A DNA stretch of 64,000 nucleotides from an uncultured archaeon (GTDB taxonomy: Archaea > Thermoproteota > EX4484-205 > JAAOZP01), in NCBI GenBank assembly GCA_938045545.1, contig CALIBN010000010.1:32001-96000 (forward strand), given 5' to 3'. Shown piece by piece: positions 1 to 64,000 of this stretch. A model generated the notes under the pieces. The model did not search any database and was not told where the DNA came from. It saw nothing but the letters and a program-made list of their open reading frames with translations. The position numbers were made by a program, and so were the translations under genes. Position 1 is the stretch's first letter. Each line of letters opens with the position of its first letter.

Positions 1-652
1 CTCGGCCAACAAGGCTCCTTTCGCATACGATTACGACACCGTTATGAAGACAGCGTTGTCCCGAGGAAGGATAGTGAAGTATAGTGCAACAGTCGGGGGT
101 GGGCTGCCTGTTTTGAAAACGCTTAAAACGCTCACCGTCGGGGATTTTGTTGAAAGCTTCAGGGGGATTCTAAACGCGACCTCAAATTATATTCTCACAT
201 TAATGGAGGAGGGGAGGAGCTACGAGGAGGCTTTGAGGCTAGCGCGTGAAATAGGTATTGCTGAGGCCGACCCGACTATGGATGTATCCGGGATGGATAC
301 CGCCTACAAGATAACCATAATAGCTAACACTATTGAGGGGGGTCACAGGGTTGACGAGGTCGAGTTGAAAGGCATAGAAGACGTTGGACCAAAAGACTTG
401 CGTGAAGCTGCTTTAAACGGGTATTCAATAAGGCTCGTCGGAGAGTTCACTGAGAAAGGAGGGCTTAGGGTAGGTCCTTCAAAGCTTAAGAGGGGGAGTG
501 TGCTTGATGTGAGCGGGACGCTGAACGCGGTGGAGTTCAGAATGAAGAAGGCTGGACCGGTTTACCTGCTTGGGAGAGGCGCTGGACCGTTTGAAACAGC
601 CGCCGCAATAATTAGAGATATTTTCGAAATACTGGAGGAGGAGAAGCGTTGA
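1..652 (+). CDS. hom: Homoserine dehydrogenase (5' end outside window)
   Basis: ANKAP at window start, YSATVGGGLP, GILNATSNYIL, AEADPTMDVSGMD, GRGAGPFETA motifs. Confidence 0.93.
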   Translation, partial: SANKAPFAYDYDTVMKTALSRGRIVKYSATVGGGLPVLKTLKTLTVGDFVESFRGILNATSNYILTLMEEGRSYEEALRLAREIGIAEADPTMDVSGMDTAYKITIIANTIEGGHRVDEVELKGIEDVGPKDLREAALNGYSIRLVGEFTEKGGLRVGPSKLKRGSVLDVSGTLNAVEFRMKKAGPVYLLGRGAGPFETAAAIIRDIFEILEEEKR

Positions 653-2001
653 TAATTGTAAACCTTAACCTTGAGAACACGGGGCTCGAATTGAAATGGC
701 TCTGCGAGAAGCTTGCTGAAAAAGCTTCGCAGGAATTATTGATCATAGTTGAGCCACGCGAGGAGATCCTTAGGGTTTTAACCGAGGCTGCTGCTTCACG
801 CATGAGCGAGGAGGAGGCTTTAGCAAAGCTAGCCGGCGAGCTTAACGACCTGGTGAAAGGGATTCCCGGAGACCTTAGGATAAGCGTTGAAGCCGAGCTT
901 GTTGAAAGCTTGAACAGGATCGTTGAATACCTGCATGCTGAGAAGAAGGCTGGCGGTGCAACGCCTAGGGGGCTACCCGTAATGCTAAACCTGCTCGGAA
1001 ACACTGTTGCCAAAGTCGTTTCAAGCCATTTTAACGCGCTTGGCGTCGACGCTAAATGGGTTACAGCCGGACAGGCTGGATTCACGCTCGTAGAGGACTA
1101 TGAACCGCCTTGGAGCCATTACGTGAGCCTTGTTAACCCGGATAAGTTGAAAAGCGTTTCAAAAGGGGTTCTCATAGTTTCCGGAAGGTCTTGCGTCGAC
1201 CCTGAAGGCGGCGAAGCCTCGCTTAAAAAAGGGATGGGTAGCGTAGTGTCAATACTTGCTGCCAGCGAGCTGAGAATTGGAGAGGTTTATGTCCCTAAGG
1301 CTAACGGCGGCGTCTACACAGCCGACCCCTGGACTACGGACAAGGCAAGAATCGTCCCCAGCCTATCCTACTCTGAGGCACTGGAGCTTTCAAGGCTTGG
1401 AGAATGGGTTGTAAGCCCCCAGGCTGTTGAGCTTGCTGAGGAGCTGGGAGTAAGAATAATAGTTTCAAGCATACAGGATCCTTTCAAAGAATGCACGACG
1501 ATAGGCTTTGAGAAGGCTGTTGAGAAACAGATAGTTAAGGCTGTAGCGATGATACCGGGCATGAGTATTTTAACTGTGGAGGGGGCGGCTATGGCTGGGA
1601 CCCCGGGCGTGGCTTCAGCCATACTTGGAGAGGTTGCGAAAAGAGGAGTAAGCGTATCCATGATAAGCCAGGATGCTTCAGAAATCGGCATAACCATGCT
1701 CGTCAAAGACAAGGATTTAGATATGGCTTTGAAAGGCTTGAGGGAGGGATTCAGCAGACAGAGGCTTATTAAAAGGATTAGGATGCAGAGGGGTGTTGCA
1801 GTAATATCCGCCGTCGGGGAGGGCATGAGGGGAACGAGGGGTGTTGCAGCCAGAATATTCTCTGCTGTCGCCGAAGCAGGGGTTAATGTTCTAGCCATTG
1901 CTCAAGGCTCGTCTGAGACAAGCATATCTTTCGCAGTGTCTATGGAGGACGCTGAGAAAGCTGTTAAAGCGGTTCACGACAAGGTTATAGTTGGAGTTTA
2001 G
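649..2001 (+). CDS. Aspartate kinase-like protein with degenerate kinase domain and tandem ACT domains
   Basis: GVYTADP, LSYSEALELS, two ACT repeats (GAAMAGTPGVA; VGEGMRGTRGVAARIF); lacks KFGGTS and RGGSD motifs. Confidence 0.8.
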   Translation: MIIVNLNLENTGLELKWLCEKLAEKASQELLIIVEPREEILRVLTEAAASRMSEEEALAKLAGELNDLVKGIPGDLRISVEAELVESLNRIVEYLHAEKKAGGATPRGLPVMLNLLGNTVAKVVSSHFNALGVDAKWVTAGQAGFTLVEDYEPPWSHYVSLVNPDKLKSVSKGVLIVSGRSCVDPEGGEASLKKGMGSVVSILAASELRIGEVYVPKANGGVYTADPWTTDKARIVPSLSYSEALELSRLGEWVVSPQAVELAEELGVRIIVSSIQDPFKECTTIGFEKAVEKQIVKAVAMIPGMSILTVEGAAMAGTPGVASAILGEVAKRGVSVSMISQDASEIGITMLVKDKDLDMALKGLREGFSRQRLIKRIRMQRGVAVISAVGEGMRGTRGVAARIFSAVAEAGVNVLAIAQGSSETSISFAVSMEDAEKAVKAVHDKVIVGV

Positions 2002-2044
2002 CCTTCTCCGCGGACAACATCAGGTTTAAGCATCTACGTTCTCC

Positions 2045-2722
2045 CTATTTTTTTCCGCTTGAGGCGCGGCGTCTAAGCTCTTTCTCAACATACCTGCCCC
2101 TGCTTCCTATCTCTCTAAGCCTCTCCTCAACCCTTGCGGCGGATTCTCCAGCCGAAGCCCTGTAGCCTTCGAGGAAAAGCTTCATCAGTTTTTCAGAATC
2201 CTGAAGAGGGGTCAGACTTGAGAAAAGCGTGTAAACATCCTCAGCCTTCTTCTCAACCTCGTTTGAAAACTCTCCGAGGCCGAAATCTATCAGTGTCAGC
2301 CTGGTCTCTGAGACTAGCACGTTTGAAAACGTTAAGTCGCCATGAACAATCCCTGCGGAGTGAAGCCTTCCAACCGCATCCCCAAGCATATGGATTAGGG
2401 TTGCAAAAATGCTTGAGCTCTGCATGCTCCTTAGACTCTGGCTTCCAGCATAGCTCATTATTATCCAACCCTCGACAGGGTTCACATGGTAGACGAAAGG
2501 AGTGTTCACTCCAGCCTTCTTAGCCGAGCTCAGGAGCGATGCTTCTCTAACTGTTCTCGAACGCCTTATAAAATCGTCGAGCTCCCTAACCCTGTAGCCC
2601 TTAGAAAGCCTGGTTTTCACAACAACCTCTCTGCCGAGCCATTTGCAGAGGTCTACAATTGCCTCTGCACCTTGGTAGAGGGTTTTAATTCGAGTACAAC
2701 CCTGGGGGAGGAGACTTAACAT
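2045..2722 (-). CDS. bud32: KEOPS kinase Bud32
   Basis: QGAEA, HGDLT, LIDFGL motifs; adjacent to kae1; start placed at ATG 2722. Confidence 0.93.
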   Translation of the reverse strand: MLSLLPQGCTRIKTLYQGAEAIVDLCKWLGREVVVKTRLSKGYRVRELDDFIRRSRTVREASLLSSAKKAGVNTPFVYHVNPVEGWIIMSYAGSQSLRSMQSSSIFATLIHMLGDAVGRLHSAGIVHGDLTFSNVLVSETRLTLIDFGLGEFSNEVEKKAEDVYTLFSSLTPLQDSEKLMKLFLEGYRASAGESAARVEERLREIGSRGRYVEKELRRRASSGKK

Positions 2723-3686
2723 CACTAAGCCTCCATCTCGGTTTAACAAAAGACTCTTCAACCCTGAGGGACTCTCCCAGCCTGTACTGCACGATTCCTT
2801 CCCAAGCAATCATGACGCCGTTGTCAGCGTAATATTCAACAGGATAATCTAGGAATACAGCTTTTCTCTCCCTACACATTTGCCCAGCCATCTCCCTAAG
2901 CCTCCGGTTGGCGCCCACGCCACCGGCTATTATGAACTCGTTGAGTCCAAGCATCGCCATAGCCCTCTCCGAAACCTCTATCAGCATTGAGAAAGCGGTT
3001 TCCTGAAGCGAGAAGCAGAGATCTTCAACCGGCTCCTTTCCAACGAGGCTTTCAAGCATGGTGAGCATTCCAGAGAACGACACGTTCATGCCTTTAACAC
3101 TGTAAGGCAGCTTTATCAGCCTGCTCGACTTTGAAGCCAGCTCCATAACTCTCGGACCACCTGGGAACCCGAGGCCGGCTTTCCTAGCAAAAGCGTCGAT
3201 AAGGTTTCCAACAGCAATGTCCTCAGTCTCCCCGAGAACCACATATCTTCCCTCAGAAGTATGAATAACCTGCGTGTTCCCTCCGGAAACATAGAGTGCA
3301 ACCGGGTTAGCAGCCTTTGTTAAAACCCTCGCGATCTCTACGTGTGCAGCAGCATGGTTAACCCCCACTAGAGGTTTTCCAAGCTTCATAGCAATCATTC
3401 TTGCTAGGGCGGCTCCAACCCTTAAACACGGCCCCAAGCCTGGGCCGCGTGAAAAGGAAACCAGGTCTATGTCTTCAACACTGATTTTAGACAAAGCCTC
3501 CTGAAGAGCACTAGATGCGTTCTGAAGATGATGCTTCGCAGCTTCGCTCGGATGTATTCCGCCTGACGAAGGCCGGTAAACCCTGCGAACGTCGCAAAGA
3601 GCCTCGAAAGGAGGATGCTTCACGACACCTATGCCGAAAGTGTGGGCAGTGGATTCAACGCCGATGCACGTGAGACGCTCCTCCAC
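2685..3686 (-). CDS. kae1: KEOPS t6A synthase Kae1
   Basis: GVESTAHT, GPGLGPCL, VNHAAAH, YVSGGNTQ, DNGVMIAW. Confidence 0.96.
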   Translation of the reverse strand: MEERLTCIGVESTAHTFGIGVVKHPPFEALCDVRRVYRPSSGGIHPSEAAKHHLQNASSALQEALSKISVEDIDLVSFSRGPGLGPCLRVGAALARMIAMKLGKPLVGVNHAAAHVEIARVLTKAANPVALYVSGGNTQVIHTSEGRYVVLGETEDIAVGNLIDAFARKAGLGFPGGPRVMELASKSSRLIKLPYSVKGMNVSFSGMLTMLESLVGKEPVEDLCFSLQETAFSMLIEVSERAMAMLGLNEFIIAGGVGANRRLREMAGQMCRERKAVFLDYPVEYYADNGVMIAWEGIVQYRLGESLRVEESFVKPRWRLSDVKSPPPGLYSN

Positions 3687-3703
3687 AGGCTAGACGCTCC
3701 CCC

Positions 3704-3865
3704 TCATCTTTGGAACTCGGTGTAGTTGCACGCGCCGCAGTGCCACCTGGGCTTTCCCTCCTTGTGGAACGCCATAACCCTGCCACACCTGGGGCACTTC
3801 CTATTCCTAAGCCTCACTGATGCCTTGCTCGCGTCAACCTCGTAGTATTTCACAGTGTCCTTCAT
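3704..3865 (-). CDS. rps27ae: Ribosomal protein S27ae (eS31), not in the ORF track
   Basis: Manual translation [11 protein letters not shown]...RKCPRCG...MAFHKEG...[11 protein letters not shown], 53 aa; ATGA overlap with rps24e. Confidence 0.93.
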
Positions 3866-4236
3866 CTCTTACCACCGGCTGCCTTAGCCTTCATCTCCAT
3901 CCTCATCTTCTTAATCTCCTCTTTCCTGCGCCTCTTCTCCTCCGGAGGCAGGTTTGCAACCCTGACGTGCATCGGTTCGATCCTAGCGTACTCCGGTGAA
4001 AAATAGATATGTGCCTCGCCGATCGATGATTGTCTCCCTGAAACGCTTTTAAGACTCCTAACGTAGACTGCTTCAAGGGATGCCCTTTTTAAGGCTGAAA
4101 CAGCCTCCCTGGCTTCAGCCATTGTGGGAGTCTTACCCCCGGGGTGCGGGATCTCGAACACTATCTCCACCCTCTTTAAAAGAGGATTGTCAACCTCTTT
4201 AAGTATCCTGATCTCCGTCATTTGACTGTGCTTCAC
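3862..4236 (-). CDS. rps24e: Ribosomal protein S24e
   Basis: NPLLKRVEI...HPGGKTPT motif; conserved synteny. Confidence 0.92.
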
Positions 4237-4410
4237 TAGGGTGGTCAGGCTTTAAACATTACTGTAGACTGCACGAGCAGTGTTAGGAGTGGAAACCCTA
4301 TGGAAGCCGGGAAAATGCAAGCCCCCGCATGCGTTAACAAGGCTTGGAGCACAGTGTCTTAACGGCAGCCGGCTATACGCAGGATTAGCTACAACACTGT
4401 TAGAGCAAGG

Positions 4411-4908
4411 CTAGCCACATGTTTTCATCGTTCCAACGATTTCCAAGACCGTTTTTTTAGAAGACTCGTTGACCTCTATCGCTACCACGCCCTCTCCCGG
4501 CTGCCCGTATACTACGATGGAGCCGTGGGGTGCTGTTTCTACAGCTACGAGCGTAAGAAGATCCTCCTCGCCTTCAACAAGTATAGTCGATGGCTGTGAG
4601 TCGAGAGCCTGTTTAAAGACCTTCCAAGATTCCTTAGATATTGTCCCCGGTGGATTGACCAGTCTTAAAACCATCCTCCCCTGCTGGAAGCGCTCAACAC
4701 TATGGGTGTATGCCCGCAGGGTTTTCCCGTCAACCACGCAGACACCCGGTTTGAAACCCATGTCTAAGAGGCGTTGTGAAACAACGTCACCGACAGAGAT
4801 TACAATTCCGCTGAACCCTTTTAACATCTTTCTCAACCCTTCTGTATCGAGCAGAGCACCCAGCGGCCTTTTAACGATCCTTCTAGTTTCCTCCGAAGCT
4901 TTTAACAC
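4411..4908 (-). CDS. GTP-dependent dephospho-CoA kinase (DUF359)
   Basis: VGDVVS, VDGKTLR, NPPGTI, GEEDLL, YGQPGEG. Confidence 0.9.
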   Translation of the reverse strand: MLKASEETRRIVKRPLGALLDTEGLRKMLKGFSGIVISVGDVVSQRLLDMGFKPGVCVVDGKTLRAYTHSVERFQQGRMVLRLVNPPGTISKESWKVFKQALDSQPSTILVEGEEDLLTLVAVETAPHGSIVVYGQPGEGVVAIEVNESSKKTVLEIVGTMKTCG

Positions 4909-4910
4909 GC

Positions 4911-5096
4911 TTATCTCAGCCTCACCGCGTACCTTCCAGGAACCCTTGCCCCAATGAGTTTAGCTATTGAAGAAGCCTCAGGGTTGAAAACCAGGACTTC
5001 GCCGCTCCACTCCTGCGTGAACTCCTCACCGCCACAGTTTGGACACTTAGGCGAATCACTTATCATTTTACAGTTTAAACACGCTTTGAGGGGCAT
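4911..5096 (-). CDS. spt4: Transcription elongation factor Spt4 (RpoE2)
   Basis: KACLNC...CPNCG...WSG...PGRYAVR. Confidence 0.95.
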   Translation of the reverse strand: MPLKACLNCKMISDSPKCPNCGGEEFTQEWSGEVLVFNPEASSIAKLIGARVPGRYAVRLR

Positions 5097-5677
5097 TAAG
5101 CCTTAGCCTCCTGCTTAGGCTTCTCCCCAGCCAGCTTCCTAATGTCCTCCTCAATCCACTCGCTCTTCCCTAGGAATGGCTGTCTGGCGGTTAGCCCAAT
5201 CTTGTCAGTCATGGCTCCCCTGCCTATTGACACTGCGGCTACCCTAGCCCTAACCCAATCGTTTTTCTGAATTATCCTCTTGGTCTGTCTACCCACCAAG
5301 ATCCCCTGGGAACTGTTGTAATCCATGTAGTCATCGGTTATCTGGCTCACATGCATCAAAGCGTCGGTCGTAACAAGCCTCACGAAGACTCCGAACTCCT
5401 CTACCTCAACAACCCTTCCTTCAACAACCTCGTTAACCTCAGGATAGTAGGAGAGCACCTTCACCTTAACCTTGTGGTAACTATGGCCGTCTCCGGGGGA
5501 TATCTGGCCCACTGGGTTGAACTCATAGTCAACGAGGAGAATTATGTAGCCGATTCCCTCTATAACCATACCTTCATATCTGTCTTTAAGAACGTTCTTG
5601 AAAATCTCGGCCACGGGATCCCCGAGCCTGGAGGGGGGAACCTTAACCACGTCTTCAAGCTCGATTATCTTGAATAA
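5096..5677 (-). CDS. rpo7: RNA polymerase subunit Rpo7 (E'); probable start at non-canonical TTA 5677
   Basis: (L)FKIIELEDVVKVPP N-terminus, S1 domain, KIGLTARQPFLGK. Confidence 0.92.
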   Translation of the reverse strand, partial: LFKIIELEDVVKVPPSRLGDPVAEIFKNVLKDRYEGMVIEGIGYIILLVDYEFNPVGQISPGDGHSYHKVKVKVLSYYPEVNEVVEGRVVEVEEFGVFVRLVTTDALMHVSQITDDYMDYNSSQGILVGRQTKRIIQKNDWVRARVAAVSIGRGAMTDKIGLTARQPFLGKSEWIEEDIRKLAGEKPKQEAKA

Positions 5678-5683
5678 CCCTCA

Positions 5684-6070
5684 TCACCTCTTTTCGAACC
5701 ATCCTTTCCCCACTATCCTTCTTCCCCCGGAAGGATAGAAAACAGGTATACCCAAGGTCCTAAGCCTCCTGCTTAAAGTTCTGTCGCCTGTTGCCACAGC
5801 CGCTTTATAAGTTTTTGCAAGGTAGACGAGTGCATCGTCGCAACCCATCCCAGTTGGAAGCAGGATTCTGAAACCGCTTGCAACAGATAGGGCTAGCCTA
5901 GCCATACCTGAAACCTTAGGTCCATCCGTGCTTAGTCTTCTAAGCTCCACAAGCGTTTCGAAAGGCACTAGAAACAGCACCCTACCTTGGGTTAAACCAG
6001 TTATCCCGTTTACGAAATCGATCCCTGTTTCGAAGGGAGCCAGCAGGGCGCTGGAGTCCAGGAGCACCAT
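5684..6070 (-). CDS. PIN-domain protein (Fcf1/Utp24-like)
   Basis: LLDSSALL, DDAL, VATGD motifs; usual position between aIF2-gamma and rpo7. Confidence 0.85.
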   Translation of the reverse strand: MVLLDSSALLAPFETGIDFVNGITGLTQGRVLFLVPFETLVELRRLSTDGPKVSGMARLALSVASGFRILLPTGMGCDDALVYLAKTYKAAVATGDRTLSRRLRTLGIPVFYPSGGRRIVGKGWFEKR

Positions 6071-7365
6071 CAACCAACAAGCACACCGTGGCCAATAAGC
6101 CTCCAACGCCTCTCTACAAGCCTGCTTACAGCAACCCTCTGACCCTTCTCGGCGCAAACAGGCATCTTAAGGCTCAGGGTGATCCTGTTATCCTTCACGT
6201 CCTTCACTACGGCCTGTGTTAAAGCTGAACCAACATTAATGTTTAAAACTTCCCCAACCCGGATGGGCTCCGCCTTCACAAGGCCCCTAACGCCCACAAC
6301 TCTTTCAAACATGCTGTACTCTAGAGTAATGCTTCGTGTAACGGGCGGTAACGTGCCAGGCTTGCCGGCAAGGTTTCCAACCAGCATGTCGTTCTTAGTT
6401 AGAGAAGGATCGAGGGTTGTTCCGATCCCTACGAGGCCACCGCTTCTAACACTTTCGACAAAAACGTTGTCGAAGCCCACTGAAACCACCTCGGCAATAA
6501 GCGGTATGGTTTCAACAGTATCATCCTTCTTAACCCTGAGGCCGGGCAGTATTTCAATCTCGTCGCCAACCCTTATCTCCCCCCTGATAATCGAGCCGCC
6601 CAGTATTCCGCCGCGCATATCCCTGACTGGAGTGCCAGGCCTGTTAACGTCGAAAGACCTTATAACGATCATCCTCGGCGGAGAGCCGAGGTCGAAAACC
6701 GGTGTCGGAACCTCTTTCTGAATAACGTAGAGCAGCACGTCTACGTTAACCTTGTGCTGCGCGGACATAGGTATTATGGTAGCGTTGGCAAACGTTGTTT
6801 CAGAAAGAAAACTCTTAATCTCCTCTAGGTTTTTCAACGCCCTCTCCCTTGAAACTATGTCGATCTTATTCTGGACGACGATCAGCCTCTTAATGCCCAT
6901 TATCTCAGCAGCCAGGAGATGCTCATAGGTCTGGGGTTGCGGGCAAACCTCATCCGCGCCGATCACCAGTATCGCGGCATCCATTACGGCTGCGCCGCTC
7001 AGCATGGTTGTCATAAGTATCTCGTGACCAGGCGAGTCCACGAAGCTTATCTTCCTCTGGAAGACAGCCTCGGAGCCACATGAGCATCTTGGGGTTGTCA
7101 CAAAGTTGTATGGCGGTGGACACTTCGGACATTGGAAAACGCTGAAGTTAGCGTAGCCAAGCTTTATTGTTATACCTCTTTTCAGCTCATCACTGTGTTT
7201 AGCGGTCCAGACACCGGTAATGGCTTGGACGAGAGTGGTCTTCCCATGATCCACATGACCCAGAGTTCCTAAATTCAGACATGGTTGAATACGTTTATAA
7301 TTATCTATTTCTATACCAGAACCGTGAACGACCGTCATTCTCGCGGACTCGGCTGGCTGCGACAT
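6070..7365 (-). CDS. eif2g: Translation initiation factor aIF2 gamma
   Basis: GHVDHGKT, RGITIKLGY, DSPGHE, NKID, WRLIGHG. Confidence 0.97.
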   Translation of the reverse strand: MSQPAESARMTVVHGSGIEIDNYKRIQPCLNLGTLGHVDHGKTTLVQAITGVWTAKHSDELKRGITIKLGYANFSVFQCPKCPPPYNFVTTPRCSCGSEAVFQRKISFVDSPGHEILMTTMLSGAAVMDAAILVIGADEVCPQPQTYEHLLAAEIMGIKRLIVVQNKIDIVSRERALKNLEEIKSFLSETTFANATIIPMSAQHKVNVDVLLYVIQKEVPTPVFDLGSPPRMIVIRSFDVNRPGTPVRDMRGGILGGSIIRGEIRVGDEIEILPGLRVKKDDTVETIPLIAEVVSVGFDNVFVESVRSGGLVGIGTTLDPSLTKNDMLVGNLAGKPGTLPPVTRSITLEYSMFERVVGVRGLVKAEPIRVGEVLNINVGSALTQAVVKDVKDNRITLSLKMPVCAEKGQRVAVSRLVERRWRLIGHGVLVG

Positions 7366-7457
7366 ATTTCTAACTCACTGTAGACGGTGCAGGCCTATTT
7401 ATAATCTTTAAAGACGAATTTCCACACGGGTCTTGGTACGCTTATAATCCTCGCTTT

Positions 7458-7802
7458 TCAAGCGTCCCCTGTGATTATCTTCATGTTAATCTGGTAGATC
7501 TCTTCGGAAATCTGGTTTCCCCTAACCAGCATTTTCCTCCTTGTTTCGCCGACGACCGTCTTCCTCTTAACCCAGATCTCCTTTTTAACACCGCCTTGGA
7601 CAGAGGGGACCATCGGTATGCCGGACCTATCCGACCCCCCTGTTATCATCAGCTTAACCCCAGGCTTACCGGCGAGAGAACCGTCTACAATACTCCCTAT
7701 CTTTAAGCCGAGCAGGGGGACAGCGTTGCTCCCCTCCAGCTTAACAGACTCTGTTTTACCGCTCTTAGGGTCGGAGATGCATAGCTTGAATTCAGGCGGC
7801 AT
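7458..7802 (-). CDS. rps6e: Ribosomal protein S6e
   Basis: FKLCISDP, ITGGSDRSGIPM, VRGN. Confidence 0.92.
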   Translation of the reverse strand: MPPEFKLCISDPKSGKTESVKLEGSNAVPLLGLKIGSIVDGSLAGKPGVKLMITGGSDRSGIPMVPSVQGGVKKEIWVKRKTVVGETRRKMLVRGNQISEEIYQINMKIITGDA

Positions 7803-7904
7803 GTAGCAGTATGTTTGTTAAACCAGTATTAAAACATTACCTAAGGCTGGAGGCCTATAAGGTTTAAAAACACGTTTAAGTATAAACTTGTCAGGGTTTT
7901 GAAG

Positions 7905-9674
7905 CTATAAACCGTAGAACGGGTTCTCCTTCTTCTTAAGCCTGGCCACTTCCTCCAAAGCCTGAAGATAATGGAGCTCCAACTGATCCTTGAAAACCCT
8001 GTTTATCAGGGAAGCATCGTTACTCGGCACGTCGACGAGAAGAACATCATCCTCCCTTAGGTTCCTGCCCACTATTCCCTCGGGTATGGAGATTGCAACC
8101 TCCTCCCCAGCCTCAGCCTTGGGAATACTTTTACCCTCTTTCTGAATCTGCTCAATCACCCCTATTTTCTCACCTTCACTGTTGATCAAAGGGTAACCCG
8201 GCTTTATGCAACCCGCCTCAACCTTAACACCGACTATAGCTGGCTTACTCCTTCTAAAAACATATGCCGGCAGGATTCTAATCCTGCCCGGGAGAATAAG
8301 TTGCTCAAGCTGCATGCTTGCTTCTCTCTGCTTCTCCCGCCTACGCCACTCTGAAAACTCTTCGATCAGCCTGTAGATGATTCTGCCCTGGAAAACCGGG
8401 ACGTTCCTCCTCCTAGCCTCCTCAACAGCTTCAGGCATTAGTCTAACGTTGAATGCTAGCAGAACCCTGAGCGTCGGGTCCTTTGAGGAAATAGATGCTT
8501 CAATAACGTCCCTCTCTGAAACAGGCCCCAGGTCTCCAAGCCTGACTGGAATACTTCTTTTCTCAAGCTCCCCCACTATGGCCTCTAGAGAGCCGAGCGT
8601 ATCTGCTTTAACAACAACACCCTCCTCGCCGCTTTTAATCCTTATCGACTCCACTTCAGACTTGATTTTTTCAACAGCCTCCTCGATATTCCCGGAGGCA
8701 ACTGTAAGCGGGGAGCCTGGGAGAGCATCCTCCAGGTTTGGCGCAACAATTTTAACCCCCGCGGAGGGCCTGACCTCATCAACCTGGTTAAACCTGTCCC
8801 TCGGATCCCTCATCTCGTCGAGAGGCTTAGGCATGAGCAGGGCCCTAACCCTGGTGACAATCGGCTTGTTCAGCCCCATCAGCACAATAGTGTCATTACT
8901 TCTCAGCACACCGTCGAAGATAACGGCGTTGACAGTAGTACCCATCCCCGTCTCCTCAACAACCTCGAGCACAACGCCCCTAGCAGGACCCTCTGTGTAT
9001 TCGAGGCCGCTTATCAGAAACTGTTGGACGAGGCCTATTAAGACAGCTATAAGCTCCGAGACTCCTTCTCCTGTTAACGCGCTAACAGGCACTATGGCAA
9101 CATTCCTCCTGAAGTCCGTCAGCCTGTCGAACCTGTCTGACCTGAAGCCCATTGTTGAAAGATCCCCGATTATCCTGTAGAGATGCTCGTCTAGGCTACG
9201 CTTAACCCTGTCATCCTGCTTGGAGAGTGATTGAAGCACGCTTAAAACCCCTTGAGGTCTCCACCCCGGAAGAAGGTCAACCTTATTGGCCGCGATTAAA
9301 AATGGGGTTCTCCTAGCTCTAAGGATGTCTAGGGACTCTACAGTCTGGGGCTCAACTCCCTTAACCAGGTCTATCACGAGAATTGCGAAGTCAGCGATGG
9401 ACCCTCCTCTCCTCCTAAGGTTTACGAAAGCCTCGTGCCCAGGCGTATCGATGAAAAGTATGCCTGGAACCCTGAGCTTTTCCTCAAGCCTTATGTTAAG
9501 CGTTTTCGCAACCCTAACTATTACTTCAGCTGGAATCAGGCTTGCCCCGACGTGTTGAGTGATGCCACCGGCCTCCCTCATCGCGACGAAGGTGCCTCGT
9601 ATCTTATCTAGTAGAGATGTCTTTCCACTGTCAACGTGTCCTAGCACAACCACGATAGGCTCCCTAACACTCAT
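7905..9674 (-). CDS. infB: Translation initiation factor aIF5B (IF2)
   Basis: GHVDSGKT, EAGGITQH, DTPGHEAF, KADTLGSLEA. Confidence 0.97.
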   Translation of the reverse strand: MSVREPIVVVLGHVDSGKTSLLDKIRGTFVAMREAGGITQHVGASLIPAEVIVRVAKTLNIRLEEKLRVPGILFIDTPGHEAFVNLRRRGGSIADFAILVIDLVKGVEPQTVESLDILRARRTPFLIAANKVDLLPGWRPQGVLSVLQSLSKQDDRVKRSLDEHLYRIIGDLSTMGFRSDRFDRLTDFRRNVAIVPVSALTGEGVSELIAVLIGLVQQFLISGLEYTEGPARGVVLEVVEETGMGTTVNAVIFDGVLRSNDTIVLMGLNKPIVTRVRALLMPKPLDEMRDPRDRFNQVDEVRPSAGVKIVAPNLEDALPGSPLTVASGNIEEAVEKIKSEVESIRIKSGEEGVVVKADTLGSLEAIVGELEKRSIPVRLGDLGPVSERDVIEASISSKDPTLRVLLAFNVRLMPEAVEEARRRNVPVFQGRIIYRLIEEFSEWRRREKQREASMQLEQLILPGRIRILPAYVFRRSKPAIVGVKVEAGCIKPGYPLINSEGEKIGVIEQIQKEGKSIPKAEAGEEVAISIPEGIVGRNLREDDVLLVDVPSNDASLINRVFKDQLELHYLQALEEVARLKKKENPFYGL

Positions 9675-9838
9675 TTGCTTACCGCACCCTCGAGACATTG
9701 TCGGCGCAGGAGTATTAATCTCTATCTACCGTTTCAGCGTAATAGAAAACCGGTTTTGAAAAACACGGGTAGGCCGGCAAAACCGCAGTATTAGTCTTAA
9801 ATGTCCGATATGGTTGTTCGAAGCGTTGACAAAGCCTG

Positions 9839-10507
9839 TTAAAAACAGCACGAGGAGCCCTTAAGAGCCTTAATGATCCTGTCTACAACAGTATCGGGTG
9901 AAACATCTCCACCAGCCTCATCAGGCTCGTAGAAGAAATCTATTACGGTCACCTCAGCCTTCCGGTAGTGTTCAAGCAGTGGAGCAGCCTCATTCTTATA
10001 GACCCTTATCCTCTCCCTTACGACCTCAGGCTTATCGTCATCCCTCTGGTAGAGCTCGCCTCCACACTTGTCGCAAACACCATCAACCTTCGGCGGCAGC
10101 GTGATCTTGTTGTATATTGCGCCGCATTTCCTGCAGACAAGCCTCGAAGACAAGCGTCTAACTATCACTTCATCCGGAACGTTCAGGTTTATCACGAAGT
10201 CTATTTTTGAAACGCCTTCTAGGAAATAGGCCTGCTGAAGTGTCCTTGGATAACCGTCAAGAATAAAACCCTTCCTACAGTCCTCCTGCGAAAGCCTTTT
10301 CTCCATAACCCTGTTAACAACCTCGTCCGGAACAAGTTTCCCGCTTGAAACATAGCTCGATATGCTTTTCCCCAGCTCAGATCCGCTCTTCACCTCATCC
10401 CTCAAAATGTCCCCGGTTGAAATATGCGGCACACCTAGCCTCGGCGCAAGCCTTGAAGCATACGTGCCCTTGCCTGAGCCGGGTGGGCCGAAGATTACAA
10501 TCCTCAT
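9839..10507 (-). CDS. adk: Adenylate kinase, bacterial type with Zn-binding LID
   Basis: GPPGSGKGT, HISTGDILR, LDGYPRT, CRKC...CDKC LID, QRDDD. Confidence 0.95.
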   Translation of the reverse strand: MRIVIFGPPGSGKGTYASRLAPRLGVPHISTGDILRDEVKSGSELGKSISSYVSSGKLVPDEVVNRVMEKRLSQEDCRKGFILDGYPRTLQQAYFLEGVSKIDFVINLNVPDEVIVRRLSSRLVCRKCGAIYNKITLPPKVDGVCDKCGGELYQRDDDKPEVVRERIRVYKNEAAPLLEHYRKAEVTVIDFFYEPDEAGGDVSPDTVVDRIIKALKGSSCCF

Positions 10508-10701
10508 GGAGACGAGCCTCCGTGCCGCGTCTTCCTAACGACCCACTTTACCTTCCTAGGATTTCTGCCCAGCTTCACAGAGTTTCTGAGACACTTGGAG
10601 CTGCAGAACCTCAGTATGCTCCCGTCCCTCTTAACGTAAAGAACGCCCTCTCCGATCAGGAACGTCCTGCTGCAGAAGCTACACTTGAAGGCTGTAGGCG
10701 T
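10504..10701 (-). CDS. rpl24e: Ribosomal protein L24e, not in the ORF track; apparent ACG start
   Basis: Manual translation (M)PTAFKCSFCSR...GVLYVKRDG...FCSSKC...LGRNPRKVKW, 65 aa. Confidence 0.92.
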   Translation of the reverse strand, partial: TPTAFKCSFCSRTFLIGEGVLYVKRDGSILRFCSSKCLRNSVKLGRNPRKVKWVVRKTRHGGSSP

Positions 10702-10707
10702 GACTCA

Positions 10708-10914
10708 TCACCCCGAGAATCTCCTAGCTTCTCTCTCAGTCTCCCTAAGCATAAGTATGTCTCCAACCCTAACTGGGCCCCGCACATTCCTAAGGATAAC
10801 CCTACCCCTGTCTCTGCCCGCGAGAATCCTAACCCTAACCTGAGTAACCTCGCCCGAAGCACCTGACCTAGCTACCAGCTCGACAACCTCTGCCGGAGTA
10901 GCTTCCTCGCTCAA
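10708..10914 (-). CDS. rps28e: Ribosomal protein S28e
   Basis: [31 protein letters not shown]. Confidence 0.96.
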
Positions 10915-11303
10915 CCGCTTCCCCCAGCCTTCGCCCTTTCAGACTCTATCTTCTTAACCACGCTTTCAAGCATTGGAGCGGCCTCACCCGGGTCTATTAT
11001 CGCCACGGCCGCGGCTGAAACATTAGAGAGGCCAGCGGCCTCGCCGAGCTGCTTCTTATCCGGGACAACTATGTACGGGATTTTCCTATCCCTGCTCAGC
11101 AAAGGTATGTGGAGGACGACCTCGACAGGGTCAGTGTTGTCAGCCACGTACGCGATTTTAGCCACTCCTCTTTCAAGGGCTTTCGTGGTTTCATTGGTGC
11201 CTCTTTTAACCTTACCAGTTTTAGAGGCGATCCTAAGCAGTTCTAAAGCTTCCTCAATAAGCTCCTTACTCGGCTCGTAGTCCGCCGTCTTAACCTTAAC
11301 CAT
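10911..11303 (-). CDS. rpl7ae: Ribosomal protein L7Ae
   Basis: [19 protein letters not shown]...IPY, LGEAAG. Confidence 0.96.
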
Positions 11304-11373
11304 TTCCGTTAAGCACCTCTACCCTTCCACAGCGGGGACAGAGGGGTATAAAAACTTAAACTTGAAGCTCTTT

Positions 11374-13098
11374 CTAAGGATGGGAGAAAACCAGGTTGAC
11401 AGTGCTTTTCGAAACCGCCTCCACCCTGCAGAATCCGAATCGAACAAGCTGAATAACCCTGCCTGGGTCAAGCTGTGTTAAAGGAGACTCGCCCAGGCCC
11501 TTGGTAAGGCTGGCATCAGGCATGATGACTCTTGTTTCAACAGCGTCACCGGGCAGAACCCACTGGATGAGTTTCACCCCAGAGGATTTCTCAGGGACCT
11601 CCAGACCCTTGAAAAAGGCTTTAACCTTCTTATTACGCAGGTCAATATCTTCAACCTCAACGTTGAAAAGAGACATTAGCCTAAGCCTTGAACCCGGAGC
11701 CAGGTTCTCAACGTCTTCCGATGAAACAATCAGCCTAGCCTCCCCGTTGGAAGGTTTTAAAACAATGAGTCTGGATCCAAGCTCAGGCCTGCTCGGATGT
11801 CTTAGAAGCCTCGCCTCAACCTGCTGGGGAATGTTTCTGACAGCCATCGTGAACGGGTTTTTCACGAAGTAGTATCGCTCTGCCTCCCAGTCTACAGCCT
11901 CCCTGTTGTACGCGTAAAGATTCTCCCATTTAACGGTTGACTCAGCTATGTTCAAGCCCATTTCAAGCATAATCCTCCTCACCACCTCAGGCTTGAATCC
12001 TCTTCTCCTTAAAGCCTTAAGCGTGCCGAGTCTAGGATCGTCCAGCCCGGTGTAAGCACCCTCCGCCAGACCCTTCATTATCCTGGATTTGCTCAACACA
12101 CTGCCCTCAAGCCTAACTCTGCCTATGTGGACTGAAAGCGGGGGTGGAGAGCCCAAGTATTTGAAGACGTATGATTGACGGACCTCGTTCGTCAAATGCT
12201 CCTTACCCCTTATCACGTGGGAAACCTTCATCTCATGATCGTCAATGGCGCAGGACCAGTTGTAGAGCGGCCAGACCCTGAAGCCCGTGACCCTGGGATG
12301 TTTCGCAACATCTATCCTTAACGCGGGCCAGTCTCTCACCGCAGGATTAGGATGCTTCATATCGGTCTTGACCCTCACAACAGCCTCACCCGGGTTGAGG
12401 CTCCCGTTCAGCATCTTCTCCCAGAGGCTTAAGCCTAAATTCGGATCCTGATCCCTATGCGGGCATGGCTCACCCTTCTTTTCGAAAACCCTGAATTCCT
12501 CGGGTTTGCAGAGGCAGACGTACGCGAGGCCTCTTTCAATAAACTTTTCAGCATATTCGTAGTATGTTTGAAGCCTGTCTGACTGGTAATGTATCTCATC
12601 GGGATGGATGCCGAGCCACTCCAGGTCTTCAATAATCCAGTCGTAAGCCTCCTTCAACGGAGGCTTGACTGAGGGAGACGTGTCTTCAAACCTTAGAATA
12701 AGCTTGCCGTTCATCATCTTGGCGTAATAGTTGCAGAGCACAGCCGGCCTTGCGTTGCCAAGCGTAAGAGGCCCATCTGGATTCGGAGCGAACCTTAAAA
12801 CAACTTTAGAGAAGCCCTCTGCCCTAGGCAGTGGAGAAACCTCCTGTTTCAACACCTTCCCCGTTCTCTCAACAACCCCTAGCCTCTTAATTAGCTCAGC
12901 CTGCTCTTCAAGCGTAAGCCTGTTAACCCTCTCAGTCACCTCCCGGATTAGTGGAATAAGCTCCTTAACGCTGCTTCTTAAACCGGGGTTCATGCCGAGC
13001 AGTTTCCCAAGCACCGCCTCAGCCCTAGCCACACCCTTGAAAGCCAAAGCGTTCTCAAGCGCAAGCCTCTCTATCAGGCTGACGAGCTCCTCGCTCAT
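11374..13098 (-). CDS. gltX: Glutamate--tRNA ligase
   Basis: RFAPNPDG, LRFEDT, HVIRGKEH, LSKS, QLVRFGF. Confidence 0.96.
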   Translation of the reverse strand: MSEELVSLIERLALENALAFKGVARAEAVLGKLLGMNPGLRSSVKELIPLIREVTERVNRLTLEEQAELIKRLGVVERTGKVLKQEVSPLPRAEGFSKVVLRFAPNPDGPLTLGNARPAVLCNYYAKMMNGKLILRFEDTSPSVKPPLKEAYDWIIEDLEWLGIHPDEIHYQSDRLQTYYEYAEKFIERGLAYVCLCKPEEFRVFEKKGEPCPHRDQDPNLGLSLWEKMLNGSLNPGEAVVRVKTDMKHPNPAVRDWPALRIDVAKHPRVTGFRVWPLYNWSCAIDDHEMKVSHVIRGKEHLTNEVRQSYVFKYLGSPPPLSVHIGRVRLEGSVLSKSRIMKGLAEGAYTGLDDPRLGTLKALRRRGFKPEVVRRIMLEMGLNIAESTVKWENLYAYNREAVDWEAERYYFVKNPFTMAVRNIPQQVEARLLRHPSRPELGSRLIVLKPSNGEARLIVSSEDVENLAPGSRLRLMSLFNVEVEDIDLRNKKVKAFFKGLEVPEKSSGVKLIQWVLPGDAVETRVIMPDASLTKGLGESPLTQLDPGRVIQLVRFGFCRVEAVSKSTVNLVFSHP

Positions 13099-14189
13099 AC
13101 GATTCTCCTCCCGTTTAGAAGCCTCGCCAGCAGTCCTCTCTGTTCAAGCCATTCAGCCGTCCTACCCCTTACAACAAGCGGTGCTGAGCTGAGCTCCTCA
13201 ATACTCCTAGCGCCGGCAAGGAACATCGTGAACTTTAAGGCAAGCTCGAATGATTTAACCAGTCTCCTAGCCTCCTCAACACCGCCCTTCGAGAAGGAAA
13301 CCAGGAACGGCATAGCCATACCCGTGCAGCTAGCCCCGAGGGCGATGGCTTTCGCAGCGTCAACACCAGTCCTAACGCCTCCGCTCGCTATAACTCTCAG
13401 GCTGCGCGTGGACATTTTTGATTCAACGATGCTGACGGCTGTTGGAACACCCCAGTCCCAAAGAGCCTTGCCCAGCAGAGAAGCCTTGCTCCCACTTCTC
13501 CTTGAACGATAATATTCTACGGCATACCAGCTTGTCCCACCGACACCGGCTACGTCAACCCATTTAACGCCCCAGGACTCTGCGAGCCTAGCAGCCTCCC
13601 CGCTGAAGCCGGCGCCAGTCTCCTTGAGGCAAAGCCTCTCCCCCAGCCTCCAGGATAGTTCAGCCACATGGTTGCCAACTCCTTTGAAACAAGTTTCCCC
13701 CTCAGGCATAACAAGCTCCTGAAGCTTGTTGAAATGTATGGCCAGCGCGTCAGCCCCAACGATCTCCATTGTTTTCAAAGCATACTCTGAGCCGTGTTTA
13801 GCAACCTGGGCGGCGCCTATGTTCGAAATCACCAGCGTCCCCGGAGCCCTTTCCCTGACTACTGAATAAGTGTCTACAAGACTAGGATCCTCCATCGCAG
13901 CCCTGACGCTTCCAACACCGATCCCTATCCCTTCGGCTTCAGCAACCTCAGCCAGACCCATGTTTATTCTTTTAGCCTCCTTTGTCCCCCCGGTTAAAGC
14001 CTCTATTATGAGCGGCAGCCTAAGCCTCTTACCCATGACTGTAACACTGGTTTCTACATCGCTCAGATCAATCTCGCAGACAGCGTTGTGAATAAGCTCA
14101 ACATCCTCGAAACCCGCGGAAACCCTGGAGGAAACATCCTTCTCCAAGGCTATTCGAATATGCTCAGCCTTCCTGCTCTCGGTTGCCAC
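13095..14189 (-). CDS. fni: Type 2 isopentenyl-diphosphate isomerase
   Basis: RKAEHI, LTGG, AIHFN.LQE, KETGAG, GGTSW, ASGGVR. Confidence 0.95.
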   Translation of the reverse strand: MATESRKAEHIRIALEKDVSSRVSAGFEDVELIHNAVCEIDLSDVETSVTVMGKRLRLPLIIEALTGGTKEAKRINMGLAEVAEAEGIGIGVGSVRAAMEDPSLVDTYSVVRERAPGTLVISNIGAAQVAKHGSEYALKTMEIVGADALAIHFNKLQELVMPEGETCFKGVGNHVAELSWRLGERLCLKETGAGFSGEAARLAESWGVKWVDVAGVGGTSWYAVEYYRSRRSGSKASLLGKALWDWGVPTAVSIVESKMSTRSLRVIASGGVRTGVDAAKAIALGASCTGMAMPFLVSFSKGGVEEARRLVKSFELALKFTMFLAGARSIEELSSAPLVVRGRTAEWLEQRGLLARLLNGRRIV

Positions 14190-14419
14190 GGTTTAAGGAT
14201 TCTTCGAGAGTTTTTAACTCTGTTGCCAGCATGGTTTAACCAACCGCTGAAGTTGGCCAAATATACGTGGAATAATGGGTTTATATGAATGCTGTTAGCC
14301 CCGACTCCAAGAGTAAACTGTTTCTCGACCATGGGTGGCGAGTAGAGATTCTGCGACTTTTTTTATCACCTGGATTCACTGTCTCCACAAGAGATTCTAT
14401 ACGGATGTGAAACGGTTTT

Positions 14420-15376
14420 CTACTCTAATTCCTCCGTGTAAACTCCTTTTTCAACCGTTCTAAGGATCATCGTATGAGCATTCAGATTGCGCAACGCTTC
14501 CTCAACGGTGTTCAACGAGCCCTCATCAACCAGTGTAATGACGCATCCTCCACCGCCTCCGCCAGTAAGCTTAGCACCATACGCGCCGGCTGAAATGCTT
14601 GTCCACACCAGGGAGTCAAGCCTACTGTTTGAGACGCCCATTAGGGAGAGGAGAAGATGGTTTAACGTAATTAGCCTGCCTGCTTCAACCATGTCAGTCT
14701 GAAGGAGGCGGCTTATCTTGATTGTGACATCACTTATGGAAGACATAATTATGTTGAAGAGATCCGGTTCCCTCTCCTTGAGGGACGCTACTTTGAGAAT
14801 CATGTCCTTCGTACTCCGCTCCAAGCCTGAGTCAGCCAGCAGGAATATGCCTTGGCCTGCCTCAAGCTTCTCAATCCCCTTGTCTTTAACGAACAGGATT
14901 AAGCCACCCCAGAGTGCTGCCGCCACGTCTACGCCGCTCGGATTAACGTGCGCAACCTTTTCACCCTCCATCGCGAGGCTAAAAACTTTTTCGTCAAAAG
15001 GCTTCTCGTAAACCAGTTTGAGCAGAGCGTTGGCCAATGCGACGGATAATGAGGCTGAAGAACCCATTCCAGAAGCGGGGGGAATATCTGAGCTTATGCG
15101 GATCCTGAGCCTACCTTTAAAACCTTCTGAATCCCGGAATACGTCTATGATTCTCGCGAAAGGCTTTAGCTGGCTTGGGCCTGAGAAAGCCCTGCCTATC
15201 ATCTTCGCAACCCCATACTTGTCTGAGAATATTTCGTGGGCACCGATCTCGTCGAAAGCTTCAACAGAAACCTTCGAGTAAACGTTTACAGCAGCCACTA
15301 GGGCGGGGTGGCCATATACTACGGAGTGCTCGCCGGAAATGATTACTTTCCCAGGAGCCTTGCAGACTATTTTCAA
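14420..15376 (-). CDS. mvk: Mevalonate kinase
   Basis: PGKVII.GEHSVVYG, PPASGMGSSA, PSGVD, KLTGGGGGG. Confidence 0.94.
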   Translation of the reverse strand: MKIVCKAPGKVIISGEHSVVYGHPALVAAVNVYSKVSVEAFDEIGAHEIFSDKYGVAKMIGRAFSGPSQLKPFARIIDVFRDSEGFKGRLRIRISSDIPPASGMGSSASLSVALANALLKLVYEKPFDEKVFSLAMEGEKVAHVNPSGVDVAAALWGGLILFVKDKGIEKLEAGQGIFLLADSGLERSTKDMILKVASLKEREPDLFNIIMSSISDVTIKISRLLQTDMVEAGRLITLNHLLLSLMGVSNSRLDSLVWTSISAGAYGAKLTGGGGGGCVITLVDEGSLNTVEEALRNLNAHTMILRTVEKGVYTEELE

Positions 15377-15382
15377 CAGTGT

Positions 15383-16228
15383 TCACTTGTAGAAGGCTAT
15401 TGAAGCGTAACCCACCACACCACCGTAATCGCCTGAAATCTCTCCGCTGTTATAGTATTTCAACAGGGCGGATTTAGAGCACCCCATCTCCTTCACGCAT
15501 GAGACTAGCGCTATAACTGGACCTAGGCCGCAGAGCGACTCATAATTGACGGCGACGGAGTGAATCAGCTTCTCGTCCAGCGACTCTATTGCTCTGATGG
15601 TCTTCATATCGTTCTCCTCAGCCTCCCCTGCTGGAACATAATGGCTCATGTCCGAGCTGGCGATAACGATGGCCTTTTTCCCTTCAAGAGCCCTGGATAA
15701 AGCTTTTCCAAGCCTAATATTCCTTTCAAGGTTGAAATCATGTATAATTATTGGGATGAGCTTGAACGAGCCTCCGTAGACAAGCTGGAGGAATGGGAGC
15801 TGTATTTCAACAGAGTGTTCGAAAGCATGCGCGTGAAAATTATCCTCGATGAAGGGCGCTGAGCTGAGCAGCAGGCTCACCGTCTGCCTGTCGACCTCCA
15901 CGTCACCGAGCGGAGTACGCCAAACACCTTCGCTCATAGTGGCGAAGCCCGTGGAAGCCATATGGTGGTCGGGCCCCATCACCACCAGCGTTTCCCTAGG
16001 ACCATGGTTAGCAGCCTCGCTGTATGCCCATGTGGCAGCCATACCTGAGTAAACGTATCCGGCATGTGGAACCATGAGGCCAAGCAAGCGGGGATCGTAC
16101 TCTCCGAGAACCGGGATGCTTCCGTATCCCAGTCTCCCCTTGAAAAGACTTTGAAGCTGCTCTAGGAGTCTCTCCCTAGTACCCTCGTACCAGCTTCCAG
16201 CGTACGCTGGCTTTCTAACCCTAGCCAT
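15383..16228 (-). CDS. MEMO1/AmmeMemoRadiSam protein B family
   Basis: PHAGYVYSG, EHSVEIQLPFLQ, ASSDMSHY, VVGYAS. Confidence 0.92.
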   Translation of the reverse strand: MARVRKPAYAGSWYEGTRERLLEQLQSLFKGRLGYGSIPVLGEYDPRLLGLMVPHAGYVYSGMAATWAYSEAANHGPRETLVVMGPDHHMASTGFATMSEGVWRTPLGDVEVDRQTVSLLLSSAPFIEDNFHAHAFEHSVEIQLPFLQLVYGGSFKLIPIIIHDFNLERNIRLGKALSRALEGKKAIVIASSDMSHYVPAGEAEENDMKTIRAIESLDEKLIHSVAVNYESLCGLGPVIALVSCVKEMGCSKSALLKYYNSGEISGDYGGVVGYASIAFYK

Positions 16229-16229
16229 G

Positions 16230-16868
16230 CTAGACTGTCCTCGCAGCCTCCTCAATCTGGGTCTCGAAAGCGTGGAAGTTTTCACTCATGCTTTCAGTCG
16301 GAGAGAGCACTCCCTTGTTCCTGAGAACCTCCCTTGTCAGCAGCCAGAATACTAGGGCTAGGGAGCTGCGCCCCTTGTTGTTGGCGGGAATTATAAGGTC
16401 TATGTAGGAGCAGGAGTCATCGGTGTCACATATGCCTATCACGGGTATTCCGATGAGCGTTGCTTCTCGAATAGCCTTCTCGTCAACCTTAGGGTCTGAA
16501 ACAAGAATTATCTTCGGAGAAATATAGCCTTCATACTTCGGGTTAGAGAAGATGCCCGGTGGAAACCTTTCTACAATAGGCTTGAAACCAGTGTACTCGC
16601 ACATTTTAAGGACCGGTGTTCTCCCATACTCTTTCCCGGATACTATTATCACGTCACTTGGCTCATACCTGGAAAGCCCCTTTCCGGCAACCCTAATCTT
16701 CTCATCGGTTTGAGCAATCTCAATCAGGTTCAGCCCGTCAGGCCTAGTAAACCTTACGAAGCGCCTCATGCAGACAGTGCAAACCTTTGTTCCTATGTGG
16801 ACGCCTGCAGCAATGTACTCCGTCCTCAGAATCAACAGACCTTCTCCGCTCCTCTCACTCGTGCTCAT
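16230..16868 (-). CDS. rps2: Ribosomal protein S2
   Basis: YIAAGVHIG, RFPPGIFSNP, IPANNKG. Confidence 0.96.
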   Translation of the reverse strand: MSTSERSGEGLLILRTEYIAAGVHIGTKVCTVCMRRFVRFTRPDGLNLIEIAQTDEKIRVAGKGLSRYEPSDVIIVSGKEYGRTPVLKMCEYTGFKPIVERFPPGIFSNPKYEGYISPKIILVSDPKVDEKAIREATLIGIPVIGICDTDDSCSYIDLIIPANNKGRSSLALVFWLLTREVLRNKGVLSPTESMSENFHAFETQIEEAARTV

Positions 16869-17089
16869 TGCCTGTAATCCTCCCCCAGCGATAATCCTCG
16901 GGAGTATGAAAGCAGCTCGTCGATATAATCAACATGAGAAATAAACATTCGCCTGCAACAGATCCTTGTAACGTTGAGAGAGTCTAGCACCTGCTTTGGA
17001 TCCTCGCCTGAAGCAACCCTACTCTGGTATTCCTCCCACAAGTGGCCTATTACCTTGCCGCACGTGAAACATCTAACTGGAAACATCAA
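16865..17089 (-). CDS. rpo10: RNA polymerase subunit Rpo10 (N)
   Basis: PVRCFTCGK...CCRRM. Confidence 0.97.
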   Translation of the reverse strand: MMFPVRCFTCGKVIGHLWEEYQSRVASGEDPKQVLDSLNVTRICCRRMFISHVDYIDELLSYSRGLSLGEDYRQ

Positions 17090-17100
17090 GCCATAGTCAC

Positions 17101-17514
17101 CTACCTGTAGGACTTCTGGAACCTCCTTCTAGCACCTGGTCCTCCAAATTTCTTGGGCTCCTTTCTCCGGGGATCTCCAGAGAGGAGATGCCTGTCGAAG
17201 CTTCTGAAAATGTTTCTAACAGTGGAGCTCCTCGTCCACTGAGTAATACCTCTGGCTAAAGCCTGCATAACCGCCCTGGCCTGCGAAGCATGACCCCCGC
17301 CTTCAACCTTAACCTCGACGTCAACATCCTTAAACTGTTCAGGAAGGAGTTTCAAAGGCGTTAAGGCGAGCATCCTGTAGGGATCGTAAAGCCAGTTTTC
17401 AGCGGGGTAACCGTTTATCGTAACGCGCCCGGAACCCTGCTTAACAACAGCCCTAGCCACTGAGCTCTTAACGGAACCAGTTACAACAAGGGGCAGTTTC
17501 CTAGGGGTCGGCAA
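17101..17514 (-). CDS. rps9: Ribosomal protein S9
   Basis: DPRRKEPKKFGGPGAR..FQKSYR. Confidence 0.96.
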   Translation of the reverse strand: MPTPRKLPLVVTGSVKSSVARAVVKQGSGRVTINGYPAENWLYDPYRMLALTPLKLLPEQFKDVDVEVKVEGGGHASQARAVMQALARGITQWTRSSTVRNIFRSFDRHLLSGDPRRKEPKKFGGPGARRRFQKSYR

Positions 17515-17516
17515 AT

Positions 17517-17957
17517 CTAGTCAGCCTCCGGGACGCTGAAAAACCCTTTCAAGTCTGAAAGGGTGAAAGAGCTTCTCCCAAGCCTAGAGGCGTCAGCATC
17601 CTTAAACCTAACAGCCTCACCCTTAACACTACTCGGCCAGCCGCAGTAGACTCTGAGCCTTCTAAAGGCCTCCATCCCCTTAGGCTTATCCATTGGAAGC
17701 ATGCTTTTTACAACGCTCCTAACATAGGTCACTGGGTTCCTAGGATGCCTCGGCGTATGCTTAGGGTTCCTAACGCTCTTCACCTCCAGGAAGCCCACGT
17801 ACTCCCTGATGAAGCTGTCCTTTCTCCCAGATACTCTTGTCTTCTCAGCGTTAACCACGTAAACCCTGTATCCTTCAAGAAGCCTTTTAGCTATGATTGA
17901 ACACATTCTTCCTAGAACCTGGTCGGTTGCGTCAACCACGAGAATCCTTTCAGACAA
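17517..17957 (-). CDS. rpl13: Ribosomal protein L13
   Basis: VDATDQVLGR, VVNAEK, MLP.DKPKG. Confidence 0.95.
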   Translation of the reverse strand: MSERILVVDATDQVLGRMCSIIAKRLLEGYRVYVVNAEKTRVSGRKDSFIREYVGFLEVKSVRNPKHTPRHPRNPVTYVRSVVKSMLPMDKPKGMEAFRRLRVYCGWPSSVKGEAVRFKDADASRLGRSSFTLSDLKGFFSVPEAD

Positions 17958-18294
17958 TTATTTTCACCCCCGAGCCCTTCTGTTCAACCTCTGCAAACTC
18001 GTCCAACCGCATAACCTTGCATCCGGCTGACCTAAGCTTATCTAGCGCGGCCGAGGAGAAGGAGAGGGCGGCAACCGTGACACTATGGTTGATCTCCCCC
18101 TTGCCTAGGACTTTCCCAGGGACCACTACACGGTCACCCTGCTTGGTTAAACGCGAAATCTTACCCACGTTTACCTCGGCCATCCTGCTCCTAGGCCTGG
18201 ACAAAAGGCTCTCAACCCTCCTCCAGAACCTGGAGTCACCTGCCGCCTTCCTCACCGAAATCAACACCCTCCTCGCCGCCACGCTTCTCTTCAA
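17950..18294 (-). CDS. rpl18e: Ribosomal protein L18e
   Basis: EVNVGKI, VVVPGKVLG.G, VAALSFS. Confidence 0.94.
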   Translation of the reverse strand: MKRSVAARRVLISVRKAAGDSRFWRRVESLLSRPRSRMAEVNVGKISRLTKQGDRVVVPGKVLGKGEINHSVTVAALSFSSAALDKLRSAGCKVMRLDEFAEVEQKGSGVKIIV

Positions 18295-18919
18295 CCTCAG
18301 GAAGCGTGAGAGAATCCAGAAGCGTTTTAAACTTATCTCTCAAAATATCAAGAGCCTGCCTGAAAACCTCTATTGAGGGTAGAGAACCTGTTGATTCAAG
18401 CCTGAAAACGAAAGCATCCGGGGAATCCGTGAAGCTGTACGTGGCCAGGGAGGCGGGCTGCCATTTAGCATGCATCTTACCCCTTCCAAGCCTAGCTAAT
18501 GCCTCCAGCCTGAGCTTCCCACCTGGGGGTAGCTTAGTTATAGGAATATTGCCGTAGACAGGGTAAACATCCTCATCCCTGCAGACAAGATGCTTGGAGT
18601 AAACCGTCAAAGGCGAGTCGCCGGCTGAAACATCTATGCTCAGCGTGGTGAAACACTTCTCGCTAGAGCCAAGGCACTCCGGGGAATCCATCGGAAGATA
18701 TTTTCCAGGCGGGGTTCTCAAGGGTATCAGGCCAAGCCTGTTTGAAAGGACCTCGTCGAACATCGGGCTCGAGTTTTCAAAGATGAAGACCTCGTGAACC
18801 GCCAGCGTAGGAACCTCTTCAAGAATAGCCCTTCTTATAGCGTTTACAAGCGCCTCTGAGCATCCTTCTAGCCTAGCCTCTAGATAATCGTCGCTCAGCT
18901 TAAGTATCTTTACATCCAT
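18236..18919 (-). CDS. rpo3: RNA polymerase subunit Rpo3 (D)
   Basis: NAIRRA..EVPT.A, ENSS..FDE...RLGLIP, G.GK.HAKW. Confidence 0.95.
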   Translation of the reverse strand: MDVKILKLSDDYLEARLEGCSEALVNAIRRAILEEVPTLAVHEVFIFENSSPMFDEVLSNRLGLIPLRTPPGKYLPMDSPECLGSSEKCFTTLSIDVSAGDSPLTVYSKHLVCRDEDVYPVYGNIPITKLPPGGKLRLEALARLGRGKMHAKWQPASLATYSFTDSPDAFVFRLESTGSLPSIEVFRQALDILRDKFKTLLDSLTLPEVEEKRGGEEGVDFGEEGGR

Positions 18920-19036
18920 ATTAACGTGCTATTTTCCCCGAGAAGGTATTTAAGGGTTAGCTTCAACGGCCATGGGCCGCTAGGCGCTGAAGCCGCTTGA
19001 AGAACGCTTATTAACCCCCTTTAGCAGGATGGCCGC

Positions 19037-19432
19037 GTGAGCACTGAACAGGGGAAGTATGCAGTCGTACGAATATACTCCTCCAGCAACAACACTATAG
19101 TGCATGCTACGGATCCAAGCGGCGCCTCAACACTCGCAGTATCCGCAGCAGGCCAGCATGTTAAAGCTGATAGGCTTGGAGGCAGCCCTTATGGTGCGAT
19201 GATGGCTGCAAACGCTGTGGCTGGAGCCTTGAAGAAGCTTGGAATAACAAGCATTAAGGTAAGGGTCAGGGCTCCGGGGGGCATAAAGTCTAGAACCCCT
19301 GGACAGGGGGCTCAGGCAGCTATAAGAGCATTAACAAGGGCTGGCCTAAGGATAATAGCGATAGAGGATGTAACACCAATTCCAACCGACGGGACTAGGA
19401 AACCCGGAGGCAGAAGGGGGAGAAGATTCTAG
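19037..19432 (+). CDS. rps11: Ribosomal protein S11 (inverted relative to neighbours)
   Basis: [36 protein letters not shown]. Confidence 0.96.
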
Positions 19433-19706
19433 CCTTTTAAGACAGGGTTTAACCTACACGGGCAAATCCATTCTCCACCTGCTTTACCCAGTTTTCGAAA
19501 CCATTCTTCCTGCAAACCTTTAACAGCAAGACAAACGATGCTCGATTGCTTAACCCAGAGTCATAATGCACGCTCAGCCTTACCTATCCTACTACGGTCT
19601 ATTCAAAACCATCTGTTTAGACCGCTTGGTTAAGCGAGCTTCGTGAGGAACTTTTACCAACCTTGCCCTCATATCACAGACGGCCTCTTCAATCCCCGAG
19701 AGAAAA

Positions 19707-20198
19707 CTAAGCTGCCTTGGCCTCTTCGACTGTCTTAACCCTTACGAGTGGTTCTTCCTCTCTAGTGACGAAGTATCCTGGGGATCTTACAATCTGGTCG
19801 CCTATCATGATCTTGCCGTGAACTATAGCCTGCCTAGCGCTGTGAATAGTCTTTGCAAAACCTTTCCTGTAGACGATTGTTTGAAGCCTCCTTTCAAGAA
19901 TGTTTGAAACAGTCAGTGAGAGAACATCGTCAAGCTTCGCGTCTTTGCCGACCAAGCCAAGCCTGTAGAGCCTTGAAATAAGCTCAGACTCCCTCTTAAC
20001 CCTTTCCTCGCCCGTCAGGCTCAGATAAGAGCGGGCTGAAGCCCTAACACCCCTGAGGAAGGATGCGGCCCTCCAAAGTTCCCTCTTGTTCCTTAAACCA
20101 TACTCCCCCACGAGTATAAGCTCCTCCGTCAGACGCTCTTTAACCCATGGGTGTTTCGGATGCAGGATTTTGCTTCTAATCTTACGCGGGTCACCCAT
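19707..20198 (-). CDS. rps4: Ribosomal protein S4
   Basis: MGDPRK, YGLRNKRELW, LERRLQT. Confidence 0.96.
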   Translation of the reverse strand: MGDPRKIRSKILHPKHPWVKERLTEELILVGEYGLRNKRELWRAASFLRGVRASARSYLSLTGEERVKRESELISRLYRLGLVGKDAKLDDVLSLTVSNILERRLQTIVYRKGFAKTIHSARQAIVHGKIMIGDQIVRSPGYFVTREEEPLVRVKTVEEAKAA

Positions 20199-20204
20199 TC
20201 CTCA

Positions 20205-20681
20205 TCACTTTTTCTCGCTTCCAGAGGACTTCAAAGCAGCCTTTGAAAAACCAACAGGCCCACCGGTCCTGCCGGTTGTCCTAGTCCTCTGACCCCTTAC
20301 CTTTAAGCCGAGCGAGTGTCTAACACCCTTCCAAGACTTAATCCTCATCATCCTCTCAATATCCATCTTCTGAGCCAATTCTAAGTCGGACGTTATCAGA
20401 TGCTTATCCTCACCAGTTATAGGATCCTTCCTCCTGTTAAGCATCCAAGCCGGGAGGTTTAGCGACTTAGGGTTGTTCAGGGTTGCCTCTATCCTTGAAA
20501 CCTCATCATCAGTCAAGTAGCCGAGACGAGTATCCATAGGTATGTTTAGCGCGATGCATACGGCTCTCGCCGTAGCCCAACCTAAGCCTTTCACCTGTGA
20601 AAGACCATCCAGTACTCTCCTCTTACCGTCGCAATCCACACCGGCGATCCTCACTATCTCCTTAAACTCCCTGTTGCTCAT
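20205..20681 (-). CDS. rps13: Ribosomal protein S13
   Basis: IVRIAGVD, GVRHSLGLKVRGQRTRTTGR. Confidence 0.97.
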   Translation of the reverse strand: MSNREFKEIVRIAGVDCDGKRRVLDGLSQVKGLGWATARAVCIALNIPMDTRLGYLTDDEVSRIEATLNNPKSLNLPAWMLNRRKDPITGEDKHLITSDLELAQKMDIERMMRIKSWKGVRHSLGLKVRGQRTRTTGRTGGPVGFSKAALKSSGSEKK

Positions 20682-20849
20682 AAAGGCTTAATGACGCTTA
20701 CCGGAGCCTGGTTATAAACATTATTTCTGGACAACATAGAAAAAGGAGGGTTAAACCCGGTAACGAGGGTTTCACTTTAGGGGGTTGGAACCAGTATTCC
20801 CTCAGTGATTAGCCGCGTGGAAACTGGTTGCTGAACAGCTTTACATACT

Positions 20850-21280
20850 TTATCCTTTAAAGGAGTGGCCTCCTATTCCTTCTCACCTTTACAAACTCTT
20901 TGCAGAATCTTTGTTTCTCTTTAGAGTCAAATCACACATTAAGTGCGCAGCGTGAACCACGTCAGCCCTCCTCACTATCTCGTTGAAGACTTGCTCTTCA
21001 GACATATCCTTAGGGTTAAAGACTAAGGTGAAAAACGTGCTACGCCTGGATTCAGCTCAAACTCGACATCTACCCAGTATTTTTTCCTTTATTCTTCTGG
21101 CCACTTCTTTTCCCCAGTACAATGGTAGGATGAAGCCACCATAGGGTCTTCCAAATACTTCTCCCACTTCCCGTTAACTAGGTCATTAAGTATTTCATCC
21201 CTTTCTTTATGCACCTTCTTCTAAATCCTATTCCTTTCCTCCTCGCTCTTCGCCTTCTTCAGCTTGGAGCAATATACACC
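20850..21280 (-). pseudogene. Decayed ORF fragments of unknown function
   Basis: Coding-like frames (SKLKKAKSEEERNRI*KKVHKERDEIL...; MSEEQVFNEIVRRADVV) broken by stops; boundaries approximate. Confidence 0.35.
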
Positions 21281-21438
21281 CAGATCTAAAACTGTCTCCA
21301 CGATATAGCGCGTGCCAGCAGTTCGTATATATCTGGGCCAAAAGGTCCTATTTCTGGAAATAGAACCTTTTTACAAGAATAAAAAAGGTTTATTACTCGG
21401 CTTTTCTTTTTCGGTAAAAGGAGAAGAGAAGAGAGAAA

Positions 21439-22013
21439 ATGGGCATAAAACTTGATAAAAAAATAATTATTATTGTGTTTAGGCTGCTGGTCTCTAGTTC
21501 AGTAATATCCTTCGTAATTACGAGTGTTTTGTGTTACTCGCTCTGGGGTTACTACTGGAGTAAACCTCCATATCATAACCTTGAATATGGAAATGTTTCA
21601 TCTTCAAGTTATTGGGCAGTGGAAGACGCTATCTCCGACTGGAATAATATACCGATAACGAACCATCCTTCCTTTTATCCTGTAATCTCTGGGCCCCCTC
21701 AACACGTTGAAATCCATGACACTTATAACTCCACTGCCTTATGGGATGGAAAATGTTGGCTATCTCAAACTTCGGAAATATAATTGAGCATGCAATAATC
21801 TACCTTAACACCTATTATGTCGATAGTTACTCTTACAATAAAAAGAAGTCTTTAGCCTGTCACGAGCTTGGCCATGTTCTTGGATTATACGACGTGGGGC
21901 CCTATAATCCAGTAATAATGAATGGATATACTTATTACAGATACGATGTTTACGGAATTTCCACTCCACAACAAGACGACATAAATGGAGTAGCAGCAAT
22001 CTATGGGGGATGA
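21439..22013 (+). pseudogene. Secreted matrixin/M10-like zinc metalloprotease split by a frameshift near 21770-21785
   Basis: N-terminal signal/TM, AISDWN, then in a second frame HELGHVLGLYD and Met-turn VIMNG, PQQDDINGV..IY. Confidence 0.75.
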
Positions 22014-22019
22014 AGGGGG

Positions 22020-22661
22020 ATGAAGAGGAATAGCTTGATAAAATTAAAGTCCGCATCTATTTTGATAGGAATTATCGTCGGATTGCTCAGCAGCCTGGTC
22101 ACAATCAACCATATCCTAAATCCACAGCATATGATGAATAATGCTGAAAACGATGAAACTGAAGATGCGGTTGAGGTAAGTTGGGTAATATATTTCAGCA
22201 ACTTAAGAGAGCTTGTAACAAACTCCGATGTAATAATTCTAGGAAAAGTCATCGATGCTAGAACGATTATTAGGACTATTTATGAACCATGGGGTACAAA
22301 GGATATAGGGACTGCATATAAATTTGAAGTCGAGCAAGTGATAAAAGGTGATCTTAGAGTCGGCGAGGTCATAGGATTCGCTCTGAGTGGAGGCATAATT
22401 AATGGGAAGCCGAGAATGGTCATAAGAGAGGATCCTTTGGCGAACGTTGGTGAACGGCTTATACTATTTCTAAAACGCACCGAAGGAGGCTTTGCGATTC
22501 AGGGTCCATGGGGAAGATTTATCGTAATTTCAAATAAAGTGTATTCGTTGGGCGCCATTTATCTGGCTTCGAAAAACTATTCATTGGACGTCAATGGAAC
22601 CAACCTAGAAGAATTCATAAAAGAAATACAGGTTATCATGACAACATTTTACATAGGCTAG
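22020..22661 (+). CDS. Membrane-anchored or secreted hypothetical protein
   Basis: 213 aa ORF, N-terminal TM, ELVTNSDVIILGKV motif; directly downstream of the protease. Confidence 0.7.
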   Translation: MKRNSLIKLKSASILIGIIVGLLSSLVTINHILNPQHMMNNAENDETEDAVEVSWVIYFSNLRELVTNSDVIILGKVIDARTIIRTIYEPWGTKDIGTAYKFEVEQVIKGDLRVGEVIGFALSGGIINGKPRMVIREDPLANVGERLILFLKRTEGGFAIQGPWGRFIVISNKVYSLGAIYLASKNYSLDVNGTNLEEFIKEIQVIMTTFYIG

Positions 22662-22736
22662 TAGCGCGCTAGCAGACTGAGCTCGTAAAAGGCTTCTATA
22701 ATAGTTTTTCTTCTTCCATGCTTGCCCCTTGGCCAG

Positions 22737-22789
22737 ATTCGGGCTTTTTGAGCCGCCAAGCGGGTATTCTACCAATGAACTACAGACCC
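22737..22789 (-). pseudogene. 5' half of tRNA-Ala(GGC) plus intron-like hairpin; 3' exon absent
   Basis: GGGTCTG TA GTTC ATTGGTA GAAT A CCCGC TT GGC G, then GCT-CAAAA-AGC; TTAAATAT box about 25-30 nt upstream. Confidence 0.65.
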
Positions 22790-22999
22790 TAGCGTTAACC
22801 TTTTTCCTAATGATATTTAAGCTTTCCCTATAATCTTAATAGATCTGAATACGAAATATGGTCTAATATCCAAGTTACCCATCATTATATTACTAACTCT
22901 ATTACAAATAGGGCTAGTTAAAAACCCAGCTGTTCCTGTTACATCTTGGAAAAATAGTCTTCCGAAGAATATCTGGGCTAGCGTACACTATAATATAAA

Positions 23000-23047
23000 A
23001 TATAAAATGAGAATTTGAGTGCGATATAAAATGAGAATTTGAGTGCG
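23000..23047 (+). repeat. Perfect 24-bp tandem duplication ATATAAAATGAGAATTTGAGTGCG
   Basis: Units 23000-23023 and 23024-23047, at the truncation point of the immunity-like remnant. Confidence 0.9.
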
Positions 23048-23202
23048 CGCTCCCACCAATACTTGTACTCCATCCACCCTCGGAGTATTCTATCCAGTAT
23101 CTCCTCTGAGGAGAGACGGGAATATTTTTGGAAGGAATCCATCTTCCTGAAGTATTCTATGGAATCTACGAATCGCTTCTTAAGCTCTGGGTTTATCATC
23201 AC
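23048..23202 (-). pseudogene. 5' remnant of immunity-like family gene (copy 1)
   Basis: MINPELKKRFVDSIEYFRKMDSF...SSEEILDRI matches copies at 24328 and 54164. Confidence 0.8.
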
Positions 23203-24111
23203 CGTTACTAATCATGAATTCAACTTTTAAGCATAACTTTTTTAATTTCATGTAAAAGCTTGGTTCCCCCCAATATGTTGTGCAGAAAAGATTGTGTGAA
23301 GCTGAGGTTTGGAATACGTGAGATTCAATATCCTCCTTTATCTGGTGCACGGGGATTAAACAAACAATGAAACTATGAAGAATGAAGATTAGAGGTGATT
23401 GGGAAGAAAAGACAGATAAAAGCAGAAAAGGGTCAGAAGAAATAAGGTCGTGCTATTCTCCAAGGTGAAGAGTCCGGAAATGGTATCGTGAAATCGGTTG
23501 ATCTCTTCTTCCGTTGATGGTATTTTTCTTCTAAGCATTTCCCCGATCTCGGCTAAGGAATAAATTTATTTGGTTCCATTTTCTCAAGAATGTTATGTTA
23601 TAGATTTATACCACGAAAGAGAACGTTTTTGAAACAAAGCTTATGATGCTTAAAGAAACAAACAACTCCTAATCTTTAAAAGATTTCAGTAAAATTATAG
23701 ATTGCCAGATGAACCGCTTAAACTATGGTGAAAACTCTCCCAAGGATGGATTCATACAAAAGGAATCGTGTAAAAAATTATTGAACATATCAAGGGAAAA
23801 ATCGGATTTACCTTCATAAGCATTCTATAAGTGACCCATAAAAGCCCAATCTGGTCACCGATGTCTCCGAAAGTCATTGAATTAAAAGCTGGGAGACTTA
23901 AAGGGGAGCCCTAACCCCAGGGCCTTAGTCGAGAAATGCCTAGCCTTATGAGACTCTATGGCCTACGAGGATGGACATCGCAATAGACTATGGTGGAAGA
24001 TCGAGAAGGATAAGGATTTAAGATGGTGTTGACAGAATAATGAAAATGTTGCCTACTGAGTGTCACCTCATGATCCCGAGATCCTTCATAACCTTAAGTT
24101 AGTTAAAGCAT

Positions 24112-24212
24112 CGCTGGGGACGGGATTCGAACCCGCACGGCCCAGAAGGGCCACAAGCTTGCTTGAAGAGCTTTTCTCCAGGCTTGCGCCTTGCCAGTTC
24201 GGCCACCCCAGC
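24112..24212 (-). tRNA. tRNA-Ser(GGA) with 16-nt intron at 37/38 (24160-24175)
   Basis: Acceptor GCTGGGG/CCCCAGC, anticodon stem CAAGC/GCTTG, long variable arm, TTCGAAT, discriminator G. Confidence 0.92.
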
Positions 24213-24327
24213 GCGATATATTGAGGCACGCCCATCTTAAAAGTTTTTACAACATGCTTACAAAAGGCGTTTTTAAGTTTTAGGAGCGAGTTACGCTTAA
24301 ATGCAACTTCATGAACATTAGTGATGG

Positions 24328-24590
24328 ATGGTGAACCTGGAGCTCAGGAAGCGCTTCGTCGATTCGATAGAGCACATTAGGAAGATGGATTTCTTCAAGG
24401 ACCACTCTAACTTGTCCTCCGTGAAGATCCTCGAAAAGATATTCGGGGGGAAATAGACTACGAGTATTGGTGGAAGGAAAAGAGTCCGCGTAAACGAAGG
24501 GAGCCAGATTTCTACAAATCCCTACGAGAAAATGATCTGTATGGACTCATCTTGAGAAAAAGAGTGTATATTCCGAAAGGGGTCTTTGCA
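24328..24590 (+). pseudogene. Immunity-like family gene (copy 2), frameshifted and truncated
   Basis: MVNLELRKRFVDSIEHIRKMDFFKDHSNLSS.KILEKIFG, frameshift in G-run near 24450, then IDYEYWW. Confidence 0.8.
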
Positions 24591-25950
24591 CGCGCGCTCC
24601 CCCCTCTTCGGGCCTGTAGAGAGACCTGTGGCAGTGCCCTATTACGCGGATCTCGCTCAGGTCCTTATTCTCTAAAAGTTTCTTCATCATCTCCTTGGGA
24701 TTCGCATCCATAGGAAGGCCGAGCTCATGGCCGTGGCTAAACCTTACTACCTTCCAATTCGCTAACTTGACCTTTATCCTTTTCTTCGAGAACCTCCGGA
24801 GCATCGTCAGAATCCTTATGGCTTCCACCAATATCGGATGCGGGCTATACAGTTGAGGTTCCCACGGTCCCCTCGCAAACGTAAACCTTCTCAGGGTCTT
24901 TAAAAACTCGGGAGCGTTTGAATCCGAGCATCCAGACACGTACCTCATGCGGGCGCCGAGGTCCTTCAGAAAGTCGAGGAAACTAATGATGTGCGATGCC
25001 TTTGGCTTCCCCTCCACGAAGTCGAATACGTCGCCCAAGAGGACCAGGTGGGTCGGGTGGATCTCCATGAGCCTCCTCAAGCACGGCAGCCAGAGTGATT
25101 GGGGGACACCTATGTGTAAATCCCCTACGACCGCTAAGCAATCATCCTTCTCCAATATCATGTCGTAAACAGGTATCTCATCCAGCTTTCCCTTCTCCGC
25201 ATACTCTTTGAGCATGACCCAATCGTGCCACGCTATGTCATCCGGGTTTTCAGCGATCTGGTTTGGGAACTTAGCTGAGCATGCCTTACAGTTACACTCA
25301 ATGAGGTCTCTTTCCAGGTCTATGATGCCCACGCCGGATGACGTGCCCGCATAAGCATGCCAATTCTTGGCCTCTATTAGCCAAGACATGCCCGCCAGGG
25401 AGATTTCAGGGTCTGATTTGTAGAGATCATGCAGGCCTTTGAGGCCTAAGGCCCCTATCATCAGGGGCTTCGCCCCGATTTCGTATATCTTCACCAGCCC
25501 CAGCGAGTAGAGGTCGTCGGCGATTTTAGCCATATCCTCATGGACCTCGGCGCCGCGGCTTCTAGCCAGAACGTACTCGGTGGCGTGAAGCCCAACCCTC
25601 CTGAAGCCCATTTTCTCCAGCCACTCCGCGTGGAGCGCCATCTCTGAAGGGTCTACTCCCTTCAGCAGCGTATCGTTGGTATCCCCTCCTCAACATACTT
25701 CATCGTTAGGAGCGTGGCCTCGATCAGATTGGATAAATTCAAAGCCTTGGAGTACTCGGCGTAAACGGGCATATCCCACCCAATCACCCCATTGAAGTCT
25801 CCTTTCTTTGTAAAAGCCCACGGTGAAGTTGAACGTCTCTTCGGTTAGGAGCCTATCCGGCATTATTGTTGAGAGCAGGATTTGACCATCGAATTCTAGG
25901 AAGTTGTGCACTCCTTCCTCTTTAACCCTTTTTATGTTCTCGCCGTCGCC
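24547..25950 (-). pseudogene. TGT/DUF4417-like barrel with CxCxxC...H site fused to a calcineurin-like metallophosphoesterase (copy A; frameshifts near 25815 and 25670)
   Basis: EGVHNFLEFDGQILL, GWDMP, EEGIPTI.LLKG, ECNCKAC...AWHD; GDLH, LLGDVFD, SHGH, IGHCH; homologous to 56480-56850. Confidence 0.72.
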
Positions 25951-26802
25951 ATACTCCAAACGAATATACCGAAATACCAAAACAACATTTTGAAAAACCC
26001 TTTTTATACGCATATATTTTTTACTAATGGCCTCATATCACTACCCTCTACGATCTAATATTGGAATTGGATTTCTCGGTCTTTATAGAATGCATGCTCA
26101 AATCGTTAAAAAAAATAATAATCTTCAAAAAGCATTAAAATGTTATCGTTCGCGTTTCTCGGCCCTCCAGTATAGGTATGGAATCCCCTTCTCATAGCAG
26201 GGCCAATTCTCGTGCCTCAATTCATAACCCAAACTCACTACATCCTTAAGACCCAACTTCCTTCTCAGTAACCTTTTCAATAACCTTCTTGAAAATGAGG
26301 ATCACAAGGCTCTATTCAAGCGGAGGCGAGCCTTAGATAAATCATGTACGACTCTAGCATCATGTTCGCCACCAGTTCAACAGCCCTCATGGGGCTCGGA
26401 ATACCTGCGGAGCTTCTCGGAGCTGTTTTAGCGTGCACGCTATAAAGCCGTTAGACTTAAAAACTTCGGGTTCAGAATAAAAAAAGAGAAGAGTTGGATA
26501 AATGTCCCGTTTGCCATGAGAAGGTAGGAGGTTAGGAACAGAAGCTCGAGGATCTCTCCATAATGCTCATCGGCCGTAGTCTGCTAGAGCCATGCATTAA
26601 TGTCTTACTCTCCTCTCCGGTTTTCTCCTCAGCAATATGTAGATGGTGTCAAGTATTGCTGGGGATATTAGCCTCTCAACGAGTGTTAGAGGCTTCTCGT
26701 CCTAGTATAGCTGGAAGAAGGTATAATGGTCTTTGATAAAAAAAGGTCGAGAAAACCATGAAACGATGGCCAAATGAAAACTCGCGTAGCAACTAAAGGG
26801 AT

Positions 26803-27805
26803 TTAGTGGCTCTTCCACATTTTAGGATATAAGTCTCTGCTTATCACGACCCTCTCCACGGACACGACTATACCACTTTTAGCCTGCAGAACTTCGTCGG
26901 AACTCATCATAAGGGTGCCAAAGCCGACGCACTCACCCTTCAAAGTTTTTATGCACACAACATCCCCCTTGGAAAGAGGGTGATCTATCTTTGAAACTCC
27001 TTTGGAGGCGAGGGGAGCGCCGTGTGCAACAGCCGCCACCGCGCTGTCTTTAATATACACTGAGGGAAAGCCTTTGAAAGCGTCTTCAACAGGTTTAACG
27101 AGTCTTCTTAGAAGAGTCTCATCACCCTTCTTAGAGTAGAGCTGCCAGCCAGCGTAGAGCTCTAAAAGAGTTGCCGAAGAATCCTCGTCTAGAAAACCGT
27201 CCCTAACCCTTCTGAGTTCAACCATGTGTGCACCCGTGCCCAGCAGCAGGCCAAGATCATGCAGAAGCTTCCTGATGTACGTGCCCGGCTCGGTGACAAC
27301 CCTGAAGACGAACCTCCTGTCTGAAACATCCTCCACCGTAAACCTTACAATAATTCTCCGCCTCAGCGACCTTTTAACGGATGATTTAACCGGTGGACGT
27401 TGGTATATTGGGCCAGTCATCTTCTCAACCCATTTCCTTAAAGCCTTCTCCTCGAATTCCCCGTGTATCTCGCAGACCCCGACATACTCTTTACTCATCA
27501 TATGCAAGTACTCTATGGTTTTAGTAGCGTCGTTAAGACAAACCGGCAGGACACCGGATACGCCGGGATCTCCCCATTGCTTCAAGGGTCCCGGCGTGCC
27601 CAGCCTTCTCGGCGTTGAGGATCCTCTTAACGGTTGAAGACACGTCGTGGCTCGAGGGCCCCGGAGGCTTATCAAGGTTCACAACCCCCAGCTGCAGAAG
27701 CCTGGAGATGCTTCTTTTATCGGGGTGCTCACCGTACTTCTCGTCGGTTTCACACTCCTCCTTGACAAGCGTCCGGAACCTTACGAAGTCAACAAGCGTC
27801 CTCAA
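26803..27805 (-). CDS. cbf5: H/ACA pseudouridine synthase Cbf5, interrupted by a 13-nt intron
   Basis: [16 protein letters not shown]|[29 protein letters not shown] domain, YPKMW; spliced length 990 nt is in frame. Confidence 0.95.
27570..27582 (-). other. Bulge-helix-bulge mRNA intron AAGCAATGGGGAG in the catalytic Asp codon of cbf5
   Basis: Exon helix ACGCCGGGA/UCCCGGCGU, central helix CCCU/GGGG, bulges UG|A and AG|A; removal restores CUU GAU CCC. Confidence 0.88.
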
Positions 27806-28082
27806 ACCTCACGATCTCCCTCATGAATTCTTTCAAGCCGCTTTTCTCTATGGCCGTCATAACAGTCTCATCCTTAGAGTTCACCCTTATTCTGACGGTT
27901 TCAGCAAGGGGCATGAGGTGGAGGATGTTCTTCCTACCCCTCTTAACACCGTTCAACTCCTTTGGACCAGTTACGATAACACTCGTATCGTCAACGCTGC
28001 CTACTATAACGCATTTCTTACCCCTGTCCCTTCCACGGGTTATCACGCATATTCTTCCTGGCCGCAACACTTCCCTAGGCAT
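27789..28082 (-). CDS. rpl14e: Ribosomal protein L14e
   Basis: [27 protein letters not shown]. Confidence 0.94.
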
Positions 28083-28089
28083 CTTCCCA

Positions 28090-28653
28090 TCACCATTTCT
28101 CCTCCAAATAGGCTGAGACGGCTAACTTAAGTATTCTACCGACTGACTCCTGGGAAAGGCTTCCAGTGTCGATAATGATGTCGTAGATGCTTAAATCATC
28201 GATGTTAAACCCATAGTACTCGACGAACCTTTTCCTCTCCGAGTCCTCTCTAGTAAGTGTTTCAGAAACTACTTCTTCAAAGGGTTTTTTCTCTCTGGCA
28301 GCAATCCTTCTGCACCTTTCTTCGAAGGGCGCCTTCAAATATATTTTGAAGGATTCGACGCCCCTGGCGAACCATCCTGCGAGAAGACTGTCTAGAACGA
28401 CCCCTCCGGAGTCGAGCAGTGATAAAGTAACGTTGTCTATCTCCCTGTCGAAATCAGGGGATTTCTTGCAGAGCTCTGAGAGCTGGGCAAGAGTCAACCC
28501 CTTATTCTCAGCTATCGAACGGAAAACCGAGCCCGTTGAAACATATCTGAGGTTGAACTGCCTCGCAAGCGGAGCTGCGAAAGTCGATTTCCCAACTCCG
28601 TGTAGACCCGTTATTATTATTATCGGGTTTCTCGGCCGCTTCAACCCCGCCAT
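28090..28653 (-). CDS. cmk: Cytidylate kinase
   Basis: GLHGVGKST, STGSVFR, DSLLAGW, YDIIIDT. Confidence 0.9.
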   Translation of the reverse strand: MAGLKRPRNPIIIITGLHGVGKSTFAAPLARQFNLRYVSTGSVFRSIAENKGLTLAQLSELCKKSPDFDREIDNVTLSLLDSGGVVLDSLLAGWFARGVESFKIYLKAPFEERCRRIAAREKKPFEEVVSETLTREDSERKRFVEYYGFNIDDLSIYDIIIDTGSLSQESVGRILKLAVSAYLEEKW

Positions 28654-28654
28654 C

Positions 28655-29113
28655 TCAGCCACCCACCCCAAATGCTTTCCTGAAGACCTGCAGGAAGAAG
28701 GAGAGGGATATGAAGTACCAGAGGCCGTAGTTCAACTGTACCTGCTCGTTTCCACCGTATAGCGATGCTGAGAAGCGTCCGGCTACATCCCCCATGGGTA
28801 GTGTGAACCATAGAAGGTAGAATGCTGAAAGCATGATGCCCATGTTCACGAGCATTGTTTTAAGCTGGAATGAGGAGACCTCCTGCTCAACCTGGGACAT
28901 GTAGACCTTCTGCTTGTCGAGCTTTTTAAGAAGCTTCTGATCCTTAAGCCTGGCTGCGGCGGCACGCTCCAACCTGTATGCTTTCAACTCCTCAGTCTTC
29001 AACCTCATCCTTTCAGGGTGTAGGATGAATTTCAAAACCAAGTGGCCTAGGAGCGAGGCGGTTGCTGAGACAAGCGTCACCGTGACAATTCCACTAACAG
29101 GCAATCGCATCAT
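28655..29113 (-). CDS. DUF106/EMC3-TMCO1 family membrane protein
   Basis: TM-coiled coil-TM pattern, WYFISL, position after secY. Confidence 0.8.
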   Translation of the reverse strand: MMRLPVSGIVTVTLVSATASLLGHLVLKFILHPERMRLKTEELKAYRLERAAAARLKDQKLLKKLDKQKVYMSQVEQEVSSFQLKTMLVNMGIMLSAFYLLWFTLPMGDVAGRFSASLYGGNEQVQLNYGLWYFISLSFFLQVFRKAFGVGG

Positions 29114-29213
29114 CCTCCGTGGTAAACGAGTTTAAACCATTCTTAGCGGGGTGCTCAACACTACGCGTCATGCTAACTCGTCGGAAAACCGGATGTTAAA
29201 TAAATGTTTCTGG

Positions 29214-30620
29214 CTACTTGCCAAGCACCTTAAGCAGGCCGGGATGGGTTTCAATAGTCTCCTCCATTATTAACTGGTAGTACTGCTGAATAATGTCCAC
29301 CGCCAGCAGGACGCCCATGCCCCCGCCTATGACGGCGAGCACGTCCCCCACGCCGGCGATAAGCCCGATCGTTAAGCCGCCTAGGAGCGCAACCGTGTTT
29401 ATGTAGGGAGCTATTTTACTCTCGATTACTCCAGGAGTAGACCTGAATCCTCTTAGGAAAACGTCTGAGTCAACCAGCTGAGATGAAACCGACTTAGCGT
29501 CCATGCCTGAAACCGAAAGCCAAACCATCGACAGGCCTAGGCTTAGAAGGGCGAGCAGAAGCACGTAGCCTACTGCGCGGAGGGGCTCCGCAGCAACATG
29601 CGTGATGCCTCTCGGAGGGTTCACCAGCCAGGCTAAGCCTGAAACAGGAACATACGTGTTGTTAACAACTTCAACCCTGCCTATGAAGTCAGCCACCGGG
29701 GTGTTAGCCAGCCAGGTTCCACTCGCAACATTAGCCATCAGCTGTATGTTTGAGAAGATTGCCGCCGCGAGAATGACTGGAATGTTTGAAACGTAGAGCA
29801 GCCTGATGGGGAAGCCTCTGGAGAAGCCTCTGAAACGGCCGTGGGAAATCGGAACGTTAATCCTAACGTTTTCAAGGTAGACGAGTAGGAGTATGAACAT
29901 TACGGTTATGATCAGCTGGAAAAGCGTGGGAACCGCGGGAGCACCCCTGTAGAAAAAGTCGGCGAGAGGGCTTTGAAGAGAGAAAGCCTTTTGAAAGAAG
30001 AAGAGCAGGACTCCCCACATGTAGCCGTCGGGCGCTGGAAGAGGGTTTAAGCAGCCCAGCCATATTTCCTTAGCGACGCCGGCGAGGATGAACAGGCTTA
30101 TTCCGCTGCCTAGGCCCCAGCCCTTTTGAAGAGTCTCATCCAGAAAGAGGAGGAGAATCGAGGCTATTGAAAGCTGCATTACAGCTATGATTTCAGCCTT
30201 CAGGCTCAATTTCCCTAGGGACCCGCTGAAAACAGTTGAGCCCGCTGAGAAAAGGATGATCAACAAGGTAGCCAGCTTCGTCGCTACCTGCAGCATCCTC
30301 CTGTCATACTCGGAGCCGGGGTCGAACCTGATCAAGCCGGAGCCGGCTAAAAGCTGAACTACGAGGCTGCCTGTTACGAGGGGCCCGATGCCAAGGTGGA
30401 GGAGCGAGCCCTGCTGCCCTCCTATTATGATCCTGTATGATGCCCATGGGTCAGCCCCTTGGGAGACAATCCCGTAGAGAGGAATATAGCCCATAACCAG
30501 GTAGAACGCTAGGATAAGCCCTGTCCACATAAGCCGGGTGGTGAAGCCAACCTTTCTAGTAGGCGCCTCTATCTGGGGGACGTATGGCTCAATACTCTCC
30601 ATGGCTTCCAGGAAACCCAT
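29214..30620 (-). CDS. secY: Preprotein translocase SecY
   Basis: LGIGPLVTG, GWGLGSGISLFI, PIRLLYVSNIPVI. Confidence 0.97.
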   Translation of the reverse strand: MGFLEAMESIEPYVPQIEAPTRKVGFTTRLMWTGLILAFYLVMGYIPLYGIVSQGADPWASYRIIIGGQQGSLLHLGIGPLVTGSLVVQLLAGSGLIRFDPGSEYDRRMLQVATKLATLLIILFSAGSTVFSGSLGKLSLKAEIIAVMQLSIASILLLFLDETLQKGWGLGSGISLFILAGVAKEIWLGCLNPLPAPDGYMWGVLLFFFQKAFSLQSPLADFFYRGAPAVPTLFQLIITVMFILLLVYLENVRINVPISHGRFRGFSRGFPIRLLYVSNIPVILAAAIFSNIQLMANVASGTWLANTPVADFIGRVEVVNNTYVPVSGLAWLVNPPRGITHVAAEPLRAVGYVLLLALLSLGLSMVWLSVSGMDAKSVSSQLVDSDVFLRGFRSTPGVIESKIAPYINTVALLGGLTIGLIAGVGDVLAVIGGGMGVLLAVDIIQQYYQLIMEETIETHPGLLKVLGK

Positions 30621-31039
30621 TAGGGTTCACCAGGCTTAACAATCCTGCCGCCCTTAGCCTCCACCTTCATCCTTGCCTTCTCGCTAAAGGATGCAACCTT
30701 AACAACGTAGGCAGTGGAAACACTCCCTGAACCCAGAAGCTTAGAATAGCCGAGCGCAGCGAGATCAAGCGTTTTCTCACCTTCTGAAGCCTGGCCACGT
30801 GTCCTCCTATAGAGTTCATCAAGCTCCCCGACGTTTATCTTTTCCCCTTCAACCCTTGGAACCCTCCTTATGAAACCCTTCTCCTTCTCCTCCTTGTAGA
30901 ACATTAGAAACTTGTGCCCCATGCTGCCAGCCCTGCCAACGCCGCCTCGCGATCCTGATTTACGATGCTGGCCTATCTGACCCCAGCCGTGGGTCCTGCT
31001 TCCCCGCATCTTCCTCACTTTTCTCAACCTGGTCGGCAA
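30620..31039 (-). CDS. rpl15: Ribosomal protein L15
   Basis: RGSRTHGWG, GSRGGVG.AG, KLLGSG. Confidence 0.95.
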   Translation of the reverse strand: MPTRLRKVRKMRGSRTHGWGQIGQHRKSGSRGGVGRAGSMGHKFLMFYKEEKEKGFIRRVPRVEGEKINVGELDELYRRTRGQASEGEKTLDLAALGYSKLLGSGSVSTAYVVKVASFSEKARMKVEAKGGRIVKPGEP

Positions 31040-31172
31040 CTTCTCGGCGAGAAGAGCATTCTGGACTTTTTAACCCTTACCGTTGAGCCCAGTGTAAGTT
31101 TTAAACCGGTTTTACACCCTTAGTCCAAGTTAATCAACGGTCTTAAAAGTCTTCCAGCCTGATCAGGCTCAG

Positions 31173-31664
31173 CTATATCATTCTCCGCAGAATCAAGCCT
31201 ACTCTGTCTCCCCAGTCGCCCAGTATACCGCCCTTCTTAACAGGCTTCTTAACACTTCTCTTAAACCCGCCTTTGGGAGGGGTTAGCCTGAAAACAGGCT
31301 TAACAGGCTTAATGGCTTCAGTCGGGGAACTGCTCATCCAGACTGCTTCAATCAGCTCGTCCAGCGTCCCGTATCCGGTGTATTTTGAAACATTCTCGTC
31401 GCTTAAACGCCTGTTTCCCGGAAGCCTGCCTCTTTTCAAGAGCAGTAAGCGAAGCATGTTTTTATCTACCCTTCCCCAGAAAACATAGTCCTTCACCTTT
31501 CTCAGCATGCCTTCAACAGGAGGAGTTAGCCTGACCAACGTAGACGAGTTCACCCTTAGAAGCCTAAGCTTTCTCAGCGTGGCGGAAACATCCCTAGTAA
31601 CGTTAACGGACCCCCTTATCCTAACGACTACTGCGAGCGGCGGAAGCTTTTCCTCAGCCTTCAA
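31173..31664 (-). CDS. rpl30: Ribosomal protein L30
   Basis: VVRIRG, PVFRLTPPKGGF. Confidence 0.94.
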   Translation of the reverse strand: MKAEEKLPPLAVVVRIRGSVNVTRDVSATLRKLRLLRVNSSTLVRLTPPVEGMLRKVKDYVFWGRVDKNMLRLLLLKRGRLPGNRRLSDENVSKYTGYGTLDELIEAVWMSSSPTEAIKPVKPVFRLTPPKGGFKRSVKKPVKKGGILGDWGDRVGLILRRMI

Positions 31665-32313
31665 CGCGAGCAGCCTCCGAAGCCAGAAAGCTAGTCGTGT
31701 AAAGCCTTTTCAGAGCAAGGTAAGCAGCGGTTACGAACGAGTGACTGGTGGAGGTTGAGCCCTTAGTCTTAGACCAGACATCCCTTATTCCGGCAAGCCT
31801 GAAAAGAGGCTTCGCAGCATCGCCAACAACCAGACCGAGACCCTTGGGCCCGGGGAAGAGGGCAATATAGACGCTCCCCGTCTTTCCGAATGTTTTAGAA
31901 GGTATTGAATGCAGCTCCCCGCATTTACACTCCCATGAACCGCATCCCCTCGGCACAGGTATTATGTTAAGCCTAGCCTTTCTAGCAGCCTTCTCAATCG
32001 CGTCCCTAACCTGCTTAGCCTTGGCTGAGCCTATGCCGACGTGACCATCCTCATCCCCCACGACTACGAGTGCTCTGAAACGAGTCTTCTCACCAGCGTC
32101 GCTCTGCTTTTGAACAGGGCTCATCGATATTACTTCCTCCCTTATCTTGCGTAGCAGAAGGTCTATCGCCTCAGGCTCCCTTATCTTCAGACCCATGTTG
32201 AAAACTTCTTCAACAGATGAAACCCTTCCCTCTTTAATCATTCTTATTAAAGGAGTTTCGACGGTGATCTCTCTAACTGCTTCCTCAGGCTCCCCTACCT
32301 CATCATCAGACAT
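31654..32313 (-). CDS. rps5: Ribosomal protein S5
   Basis: VQKQSDAGE, RGCGSWEC, PGPKGLGL. Confidence 0.96.
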   Translation of the reverse strand: MSDDEVGEPEEAVREITVETPLIRMIKEGRVSSVEEVFNMGLKIREPEAIDLLLRKIREEVISMSPVQKQSDAGEKTRFRALVVVGDEDGHVGIGSAKAKQVRDAIEKAARKARLNIIPVPRGCGSWECKCGELHSIPSKTFGKTGSVYIALFPGPKGLGLVVGDAAKPLFRLAGIRDVWSKTKGSTSTSHSFVTAAYLALKRLYTTSFLASEAARVEG

Positions 32314-32881
32314 TTGCAACAGCCTCCCTCAGCCTTCTTTTAACCTCCTCCATTATCCTCGGCATCTCCTCCACCTTCAAACCGGCTTCCACATATCTTG
32401 AAAAACCTTCTCCACCGGATTCCTTGAAGAAACTGGATATGTGTTCCCCGACTATCCTGCTCTTATCCGGGAGCATCGACTGGTCAACCCTCACCTTGAA
32501 GCCCGCGTCCAGAAGCCCGCTGCAAGCAGCGTAAATCCTTCCACCCTTAGTCGGCTTATGGAGCCCAGCGTCCAGAATACCTTCTGAAACGTTTTTCTTC
32601 AAGCATCTTAAGCCAGCTAGGTATGCCGTCAAGTAGGCTGCAGGAGTATTGTTGAAGCTGAAGGGCCAGCTGTATCTTTTAAGCTCTTGGGAGAAGGCTG
32701 AAGCAACCACAAGGTCTCCGCTAGGCTTGCTTGAAACAATAGCCACGCGCACATGCTTGTTGGAAACCCTTACGACAACCCTTGGTAGGCCAGATCTCAG
32801 AAGCCTCGTTCTCAGATAGTAGTCTGTAAGACCCTTCCTGCGGCGCTTAAACTTAACCCTGTAGGATGCCGACCTAGCCAT
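32306..32881 (-). CDS. rpl18: Ribosomal protein L18
   Basis: RRRKGLTDYY.R, NTPAAYLT. Confidence 0.95.
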   Translation of the reverse strand: MARSASYRVKFKRRRKGLTDYYLRTRLLRSGLPRVVVRVSNKHVRVAIVSSKPSGDLVVASAFSQELKRYSWPFSFNNTPAAYLTAYLAGLRCLKKNVSEGILDAGLHKPTKGGRIYAACSGLLDAGFKVRVDQSMLPDKSRIVGEHISSFFKESGGEGFSRYVEAGLKVEEMPRIMEEVKRRLREAVANV

Positions 32882-33312
32882 TAAGCAGCCTCACCCCTCT
32901 CCTTAAGCGAAGCAATATAGTTCATCAAAACCCTCCTGCTTGGGAACGCTCCCCCCTTAACCATCAGGTAGAGCCTCCTGTAGAAGCTTCTTGAAACAAC
33001 CCCCTTGTCTCGAAGCTGTTTGAGAAGCCTTCGCTGAGCCCTGACTTTCTCAACCCATGTCACCGTCATCCGAGCACCCTTTGCACCCTTCCTTCTTCCC
33101 GGGCCTCTCCTCCCGCTTCTCGCCCTAACCCTCCCCCTGCTTGGGGTTGAAGGAGGCCTTTCCCTTATAACTCCACTTTTAATAAGCCTCCTGACATCAG
33201 CCCTTGTGACAGCATCCTCAACCTCTTCAATCCTAGCCGGGTCTATCCAGATTCTCGACTCCCCGACCTTCAGGATGTCTGCAGCCAGTCTCCTAACAGT
33301 CTTAACGCTCAA
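32881..33312 (-). CDS. rpl19e: Ribosomal protein L19e
   Basis: RRLAADILKVGESRIWIDP, GPGRRKG. Confidence 0.96.
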   Translation of the reverse strand: MSVKTVRRLAADILKVGESRIWIDPARIEEVEDAVTRADVRRLIKSGVIRERPPSTPSRGRVRARSGRRGPGRRKGAKGARMTVTWVEKVRAQRRLLKQLRDKGVVSRSFYRRLYLMVKGGAFPSRRVLMNYIASLKERGEAA

Positions 33313-33315
33313 CCC

Positions 33316-33744
33316 CTAACCCTCCTCAGCCTTCTCGATAATCTTCCTCTCGTAGTTCGCAATGACGAAGCCCTTGGAGGAAGCCTCCTTTGCAAGAGCC
33401 TCCTTAAGCCTTCTTCCGAGCCTTGAGGAGAAGACCAGTATCTTACCCTCAGGAGAGCCTGCTTTCTCCAAGTCGCGTCTGGAGGAGATTAAGACTGGTT
33501 TTAGCCCTGAAGGATGAAGGCCCCTCGCCCGCCTTGGCGTGCCGTAACCGATGCTGACTGTCTTAGGCCAGCCCTTCACGCTAAGCCTCATCTTACTGTC
33601 CTTCCCTCTCGGCCTACGCCAGTTTTCACTAAGCCTAGTATACCTCCAGCTCTCCTGTCTGACGAACAAGGGCTTTGCATCCTTCCGCTTCCTCCTCGCG
33701 TAAAGCAGCTTCTCGGCTTCAGTAGTCATCTTCACTTCCTCCAT
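33316..33744 (-). CDS. rpl32e: Ribosomal protein L32e
   Basis: FVRQESW, WRRPRG.DSKMR, GLHPSG. Confidence 0.96.
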   Translation of the reverse strand: MEEVKMTTEAEKLLYARRKRKDAKPLFVRQESWRYTRLSENWRRPRGKDSKMRLSVKGWPKTVSIGYGTPRRARGLHPSGLKPVLISSRRDLEKAGSPEGKILVFSSRLGRRLKEALAKEASSKGFVIANYERKIIEKAEEG

Positions 33745-34301
33745 AATCCTTTCTCAACAATATATATGCCGTCAACGTAGACCCTTGGATCCTTATCCTT
33801 AATCTTGGTGGCTAGTTCAAACATCGCTGCAACCTGAGTTACCTCGTTCTTGTCTAGGCCCGTGACAGTGATGTCTTGACCTGAAACCTGAACGTTAACG
33901 TTTGGAAAAGGTATTTTGAAGAGCCTAGGAGACTTCTCACCCATGAAATTATGTATGGAAACTGTTCCCGTAAGCTTGTCATACTTAACCGTGACGGGGA
34001 AATGAGAGTAGACGATCTTCAGCCTAACGATGTATCCATGGAGAACACCTTCAATCATGTTCCTAATCAGTTTCGCAACAGTTCCAACCCTCGCCTTAAA
34101 CCTCTTACCCTTGTTGACGCTGAAAACGTTAAGAACGTTTCCCTCTAGAACAAGCTTCAAACCAGTGTGAGAGAAGTCTCTAGAAAGCTTCCCGAGGGGG
34201 CCTTCAACAGTCACCGTTGAATACTGGAGGCTTATTTTCACACCGTCAGGCACTTCCACGGTTGCGACATGCATAGCCGACTCTACAGCGCTAGTAGACA
34301 T
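33732..34301 (-). CDS. rpl6: Ribosomal protein L6
   Basis: [23 protein letters not shown]. Confidence 0.96.
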
Positions 34302-34683
34302 ACGCGATCAACCTTCCTCCGATCTTCCTGCTCTTAGCCTCCGAATGCGTCATTAAACCAGAAGGTGTTGAAATGATTAGAAGCCCAACGTTGAAAGCCG
34401 GGAGAAACATTTTCTCAAACTTCTCAATATCCCGGTAGGATGTGGGGAACCTGGGCTTAATCGCCCTACACTTGTTAATTCTCCCCACAAGCTGGACTCT
34501 GAAGAAGCCTGCCTTACCGTCATCTATAAACTCGAACTCGCCTATGTATCCGGATTGTTGAAGTATCTTTAGCACGTGACCTATAAGGTTTGAAGCAGGG
34601 GAGATTATGCACTCCCTCTTCCTGCGTAGGTCAGCGTTTTGAAGAGCCGTTAACGCGTTTGCCAAAGGATCATTAAGAGTCAT
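34291..34683 (-). CDS. rps8: Ribosomal protein S8
   Basis: [28 protein letters not shown]. Confidence 0.97.
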
Positions 34684-34695
34684 TCATGCAGCACC

Positions 34696-34857
34696 CTAAT
34701 TATACTTCTTGAAGCCCAGCAGCGGAGCAACCTCTCTGAAGCAATGTCTACAATAGTTCAAGCCGTACTGTCTAATTATAGGCCCATATGAGCCGCACCT
34801 CACACAGGGCCTAGAGCCCTTTCCGAATGTCCTCTTCTTAGGGGTTTGACGAGCCAT
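34696..34857 (-). CDS. rps14: Ribosomal protein S14
   Basis: CVRCG...[19 protein letters not shown]. Confidence 0.96.
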
Positions 34858-34858
34858 T

Positions 34859-35398
34859 TCAGACAACCTCCAGGCCAAACCGCTGCCTCATAAAGTTAAT
34901 CGCCTCCTCCTTAGTTATCCTGTGAACCCTGCCTACGCTGCTCCTCCGGCGCCTCCTATACATGACGCGGAACCCTGGCCTGCAAAGCTTAACGCAAATA
35001 TCCATGCCTAGCACACCTATCTTAGGATCATACTTAACCCCTGGAAACTGGATATGCTCTTTTACACCGAAGCTGAAAACTCCGTTCTGGAAGCTGGATG
35101 CCTTCACCTTCCTGCCGACAGCTGTGAAAGCCCTCTCGAGAAACTCTTCAGCCCTACTGCCCCTGAGAGTCACTATTGCAGCAATGGCTTCACGCCTCCT
35201 TACGCCGAATTCCTTTATTGTTTTCCTAGCCCTTCTTTCAGCAGGCTTCATACCGGTTAGGAGCGTTAAAACTTGCTTAGCCTTCTCCAACGGCTCACCA
35301 GGCTTCCCCGGAGAAATGTTGACCACGACCTTCTCAATCATTATTCTTCTCATAGGATTTCCCTGTTCTCTCTTCTCCTCTAGAACAGTTTCAGCCAA
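34859..35398 (-). CDS. rpl5: Ribosomal protein L5
   Basis: [25 protein letters not shown]. Confidence 0.96.
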
Positions 35399-36102
35399 GG
35401 CTTATCCCTCCCAACAACCATCACGTAGTCCCTAACCGTGCTTATCTCACTTCCGTCTCCAAGGGAGAGCTTGACGGCACTATCCCTCAGCAGGCTTGAC
35501 TCTGAGATTTTTCTAACGGTACCTATGGCACCTGTATGCTTACCCATGAAAACATACCCGAGAACACCCTCAGAGAGAGGAGCCTTGTCCAGAATAGTTC
35601 CCTCCGGAACCTTTACAAGAAGCGAGCCTCCTACGTTCAGAGACCAATCTTCCGTTTCAAAGGTTCGCCCATCCTCGGTTGCAAGCCTCAGCCTACCCCT
35701 GTAAAGATATTTCTTGTTAATCCTGCATATCTTCATGGACGCCTCCTCCTGCGGGATTTCAACCGGGATAAGCCTACTCTTCTCGTCGACGAGGACCCGG
35801 TAGTGTTTACCCAGCTCCTTCACGCTGACGACATCCATAAGGCCGACTGGAAACTTGTAGGAAGTCCTCACAACCCCGTCTACAAGAACCATCGAGTGGC
35901 TTATCACATACTTCGCCTCCCTACCTGTCTCAGCCATTTTCAAAATATCTCTGACGAGAACCTGTAACGGCAGGGACATTTCGAGACGGTGTGGACCCGG
36001 CTCGGGACGAGTGACGAACTTCTTCTCCTTAACGCTGGAAACCTGCATGACGGGTGGCGCAGCATACCTCTTTAAACTCTTAGACCCTCCTTTACGAGCC
36101 AT
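35380..36102 (-). CDS. rps4e: Ribosomal protein S4e
   Basis: LKRYAAP, PGPH, PVGLMDV. Confidence 0.95.
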   Translation of the reverse strand: MARKGGSKSLKRYAAPPVMQVSSVKEKKFVTRPEPGPHRLEMSLPLQVLVRDILKMAETGREAKYVISHSMVLVDGVVRTSYKFPVGLMDVVSVKELGKHYRVLVDEKSRLIPVEIPQEEASMKICRINKKYLYRGRLRLATEDGRTFETEDWSLNVGGSLLVKVPEGTILDKAPLSEGVLGYVFMGKHTGAIGTVRKISESSLLRDSAVKLSLGDGSEISTVRDYVMVVGRDKPWLKLF

Positions 36103-36439
36103 TTTCCGACGCCTCCTTAACGGGCCTACGCTTCCTCTCTATCGCGCGCCGCCTCCATTCATCCTTATCTTCAACCTTCACAAGTATTACTGAGCTCAAC
36201 GGTATGGGTATTAAGCGCTGCTCGCCGCGAGCATTCTCACGATATACTCCTGAAACATAGACACGGCCCCTCACCCTGTCAACCCTGTTCACATCACCCT
36301 CCACACCCTTATAGTCACCCCTGATTATCAGAACCCTGTCTCCGGCTCTAACAGGCAGGCTTCTGAAACCATACTTGCCTCTGAGCTCACGGCTCAGATG
36401 AACGGAGGAAGACCTGTATAACAAGTGTCTCTCGTTCAT
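36092..36439 (-). CDS. rpl24: Ribosomal protein L24
   Basis: LSRELR.KYG.RSLPVRAGD.V.I.RG. Confidence 0.94.
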   Translation of the reverse strand: MNERHLLYRSSSVHLSRELRGKYGFRSLPVRAGDRVLIIRGDYKGVEGDVNRVDRVRGRVYVSGVYRENARGEQRLIPIPLSSVILVKVEDKDEWRRRAIERKRRPVKEASENGS

Positions 36440-36445
36440 TCACCA

Positions 36446-36883
36446 TTACACCACCGACGAGGCTAGTGCTGAAAGCTTAGGCCACAGGTCCACAGCCTCC
36501 TTTGCAACAGGGCCCTTAACCTCAGTACCCTTCAGGTCTCCCTCAGGCGTCATAAGCACAGCAGCATTATCCTCGAAAACAACCCTCAACCCGTCTCTCC
36601 TTCTGATCGGGAAACGCTGCCTAACTATTATCGCCTTCATAAGCTTGTTCTTAAGGTCGGGAGCCCCCTTTTTAACAGAGACCGTCACCAGGTCGCCAAC
36701 CTTAGCCGAGGGTAGACGCCTAAGCCGTCCCCCAGACTTAGCCACTTGAACAATCCTGAGAAGCTTAGCACCAGAGTTGTCAGCGCAGACAAGGTTCGCG
36801 CCGACGGGAAGACCTCTAGAGCCTCTTAGCCTATACTCTAAGATACCCCTTGCAGAAACTGCTCTGGATTTCTTCACGGCCAT
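36446..36883 (-). CDS. rpl14: Ribosomal protein L14
   Basis: CADNSGAK, FEDNAAV, GPVAKE. Confidence 0.97.
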   Translation of the reverse strand: MAVKKSRAVSARGILEYRLRGSRGLPVGANLVCADNSGAKLLRIVQVAKSGGRLRRLPSAKVGDLVTVSVKKGAPDLKNKLMKAIIVRQRFPIRRRDGLRVVFEDNAAVLMTPEGDLKGTEVKGPVAKEAVDLWPKLSALASSVV

Positions 36884-36884
36884 G

Positions 36885-37208
36885 CTACTTCACCTTGCCC
36901 AGCACCACGAAGTGCACAGTTTTGCTCAAAGGCCTGCTCTCACCTATTATAACTCTATCCCCAGTCCTGGCAGCGATGCACGGAGGATTGTGAGAAGGTA
37001 TTCTGCTTCTCTTCCTCATGTAACGCTTATACTTCGGAACATACTGGAGATACTCCCTCATGACGATCACCGTGTTCCTCATCCTGTCCGAGACGACAAC
37101 ACCCTCTAGCACACTCCCCCTAATCCTCACGCCCCCGTGAAACGGACACTTCTTGTCACTGCACTTTGTTTCAGGAGGAGAAACCTTAAGCTCCTTGAGA
37201 AAACTCAT
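36885..37208 (-). CDS. rps17: Ribosomal protein S17
   Basis: C.DKKCPFHG, HNPPC, RPLSKTV.FVV. Confidence 0.97.
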   Translation of the reverse strand: MSFLKELKVSPPETKCSDKKCPFHGGVRIRGSVLEGVVVSDRMRNTVIVMREYLQYVPKYKRYMRKRSRIPSHNPPCIAARTGDRVIIGESRPLSKTVHFVVLGKVK

Positions 37209-37474
37209 GGGTCAACCCTCCAGGTTCTTTCCTCGGGCCTGAAAGCAATCGATGCCCCGTTAATAGCAACCTCCGTGCCGCCAAGTTTGAAAAAGAACCT
37301 CTTATTATGCTTAGGTATTGTTAGACGCCTGCCTCTTCCAGATATTATGGTGAAAGTATTCTTCGTCTCCCAGACAACCATGCCTGAAGCAACAGTTGAG
37401 CCACTGCTCAAATCCACGACCCTAACCTGCAGACCGTTCAGCTCATGGTATGCAAGGTTACTTGGAGTCCTCAC
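37205..37474 (-). CDS. rnp1: RNase P protein component 1 (Rpp29/Pop4)
   Basis: HELNGL, G.VV.ETKNT, IPK, RPEER. Confidence 0.9.
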   Translation of the reverse strand: MRTPSNLAYHELNGLQVRVVDLSSGSTVASGMVVWETKNTFTIISGRGRRLTIPKHNKRFFFKLGGTEVAINGASIAFRPEERTWRVDP

Positions 37475-37677
37475 TTGCCCTCCTCCTCCTTCTCAACAGT
37501 AAGTATTCTCGCGATCGCTCTCTTCAACTCCCTTACTATTCTAGTGTTCTCCTCTAGCCCTGAGGCAGTCCTCATCCTCGCCATCATAAGCTCGTTTCTA
37601 AGCTCCTGGAGCCTCTTAAGCCGTTCCTCTCTAGACATCGACCTTATTTCACTCGCCTTTAGCCTCGCCAACTTCAA
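37471..37677 (-). CDS. rpl29: Ribosomal protein L29
   Basis: EIRSMS.EER, RELKRAIARILT. Confidence 0.94.
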   Translation of the reverse strand: MKLARLKASEIRSMSREERLKRLQELRNELMMARMRTASGLEENTRIVRELKRAIARILTVEKEEEGK

Positions 37678-38299
37678 CGACCTCCTTCGGAACCTCTATT
37701 ATTTGAACCTCATCTGGGAAGGATGCTTTACGGAGAATCTTAACCTTAACCCCTATCAGGCCCTGCGGCAAAAGAACGCTCGCCTTCCCGGTTTTCACAT
37801 GCTTAATAGCCGGATCCCCGGCTGCAGGCAGATAGCCGTACGTAAACTTTTCAAACCTGCTTCTGTCAGTCGCCAGCTTACCGGCTATCCTTATCTCGCA
37901 CCCGACGGCTCCGGCTGCAACTATCCTGCGTAGAGCAACCCTGGCAGCCCTACGGTATTTAACACCCCGCTCCAGAGCCCTGCATATCATTTGCGCAACC
38001 AGCTGGGGCTCAAGATCAGGGTTCTCAACCTCAGCCACGTTAACCTGGGGGTTCTCAAGCCCAAAATTTTTCTGGAGGGCGTTTTGAAGCTCCCTTATGC
38101 TCCTCCCGTCCGGTCCTATCACTGCACCTGGTTTACTAGTGTATATTGTGACCACGAGGCCCATTGGGACATTCATCAGCTTAACGCCATTATAACCGGC
38201 CTCCTTCAAATACTCTCTTAGGAAATCATCAATTTTCTGGTGTAGCTTCCCGAACTCGAGAACCCTCCTGTAGAAAATCGCTTTCCGCCGTGCCGACAT
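37649..38299 (-). CDS. rps3: Ribosomal protein S3
   Basis: KH domain PGAVIG, GAVGCEI.IAGKL, G.IGVKVKI. Confidence 0.96.
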   Translation of the reverse strand: MSARRKAIFYRRVLEFGKLHQKIDDFLREYLKEAGYNGVKLMNVPMGLVVTIYTSKPGAVIGPDGRSIRELQNALQKNFGLENPQVNVAEVENPDLEPQLVAQMICRALERGVKYRRAARVALRRIVAAGAVGCEIRIAGKLATDRSRFEKFTYGYLPAAGDPAIKHVKTGKASVLLPQGLIGVKVKILRKASFPDEVQIIEVPKEVVEVGEAKGE

Positions 38300-38300
38300 T

Positions 38301-38768
38301 TCAACCAGCCTCCTCCACAGCCAGGGCCTCAACGTGAGTAAGGGTTTCAAACCTTGGCGTAGCCCTTCCGAAGGCCCTGGGAATATACCTTTTCAGCTTC
38401 CTACCGCGGTGTACGACGATGCCAGTTATCTTCATCCTCTCCGGCGATAATCCTTTAAACTCAGCATTAGCCTCGAGCTGCGACAGCAGCCTGAGGAAGA
38501 ACCTGGCTGCCTTAACGGGATACCTCCCGGAGTCGGCCTTTAAAACCCCCCGTCTATGGGGAACCTTCTTCCTATACCTTTTAAAGGGTACAGGGAGCCT
38601 TTTCTCTGCAACCGCCTCCAGCCTCTCCCTGGCCTCCGGGATCCTTAAACCTTTTATAGCTCTTGCCAGTTCAACCGAGTGTTTAGGAGAGATTCTAACC
38701 TCTCTAAGGCTGGCCTTAGCCGAACGGGCCCTGTCCACCTCCACCAGACTGTATTTGAAGCTTGGCAA
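38301..38768 (-). CDS. rpl22: Ribosomal protein L22
   Basis: ISPKHSVE, GRYPVKAA, PRAFGRA. Confidence 0.96.
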   Translation of the reverse strand: MPSFKYSLVEVDRARSAKASLREVRISPKHSVELARAIKGLRIPEARERLEAVAEKRLPVPFKRYRKKVPHRRGVLKADSGRYPVKAARFFLRLLSQLEANAEFKGLSPERMKITGIVVHRGRKLKRYIPRAFGRATPRFETLTHVEALAVEEAG

Positions 38769-38883
38769 ACTTAACACCCTTTGGCTCGCGGGAGCAGGAC
38801 AGCAATATGTACCAACTATTAAATATTTTGCCCGTTATAGGCAATACTTAAATCCTAGGATAAAGTAGCTTTAGCGATAGAAA

Positions 38884-39114
38884 ATGAGCAAGGAGGCGGC
38901 TGAAGCCGAGCCCAGCATACGCAGAGCAGTGAACGTGGATAAGCTTGAAAGGACTCCTGAAGGATACGTTGCGCACGTCAAGTCGCTTGAAGGACTTCGA
39001 AAAATCGCTACAATATTGAAGAAACCAATGGTGTCAGTTAAGGAAAGTGGAGAATACCTGGTGATAGACGACAGGATAACGTATATTTGGAAAGAGCAGC
39101 CTAAGAAGCAATAA
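38884..39114 (+). CDS. Small hypothetical protein (76 aa)
   Basis: ATG downstream of TACTTAAAT box, globular-looking sequence, lies between rpl22 and rps19. Confidence 0.65.
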   Translation: MSKEAAEAEPSIRRAVNVDKLERTPEGYVAHVKSLEGLRKIATILKKPMVSVKESGEYLVIDDRITYIWKEQPKKQ

Positions 39115-39146
39115 GGCGTGCCACTTACCCCAATTTGCATTTTTTC

Positions 39147-39557
39147 TTATTTCAACGGCACGTAGGTAGAGGCCTTGCTCGCTCCAACCCCGGGCTTGCC
39201 GTGGACAACCCTCTTATTGGTTATCGCGAACTCGCCCAGATAGTGTCCAACCTTGTCTAGAGTAATTTCAACAGGTATGAAGTCCTTACCATTGTGAACC
39301 TCAATGGTTAACCCAACCATCTCCGGGAGAATAGGCATATCCCTCCTGTGTGTCCTTATTCTCTTAGGCTGAACCCCTGTCTGAGCCATCTCAGCCTTAA
39401 CCCTCCTAATCTTTTCAAGAAGCTTTCGAGTCTCGGGGTGAAGCCCCCTCCTGAGGCTCCTCCTAATCCTGGCTGGAAGAAGCCTCATCAACTCGTTCAT
39501 CGAAAGACTGTTCAGCTCCTCCAGAGTCCTTCCCCGGTATGCTTGAACCGTAGGCAT
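39147..39557 (-). CDS. rps19: Ribosomal protein S19 (uS19)
   Basis: YRG..LEEL, RTHRRDM.ILPEMVG, GHYLGEF. Confidence 0.96.
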
Positions 39558-39628
39558 CCTCAACTATTCGGCGATTAAGGCTATATAACCCTTTTCCCCT
39601 ATCCCAGCGCAAAGATCTAGGTAGAGTT

Positions 39629-40060
39629 TCACAGCTTGCGGAGGAGTATTCCATGGAATATGGTTCCCGATGCAGAAGGCATAGCCCCTCTTATTTTAGC
39701 GGCCTCCACCATTCTTCGCACCATTTTTTCAACCTCAACCGGGCCGTTACGCAAGAAAATGCGGCAGCCAGCCTCGCCAGCTAGGAAAACATCCGGATGC
39801 TTACGCACTATAGCCGGAATATTCGTGTAGAGGTCGATGATTATTCCTTGCGCCGCACGCGAAAGCATCTTCTCAAAAACATCACCTGACATGAAGATAA
39901 CAGTCTTGCAAGCGTACCTCAGGACCTCCAGAACTCTCTGTAGCGTGGAAACACGTGTCTCGCATCCAAGCCGTGGAGAGAATAGGCCCGCTGGAAGTAG
40001 CAATATCATTGTGGCAAACCACGAGGTTAATAGGCAGCCTTGCGAAAACACTGAAGACAT
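39629..40060 (-). pseudogene. C-terminal fragment of a uroporphyrinogen decarboxylase-like (MtaA/URO-D fold) protein
   Basis: VIFMSGD...FLAGEAGCRI..NGP..VE..VRR resembles URO-D family C-terminus; N-terminus missing. Confidence 0.45.
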
Positions 40061-40149
40061 GCTGTCGACCTCGGCGTGCTAGCGCGCCGTGGCTTTGAAA
40101 GCGAGCATTCCACCACAGTAGGTTTAAATCTTCCGACTATGTTTAAACA

Positions 40150-40950
40150 ATGAGGGAAATGAGGGGGAGGTTCACTATTTACGAGCAGCCTGAGCTTAGA
40201 GAGCCCCTGCTCATACTCGGGTTCAGAGGGTGGGCTGACGCTGGAAGAATATCAAGCGGATGCGTAGGCTACTTGGTGAGAAAACTGGGGGCAAGAAGGT
40301 TTGGCGAAATGGTTCCAGACGATTTCTACATTCTTCAAAACTCTCGGCCATTAGGATGGATTGAAGAGGGCATTATAAGAAGGATAGAGTGGCCCTCTAC
40401 AGAATTATTCTACTATAAGAATAGTCTTGGAGGAAATGATTTGATACTCCTGCTTGCCGACGAGCCTAATTTCAAGCCTAACGAATACGCTGAGGAAATT
40501 GTTAATTTAGCAATCTCTTACAAGGTGGGGAGAATATACGTGATTGGCGGAGTAATTGCTCCAGAGGCTTCGCCCACAGGGGAACAGCAGGTGGAAGCAG
40601 TTGTCGGAGATCCCGGGTTGAAAGCCGAGTTGAAAAAATACGGGATAGGATACGTGACATATGGGAGCAGTAGGCAGCTCGCGCCAGTAGGCATCCACTC
40701 GCTTCTCGTGCTCGCCTGCCAGAGAAAAGGTATTGACGTGGTAAGCCTATGGGGGCGTGCTCCACCCTTTGCCAACATATATCCTAAAAGCATTCACGCA
40801 GTCCTTGAGAAACTGGTTGAAATGTTGAAAATAGACCTTGACCTTGAGGATATTGAAAAGACCAGTAGAGACTACGAAAGGTTGATGGAGGAGGCAGCCA
40901 GACAACAGGAATCAAGCGAGAGTAGAAGGCAGCCAGAGTATTTCTATTGA
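40150..40950 (+). CDS. PAC2 family (proteasome assembly chaperone-like) protein
   Basis: GFRGWADAG, WPSTELF, DEPN, VGIHSLL, YPKS. Confidence 0.88.
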   Translation: MREMRGRFTIYEQPELREPLLILGFRGWADAGRISSGCVGYLVRKLGARRFGEMVPDDFYILQNSRPLGWIEEGIIRRIEWPSTELFYYKNSLGGNDLILLLADEPNFKPNEYAEEIVNLAISYKVGRIYVIGGVIAPEASPTGEQQVEAVVGDPGLKAELKKYGIGYVTYGSSRQLAPVGIHSLLVLACQRKGIDVVSLWGRAPPFANIYPKSIHAVLEKLVEMLKIDLDLEDIEKTSRDYERLMEEAARQQESSESRRQPEYFY

Positions 40951-41019
40951 GAAAACTTTTTCAGCAGCCTTCAACTGCCCAATAACCTTTTAACAATTAA
41001 ATTACAATTAAAAAGTAGC

Positions 41020-41460
41020 TTTCTTAACAGTAAGGAGAGCCTTAACATAAGACCAAACAGAAAAATGCCGCAAAGCTTCTTAGCAACCAGGTATTCAAGC
41101 CTACCTTTAACAACCTCGTGCTCCCCACCCCCCGACCAGTATTGGGTAGCTAATGAAAACCTCTGTGAAGCCGTTTAATGCACTACTTCAAAATAGTCCT
41201 CAACACTATTCCCTCGTGCGAGATAAGTAACAGTCGCGTCAAAAGGAATGGTTTACAGCCCATTCCCTTCAACAGGTCAAAAAAACCTCTCTACCTCCTC
41301 AGCCTTCAAATGGTTCTTGGGCCCACCCATGTGTAGCTTTATTGTATTTATTGTAACAACCTCGTTTTCGAAAGGCATTTCAATCCTTAAAGCCTCAAGG
41401 AAATATTTGTCCAAACCTTGGAAAAAAGGAAACCGGTCTGTATAGTGCTGCAAGACGTTT
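41020..41460 (-). pseudogene. Decayed DUF362-family Fe-S protein
   Basis: IKLHMGGPKNHL...KPFLFDATVTY...NSVEDY..NGF pieces spread over frames with stops. Confidence 0.5.
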
Positions 41461-41483
41461 CTCCAAGGTAGCGTTGCTAGCGC

Positions 41484-42281
41484 CTATCCTTCGATTTCTG
41501 TTGCGCTTGGTTCGTTCTCATAGGCTGTTTGCCACTGCACGTGACCCGTGTAGCTTATTGTAGTACTGCCTAAGTTCCCTATGACAAGCGTGTGGTAGTG
41601 GTACCGATTGTACGGCGGATACAGTGAAATGCTTGCATGGCCTCCGTATACTAGTGTGCCATGGGCGGTTCCAGGATCGACATTATAGTCAATTACACCA
41701 ATGAATAATGGTCCGTTAGAAGGCGACCAGTCTACTATTACGTTGACACGCACAAGGGTATAGCCACCATACTCGTCTCCATATCCCGGCGCCAAAGTGC
41801 CTCCTATATCGAATGTTATGATCGCATCTATACTTGCATCAGCTAACTCAAACACTTCCCATATGATGGGGCGTTTGTAGCCCCCCTCGTACTCCACGTA
41901 TCCACTGTATACTCCAAATTTTAAAGACGCTATGGGTTCTCCAGGCTTCAAAGAATCTATGTGAAACGAAAGTTTAACCGGTTTTGGAGGATTTAATGCT
42001 GACCGTTCCTTCAGCAGTTTTCTAACTTCATTCGGCATACCTCCAATTATTTTAAAGGTTATGAAATACTTGGATGATGGAGTACGGAGGATATTATTTC
42101 TGATAACCGTTGGGTTAATGGCACGCTTTTCGATAAGCAGTTCTCTCGCGTTGCCCGAGGACAGTTTTCCTCTGGATACTGGGAGTGTAATTATTTCAGG
42201 GGGGTTTGCATAGATAATTAAGATGCTAGATAACATTGTTAGAATTATTAATAGTTGCAATAACTTTAACTTCCCCACCAT
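41484..42281 (-). CDS. Secreted hypothetical protein
   Basis: N-terminal signal peptide, beta-rich C-terminus, AT-rich coding. Confidence 0.65.
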   Translation of the reverse strand: MVGKLKLLQLLIILTMLSSILIIYANPPEIITLPVSRGKLSSGNARELLIEKRAINPTVIRNNILRTPSSKYFITFKIIGGMPNEVRKLLKERSALNPPKPVKLSFHIDSLKPGEPIASLKFGVYSGYVEYEGGYKRPIIWEVFELADASIDAIITFDIGGTLAPGYGDEYGGYTLVRVNVIVDWSPSNGPLFIGVIDYNVDPGTAHGTLVYGGHASISLYPPYNRYHYHTLVIGNLGSTTISYTGHVQWQTAYENEPSATEIEG

Positions 42282-42806
42282 ACTCCCACCGTGCTATTAA
42301 TGAGTCAATATCACTTATAAATTTTTTTTAAAAGTTGTAAAAAATGCTGCTGATTTAAACATATGTTCAGAAAAAATACTCTATCAAAAGTAGACTTAAA
42401 TAGAGTGAGAATAAAAAAGCGAATACATTTATGCCGGGACTGAGAAAACAACCCCGATGTGGATCTAGCCGGAGAGTTCAGCAATATCCGCAATAAGTCA
42501 ACGAACTCGCTTCTCCCTGGCATTTAATGGTATCGCTCCCTTTCAACTTCTTTAAGCAATTTTTCTGCCTAGTTCCGCAATAACCACCTTTAGGTAGCTG
42601 AATTCCCCTAGTGCGCCAGTTCCACACCCATTTTTAATTTTGATCATTACCTTTTCCTCTGTAACTCCTCCCAAGTGATCAATCATCTTACAATTTACTT
42701 TTTGATTCTAATTCTATAATCTTTTTTCTATCAATAGCTTCTAAGCACATTTTATCAATAATATGTCACGTGCTCAAATCCAAGCACTCCCACCTTTTTT
42801 ATGCTT

Positions 42807-43856
42807 TTATTGGCTTATTACCCACGTGTTCCCCATGCTATCGGCAGGCAAATATTTTTTCTGTCTAGGTTTAAAGGCTAGTAAAGCAATTCCTGCGATT
42901 GTCATGATGAGGCCTATGCTTGCCATGACGCTGCCAATTATCTTCCCCCCGAAGATTGTTGAGACAGTTGTTTTCTCCTGCCATTCTAGTGCCGCATGGA
43001 TAATTATTTTTTCATCTACATCTTTTAAAGGGTTTTCAACGACGAAGCATACGCTGAACGCTGAGCCCACCTGGTCTTCTGTTAGCGAGATGTTGAAGCT
43101 TGAAGAGTTGACGTTCTCCTGCTCAAGTATGACAGTGTAGTTTTTGCCAGCAAGCCAATTCCAATAGTTAGGATACGTCATAACGTAGAAGTTGAACCTG
43201 TTTCCATTCATCTCCGTAGCGTTGCCCCTGAGCCTGAAATCCTTGGCCTCTTCGATTAAAACCTGAGGGGGTGAAGCCACGTAGTCGGTGCAATCTGTTC
43301 TCGAAGATCTCTCAATCCAGCTGATCGTTGAGTCAACGAAGACCGTTGGCTCTACTCCCGGCTCATGTTCCTCAACGACAAAATAGATCGCGTCGGGCAG
43401 GTTTTCCTTCAAGGCTATTGAGAAGTTGATGCTAACTGAGGTTTTACCCTTCTCCTCGAAGTAAGCCTTGTAGGATAAGCCTGCTTTCCATAGGTCGAAG
43501 TTAACACGGTCGAAAACGTAGAAGTTGAAAGGCTTCTGGGGGGATGATTGTTCAACTGCATTCACTGTTATCACGAAGCCCCTTTCCTCCCCGGAGAAAG
43601 GAGGCGTGGCCCCCCAGCATGCCTCGTACTTCAAGGGGGTTTCCACTCTGAGAACCTTTTCGACAAGTTTCTCGCTGACAGTTTTCCATCCGGCTGAAAC
43701 ACTTAGGGTTTCCCCTTCAACCAGTGTTCGGCTTCTAGGCTCCCAACCGACATCTGCCGGAACAATTATCGCGGTGAAGACCCCAACTGCGAACAGTATT
43801 AAACCCGCTATAAACGCTATTTTTTGAATAGGATTAGTCAAATTCCACTCGATCAT
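42807..43856 (-). CDS. Membrane protein with two repeated beta-sandwich (GOLD/emp24-like) domains between TMs
   Basis: Internal repeat FNFYVFDRVNFDLWKAG / FNFYVMTYPNYWNWLAG; N- and C-terminal TMs. Confidence 0.7.
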   Translation of the reverse strand: MIEWNLTNPIQKIAFIAGLILFAVGVFTAIIVPADVGWEPRSRTLVEGETLSVSAGWKTVSEKLVEKVLRVETPLKYEACWGATPPFSGEERGFVITVNAVEQSSPQKPFNFYVFDRVNFDLWKAGLSYKAYFEEKGKTSVSINFSIALKENLPDAIYFVVEEHEPGVEPTVFVDSTISWIERSSRTDCTDYVASPPQVLIEEAKDFRLRGNATEMNGNRFNFYVMTYPNYWNWLAGKNYTVILEQENVNSSSFNISLTEDQVGSAFSVCFVVENPLKDVDEKIIIHAALEWQEKTTVSTIFGGKIIGSVMASIGLIMTIAGIALLAFKPRQKKYLPADSMGNTWVISQ

Positions 43857-43983
43857 GTTTAAAGTCTCGATATAAATTTTTCTCGGCCGCATTAAAGTAT
43901 TCAACGCTTTCGAAGAACACATTGCGTAATAAAGGTGAACAACTGGAAGAAGATCCCCAGCGAGGAAACTTTGGTACACTTGT

Positions 43984-44730
43984 TTATGCCTCTAGTTCCC
44001 CGATCTTCCCGAGGAAGACCAAGTCTAAGCTATATGCTTCAGCCTCCTGAAGATTTACCGAGCCTGTTTTCAAGAAGCCCCTCAGCTCCTCGGATATTCT
44101 CTCAGGATTGTTAACTATGAGTTTCCCAATGTTCTCGTTGAAAGCCGGCATTAAAAGTATTTCAACAGCGTTTTTTAGCAAGGCCTTAACCCAGACAGGT
44201 ATCACATACCTGTAGCCGAGATCATCGAGAAGCTCTACAGCCGGGTGGAAATGCCCGACTACGACTCTCCTAACATTGTCCCAACCTTTCTTTTCGAGAA
44301 TAGTGTCAACTCTCTTATGACCATGCGTGAAGAGAACACCATTAGCCAATAATCCGTCAGGATCCATTAGCTCAACCCCCTCCGGCAGGACAGCATAAAG
44401 ATCCCCGTCGTGGTTCCCGGGAACAATCCCAACCCATTCAAACCTGCTAACTATTATTCGCATGAACTCTGGGATCTCCATCCACTCAAGCCCTCGAGGG
44501 CCGTATACAGTGTGCTTCAAGTCTCCAAGGATTAAGAGCCGACTAGCAGACGTTTTCTCAGCAAGGCTTAAGATGCGCGTAAGGATCCTCTTGGTTAGGC
44601 TCGGAAGCTTGATTCCCTTAAGCCTTATCTCACCCTCATAACCTATATGCGTATCTGCAATAACTAGTGTTTCTCCGGCAAGTAGAGCCGGCTCGCCTTT
44701 AATAAGCTTAAATCCTCTTCCCGCGTTCAA
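43984..44730 (-). CDS. Metallophosphoesterase (calcineurin-like)
   Basis: ADTHIG, LGDLKH, PGNHD, THGH, GHFHP, MPAF. Confidence 0.9.
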   Translation of the reverse strand: MNAGRGFKLIKGEPALLAGETLVIADTHIGYEGEIRLKGIKLPSLTKRILTRILSLAEKTSASRLLILGDLKHTVYGPRGLEWMEIPEFMRIIVSRFEWVGIVPGNHDGDLYAVLPEGVELMDPDGLLANGVLFTHGHKRVDTILEKKGWDNVRRVVVGHFHPAVELLDDLGYRYVIPVWVKALLKNAVEILLMPAFNENIGKLIVNNPERISEELRGFLKTGSVNLQEAEAYSLDLVFLGKIGELEA

Positions 44731-44749
44731 GACCAAGGTAATAAGCGGG

Positions 44750-45160
44750 ATGATTGAAGATAAGGATAGCGTTGACAAGATGCCTGAGGAGATAGCTAGG
44801 CTTCTTAAGACTCAGGGTATGACACGTGAGTGCGAGGAGAAGATCATAAGTGCTTTCGGTGAAAGAGGCAGAAGAGCCTTGAAGACAGTTGTTTCAAAAA
44901 GGGTGAAGAAGTACGTTCTTCAGCCTTCGAACAGGATTAGGTGGATTATCGTTGGCAGGGAGGAGGAGTACCTCGTTATCCCGCTGGTGAAGTATTGTTC
45001 TTGCCGCGATTTCTTCTATTACATAATGAACGGAGAAGCATACGCCTGCTATCACCTTCTGGCGCAAATAATTGCTGAGTTCTCGGGATTATATGACGAA
45101 GTAAGAGAATTAGACGAGGTCTATGATAGGGTTATTGCTTCAAGGCTCTTCATATACTAG
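44750..45160 (+). CDS. SWIM zinc-finger protein
   Basis: YCSCRDF...CYHLLA motif. Confidence 0.85.
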   Translation: MIEDKDSVDKMPEEIARLLKTQGMTRECEEKIISAFGERGRRALKTVVSKRVKKYVLQPSNRIRWIIVGREEEYLVIPLVKYCSCRDFFYYIMNGEAYACYHLLAQIIAEFSGLYDEVRELDEVYDRVIASRLFIY

Positions 45161-45315
45161 AGCCTACAGCTTGAAGAGACTCTCGTGGCTCAGATTAATA
45201 ACTAACCTAGCACTTTTCAACAACTATTGAAAAAACTGTTACTATTGCGAGGCGAGTGAAGGATCAATGGGCTGGAGAAGAAGACCCCATGAATGGTTTC
45301 AAGAGTATTCATATA

Positions 45316-45996
45316 CTAGCACGGATGTAGACGGAATATCTCGTAAGTCAGCCAGGCCGCCACCGTCCAGGCTGCTAAAACACCGTCGTAGACTGAAACC
45401 TTCTCCCCCGTCACGCTCCATATTTCATCAGAGGGTCTTCCCCTAGGGTAGGCTCCGATTAGGAAGCATGTTGGAACACCGTCTTCTGAAACACTCTTAA
45501 CGTAGTCTCGGATTTCAACCATCCTGCCAACATGTGTGAAGAGTATTCTACGAGGGTACTCGTCTAAAACCCTTAAAGCATCCTTTTTAGACACTGTTTC
45601 CATAAGGATTCTTCCACCCGGGCTCAGGATTCTGCCTTTGGAGAGAAGCTTCTCCATCAGCCCTATGAAGTTCCAGTAGGTCGCTGGAAACCTTATTCTC
45701 TCCCTCGGGACAATCCATTTTCCGGCTACAGTGTGCACCACCACCCCTAGTTTCCCAGCCCTGTAGACCGGGGAGTCTGAAACTATTTTAAGACAGGTGT
45801 GTAAAATATCCGGCCGGCCTCTTTTCCAACTGTTTTCAAGCCTAAGAATAGCCTTATGGTGGATGCTTCTCTCAAGCATTGTTTCCAAGGGATTTTTACC
45901 CTTTTTAACAGCGTTTTTAACAACCTGCGGGTGGGCGGCAATCTCCCTGGGAACAAGCTCGAGACTCGAGTCGAAAAAGCATATGAGACTCTTCAT
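45316..45996 (-). CDS. nep1: 16S rRNA pseudouridine methyltransferase Nep1/EMG1
   Basis: LELVP, KRGRPDILH, DSP, RFP..Y.NF.GLME.L, IGAYPRG. Confidence 0.92.
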   Translation of the reverse strand: MKSLICFFDSSLELVPREIAAHPQVVKNAVKKGKNPLETMLERSIHHKAILRLENSWKRGRPDILHTCLKIVSDSPVYRAGKLGVVVHTVAGKWIVPRERIRFPATYWNFIGLMEKLLSKGRILSPGGRILMETVSKKDALRVLDEYPRRILFTHVGRMVEIRDYVKSVSEDGVPTCFLIGAYPRGRPSDEIWSVTGEKVSVYDGVLAAWTVAAWLTYEIFRLHPC

Positions 45997-46058
45997 CCCT
46001 AGTCCTCCCCCTGCTAAACCTTATAAAACCTTTGCTTCCAGAGGGAGACTGAAGACTG

Positions 46059-46487
46059 TTGGAGGCTGTTCACGTTAAGGCGGTTCCGGCGGACATTCTG
46101 ATAGAAAGGATTGCAGAATACCTTAGGGAGAACGTTAAAGAGGTAAATCCCCCTAAGTGGGCTCTTTTCGTTAAAACAGGTAGCCACAGGGAGAGGCCTC
46201 CGGATCGTTTAGACTGGTGGTATGTTAGAGCCGCCTCGATACTCAGGAGGCTTTACATAAAGGGCCCGACGGGTGTTTCAAGGCTAAGGAAAGCATACGG
46301 AGGCAGGAAGAAATACCCGATGAGGAGGGCGCATAAGGTTAGGGCAGGTGGAGCAGTAATCAGAAAGATTCTTCAGCAGCTTGAAGCAGCAGGTCTCGTC
46401 AGCAAGTCGAACAAGGGCAGGTGGCTCACGCCGAAGGGAGTCTCACTCCTGGACAGGCTGTCCCGTGAGGCTGTTGGAAAAGGGTAG
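46059..46487 (+). CDS. rps19e: Ribosomal protein S19e
   Basis: PPKWA.FVKTG.HRERPP, WWYVRAASILR. Confidence 0.97.
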   Translation: MEAVHVKAVPADILIERIAEYLRENVKEVNPPKWALFVKTGSHRERPPDRLDWWYVRAASILRRLYIKGPTGVSRLRKAYGGRKKYPMRRAHKVRAGGAVIRKILQQLEAAGLVSKSNKGRWLTPKGVSLLDRLSREAVGKG

Positions 46488-46495
46488 TTGAAGAA

Positions 46496-46807
46496 ATGAG
46501 TGAGGACGAGGAGATTGCAAGAATACTTGAACAGCGGCGTAGACAGATGGAGAAGGATCTTGAGGAAAGAAGGCGTAGGCAGGAGGAGCAGACGGTTATA
46601 AAGACTTTAAGCAGGATTGTCTTCACTCCGGAGGCTAGGAGCCGTTTGAACAATCTCAGGCTGGTTAAGCCCCAGCTTGCAGAACAGGTTGAAAAATACC
46701 TTATAGCTCTGGCGCAACAGGGTAAGCTTAAAATACCTGTTGAAGACGAGTATTTGAAGGAGGTCTTGGAGAGAATATACTTGTCTTCAAAAAGAGGAAT
46801 GAGGTGA
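46496..46807 (+). CDS. PDCD5-family DNA-binding protein
   Basis: TPEARSRLNNLRLVKP.LAEQVE..LI.LAQ.G. Confidence 0.92.
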   Translation: MSEDEEIARILEQRRRQMEKDLEERRRRQEEQTVIKTLSRIVFTPEARSRLNNLRLVKPQLAEQVEKYLIALAQQGKLKIPVEDEYLKEVLERIYLSSKRGMR

Positions 46808-46813
46808 GGAGAA

Positions 46814-46969
46814 CTGGCTAGAAGCAAGACAGTTGGGAAGAAGCTACGCCTGCAGGCTGAGTTGAAGAGATCCTATTCCGTGCCAACCTGGGTAATAGCT
46901 AAGACACGTGGGAAAGTCAGGTTCACGCATCGTTGGAGAAACTGGAGAAGGAGCAGGATCAAGCTTTAG
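46814..46969 (+). CDS. rpl39e: Ribosomal protein L39e, not in the ORF track; CTG start
   Basis: Manual translation (M)ARSKTVGKKLRL...VPTWVIAKT...RNWRRSRIKL, 51 aa. Confidence 0.93.
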   Translation: MARSKTVGKKLRLQAELKRSYSVPTWVIAKTRGKVRFTHRWRNWRRSRIKL

Positions 46970-46980
46970 GGTGGTCGGCT

Positions 46981-47250
46981 ATGAGCAGTAAGGCTGAGGA
47001 GACTGTTTTCACAATAAATCTTTCAAGAGTCAAGAACGCACCCTTCCCGGATAGGCGTGAGGTTGCTATTCGAAAGATCCGAGAGAAGGCTTCCAAGGCT
47101 TTCAAGGGTAAGAGAATAATCATGGGGAGTGATTTGAATGAGTATGTTCACTCCAACCTCGGGAGGGTTTTGAAGGGTCGTCTGAGGGTTCTCGCCGTAG
47201 TTAAAGAGGACGAGGTTCTTCTAAGGCTCCAGAGTCAAGGTCAGCGATAA
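46981..47250 (+). CDS. rpl31e: Ribosomal protein L31e
   Basis: FTINL...R...AIR.IRE, LNEYV; synteny. Confidence 0.85.
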   Translation: MSSKAEETVFTINLSRVKNAPFPDRREVAIRKIREKASKAFKGKRIIMGSDLNEYVHSNLGRVLKGRLRVLAVVKEDEVLLRLQSQGQR

Positions 47251-47253
47251 GTC

Positions 47254-47922
47254 ATGGAAGTAGCAAGGGCCTCGATCTGGAAGACTCCCTTCATAGGAGC
47301 CTACTCAAAGGTCTTCGGGGTTAACGCTGTGGTCAATAAGAACGCGCCCCAGGGCTTCCTGAGGAGGCTTAGGGATTTTCTAAGAGTTGACTCGATAGCG
47401 TTGACAAACATAGGCGGTGTTCACGCTGTCTCGTCGATGATAGCGGTGAATTCGAACTTCATAATCGCCCCGGACACTGTTGAGGATGAGGAGCTGAGGG
47501 AGCTGGAGTCGCTTGGAAAGGAGATAATGAGGGTTGAAAGCAGGCTTAAAGCATGGGGGAACATGATGATTCTCTCAGATAAGGGAGCGCTTTTCTCGAC
47601 GAGGGTTCCAAGGAGCGAGGCTAAAGCGATAGTTGACTTCCTCGGGGTCGACTATGATTTCGCAAGCCTTGCCAACTATGTTGCGATAGGTGCTCTCGCG
47701 GTACCCGGTGAGGAGCTCTGCTTCGCCTCCAGGCTTCTGTCAGAGCGGGAGAAGAGGACTCTGGGAGACGTTTTGAAGCTCAGGGTTTACACGGTGTCGG
47801 TTAACGACGGGCTGGCTTTCATAAGGCTCGGAATGCTCGCAAGCCCATATGGGGTGCTTGTTGGAGAATCTACAACCGGGGCTGAGCTTATGAACATATC
47901 CTTAGCACTGAAAAGTTTTTAA
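47254..47922 (+). CDS. eif6: Translation factor aIF6
   Basis: PFIGAY, GN.....DKGA, GE.TTG.EL..I; synteny. Confidence 0.88.
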   Translation: MEVARASIWKTPFIGAYSKVFGVNAVVNKNAPQGFLRRLRDFLRVDSIALTNIGGVHAVSSMIAVNSNFIIAPDTVEDEELRELESLGKEIMRVESRLKAWGNMMILSDKGALFSTRVPRSEAKAIVDFLGVDYDFASLANYVAIGALAVPGEELCFASRLLSEREKRTLGDVLKLRVYTVSVNDGLAFIRLGMLASPYGVLVGESTTGAELMNISLALKSF

Positions 47923-47946
47923 CAACCCCCGTCTCCAGGCTCAGGC

Positions 47947-48153
47947 ATGCCCCTGTTTAAAGTGAAAGGCGTGTTTAGAAAGCCTTTGAGGGAGATCCCG
48001 TTCTCCATAAGCGTGGAGGCTCCTTCAGCGAAGATCGCCCTGGAGAAGACCTACTCCATGATAGGGAGTAGGCATCGTGTTAAAAGGGAGAATATTAAAA
48101 TACTTAGCTTAGAGGAGGTTAAGCCTGAAACCGATGAGCGAGGAGGAGCTTAG
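47947..48153 (+). CDS. rpl18a: Ribosomal protein L18Ae/LX (eL20)
   Basis: EKTYS.IGSRHRVKR..IKI. Confidence 0.93.
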   Translation: MPLFKVKGVFRKPLREIPFSISVEAPSAKIALEKTYSMIGSRHRVKRENIKILSLEEVKPETDERGGA

Positions 48154-48550
48154 GAAAGCCATAACTGAGCTCAGGTCGTTCGAAACCATTATGGAGGAGC
48201 TTAGGTCGAGGTACCAGCTTGTAGTGGCATCTATAAACGACCTCCAGGTTTCCAAGTCCGCCCTAGAAGAGATTTCTAAGGCGGGCGAGGGTGTTGAGCT
48301 TTTCCTGGACATAGGTGGAGGAGTCTACGGTAAGGCGGTTTTAAAAGACACTAACAGGTTTCTCGTAAACACCGGGTCGGGAATACTTATTGAGAGAAGC
48401 CTAGAGGAGACTCTTAAAATGGTTGAGAAAAGGCTTAGCGAGCTGAACGACGCGCGTGGATCCATAGAGACCCAGATGAGCAATCTCCAAGCCAGGATAG
48501 AGGAAAGCAGGAGCAGGGTTCAACTGCTTTACGAGAAGCTTAGGAAATAG
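48134..48550 (+). CDS. pfdA: Prefoldin alpha subunit
   Basis: Coiled coil with IGGGVY and VNTGSG..IE hairpins. Confidence 0.9.
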   Translation: MSEEELRKAITELRSFETIMEELRSRYQLVVASINDLQVSKSALEEISKAGEGVELFLDIGGGVYGKAVLKDTNRFLVNTGSGILIERSLEETLKMVEKRLSELNDARGSIETQMSNLQARIEESRSRVQLLYEKLRK

Positions 48551-49458
48551 TGCTCCTGATGAAGGTAGGCGAGCTTTTCAAGTCTCTCGTGGAAGCTGTT
48601 TCAACAAGGCCCCTCAGTCGCGAGAAGATCGAAGAGATTCTTGACGACTACGGGCTTAAACTCATCATCTGCGACGTGGCCCTTCCGCTAGTCGACGAGT
48701 TGAAGAGGACGCTTGCTGAAACCCTTGAGGGCCGGAGGACTCCTCTTTTCGACAGGGATGCTGTTAAGAAACTCGTCGAACAGGAGTTGACACTTTTCCT
48801 CTTGAAAACGCTGGGCGATAGTCAGATCGACCTTGTCGAGGAGGCGCGGAAATCGCAGAAACCCTTTAAACTTCTTTTCATAGGCGTCAACGGTGTTGGG
48901 AAAACCACGACGATAGCTAAGGTTGCACACATGCTTAAGGAGAACGGTTTAAGCGTCCTCTTGGCTTGCAGTGACACTTTCAGAGCCGGGGCGGTTGAAC
49001 AGCTAGGCCAACATGCTAGGGCGCTTGGACTGCCGATGGTTTTCAAAAAATACGGCTCAGACCCTGCGAGCGTAGGCTTCGAAGCGGTTCACCAAGCCTC
49101 TAGAAAAGGTGTGGACGCTGTCCTCATAGACACCGCTGGGAGAATGCATACCGACATAAACCTTATGGATGAGCTTAAGAAGATTAAGAGGGTTGTCGAG
49201 CCTTCATACACAATACTTGTCGTGGATGCTTTAACAGGCAACGATGCTTGGAACCAGGCTGCAGACTTCAGCAGCCACGTCGGCTTCGACGCAGTTATAC
49301 TGGCTAAGTTCGACGCTGACGTTAAGGGAGGGGCTGCGCTCTCAGTATCCTTCATATCCAAGAAGCCCGTCATATACGTTGGAACAGGGCAGAAATACTC
49401 CGACCTTAAAAGGTTCAACCCTAAGGAGTATGTCAGCAGCCTAATGTCGCTTGTCTAA
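48550..49458 (+). CDS. ftsY: SRP receptor FtsY
   Basis: GVNGVGKTTTIAK, DTFRAGA, DTAGR, K.DAD.KGG. Confidence 0.96.
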   Translation: MLLMKVGELFKSLVEAVSTRPLSREKIEEILDDYGLKLIICDVALPLVDELKRTLAETLEGRRTPLFDRDAVKKLVEQELTLFLLKTLGDSQIDLVEEARKSQKPFKLLFIGVNGVGKTTTIAKVAHMLKENGLSVLLACSDTFRAGAVEQLGQHARALGLPMVFKKYGSDPASVGFEAVHQASRKGVDAVLIDTAGRMHTDINLMDELKKIKRVVEPSYTILVVDALTGNDAWNQAADFSSHVGFDAVILAKFDADVKGGAALSVSFISKKPVIYVGTGQKYSDLKRFNPKEYVSSLMSLV

Positions 49459-49690
49459 CACTGGGGGAAAAGAATATATCCATGCTTCCCGATTTAAACC
49501 CGGCATGGGGCTTACGGACAGGGCTAGAACAATGGTTAGAGTGCTGAAGCTCAGCGAGAAACCCGACGTGTCGGAGCTGAAGCTGTCGCTAAAGATCTTT
49601 CTAATCGGAATCCTTATAGTCGGGGGAATGGCGTTCGTAGTGCATATTGTCGCTTCGCTCCTCCAGCTGACGGGCGTGAAGCTCGGATAA
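49451..49690 (+). CDS. secE: SecE/Sec61-gamma
   Basis: RVLKL..KP...E followed by TM. Confidence 0.88.
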   Translation: MSNTGGKEYIHASRFKPGMGLTDRARTMVRVLKLSEKPDVSELKLSLKIFLIGILIVGGMAFVVHIVASLLQLTGVKLG

Positions 49691-49706
49691 CGGGTTGTGA
49701 AGCAGG

Positions 49707-50183
49707 ATGAGCAGGAATAAAGCTGCGGAGCCAAAGTTTTTCCTCGTGAGAACATCCATAGGTCAAGAGATGTCTTCAGCCCTCATGATTAAAAACAGGT
49801 GTGAAGTCGAGGGTCTTCCGATTCATTCTGTAATAGTCCTGCCGGGTTTAAAAGGCTATATTTACATCGAGGCCGACTCCCCCTTCCCGGTTGAAGAGGC
49901 GATAAGGGATATTAAGCATGTTAAAAGGCGGGTTCAGGGCAGTCTCAGCGTCGACGACCTTAAAAGGTATTTCGAGGAGAAACCGGTTGTTACAGAGATT
50001 AAAGTAGGAGATATTGTTGAGATAGTTGGGGGCCTGCTTAAGAAGAACCGCGCCAGGGTTTTAGAGGTAAACCCTGAGAGGAACGAGGTTACGGTGGAGC
50101 TAGACGGCGCCGTAGCCCCGTTTCCGATAACGCTTAAAATGGACAGCGTAAGGGTTGTTGAAGAGGGTCAAGGTAAGCTTTAA
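49707..50183 (+). CDS. spt5: Transcription elongation factor Spt5
   Basis: T..GQE, KGYIYIEA, KOW GDIVEIVGG. Confidence 0.94.
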   Translation: MSRNKAAEPKFFLVRTSIGQEMSSALMIKNRCEVEGLPIHSVIVLPGLKGYIYIEADSPFPVEEAIRDIKHVKRRVQGSLSVDDLKRYFEEKPVVTEIKVGDIVEIVGGLLKKNRARVLEVNPERNEVTVELDGAVAPFPITLKMDSVRVVEEGQGKL

Positions 50184-50261
50184 ACCGGTTTACCAAGGCT
50201 TGAGTCCTTAGGAAATATTTTTAAGGCTTGCAGGAGCCTCACGCCTGAAAGGTGTTTAAAA

Positions 50262-50753
50262 CTGGCTAAGAAGACTCTCAGTCTGATAGTGGAGGGCGGC
50301 AACGCTTCACCCGGGCCACCCTTGGGTCCAGCCATAGGCCCCCTAGGGATTAACGTTGGGGCCGTGGTGGCCAAGATAAACGAGGTTACGAAAGAGTTTA
50401 AGGGGATGAAGGTCCCGGTTGAGCTCGAGGTGGATACTGATACGAAGCAGTTCATAGTTACTCTTAAAACCCCCACCACCTCGGCTCTGATAGCTAAGGA
50501 GGCTGGGATAGACAAGGGGTCTGGAACACCCGGCAAGGAGACTAAGGGAAACCTGAGCTTCCAGACGGTTGTTAAAATAGCTAGGATGAAGATGAACGAC
50601 ACCTATTCTAAGACGCTTAAAGGAGTGGTTAAGGAGGTCCTGGGGACTTGTCAAAGCATGGGTGTGACGGTCGACTCCAAGCCGCCGAAGGAGGTTATTA
50701 GGATGCTCGAGAAAGGAGAGTACGACGAGGCTTTAAGCAGGGAGGGCGCGTAG
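50262..50753 (+). CDS. rpl11: Ribosomal protein L11; probable CTG start
   Basis: (M)AKKTLSLIVEGG.ASPGPPLGPA, GTCQSMG. Confidence 0.95.
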   Translation: MAKKTLSLIVEGGNASPGPPLGPAIGPLGINVGAVVAKINEVTKEFKGMKVPVELEVDTDTKQFIVTLKTPTTSALIAKEAGIDKGSGTPGKETKGNLSFQTVVKIARMKMNDTYSKTLKGVVKEVLGTCQSMGVTVDSKPPKEVIRMLEKGEYDEALSREGA

Positions 50754-50754
50754 A

Positions 50755-51432
50755 ATGTCAGCAACGCTTTCAGTCAGCAAGAGTTCGCTGGAGGATGCAT
50801 TAAGGAAAGCCGTTTCCCCGGAGCACAGTAGGCCTAGAAAGTTTCTGCAGAGTGTTGAAATGGTTGTGTGCCTAACCGGGGTAGACCTGTCTAAGACGGA
50901 TCAAAGGTTCACGGAGCTCGTGGAGCTTCCGCACAGCCCCTATAGGGCGCAGCCTAAAATATGCGTTTTCACAGACGGCTCCTTGACTACTGAAGCAAAG
51001 AATCTTGGGCTAGACATTCTTTCAAGAGAAGCTTTAAGCAGCATGGCTGGTAAGAAGAAGAACTGTAGGAAAATCGCGCAGTCTTATGATTTCTTCATAG
51101 CCGAGGCGCCGCTAATGCCGTTGGTCGGCAGGGTGCTAGGCCAGTTCCTCGGACCCAAGAACAAGATGCCTATACCGGTTCCACCAGCCTCGTCAATAAC
51201 GCCGATTGTTGAAAGGCTCAGGAGAAGCGTGCGGCTTGTGCTTAAATCCAGCCTCGCTGTATCGTGTAAAATAGGGCATGAAGAGATGCCTGTTCAGCAG
51301 CTTCTGGAGAACGCTGGCACAGTCCTGTCGACGGTTGAGAGAAGGCTCCCTCATTCAGGATCAGTGAGGTACGTAGGGTTTAAGACAACCATGGGCAGGA
51401 TTGTTAAAGCAACAAGGGAGGCTAAGGCTTGA
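50755..51432 (+). CDS. rpl1: Ribosomal protein L1
   Basis: RKF.QSVE, YDFFIA..PLM, LGPKNKMP, KTTMG. Confidence 0.95.
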   Translation: MSATLSVSKSSLEDALRKAVSPEHSRPRKFLQSVEMVVCLTGVDLSKTDQRFTELVELPHSPYRAQPKICVFTDGSLTTEAKNLGLDILSREALSSMAGKKKNCRKIAQSYDFFIAEAPLMPLVGRVLGQFLGPKNKMPIPVPPASSITPIVERLRRSVRLVLKSSLAVSCKIGHEEMPVQQLLENAGTVLSTVERRLPHSGSVRYVGFKTTMGRIVKATREAKA

Positions 51433-52277
51433 GCCAGCAGGTTCTTAAGGCAAGGGTTGTTGACGAGATCCTCCGCCTATTAGATTCAAGCAGGACGGTG
51501 ATGCTCGTCAACACTTTCAGGGTTAAGTCCGTAACGATAAACGAGGCCAGGAGGAGGCTTAGGGGGAGAGCTATTCTGAAACATGTTAAGACAACGCTTC
51601 TGCAGAAGGCTGCTGAGAAAACAGGCTCGCAAGCTTTAAGAGAATTCTTAAAGAAGCATGCTTCCAAGGGCTCGGTGATGCTGATTGTTTCAAACGAGGA
51701 TCCATATGTGCTTCAGCAGGAGCTTAAGAAATATTCAATAAGGCTGCCTCTTAACGCCGGTGACGTTGTAGACAGGGAGATAGTTGTCCCCGCGGGAAAC
51801 ACTGGTCTTCCAGCCGGCCCAGTGATATCTTCTCTAAACGAGGTTGGCCTGCCGACGAGGATTGAAACTGGAAGCATATGGATAACCAAGGACACCGTGG
51901 TCGCGAAGCCCGGGGACGTGGTTACGCCGCAACTAGCCTCTGTCCTCTCGAAGCTTAACATAAGGCCGGTTGAAGCATTCATAAAATCATACGCAGCTAT
52001 TCACAACGGTATAGTATACAGCGAGGAAGCCCTCTCAACAACCTTAGAGGATATTGTGAAGGAACTTTCTAGGAGCGTTGAAAACGCTTTTAAGCTGTCC
52101 GTTGCAGCATTCTTCCCGACGCCCGAAAGCCTTAGAATAATGCTTAGAGAAGCCTTCTCTAAGGCGGTTACACTAAGCCTTAAAGCATATTACTACGATG
52201 AGAACACGGTTAAAATACTGTTGCAGACGGCAAGAGCCGAGGCACGCCAGCTTGAAGCCGTGGTTGGAAAAACTTAG
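51429..52277 (+). CDS. rpl10: Ribosomal protein L10 (P0)
   Basis: VPAGNTG..AGP, I..G.I.I.KD. Confidence 0.94.
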   Translation: MSQQVLKARVVDEILRLLDSSRTVMLVNTFRVKSVTINEARRRLRGRAILKHVKTTLLQKAAEKTGSQALREFLKKHASKGSVMLIVSNEDPYVLQQELKKYSIRLPLNAGDVVDREIVVPAGNTGLPAGPVISSLNEVGLPTRIETGSIWITKDTVVAKPGDVVTPQLASVLSKLNIRPVEAFIKSYAAIHNGIVYSEEALSTTLEDIVKELSRSVENAFKLSVAAFFPTPESLRIMLREAFSKAVTLSLKAYYYDENTVKILLQTARAEARQLEAVVGKT

Positions 52278-52429
52278 ATCCTGGAGTTTTGACGACGTGG
52301 CTAAGGGGACGTTTCAACCAATTTAATGCTTAAAGAGGTTTTAGCAGGCTTAAAAGATGTTTGAAAAGTGAATAAAAGCTTAAAAACACCCCGTGTAAGA
52401 ATGCTCAGAAAATTCTGAGGTGGATGCTG

Positions 52430-52726
52430 ATGTCTGAATACATCCATGCGGCACTGCTCCTGCATTCCGCGAAGCAGGAGATTACAGAGGATAGGATAAA
52501 AGCCATAATGAGGGCTGCAGGCATAGAGCCGGATGAAGCCAGGATTAAAGTACTTGTCTCCTCGCTTTCAAAAGTGAACATCGACGAAGTACTGTCAGCG
52601 CCGCTGGCAATAGGCCCAGTAGCCCCAGCTGCGCCAGCAGCTCAGCAGGCGCCGGCTGAGAAGAAGGAGGAGAAGGAGGAGAAGCCAGCCGAGGAAATGG
52701 CTGGGCTTGGTGCACTTTTCGAGTGA
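52430..52726 (+). CDS. rpl12: Ribosomal stalk protein L12 (aP1)
   Basis: [10 protein letters not shown], Ala-rich hinge, GLGALF. Confidence 0.96.
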
Positions 52727-52869
52727 CAATTCTCCGACAGTACGAATACCTTCACCCAGCTATAGTCTAAGCTTATGCTGGGAAACGTGTAAGATTTCAG
52801 TCGGCGAGCATGTTGAAACATGACTTTTATCTTTTCGTTTCAGATCTATAGGCAGTATATATTATTTCC

Positions 52870-53655
52870 TGAGCCCTATAGCCGCCATAACCGGAAACCG
52901 GCGGCTGGCTTCTGCTAACAATAGAGTTAACGAACATTCTAATCAAGTACTCATGCGGCTCACTTATCTCCGGCAGCGGAGGAGTTCGATCTTGATTTTG
53001 CCATCCTCCGAATAATTTCTATTTCTAGTGTATAGCACTATCTTTTTCTGCAAGATTGCACAATATGGTTCCTTGACTACCGTATAGCTCAACCGGCCAT
53101 TGTCACTTTTTTTGGGTCCAGCTAACATTCGCAAGCGCGTGAACAGAATTCTCAAACGGGATTAGAACCATCGCATTATCCTCAACCTCTATGCTTTCTA
53201 TGTTTTTTGTTTATTTCAGCAGAAACGCTTACCTACTGCACCTTCGTTTAACATTTCTTTTGCCTTAACATGCTGAGGCAGAAATCTATTTTGAAAGTCA
53301 ACACCAAAATACAAGCCTCTTTTCCTGGCTTCATCCACCATTTCTTTCGCTTCCTTTAAGTTTAACGCTAGGCTTTTCGCAAAAACATTTATGTTCGACT
53401 TAATCACATCTAAAGTTATATCTCTATGAGTAAAAGGAGCGTGCAAACGCTTATCAAATCTAGATCATTTTTACCACATCCTCATGGTTCCTGTAGGCTT
53501 TTTGCATTAAATTCTTTAGACAATGATTCAGCCGCCCCTTTACAATATCGGAAACCGCTACAATTTTAACGAAATCTATCTTCGAGTCGCCGTTGCGTGT
53601 ATTCTGGCTATTCCCCCGCTTTCTATTATTCCAACTTTTATTTCTTTGCTCACCG
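52870..53655 (-). pseudogene. Gfo/Idh/MocA oxidoreductase pseudogene
   Basis: SKEIKVGII.SGGIARIHA; NVFAKSLA....EA.EM...A....L..GVDFQNRF fragments with stops and frameshifts. Confidence 0.7.
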
Positions 53656-53938
53656 TTAGACTAGACACTACCAGACCAGTTAATAAATTAAATGTTATAG
53701 CACGCTTACTACCGATATGTTAAGAACCTCCTCTTTTAAACGCATGCTAATCTTTCCCTCGCATACCGGGTTGCCGTCTGTGTTTCAACTCCCCATCGAA
53801 GTTACCATAACAAGTGGATGAAGAAATAAGAGGTTTAGGCTGTTTTTCAACCAGAAAAGCCTTGGAAATAGACTCAAAGACAGCCGGCGAGAATGAAAAC
53901 TTTTTAAACCATCACATTCATTTTTAACTGGAAAACAA

Positions 53939-54029
53939 GGGCCGATCGTCTAAATGGTTAGGACACCTGCCTGACATGCAAAATGCACAGCAGGCGCAGG
54001 AAATTGCGGTTCGAGTCCGCGTCGGCCCA
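53939..54029 (+). tRNA. tRNA-Val(GAC) with 18-nt anticodon-loop intron (about 53977-53994)
   Basis: Acceptor GGGCCGA/TCGGCCC, anticodon stem CCTGC/GCAGG, TTCGAGT; intron contains TGCA-AAA-TGCA hairpin. Confidence 0.9.
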
Positions 54030-54124
54030 CTTATCCTCATTGCACGCTTTAGTATTAAGAATGGATCTCCATTTCTAAGCACGCGATTTGAAATTGGGGA
54101 AACCTTTTTCCAAGGGCGCTTACA

Positions 54125-54138
54125 GTTATGCTTAAAAA
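54125..54138 (+). promoter_or_regulatory. Conserved BRE/TATA-like motif AGTTAYGCTTAAA upstream of all three immunity-like copies
   Basis: AGTTATGCTTAAAA here and at about 23225-23240 (minus strand); AGTTACGCTTAAAT at about 24289-24302. Confidence 0.65.
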
Positions 54139-54163
54139 CTAAATCTCACGACAATATTATGGG

Positions 54164-54902
54164 ATGAACAATCCCGAGCTAGGGAAGCGTTTCATCGATT
54201 CAATAGAGTATCTTAGAAGGATGGATTTCTTTAGGGATTATTCCAATTTAGCATCAGAGGAGATCCTCGATAAGGATCTTCAACGGCGAGATAACATACG
54301 AAGCCCAGTGGTTCGTTGAGAAATGGCCTGGGGGGGAGCGGAGGAAGGAGAAAGAAAAGGGAGAGACATACGGACAACTTTTGAAGAAGTCATTAGAGGA
54401 GCGCGAGGAATACTGGATGAAGGTAAGCGATTCCAGGGTAGATTTGAGGATGACCCACTTCGACGTCAAGAGAGTTTTTGCTGAGGATGCCGAGACGATT
54501 GTGATGGAGGGCATGGGGATAAAGTTAATGGAAAAGCTCGCCAGGATATCTAGAGGTTTATTTAACCCGATCGACATTAGAGAAAAATGGAGAGAGTGGA
54601 AGGGCAGGCTCCCTCCTGAGACCACTCCGCAAGTGAAGGAATATTTTGATCGCGACCACGGACTTTGGAGCAAGCGCAGCGTATCCTTTAAGTTTAAAAA
54701 TGAAGAGCATGCCGTGGATTTCTACTGTGAAGGCGATTATCTATTGATTGATCTCGCAGTTAAGAAAATAAATGAGCTCATCAAGGATACGGGGTATCAG
54801 TATTACTGGCTTCATGACACTGGCTACATCGCCTACATTGTCCTCTCGGAAGATGAGGCCGAGAAGCTAAGGGAAAGATGTTGGAAGCTCTCCTCGCTTT
54901 GA
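54164..54902 (+). pseudogene. Immunity-like family gene (copy 3, near full length; one +1 frameshift near 54275)
   Basis: MNNPELGKRFIDSIEYLRRMDFF...EEILDK / IFNGEI...INELIKDTGYQYY...EAEKLRER; convergent with the nuclease. Confidence 0.75.
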
Positions 54903-56480
54903 GACCTGGGTTTTTCGTACCCGACTATATCCCCTAGAGTATACTCGATTCCGTTCTCACAACCCGTCTTAATCATCTCATCCATGTCCTTAAGGTATAT
55001 CGCTATCGGGATTCCGTACTTAGCCTTACTGAAGTCATAGCCCTTCCATTTGTCCTCCGTGAAGTAACCTCTCAGCTGCCTTGTGCCTTCTTTTATACGC
55101 TCATCCGGATAATCATCAGATATCATCGTTGTTTTGGTCTCGAATATCACCACAACCTCATCCCCGCAATACACAGGGAAATCCGGCCCTATTTTGTGCG
55201 GTCCTGAAACCTTAAGCTTATCCTCTGGGATTCCTGTGATTTCAGACGCCTCCTTCGTAAGAACCTTTTCCTTTAAATAGGAGTACAACGTATTCCTCAC
55301 CGATGTCTCCCTCGAGTTTTTAGTTTTATCTTCAAGTCCTTTGCTGAGAGCATCCTTCAACTTCTCAACTCTCCTCGTTAAAACACGCTTAGGATTCTCC
55401 AAGTATATCAGACGATCGGATACTTGCTTGCCTTTCAAGTATTCCATTCGGATCGTAGCTCATATCCAAAATTTGTCTAAAAGTCTCAATCATTATCTTG
55501 GACAAATATCGCCCCTCCCAATTGTAAACTAGTTTGAGCTCATGCTCCTTTGCCTGCCAGACTTTTATCGTGAAGATTACCGCAGGTCCCTTGTTCCATC
55601 TGTCGTAGTGCATATCTTTCTTTAGAGAGATTTCTATCCTTCCATATTTCACGACAAGCCAGTATTTTCCGTGCGAGAATTCTATGTTGAATGGCATTCT
55701 TCCTTCCTTGATCGCCATCCTGATAAACTCGTACGTGGTGATTCTAGTTATTACTACTTTAGCCACTTCACCATCTTCACAGATATTCCCGGGAAGGTCA
55801 GAATCGAACTTCGGTCCATATTCTTTGAAGAACGTTCTCCCCTTTACCTCAATCTATATCTAGCAGGTTCTTTTCCCAGATACAGTTTAATCTGCTCACT
55901 ATGTATACGGATCCTTAGATTCTCCTTATGTTTTTTCAAGATGCATTCCACCCTTAAGCCTTCGAGTTGCTCCTCTCTTTAAATTTCCTCAGCGATTTCT
56001 TCACTAACCTCTTCGACTGACTCCTCAGTTCTCTCTTCAACTTCCTTCTCAAATAACTCTTCAACCTCCTCAACTACTTCTTCAATCTCCTTCTCAACAA
56101 GCCCCTCTTCGACGAGCTCCTCGACTTCTTTAACCTCTTCTTCCTCCTCAATTTCTTCACCCTCTTCTTTAACTCCTCAACTTCTTCCTACTCTAACGCC
56201 CTTTCCTCTTCAACCTCCTCGGTAACCTCTTCATCAACTTCCTCAACAAACTCTTCCTCTTTTCCCTCAACCTCCTCAACGATTTCCTCAACAGCCTCTC
56301 CTTCCTCTAACATCCTTTCCTCCTTAGCTTCCTCAACAAGTTCTTCAACCTCCTCAACTTTCTCTTCAACCTCTTCGAAGCTCTCAAGGATCTCTTCAAG
56401 GGATTCCTCCTCTCCCATTAACTCCTCAAATTTCTCCTCCAGAATATCGGATTCCTCTATAGGTTCTTCGTATTCCTCGG
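54833..56480 (-). pseudogene. Large Glu-rich protein ending in a PD-(D/E)xK nuclease domain (putative polymorphic toxin), multiple lesions
   Basis: E-rich region about 55960-56480, middle domain about 55400-55950, C-terminal GPDFPV...VIFETK...EGTRQLRGYF; premature stops at 56188 and 55980 plus frameshifts. Confidence 0.65.
55960..56480 (-). repeat. Low-complexity GAR/GTT-rich region encoding EEVEE-type repeats
   Basis: Repeated CTTCCTCAAC/CTCTTCAAC on the plus strand. Confidence 0.85.
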
Positions 56481-57234
56481 GCTCTCCTGAAGGCCATTTT
56501 CTCCAGCCACTCTGCATGGAGCGCCATCTCCGAAGGGTCTCCTCCCTTCAGCAACGGTATCGTCGGTATCCCCTCCTCCACATACCTTATCGTCAGGAGT
56601 GTGGCCTTGATCAAGTTGGATAGGTTCAAGGCCTTGGGGTAATCGACGTAAATGGGCATGTCCCACCCGATCACCCCGTCGAAGCCTCCTTTCTTCGCGA
56701 AGCCCACAGTGAAGTCGAACGTCTCCTCCGTCAGGAGCTTATCCGGCATTATGGTTGAAAGCAGAATTTGACCGTCGAATTCGAGGAAACTATGTATGCC
56801 TTCCTCCTCAACCTTTTTCACGTTCTCGCTGTCGAGCTTGGAGATCGACACTATGACCCATCCATCCCTAGGTCCCTCCTCGGCTTCACAGGGTCCTCAA
56901 GCGGCATCTCGGGGATTAAACGGGGAAGCGCAATATCAGGTGGGCTTCGTCTCAAAGACTCCAGCATCAGGCTCAGCTTATAGTATACATCTGCCTCGGG
57001 AGGAGTGAACCTGCCGGACTTTACGCAGGCCGGGGCGAGCGGGCAAGTGCTACATTTAAGAGTTATCCCCATGATCCTCATCTTTCCAGCAATGCATTGG
57101 TAGACCAAGCACATTTTCCTCTTGGAAAGATGACACCCGGCACATAACCCGAGTTTAAGGTAATCGCATTTGCGGCATGACTTTCCACACCTAGGGGGGC
57201 CATACGCGATATACATTCTCAGTAAACTCGTCAT
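56481..57234 (-). pseudogene. Cys-rich Zn-finger (DUF3795-like) plus N-terminal part of the TGT/DUF4417-like barrel (copy B), truncated by deletion
   Basis: CGKSCRKC...CAGC...C...C...CSTC....C; frame change at about 56851; EGIHSFLEFDGQILLSTIMPD...GWDMPIY.DYP...GIPTIPLLKG; similarity to copy A stops at MAFRR. Confidence 0.7.
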
Positions 57235-57779
57235 CTTTTCTTTAAAAGTTTTTAAAAAAAGCGCGAGAACGCGCGATTAAAACAATGACCCTTCAGGATA
57301 GTTTCTACATTTATTTTCCTTAATATTTTCAGTGCAAATTAATGTCTTATTCTTCTCTCCAGTCTTCTCATTAGTATGGAAATTTTGGAAACAAAGGCAT
57401 CAAGGCCTTTTAATCGCCTTGAGCCTTTTAACGCGCACGCCACCTATGATGCTTAGCGTAACACGTTACCGTTCCCCCCAGTGCCGGAGGAGGCTTGATG
57501 AAAATCCTATGGGTGTCGAACATGCTACTTCTAGGTCCACTTTAGAGACGCTGGTCTTCATCCGGTACTCCTTGCGCTGCTAGCGTACGCTAAGAGATAT
57601 GATTTTGCAGGAGCAGAAGGCGATTCTATGAAAAAACCCTTTCACCTCCCTTGCCCCTTCCTGTAAGTGCTTGTCAGACTGGTTTACTGCTACAATAATA
57701 GGCTTAGAAGGAAAGGAGAACATTGAGCTTAATCTGCCCAATATTGCTAGCTTTATATAAGATTACTATGGGTGCCATA

Positions 57780-59363
57780 ATGAAAATGGTGATGTGGAGA
57801 GAGCCTCCTCTTATGCTTGGGCTGGATCTTGGAACATCCAGCGTCAAGGCAACGCTGGTCGACAGCAGGGGCTCGGTATTGTTGAGCACGAGCAGACCGT
57901 ATTCGATTGAGTCGCCTGTTCCAGGATGGTGCGAGCAGGATCCTGCTGTATGGTGGAGGAGCGTTAAGGAGGTTGTTCACGAGCTTCTCAGTAAAACCGG
58001 GTTCAGCGGGGACTCTGTTTCAAGCTTATGCGTTTCCGGTCAGATGCATGGAATGATTCTTCTAAACAGTTACGGACAGGTTTTGAGGCCCGCCATAATA
58101 TGGTCTGACAACAGGAGTAGGAGTCAATGCGTGCAGATTGAGAATGAGCTTGGAGTAGAAGCGTTGATAGAGATAACTGGGAACAGGGCGGCCACCGGCT
58201 TCGCTGCCGTAAGCTTCCTATGGGTCAGGCAGAACGAGCCGAGGATCGCGGAGGCTGTGAAAACACTGCTTTTCCCAAAGGATTATATTAGGATGATGCT
58301 TACGGGTGTTGTCTGCACGGATTTCAGCGACGCTTCAGGATCACTGCTTCTCGACATACGTAGAAGACAATGGTCTCAGGAGATCGCGTCCATCTTAGGC
58401 ATAGGGCTAGACGCTCTCCCCGAGATCAGGTGCTCGCACGAGGTTGCTGGAGAACTTACCAGAGGGGCTGCCGAGGCATTGGGCTTAAGACCTGGGACAG
58501 TTGTTGCGACAGGCGGCGGTGACTCGATGGTGGGGGCTCTCGGCTGCGGCGTAACGCGTGAAGGAGTCTGGTCGGTAAACATAGGTACTGGAGGCCAGGT
58601 TCTAAGCCCGACGGCTAGGCCAGTGGTGGACATGATGGGTCGGACGAATACTTTCTGCCACGCTGCTCCAGACATGTGGGTTGTTCAAGGCTCAACGCTT
58701 TCAGCAGGCTTATCTCTAAGGTGGTTTAGAGATGCTCTTGGGGGAGAGGAGAAGCGTCTTTCAGAAGCCTGTGGAATAGATGTTTACGATGTTTTAACCC
58801 TGGAGGCCGCTAAGGCACCCCCCTGTTCGAAAGGCCTTGTCTTCCTACCATACCTGATAGGGGAGAGGACTCCTCACAACGATCCTGCAGCGAGAGGCGT
58901 TTTCTTCGGCCTTAGCCTTGCACACGATAAGACGCACATGGTTAGGGCTGTCCTGGAAGGCGTGGCTTTCGCACTTAGGGACTGCAAAGAGGTTTTAACA
59001 GGGCTCGGGTTGAAACCTGAGAAACTGGTTTTCAGAGGAGGAGGCTCAGGCAGCAGGCTCTGGAGAGAAATACTGGCTAACATTCTCTCGGAAACCGTTG
59101 TGAGCGCTGCACAGCTGAACGATGTTTCCTTCGGCTCCTGCCTGCTAGCTGGGACTGCCTATGGCTTGTGGAGGGACTTGAACAAGGCATGCGCTGAAAC
59201 AGTTAAGTATGGCGATTCGTCGAACCCGGATCCCTCGGCTTCAAAAATCTACGATAAACAGTACCGGCTATACGTTTCCCTATACCATCATCTCAAGCCT
59301 CTTTTCCAGCTTCTCGCAGAGCAAGAACAGGCAGCTAAAGGTCATTCTCCGAGAAGGCTTTAG
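57780..59363 (+). CDS. xylB: Xylulokinase (FGGY family)
   Basis: LGLDLGTSSVK, SGQMHG, WSDNRS, DASGS, FLPYL.GERTPH; exact start uncertain. Confidence 0.88.
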   Translation: MKMVMWREPPLMLGLDLGTSSVKATLVDSRGSVLLSTSRPYSIESPVPGWCEQDPAVWWRSVKEVVHELLSKTGFSGDSVSSLCVSGQMHGMILLNSYGQVLRPAIIWSDNRSRSQCVQIENELGVEALIEITGNRAATGFAAVSFLWVRQNEPRIAEAVKTLLFPKDYIRMMLTGVVCTDFSDASGSLLLDIRRRQWSQEIASILGIGLDALPEIRCSHEVAGELTRGAAEALGLRPGTVVATGGGDSMVGALGCGVTREGVWSVNIGTGGQVLSPTARPVVDMMGRTNTFCHAAPDMWVVQGSTLSAGLSLRWFRDALGGEEKRLSEACGIDVYDVLTLEAAKAPPCSKGLVFLPYLIGERTPHNDPAARGVFFGLSLAHDKTHMVRAVLEGVAFALRDCKEVLTGLGLKPEKLVFRGGGSGSRLWREILANILSETVVSAAQLNDVSFGSCLLAGTAYGLWRDLNKACAETVKYGDSSNPDPSASKIYDKQYRLYVSLYHHLKPLFQLLAEQEQAAKGHSPRRL

Positions 59364-60369
59364 TTATGCTATTTTCATACGGCGGCTGTAATATGCCCTT
59401 CTCAGTAACTATTCCCGAGATAAGCTCAGGCGGAGTAATATCGAACGCAGGGTTAATAGCCTCAACCCCCTCCACAGTGACAAGCCTGCCAAGAAAACGC
59501 GTGACCTCGGAAGGATCTCTCTCCTCAATAGGAATATCCTGTGGCTTAGTCGCAAGGTCGAAAGTTGACAAGGGTGCTGCAACGTAGAACGGCACGCCGT
59601 AGTGCTTCGCCAGAACCGCCAGCGTCAGGGTTCCAATCTTGTTCGCAACATGCCCGGTTGCAAGAACCCTGTCTGCGCCCACGAGAACCTTGTCAACCAT
59701 GCTTCTCGACATAACGTATCCAGCCATGGAGTCGCAAATCAGCTTAAACGGGACACCGTATTTCCTGAGCTCCCAAGCCGTGAGCCTCGCACCCTGGAGC
59801 AACGGCCTAGTTTCAGTGGCCAGCACTGAGATCCTCCTCCCCTCCTCCCAAGCGAGCCTTATTATCCCGAGAGCAGTACCATACTCCACAGTACCTAGGC
59901 CACCCGTGTTGCAATGCGTAAGAATCCTGTCGCCATCCCTGACCAGTTCCAAACCTTTCCTAGCGATCCTGAGGTTTGTCTCAACATCCTCGTCAGCAAT
60001 CCTACCGGCCTCCTCGAGAAGCCTCTTCCTTAAATCACTCACCGTCCTAGCCTTCCCCACCACTCGAAGACACCTGTCTATCGCCCATCCCAAGTTCCTC
60101 CCAGTAGGCCTAGCGAGCCTAAGCTCCTCCGCGGCTTTCAAAATCCTGTTTTTCAACTTCTCGGCATCACTCCCCCTGTACCTTAGAGCCTCAAGAGCAA
60201 GGCCGTAGGCTGCGGCAACCCCGATTAACGGAGCCCCTCTGATCTGCATTTTTCTTATCGCAGAAATCACTTGACGGACACTCGTAAGCCTAAGCCACTT
60301 CTCCGAATAGGGAAGCCTGGAGGAATCAAGCGCGTAAACCACCCTATTCCTGAAGAATATGCTCCTCAT
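59335..60369 (-). CDS. mtnA: Methylthioribose-1-phosphate isomerase (eIF-2B alpha family)
   Basis: IRGAPLIG, RPT, THCNTG, ETRPLLQGARLT, GADR, NPAFDITP. Confidence 0.92.
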   Translation of the reverse strand: MRSIFFRNRVVYALDSSRLPYSEKWLRLTSVRQVISAIRKMQIRGAPLIGVAAAYGLALEALRYRGSDAEKLKNRILKAAEELRLARPTGRNLGWAIDRCLRVVGKARTVSDLRKRLLEEAGRIADEDVETNLRIARKGLELVRDGDRILTHCNTGGLGTVEYGTALGIIRLAWEEGRRISVLATETRPLLQGARLTAWELRKYGVPFKLICDSMAGYVMSRSMVDKVLVGADRVLATGHVANKIGTLTLAVLAKHYGVPFYVAAPLSTFDLATKPQDIPIEERDPSEVTRFLGRLVTVEGVEAINPAFDITPPELISGIVTEKGILQPPYENSITKAFSENDL

Positions 60370-60460
60370 TACATCTAAGATAAGCCCAGAGAATTAAAAA
60401 AACTTGCGGAAAAACAGTGTCGAAAATCCTTATATCCTCAAGCTAAAAGAACAACATTAG

Positions 60461-60562
60461 GCGGAGGTCGCCAAAGCCAAGCAGCGGCAAAGCCTGGTCA
60501 AAGGCGCGAGGCTTAGGACCTCGTCCCGTAGGGGTTCGTGGGTTCAAATCCCACCCTCCGCA
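60461..60562 (+). tRNA. tRNA-Leu(TAG) with a 16-17 nt insertion/intron in the D-loop (about 60475-60491)
   Basis: Acceptor GCGGAGG/CCTCCGC, anticodon stem CGAGG/CCTCG, long variable arm, TTCAAAT, discriminator A. Confidence 0.9.
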
Positions 60563-60993
60563 CTTCTCAAATAAGCCATACCACGATTTCGTCGTCCCAA
60601 AGATCAATATCACCTACCTTTAACTCGTCGACGCTCCTCCCCAGCTCATAGCCCAAGATGTGTTTGGCCAAACCCTTATCGATCAACTCCTCGCTAAGGT
60701 TGTTCAGCAAGTTCATAAGCCTTCGTGAACGAGTACCACCATTATTTTGATGGCGCATTCTGACCCTGTTTCGCATATTAAGTCTGTCTGAGGAATGAAC
60801 GCATATCTAGGCCTACGCCCAACCTTCACCCTGCCTGAAAGCATGTGAGCGCGCACATTCCACCTCTTAGCCGGAGGTTGCGCACGTATGTTTGAGAGAA
60901 AAACCTGGCCGACTATGATCTTGGTTTCAAGCACAATTCTTTTAGCCAATGAATTAAAAAAACTTTTTAAACGAGGATTAAAACAGAGTATCG

Positions 60994-61938
60994 TTGTCGT
61001 CAAGATATGAAGTCAGATTAATACCTGTCGAAGAAAAAGAAAGATTAATGGATAAATATGGTGAGCGCCTTCTCTACGAGGAGAGAGCAGACATATACGG
61101 GTGTTGCGTCAAACTGCTAACCGATGTAAAGTACGTGAAGGAGCGTTGGGAGGAAAGCTTCTATCCAATGTCGGCACATGTTCGCTCCCATGGAAGATTG
61201 ATTGTGACAAACGAGACGGATGAGGAGCAAAGCGTGTTCTATGACCCGCTTTCGAAAACAGCCTTCCTAATCAACGTAGATTATTATGGCTGGGTGAAAT
61301 CCATTGCCTTGAGTGTTGCAAGCGATATTCTTGAAGATAGTCATAGAATAAATTCGGTCCACGGCGCGTGCGTGGACGTAGATGGTAAAGGTGCTTGTCT
61401 AATCGCTCCCTCTGGAACAGGAAAAACCACTCATACGTATGGTCTTCTTAGGCTTAAAGGAATACGTGTCGTATCAGATGACTGGTTTTTCGTCCGCTTA
61501 ATGGGAGAGCAAGCCATCGCGTTTGCTTCGGAGAAAAATTTCTACATACAGGCAGATATCGCAGATAACTGGGGCGAGTATCAAAAACTTGTCGAGAAAG
61601 CTGAATTCGATTCGAAAGGCAGAGCCGTAGTAAACGTAAGATGGGTTGTTGGCAAGGGCAAAATTTTGCAGATGACTACGTTGAAAAAGGCTATACTACT
61701 TAAGCGCGATCCGGGGGACAAGACGGTTTTCGACAGGCTCTCCCCAGAAGAAGCATCCAGCTACATAGAGTCTGTCGACTTCTGTAATCCGCATATGCTT
61801 GTAAAGGACGGAAGAAAGATAGATTTAAGAAGGAGATTCTTTAAAGAATTGTTTAACCACCTAGAGGCCTATATCGTAAATACTGCTGCACCAATTCTCC
61901 AAAGCCATAATGCTGTTAAAGAAATTTTAGGGTTATAG
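60994..61938 (+). CDS. HPr kinase/PEPCK-like P-loop protein
   Basis: SVHGACVD, APSGTGKTT, SDDW motifs. Confidence 0.8.
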   Translation: MSSRYEVRLIPVEEKERLMDKYGERLLYEERADIYGCCVKLLTDVKYVKERWEESFYPMSAHVRSHGRLIVTNETDEEQSVFYDPLSKTAFLINVDYYGWVKSIALSVASDILEDSHRINSVHGACVDVDGKGACLIAPSGTGKTTHTYGLLRLKGIRVVSDDWFFVRLMGEQAIAFASEKNFYIQADIADNWGEYQKLVEKAEFDSKGRAVVNVRWVVGKGKILQMTTLKKAILLKRDPGDKTVFDRLSPEEASSYIESVDFCNPHMLVKDGRKIDLRRRFFKELFNHLEAYIVNTAAPILQSHNAVKEILGL

Positions 61939-62044
61939 GCTATTCGCGTGCTAACTGATAGTTAATTCAGAGGATGCAGCCGAAAACATTTATATTGCTT
62001 AACGGGCTCCTGTAGCGTAAAGGTTGATGGGAAGGAGGGTCTAA

Positions 62045-63709
62045 TTGGAAGGAGCTTTTAAACAGAAAATTGCTTACTTCTCAATGGAGATTGCATTGTC
62101 TAACGATATTCACACTTACAGCGGAGGCCTAGGGGTTCTCGCGGGCGATGTAGTAAGGTCAAGCGCAGATCTTAACCTTCCCCTGTTAGCGGTCACGCTC
62201 GTAAGCAAAAAAGGATACTTTAGGCAAGAACTAACCCGTGAAGGAAGACAAATAGAGCATACTGATTCTTGGGACCCTTCACAGTTCATGCAACAATTAC
62301 CTGAAGAAGTTACGGTTAAAATCCAAGGCAGAGATATTTACATAAAAGCTTGGCGGTACACGATAAAAAGTGTGTCAGGCTGGGAGGTTCCAGTATATTT
62401 TCTGGATACTGATATTGAGGGGAATCTTCCTGAGGATAGGGAAATAACTTCACTTTTATATGGTGGTGATGAAAGATATCGTATAAAGCAAGAGATTGTT
62501 CTAGGAATAGGAGGCGTCAGAATGTTAGAAAAGCTTAACGTGCTCGTCCATAAATATCATATGAATGAGGGTCATTCCAGCTTCCTAGCTCTTGAATTGC
62601 TGCGTAAATTTGAGATGGATATAAATAAAGTTAGAAACTTATGCGTGTTCACTACGCACACGCCGGTTGAAGCTGGGCACGATAAATTCTCATACGAGCT
62701 TGTTCAAGAAACTTTAGGAGAATTCATTCCGCTAAATATCTTAAAAAGCTTAGGTGGACAGGATAGATTGAACATGACGCTTCTTGCACTGAATCTGAGC
62801 AACTATGTTAACGGCGTAGCGAAAATGCATGGAATTATTTCTAGAGAAATGTTCCCAAGCCATAAGATTCACGCGATAACAAATGGTGTCCACTCTTACA
62901 CTTGGACGTGTGAAAGTTTTAGACGACTATACGATAAGTATCTTCCGGGATGGGCGCATGAGCCTGAACTACTTATAAGAATAGATATAGTCCCGAACGA
63001 TGAAATCTGGCAGGCTCATATGGCAGTGAAGAAAATCCTAATCGACTATGTCAATACGACGACAAATATTGGCATGGACTATGAAGCTTTAACAATAGGG
63101 TTTGCTCGAAGAGCCACAGAATATAAAAGGCATATGCTTATATTTTCAGATCCTGAGAGGCTGCGTAGAGTAAACAGCAGAGGAAGAATTCAACTCATCT
63201 TTGCTGGAAAAGCCCATCCGAAAGACTATCGGGGGAAGATGCAAATCGAAGAACTGTTTAGGTATAAAGAAATGTTTAAGGATGAGATAAAAATAGCCTA
63301 CTTAGAAAACTATGATATAAACGTTGCGGCCAAACTTGTTTCAGGGGTTGACGTTTGGCTGAACACGCCTCTCCCTCCGATGGAAGCTTCGGGCACAAGC
63401 GGGATGAAGGCCGCTCACAATGGTGTGATAAATTTCAGCGTCTTAGATGGCTGGTGGGTTGAAGGCTGGATAGAAGGCATTACAGGATGGGCAATAGGTC
63501 CCTCTCCAGAAGAAAAAGCATCAATAGAAGAGCGAAAAGCTAGAGAGCTCAATGATCTCTATGGAAAATTAGAGTATGTAATAATTCCGTCGTATTACAA
63601 GCGAAGAGATGAGTGGATACCAATGATGAAAAATTCGATAGGAAAAATAGCATCTTATTTCAACAGTCATAGAATGATGCATAGATATGTAACTGAAGCG
63701 TATTTATAG
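62045..63709 (+). CDS. glgP: Alpha-glucan phosphorylase
   Basis: AYFSME, YSGGLGVLAGD, HMNEGH, FARRATEYKR, EASGTSGMKA, LDGWW. Confidence 0.95.
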   Translation: MEGAFKQKIAYFSMEIALSNDIHTYSGGLGVLAGDVVRSSADLNLPLLAVTLVSKKGYFRQELTREGRQIEHTDSWDPSQFMQQLPEEVTVKIQGRDIYIKAWRYTIKSVSGWEVPVYFLDTDIEGNLPEDREITSLLYGGDERYRIKQEIVLGIGGVRMLEKLNVLVHKYHMNEGHSSFLALELLRKFEMDINKVRNLCVFTTHTPVEAGHDKFSYELVQETLGEFIPLNILKSLGGQDRLNMTLLALNLSNYVNGVAKMHGIISREMFPSHKIHAITNGVHSYTWTCESFRRLYDKYLPGWAHEPELLIRIDIVPNDEIWQAHMAVKKILIDYVNTTTNIGMDYEALTIGFARRATEYKRHMLIFSDPERLRRVNSRGRIQLIFAGKAHPKDYRGKMQIEELFRYKEMFKDEIKIAYLENYDINVAAKLVSGVDVWLNTPLPPMEASGTSGMKAAHNGVINFSVLDGWWVEGWIEGITGWAIGPSPEEKASIEERKARELNDLYGKLEYVIIPSYYKRRDEWIPMMKNSIGKIASYFNSHRMMHRYVTEAYL

Positions 63710-64000
63710 AGATTCACATTAGATCATTATTCTCTAAGCTTAAATATTGCGGGAGGGCCTCAACACGTTGTGTTGTTAATTTTGAAAGTAATCTGATTTA
63801 TAGTCAAAGCATGGGAATACCAGAATTGCGACCTCTTTGCACCTTTAATTGGGCAGTGGGTGTAACGCTTTAATAGAAGTGACATATGTGCGTACTTCGT
63901 TGAGCCTCAGCTAAGGTTGTATCAGGCTTTTAAGAATATAATAGTATGCCGGCTTAGGATTATAGGACTCGTCGAAGATCAGGGCTGAACCGTATCCGTT

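What the first reader, a model, noticed from the sequence alone, without database searches (positions are those of the whole stretch)
54164..57234. tRNA-associated module: Zn-finger/TGT-like gene, Glu-rich nuclease-tipped protein and convergent immunity-like gene
Seen: directly after tRNA-Val lies a gene (MNNPEL.KRF.DSIEY.R.MDFF) convergent with and overlapping the 3' end of a gene made of a long EEVEE-type acidic stalk, a middle domain and a C-terminal PD-x(n)-ExK motif (GPDF...IFETK...QL.GY). Upstream is a Cys-rich domain joined to a TGT-like barrel. A homologous module sits beside tRNA-Ser (24328-25950) with a different deletion: copy A keeps the barrel C-terminus and phosphoesterase but lacks the nuclease gene, while copy B keeps the nuclease but the barrel jumps into the Glu-rich region at about 56483. 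Inference: the ancestral unit was immunity -> <- acidic-stalk nuclease <- ZnF-TGT-like-phosphoesterase, a polymorphic-toxin-like or nucleic-acid modification/restriction element concentrated at tRNA loci. I do not recognise this combination as a described system. Core genes here have no indels, so the lesions are probably real decay.
Basis: partly seen in the sequence, partly recalled or inferred. Interest (0 to 1): 0.82.

Follow-up and report, generated by a model that had tools for sequence, protein, structure and literature searches.

The report
Decayed archaeal nuclease toxin-immunity cassette
This stretch is a broken copy of a three-gene cassette, found only in a group of hot-spring archaea, that pairs a swappable DNA-cutting protein tip with a matching partner gene and an odd enzyme-like gene, and nothing like it seems to have been described.

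Summary
Window 54031 to about 57730 is a 3.7-kb insertion beside tRNA-Val. It is absent from the same site in two relatives. It is a decayed copy of a roughly 5-kb cassette that is intact in same-genus genomes.

- **Gene A** (618-654 aa): Cys-rich domain, TGT-like barrel and metallophosphoesterase.
- **Gene B** (722-850 aa): conserved N-terminus, poly-Glu stalk, beta-rich middle domain and a PD-(D/E)xK tip.
- **Gene C** (about 230 aa): convergent, with a confidently modelled fold that has no PDB match.

Copy B carries a roughly 1.75-kb deletion and five frameshifts.

Across 21 modules, gene C identity tracks the B tip (Spearman 0.61; 0 of 2000 permutations reach it) but not the B N-terminus (0.05). 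The same tip plus gene C also ends unrelated proteins of up to 2379 aa. Six of the 21 have hydrophobic N-termini.

My best reading is a polymorphic-toxin-like nuclease with a cognate immunity-like partner. Toxicity and binding are untested. The TGT-like domain aligns without ArcTGT's two catalytic aspartates.

Sister cassettes (TGT-like gene, LAGLIDADG gene and a third gene) are insertions bounded by 27-135-nt repeats of the target gene's 3' end. They contain no recognisable integrase.

The parts
53939..54030 (+). tRNA-Val (GAC). The insertion begins directly after its 3' end.
   Evidence: ARAGORN. Rfam RF00005, 51.6 bits. Empty-site alignment.
54164..54902 (+). Gene C, the immunity-like partner. 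It is otherwise full length, broken only by one extra base near 54273.
   Evidence: tblastn maps residues 1-37 in one frame and 37-232 in the next. Translation. The family's conserved motifs are present.
54833..55447 (-). Gene B C-terminal PD-(D/E)xK nuclease domain. The stop codon is displaced, giving 24 extra codons.
   Evidence: ORF. Invariant D and E, and K in 6 of 7 tips. The fold of an intact homolog matches PD-(D/E)xK enzymes.
55389..55877 (-). Gene B beta-rich middle domain. It is frameshifted against both of its neighbours.
   Evidence: tblastn to intact gene B residues 389-520. ORF.
55868..56517 (-). Remnant of the gene B poly-Glu stalk. It lies in two frames with a shift near 56190. 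The conserved gene B N-terminus is missing.
   Evidence: Translations. Stalk motif EPEEYEEPIEE.DILEEKFEELMG, as in intact gene B.
56483..56863 (-). N-terminal half of the gene A TGT-like barrel. It is cut off at residue ~245 by the ~1.75-kb deletion.
   Evidence: tblastn, 82-83% identity to intact gene A residues 119-245.
56851..57234 (-). Gene A Cys-rich N-terminal domain, separated from the barrel by a frameshift near 56857. It has the Cys pattern seen in intact copies, where 10 Cys are invariant.
   Evidence: ORF. tblastn. Invariant Cys columns.
57235..57730 (.). Non-coding right arm of the insertion. Similarity to the empty sites resumes at the kinase promoter, around 57744.
   Evidence: Alignment with empty sites in G012 and G016.
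24595..25947 (-). Copy A: gene A residues 129-579 (barrel C-terminus and phosphoesterase), with two internal frameshifts.
   Evidence: tblastn. Metallophos_2 E=2.5e-5, 24.8 bits against a cut-off of 27.
24328..24453 (+). Copy A: gene C 5' fragment (residues 1-42), 116 nt from the tRNA at 24112-24212 (-).
   Evidence: tblastn. Rfam tRNA, 47.6 bits.
22978..23202 (-). A further gene C 5' fragment (74-aa ORF).
   Evidence: ORF. tblastn.

Best explanation
**What it is.** The region is a decayed copy of a lineage-specific three-gene cassette inserted next to tRNA-Val.

**Proposed core (inferred).**
- The functional core is a polymorphic-toxin-like pair.
- The C-terminal ~330 aa of gene B (a beta-rich middle domain plus a PD-(D/E)xK nuclease) acts as the effector tip.
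- Convergent gene C is its cognate partner. It most likely works as an inhibitor (immunity protein), made from its own promoter beside the tRNA gene.
- Tip plus gene C move as one unit onto different N-terminal scaffolds.

**This version.** Here the scaffold is a conserved helical N-terminus followed by a ~200-aa poly-Glu stalk. Gene B is co-transcribed behind gene A, which encodes a Cys-rich / TGT-like / metallophosphoesterase protein. The TGT-like barrel probably binds a nucleic acid or base rather than exchanging one.

**Shown:**
- the gene architecture;
- the insertion, and its absence from the same site in relatives;
- the decay;
- the nuclease fold and motif;
- the co-variation of gene C with the tip, and the scaffold swapping.

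**Inferred:**
- toxicity of the tip;
- neutralisation by gene C;
- how the stalk form is delivered or what it targets;
- the role of gene A.
For: **Intact cassettes.** Five intact A->B<-C modules occur in 3 same-genus genomes.

**Insertion and decay.**
- Copy B is an insertion. At the same site, G012 and G016 have about 117 nt between tRNA-Val and the kinase gene, where this genome has 3.7 kb.
- The closest relative (95-98% identity) keeps only a gene C stub there.
- Lesions are mapped.

**Nuclease tip.**
- D and E are invariant, and K is present in 6 of 7 tips.
- The model has pLDDT 90.9.
- VIA-align finds 13 chains with Z>=5. They include an alkaline exonuclease (7.3), a phage exonuclease (6.5), HsdR (6.4), MspI (6.1), EcoRV (5.5) and Hjc (5.5).

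**Linkage.** 22 of 30 loci with an intact gene C have an abutting convergent ORF of 282-2379 aa. 20 of those 22 carry the middle or nuclease homology.

**Co-variation across 21 modules (210 pairs).**
- Gene C versus tip: Spearman 0.61, and 0 of 2000 Mantel permutations reach it.
- Gene C versus N-terminus: 0.05.
- 15 pairs have similar tips but unrelated N-termini. 12 pairs have similar N-termini but divergent tips.
- Within the five stalk modules, gene A is 70-79% identical throughout. Two gene B proteins share an 89% identical N-terminus but only a 28% identical tip.

**Other support.**
- Homology between scaffolds begins at a shared junction, NYP(D/E)GL..KC.
- 6 of 21 scaffolds start with a hydrophobic segment.
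- Orphan gene C copies and stubs are common: 8 of 30 loci have no gene B, and one search shows many fragments.
Against: - No toxicity or binding data exist.
- Gene C is convergent, whereas immunity genes are usually co-directional (recalled).
- Gene C is better conserved than the tip (44-64% against 23-56%). It has about 20 invariant residues, many of them charged. That could suit an enzyme or a DNA-binding factor as well as an inhibitor.
- The acidic-stalk gene B has no hydrophobic N-terminus (maximum KD15 from -1.0 to -0.45) and no known trafficking domain (Pfam gave nothing). Export of this version is therefore unsupported.
- Some N-termini in the 21-module set may be artefacts of short contigs or internal start codons, for example L100, L104 and L090.
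- The genomes are close kin, so the pairs are not independent.
- The fold Z-scores are moderate (at most 7.5).
Confidence: 0.6

Rival explanations
1. The cassette is the working machinery of an integrase-free mobile element. The TGT-like protein recognises tRNA-like or gene-end targets. The nuclease makes the break that drives recombination-based insertion. Gene C regulates the nuclease.
For: **Sister cassettes are clean insertions.** These carry a TGT-like gene, a LAGLIDADG gene and a third gene.
- Direct repeats of the target's 3' end flank them. In this genome the repeats are 52 nt and 27 nt. In 8 of 20 loci from other genomes they are 48-135 nt.
- At six relatives' orthologous locus for the C11 copy, the flank and tRNA are contiguous with a 68-275-nt gap and no cassette.
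- The three ORFs between the repeats include no integrase or transposase (Pfam).

**Gene A is linked to homing-type nucleases.** It is also found next to an HTH-LAGLIDADG gene, though weakly: 21.6 bits against a cut-off of 22.5.

**Target association.** Gene C starts near tRNA genes in 6 of 10 loci here and in at least 17 of 44 loci elsewhere.
Against: - Clear flanking repeats were found for only 1 of 15 type-2 loci examined (L041, 86 nt). That case is not clean, because about 230 nt resembling SRP-downstream sequence lies inside the repeats.
- No repeat is detectable around copy B.
- The tip and gene C also sit on giant proteins that have no gene A.
- No circle or excision joint appeared in the contigs laid on the type-1 element.
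Confidence: 0.17
2. It is a Dpd-like modification-restriction (defence) system. The TGT-like enzyme swaps a base in DNA, and the PD-(D/E)xK nuclease cuts unmodified DNA.
For: - Gene A matches PADLOC's TGT model at E=7.7e-10.
- The sister family's profile hits archaeosine TGT 1iq8 at E=4e-7, with the CxCxxC..H zinc site kept.
- A nuclease gene is always adjacent.
- The cassettes sit in low-GC islands: 0.435-0.44 against about 0.50.
Against: - In the profile alignment, ArcTGT Asp95 and Asp249 fall on invariant Ser and on Leu. Only the Asp130 equivalent is kept. The catalytic roles of these residues are recalled, not tested here.
- The module has no ParB-like partner and no 7-deazaguanine genes.
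- No other PADLOC model matched.
- Many decayed copies per genome are unusual for a defence system.
- The phosphoesterase GNHD motif reads GCSD.
Confidence: 0.12
3. It is a housekeeping tRNA-processing or tRNA-modification locus that merely happens to sit by tRNA genes.
For: - The TGT-like fold is present.
- The splicing-endonuclease fold appears among weak structural matches (Z 4.1-5.0).
- The cassette lies next to tRNA genes.
Against: - Presence varies among close relatives.
- Each genome has many copies (up to 21 matches), and many of them are broken.
- Gene C is restricted to the genus: 14 of 16 same-genus genomes against 0 of 24 others searched.
Confidence: 0.03

Closest known systems
Polymorphic toxin-immunity systems (CDI, Rhs and the archaeal systems surveyed by Makarova et al. 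2019; recalled, not read here)
   Same: - Large proteins whose C-terminal nuclease domain varies while the N-terminal part stays the same.
- An adjacent small gene that co-varies with the tip.
- Orphan partner genes and stubs.
- A conserved junction motif before the tip.
- Some scaffolds have signal-like N-termini.
   Different: - The partner gene is convergent, not co-directional.
- The stalk version has no export signal and sits behind a TGT-like/phosphoesterase gene.
- Neither the tip nor the partner matches any Pfam toxin or immunity family.
- The partner's fold has no PDB match.
Wolbachia CinA/CinB (PD-(D/E)xK nuclease with a cognate binding antidote)
   Same: A PD-(D/E)xK effector encoded beside a cognate partner. 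CinB appears among the weak Foldseek matches (7esz, E=6.6e-3).
   Different: There is no sequence relationship. The host, operon order and biology all differ. The match is weak and reflects only the shared fold.
Dpd 7-deazaguanine DNA modification-restriction system (DpdA is a TGT homolog; recalled)
   Same: A TGT-family protein encoded next to nuclease genes in a genomic island. Gene A matches the PADLOC TGT model.
   Different: - The catalytic Asp positions are not conserved.
- There is no DpdB-like partner.
- The TGT-like domain is fused to a Cys-rich domain and a phosphoesterase.
Free-standing homing-endonuclease cassettes that insert at a gene's 3' end and carry a replacement 3' end (fungal mitochondrial atp6 elements, Paquin et al. 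1994; recalled, not found in my searches)
   Same: The sister cassettes carry a LAGLIDADG gene. They leave the target gene whole and leave a displaced copy of its 3' end downstream.
   Different: - The repeats are 98-100% identical, so the insertion does not destroy any cleavage site that lies within them.
- Two further genes travel with the nuclease.
- Targets include tRNA genes and a protein gene. An SRP-RNA 3'-end repeat pair flanks one type-2 module.

Membership tests
Polymorphic toxin system | The C-terminal toxin domain varies among proteins with the same N-terminal part, and the same tip occurs on different scaffolds. | tested here: met
   12 pairs have N-termini >=50% identical and tips <35% identical. 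15 pairs have tips >=45% identical and N-termini <25% identical. One pair has an 89% identical N-terminus and a 28% identical tip.
Polymorphic toxin system | An adjacent cognate immunity gene co-varies with the toxin domain. | tested here: met
   22 of 30 loci have an abutting ORF. Spearman correlation of gene C with the tip is 0.61, and 0 of 2000 permutations reach it. Against the N-terminus it is 0.05. The gene is convergent, which is atypical.
Polymorphic toxin system | An N-terminal secretion or trafficking domain. | tested here: not met
   The acidic-stalk form, which is the one in the window, has no hydrophobic N-terminus and no Pfam domain. 6 of 21 related scaffolds do have a hydrophobic N-terminus.
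Polymorphic toxin system | The toxin is toxic, and the immunity protein binds and neutralises it. | not testable with these tools
   This needs expression and rescue experiments and binding assays.
PD-(D/E)xK nuclease superfamily | The catalytic D...(D/E)-x-K motif sits on a restriction-endonuclease-like fold. | tested here: met
   D and E are invariant in 7 of 7 tips, and K is present in 6 of 7. The AlphaFold2 model has pLDDT 90.9. 13 chains score Z>=5, and most are PD-(D/E)xK enzymes. Pfam and NCBIfam matches all fall below their cut-offs.
TGT (queuine/archaeosine tRNA-ribosyltransferase, PF01702) | Homologous barrel with the CxCxxC...H zinc site. | tested here: met
   The sister family's profile hits 1iq8 at E=4e-7, and C318, C320, C323 and H349 are invariant. 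Intact gene A keeps CxCxxC..H and matches PADLOC TGT at E=7.7e-10. In copy B itself this part is deleted.
TGT (queuine/archaeosine tRNA-ribosyltransferase, PF01702) | The catalytic aspartates (P. horikoshii ArcTGT Asp95 and Asp249; their roles are recalled). | tested here: not met
   The profile alignment places Ser142 at Asp95 and Leu292 at Asp249. Gene A reads GMSWL.EA at the second site. This rests on alignment alone, with moderate posterior support at the second site.
Calcineurin-like metallophosphoesterase (PF12850) | A Pfam match above the cut-off together with the metal-binding motifs. | tested here: inconclusive
   The score is 26.8 bits against a cut-off of 27. The DxH, GD, GH and GHxH motifs are kept, but GNHD reads GCSD.
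Dpd-type modification-restriction | DpdA together with a ParB-like DpdB and 7-deazaguanine supply genes in the cluster. | tested here: not met
   Intact modules hold only genes A, B and C. Genes B and C gave no PADLOC or Pfam hit.
Integrase-borne integrative element | A tyrosine or serine recombinase gene lies inside the repeat-bounded unit. | tested here: not met
   The repeat-bounded type-1 unit at C11 has three ORFs: a weak TGT match, LAGLIDADG_3 and one with no hit.

The most novel reading that the evidence does not exclude
The TGT-like/nuclease cassettes are a new class of integrase-free mobile elements. They insert at the 3' ends of tRNA, SRP-RNA and protein genes by recombination with an element-borne copy of the target end, which explains the 27-135-nt repeats. 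A catalytically dead TGT-like barrel serves as the target reader. The swappable nuclease tip and gene C form the element's addiction or competition module.
Probability: 0.22. Interest if true: 0.9.

Novelty: new variant of a known kind. Interest (0 to 1): 0.74.

Why it matters
- **A new effector-partner family.** If the pair works as inferred, it adds an uncharacterised nuclease effector and partner family to archaeal conflict systems. The lineage is known almost only from metagenomes, in records titled Candidatus Brockarchaeota or Thermoproteota.
- **A new fold.** The partner's fold is confidently modelled yet has no match in the PDB.
- **An unusual context.** One version sits on a poly-Glu stalk behind a TGT-like protein that has lost its catalytic aspartates. 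That suggests a tRNA-modification fold reused as a binding module.
- **A possible new insertion route.** The sister cassettes may show a way of inserting at gene 3' ends without a known recombinase. That bears on why archaeal tRNA genes are hot spots and why they are so often fragmented.
- **Rarity.** All the families are rare. The tip has 46 representatives among 1.84 billion proteins. Gene A has 26 clusters.

Tried and rejected
**Searches and models that gave nothing**
- Complex prediction of the tip with gene C gave no verdict, so it counts neither for nor against binding.
- Gene C fold: the best Foldseek PDB match has E=1e-2. The best VIA-align match has Z=3.0 and none reach 5. A PDB profile search found nothing below E=0.3. 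The protein atlas offered only unnamed clusters and a weak DUF6630 lead at 0.79.
- A PDB profile search with the tip gave no credible hit.
- The gene A profile hit only de novo TIM barrels, at E>=0.003.
- hhalign of the type-1 third gene against gene C gave probability 0.2%, so they are not detectably related.
- No direct repeats of the tRNA-Val 3' end lie around copy B. I tried exact seeds and a fuzzy search allowing up to 4 errors.
- Among the 15 type-2 loci examined only L041 has a clear flanking repeat; of the 17 loci, only L007, a type-1 variant, had repeats of 49 nt.
- Pfam found no family in five giant gene B proteins at E<=0.01.
- The earlier-findings look-up returned nothing.

**Sequencing runs**
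- Only Logan contigs were available. They break at the repeats and show no excision or circle joint for the C11 element.
- In one run the element's depth was 24.8 against 34-41 for the flanks. I do not interpret this.

**Ideas I dropped**
- I first placed the gene C frameshift at the G7 run near 54330. It is actually near 54273.
- I first read the 86-nt repeat at L041 as a tRNA end. It is the 3' end of the SRP RNA gene. About 230 nt that resembles this genome's SRP-downstream gene lies inside the repeats, so this is not a clean attachment-site pair.
- I rejected homing with immunity by target disruption for the type-1 cassettes. The repeats are 98-100% identical, and the tRNA at an empty site is 98.7% identical to the occupied one.

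**Literature**
- Four searches and passages from three papers gave nothing on this system.
- Supplementary files were not consulted.
Full report
**1. What is in the window**

tRNA-Val lies at 53939-54030. The region from 52 to 56 kb has a GC content of 0.435-0.44, against about 0.50 around it.

On the + strand, the 51-aa MNNPEL ORF (54164-54319) and a 173-aa ORF (54381-54902) are two pieces of one gene, which I call gene C. Intact homologs are 225-260 aa long. tblastn maps their residues 1-37 in one frame and 37-232 in the next, and the break is a single extra base near 54273.

On the - strand, from right to left, lie:
- a Cys-rich ORF (56851-57234);
- a barrel fragment (56426-56851);
- a Glu-rich stretch in two frames (about 55868-56517);
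- a middle domain (55389-55877);
- a nuclease ORF (54833-55447).

**2. The intact form**

Searching the genus with the copy-A phosphoesterase ORF found open frames of 603-661 aa in 5 of the 10 matching genomes, out of 17 searched, this genome included. Five loci in three genomes carry a complete module:
- gene A, 584-654 aa;
- gene B, 722-850 aa, starting 4-180 nt downstream of gene A;
- gene C, convergent, with its 3' end abutting that of gene B.

*Gene A* has three parts.
- An N-terminal domain with 10 invariant Cys.
- A TGT-like barrel that keeps the CxCxxC..H site.
- A metallophosphoesterase domain: 26.8 bits against a cut-off of 27, with motifs DxH, GD, GCSD in place of GNHD, GH and GHxH.

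*Gene B* starts with MGQFSAELNYERRLERY... It runs through about 200 aa of Glu-rich sequence and ends in the middle domain and the nuclease.

**3. How copy B and copy A are broken**

Copy B:
- Gene A homology stops at residue ~245, at position 56483.
- Gene B stalk homology starts there at residue ~205. About 1.75 kb is gone: the rest of the barrel, the phosphoesterase and the gene B N-terminus.
- Frameshifts lie near 56857, 56190, 55870, 55450 and 54273.
- The nuclease ORF has lost its stop codon.

Copy A:
- It keeps gene A residues 129-579.
- It has no gene B.
- Two gene C stubs remain beside a tRNA.

The flanking core genes are intact, and a 1.75-kb deletion cannot be a sequencing error.

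**4. Copy B is an insertion**

At the orthologous site, G012 and G016 have about 117 nt between tRNA-Val and the kinase gene. The window has 3.7 kb there. G006, which is 95-98% identical in the flanks, has tRNA-Val followed by only the first ~270 nt of a gene C. I found no repeat of the tRNA end around copy B.

**5. The parts**

*Nuclease tip.*
- D and E are invariant in 7 of 7 tips. K is present in 6 of 7.
- An AlphaFold2 model of the last 333 aa of an intact gene B has pLDDT 90.9.
- Foldseek gave only weak matches.
- VIA-align against 48,161 chains found 13 with Z>=5, none of them reaching 8.
- For residues ~170-331 the list is dominated by PD-(D/E)xK enzymes: 3syy 7.3, 3k93 6.5, HsdR 6.4, MspI 6.1, EcoRV 5.5, Hjc 5.5 and BpuSI 5.5.
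- The top row (2qx2, Z 7.5) is a pheromone-precursor domain whose fold class I did not check.

*Middle domain.* It is beta-rich and matched only weakly (2qmi, Z 5.3).

*Gene C.*
- The model has pLDDT 92.2, but I found no fold match.
- About 20 residues are invariant across 26 sequences.

*TGT-like domain.*
- A profile of the related 361-aa family hits P. horikoshii archaeosine TGT (1iq8) at E=4e-7, over residues 58-317.
- Gene A matches PADLOC's TGT model at E=7.7e-10.
- Counting along the printed alignment, ArcTGT Asp95 falls on an invariant Ser and Asp249 on Leu. Asp124, Asp130 and Asp136 align with invariant Asp residues.
- That Asp95 and Asp249 are the catalytic pair is my recollection, not something tested here.

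**6. The key comparative result**

The search for related loci returned 44 loci encoding gene C relatives. All are from records titled Candidatus Brockarchaeota, Thermoproteota and similar MAGs.

I examined the 34 loci with near-full matches. Counts:
- 30 have an intact gene C.
- 22 of those 30 have an abutting convergent ORF of 282-2379 aa.
- 20 of those 22 have BLAST-detectable middle or nuclease homology.
- Only 5 of the 22 have the acidic-stalk N-terminus, and all 5 have gene A upstream. These are the same five loci as in section 2.

The other scaffolds are unrelated to the stalk form. Five giants of 1358-2339 aa have no Pfam family at E<=0.01. Six of 21 scaffolds begin with a strongly hydrophobic segment.

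Over the 21 modules with gene B of at least 500 aa (210 pairs):
- Gene C identity correlates with the last 330 aa of gene B (Spearman 0.61; 0 of 2000 Mantel permutations reach it).
- It does not correlate with the first 200 aa (0.05).
- 15 pairs share a tip but not an N-terminus, and 12 pairs show the reverse.

Homology between scaffolds starts at a common junction, NYP(D/E)GL..KC.

Caveats:
- The genomes are close kin.
- Some N-termini come from short contigs or possibly internal start codons.

**7. Reading**

This is the pattern of a polymorphic toxin with a cognate partner, which is why I rank that explanation first. For the stalk version in the window, however, no export signal is present. 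How it is delivered, and what it targets, are open questions. Complex prediction gave no verdict.

**8. Wider context: sister cassettes**

This genome also carries 2.8-kb operons made of three genes:
- a ZnF-TGT-like gene of 338-361 aa;
- a LAGLIDADG protein (LAGLIDADG_3, E=3.4e-14);
- a 220-aa protein.

Evidence that these operons are insertions:
- Two copies in this genome are bounded by direct repeats of a tRNA 3' end, 52 nt at 98% identity and 27 nt at 100%.
- Six relatives have the C11 site without the cassette: the flank and tRNA are contiguous, with a 68-275-nt gap.
- 8 of 20 such loci in other genomes have flanking repeats of 48-135 nt.

What the repeats consist of:
- Most are tRNA 3' parts.
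- Two are the 3' end of the LAGLIDADG gene itself.
- One is the last 135 nt of a 190-aa ORF that I read by eye as an ITPase-like gene.

No recombinase is encoded inside these units.

The TGT-like family occurs in 24 of 301 Thermoproteota genomes searched. It is concentrated in this order, with family counts of 12/16, 5/6 and 2/2.

For the type-2 cassette, only one locus shows long repeats. That is an 86-nt copy of the SRP RNA 3' end, and it is not a clean case.

**9. tRNA association**

- In this genome, 6 of 10 gene C copies start 68-258 nt from a tRNA gene, in either orientation.
- Elsewhere, at least 17 of 44 loci have a tRNA-like match within 420 nt upstream, by a crude BLAST and ARAGORN screen.
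- A check of 9 of the remaining loci with Rfam found one more RNA gene directly upstream, an SRP RNA.
- The link is therefore strong but not universal.

**10. Distribution and names**

- Gene C is present in 14 of 16 same-genus genomes and in 0 of 24 others searched.
- It has 59 database clusters, all named hypothetical. One comes from a record named Infirmifilum uzonense, at 42% identity.
- Gene A has 26 clusters, named hypothetical or metallophosphoesterase.
- The tip has 46 representatives among 1.84 billion proteins.
- This genome holds an intact tip and gene C pair just outside the window, at C10:100069-102465.

**11. Literature**

Four full-text searches and passages from three papers gave nothing on this system. 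The comparisons with polymorphic toxins, Dpd and mitochondrial homing cassettes rest on recall.

Noticed in passing
G000:C11:30898-33773 (L010:2899-5774); G000:C40:9567-12518 (L012): These are 2.8-kb three-gene cassettes (ZnF-TGT-like gene, LAGLIDADG gene and a 220-aa gene). Direct repeats of a tRNA 3' end, 52 nt and 27 nt, bound them. No recombinase gene lies inside. Six relatives have the C11 site without the cassette.
   Followed up: yes
window 60713-61003 (-): A decayed fragment of the type-1 third gene lies 150 nt after tRNA-Leu (60481-60563). It is another cassette remnant at a tRNA gene.
   Followed up: partly
window 22754-22819: This 66-nt stretch is a 94% identical copy of the upstream flank plus 5' half of the tRNA at G000:C12:77468. 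It sits beside a gene C stub. It hints at recombination between tRNA loci.
   Followed up: no
L068 (G021:C49) 2024-2158 and 4827-4961: A type-1 cassette in another genus is flanked by a 135-nt, 100% identical repeat. The repeat is the 3' end of a 190-aa protein gene, not of an RNA gene.
   Followed up: partly
L041 (G007:C19) 3373-3458 and 9157-9242: An 86-nt copy of the SRP RNA 3' end lies 5.7 kb from the SRP RNA gene, on the far side of an intact type-2 module. About 230 nt resembling this genome's SRP-downstream gene also lies inside the repeats.
   Followed up: partly
L102, L103, L093, L114, L118 (loci): These are giant ORFs of 1611-2379 aa. The three that were scanned (L102, L093, L114) have no Pfam family; L103 and L118 were not scanned. 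All five have hydrophobic N-termini and the shared middle domain at the C-terminus; the nuclease domain is BLAST-detectable only in L102 and L103. Each is followed by a convergent gene C.
   Followed up: partly
G000:C16:32637-38027 versus L045 (G007:C48): The segment holding a type-2 module and tRNA-His lies between tRNA-Ala and tRNA-Thr in both genomes, but in opposite orientation. This suggests an inversion between the two tRNA genes, which share a 21-nt 3' stretch.
   Followed up: no
G000:C1:3292-5823 (-): An intact 843-aa acidic-stalk gene B. Its N-terminus is 67% identical to the stalk type, and its tip is about 31% identical. tblastn found no gene A or gene C nearby, so this may be a third tip type.
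   Followed up: no
G000 contig ends (C11, C42, C18, C30): Several contigs of this assembly end inside or beside these cassettes or tRNA genes. The repeats probably fragment the assembly, so copy numbers are lower bounds.
   Followed up: no
window 20000-24000 and 40000-46000: Two further low-GC stretches (0.39-0.47). They contain ORFs with signal-like N-termini and no obvious core function.
   Followed up: no
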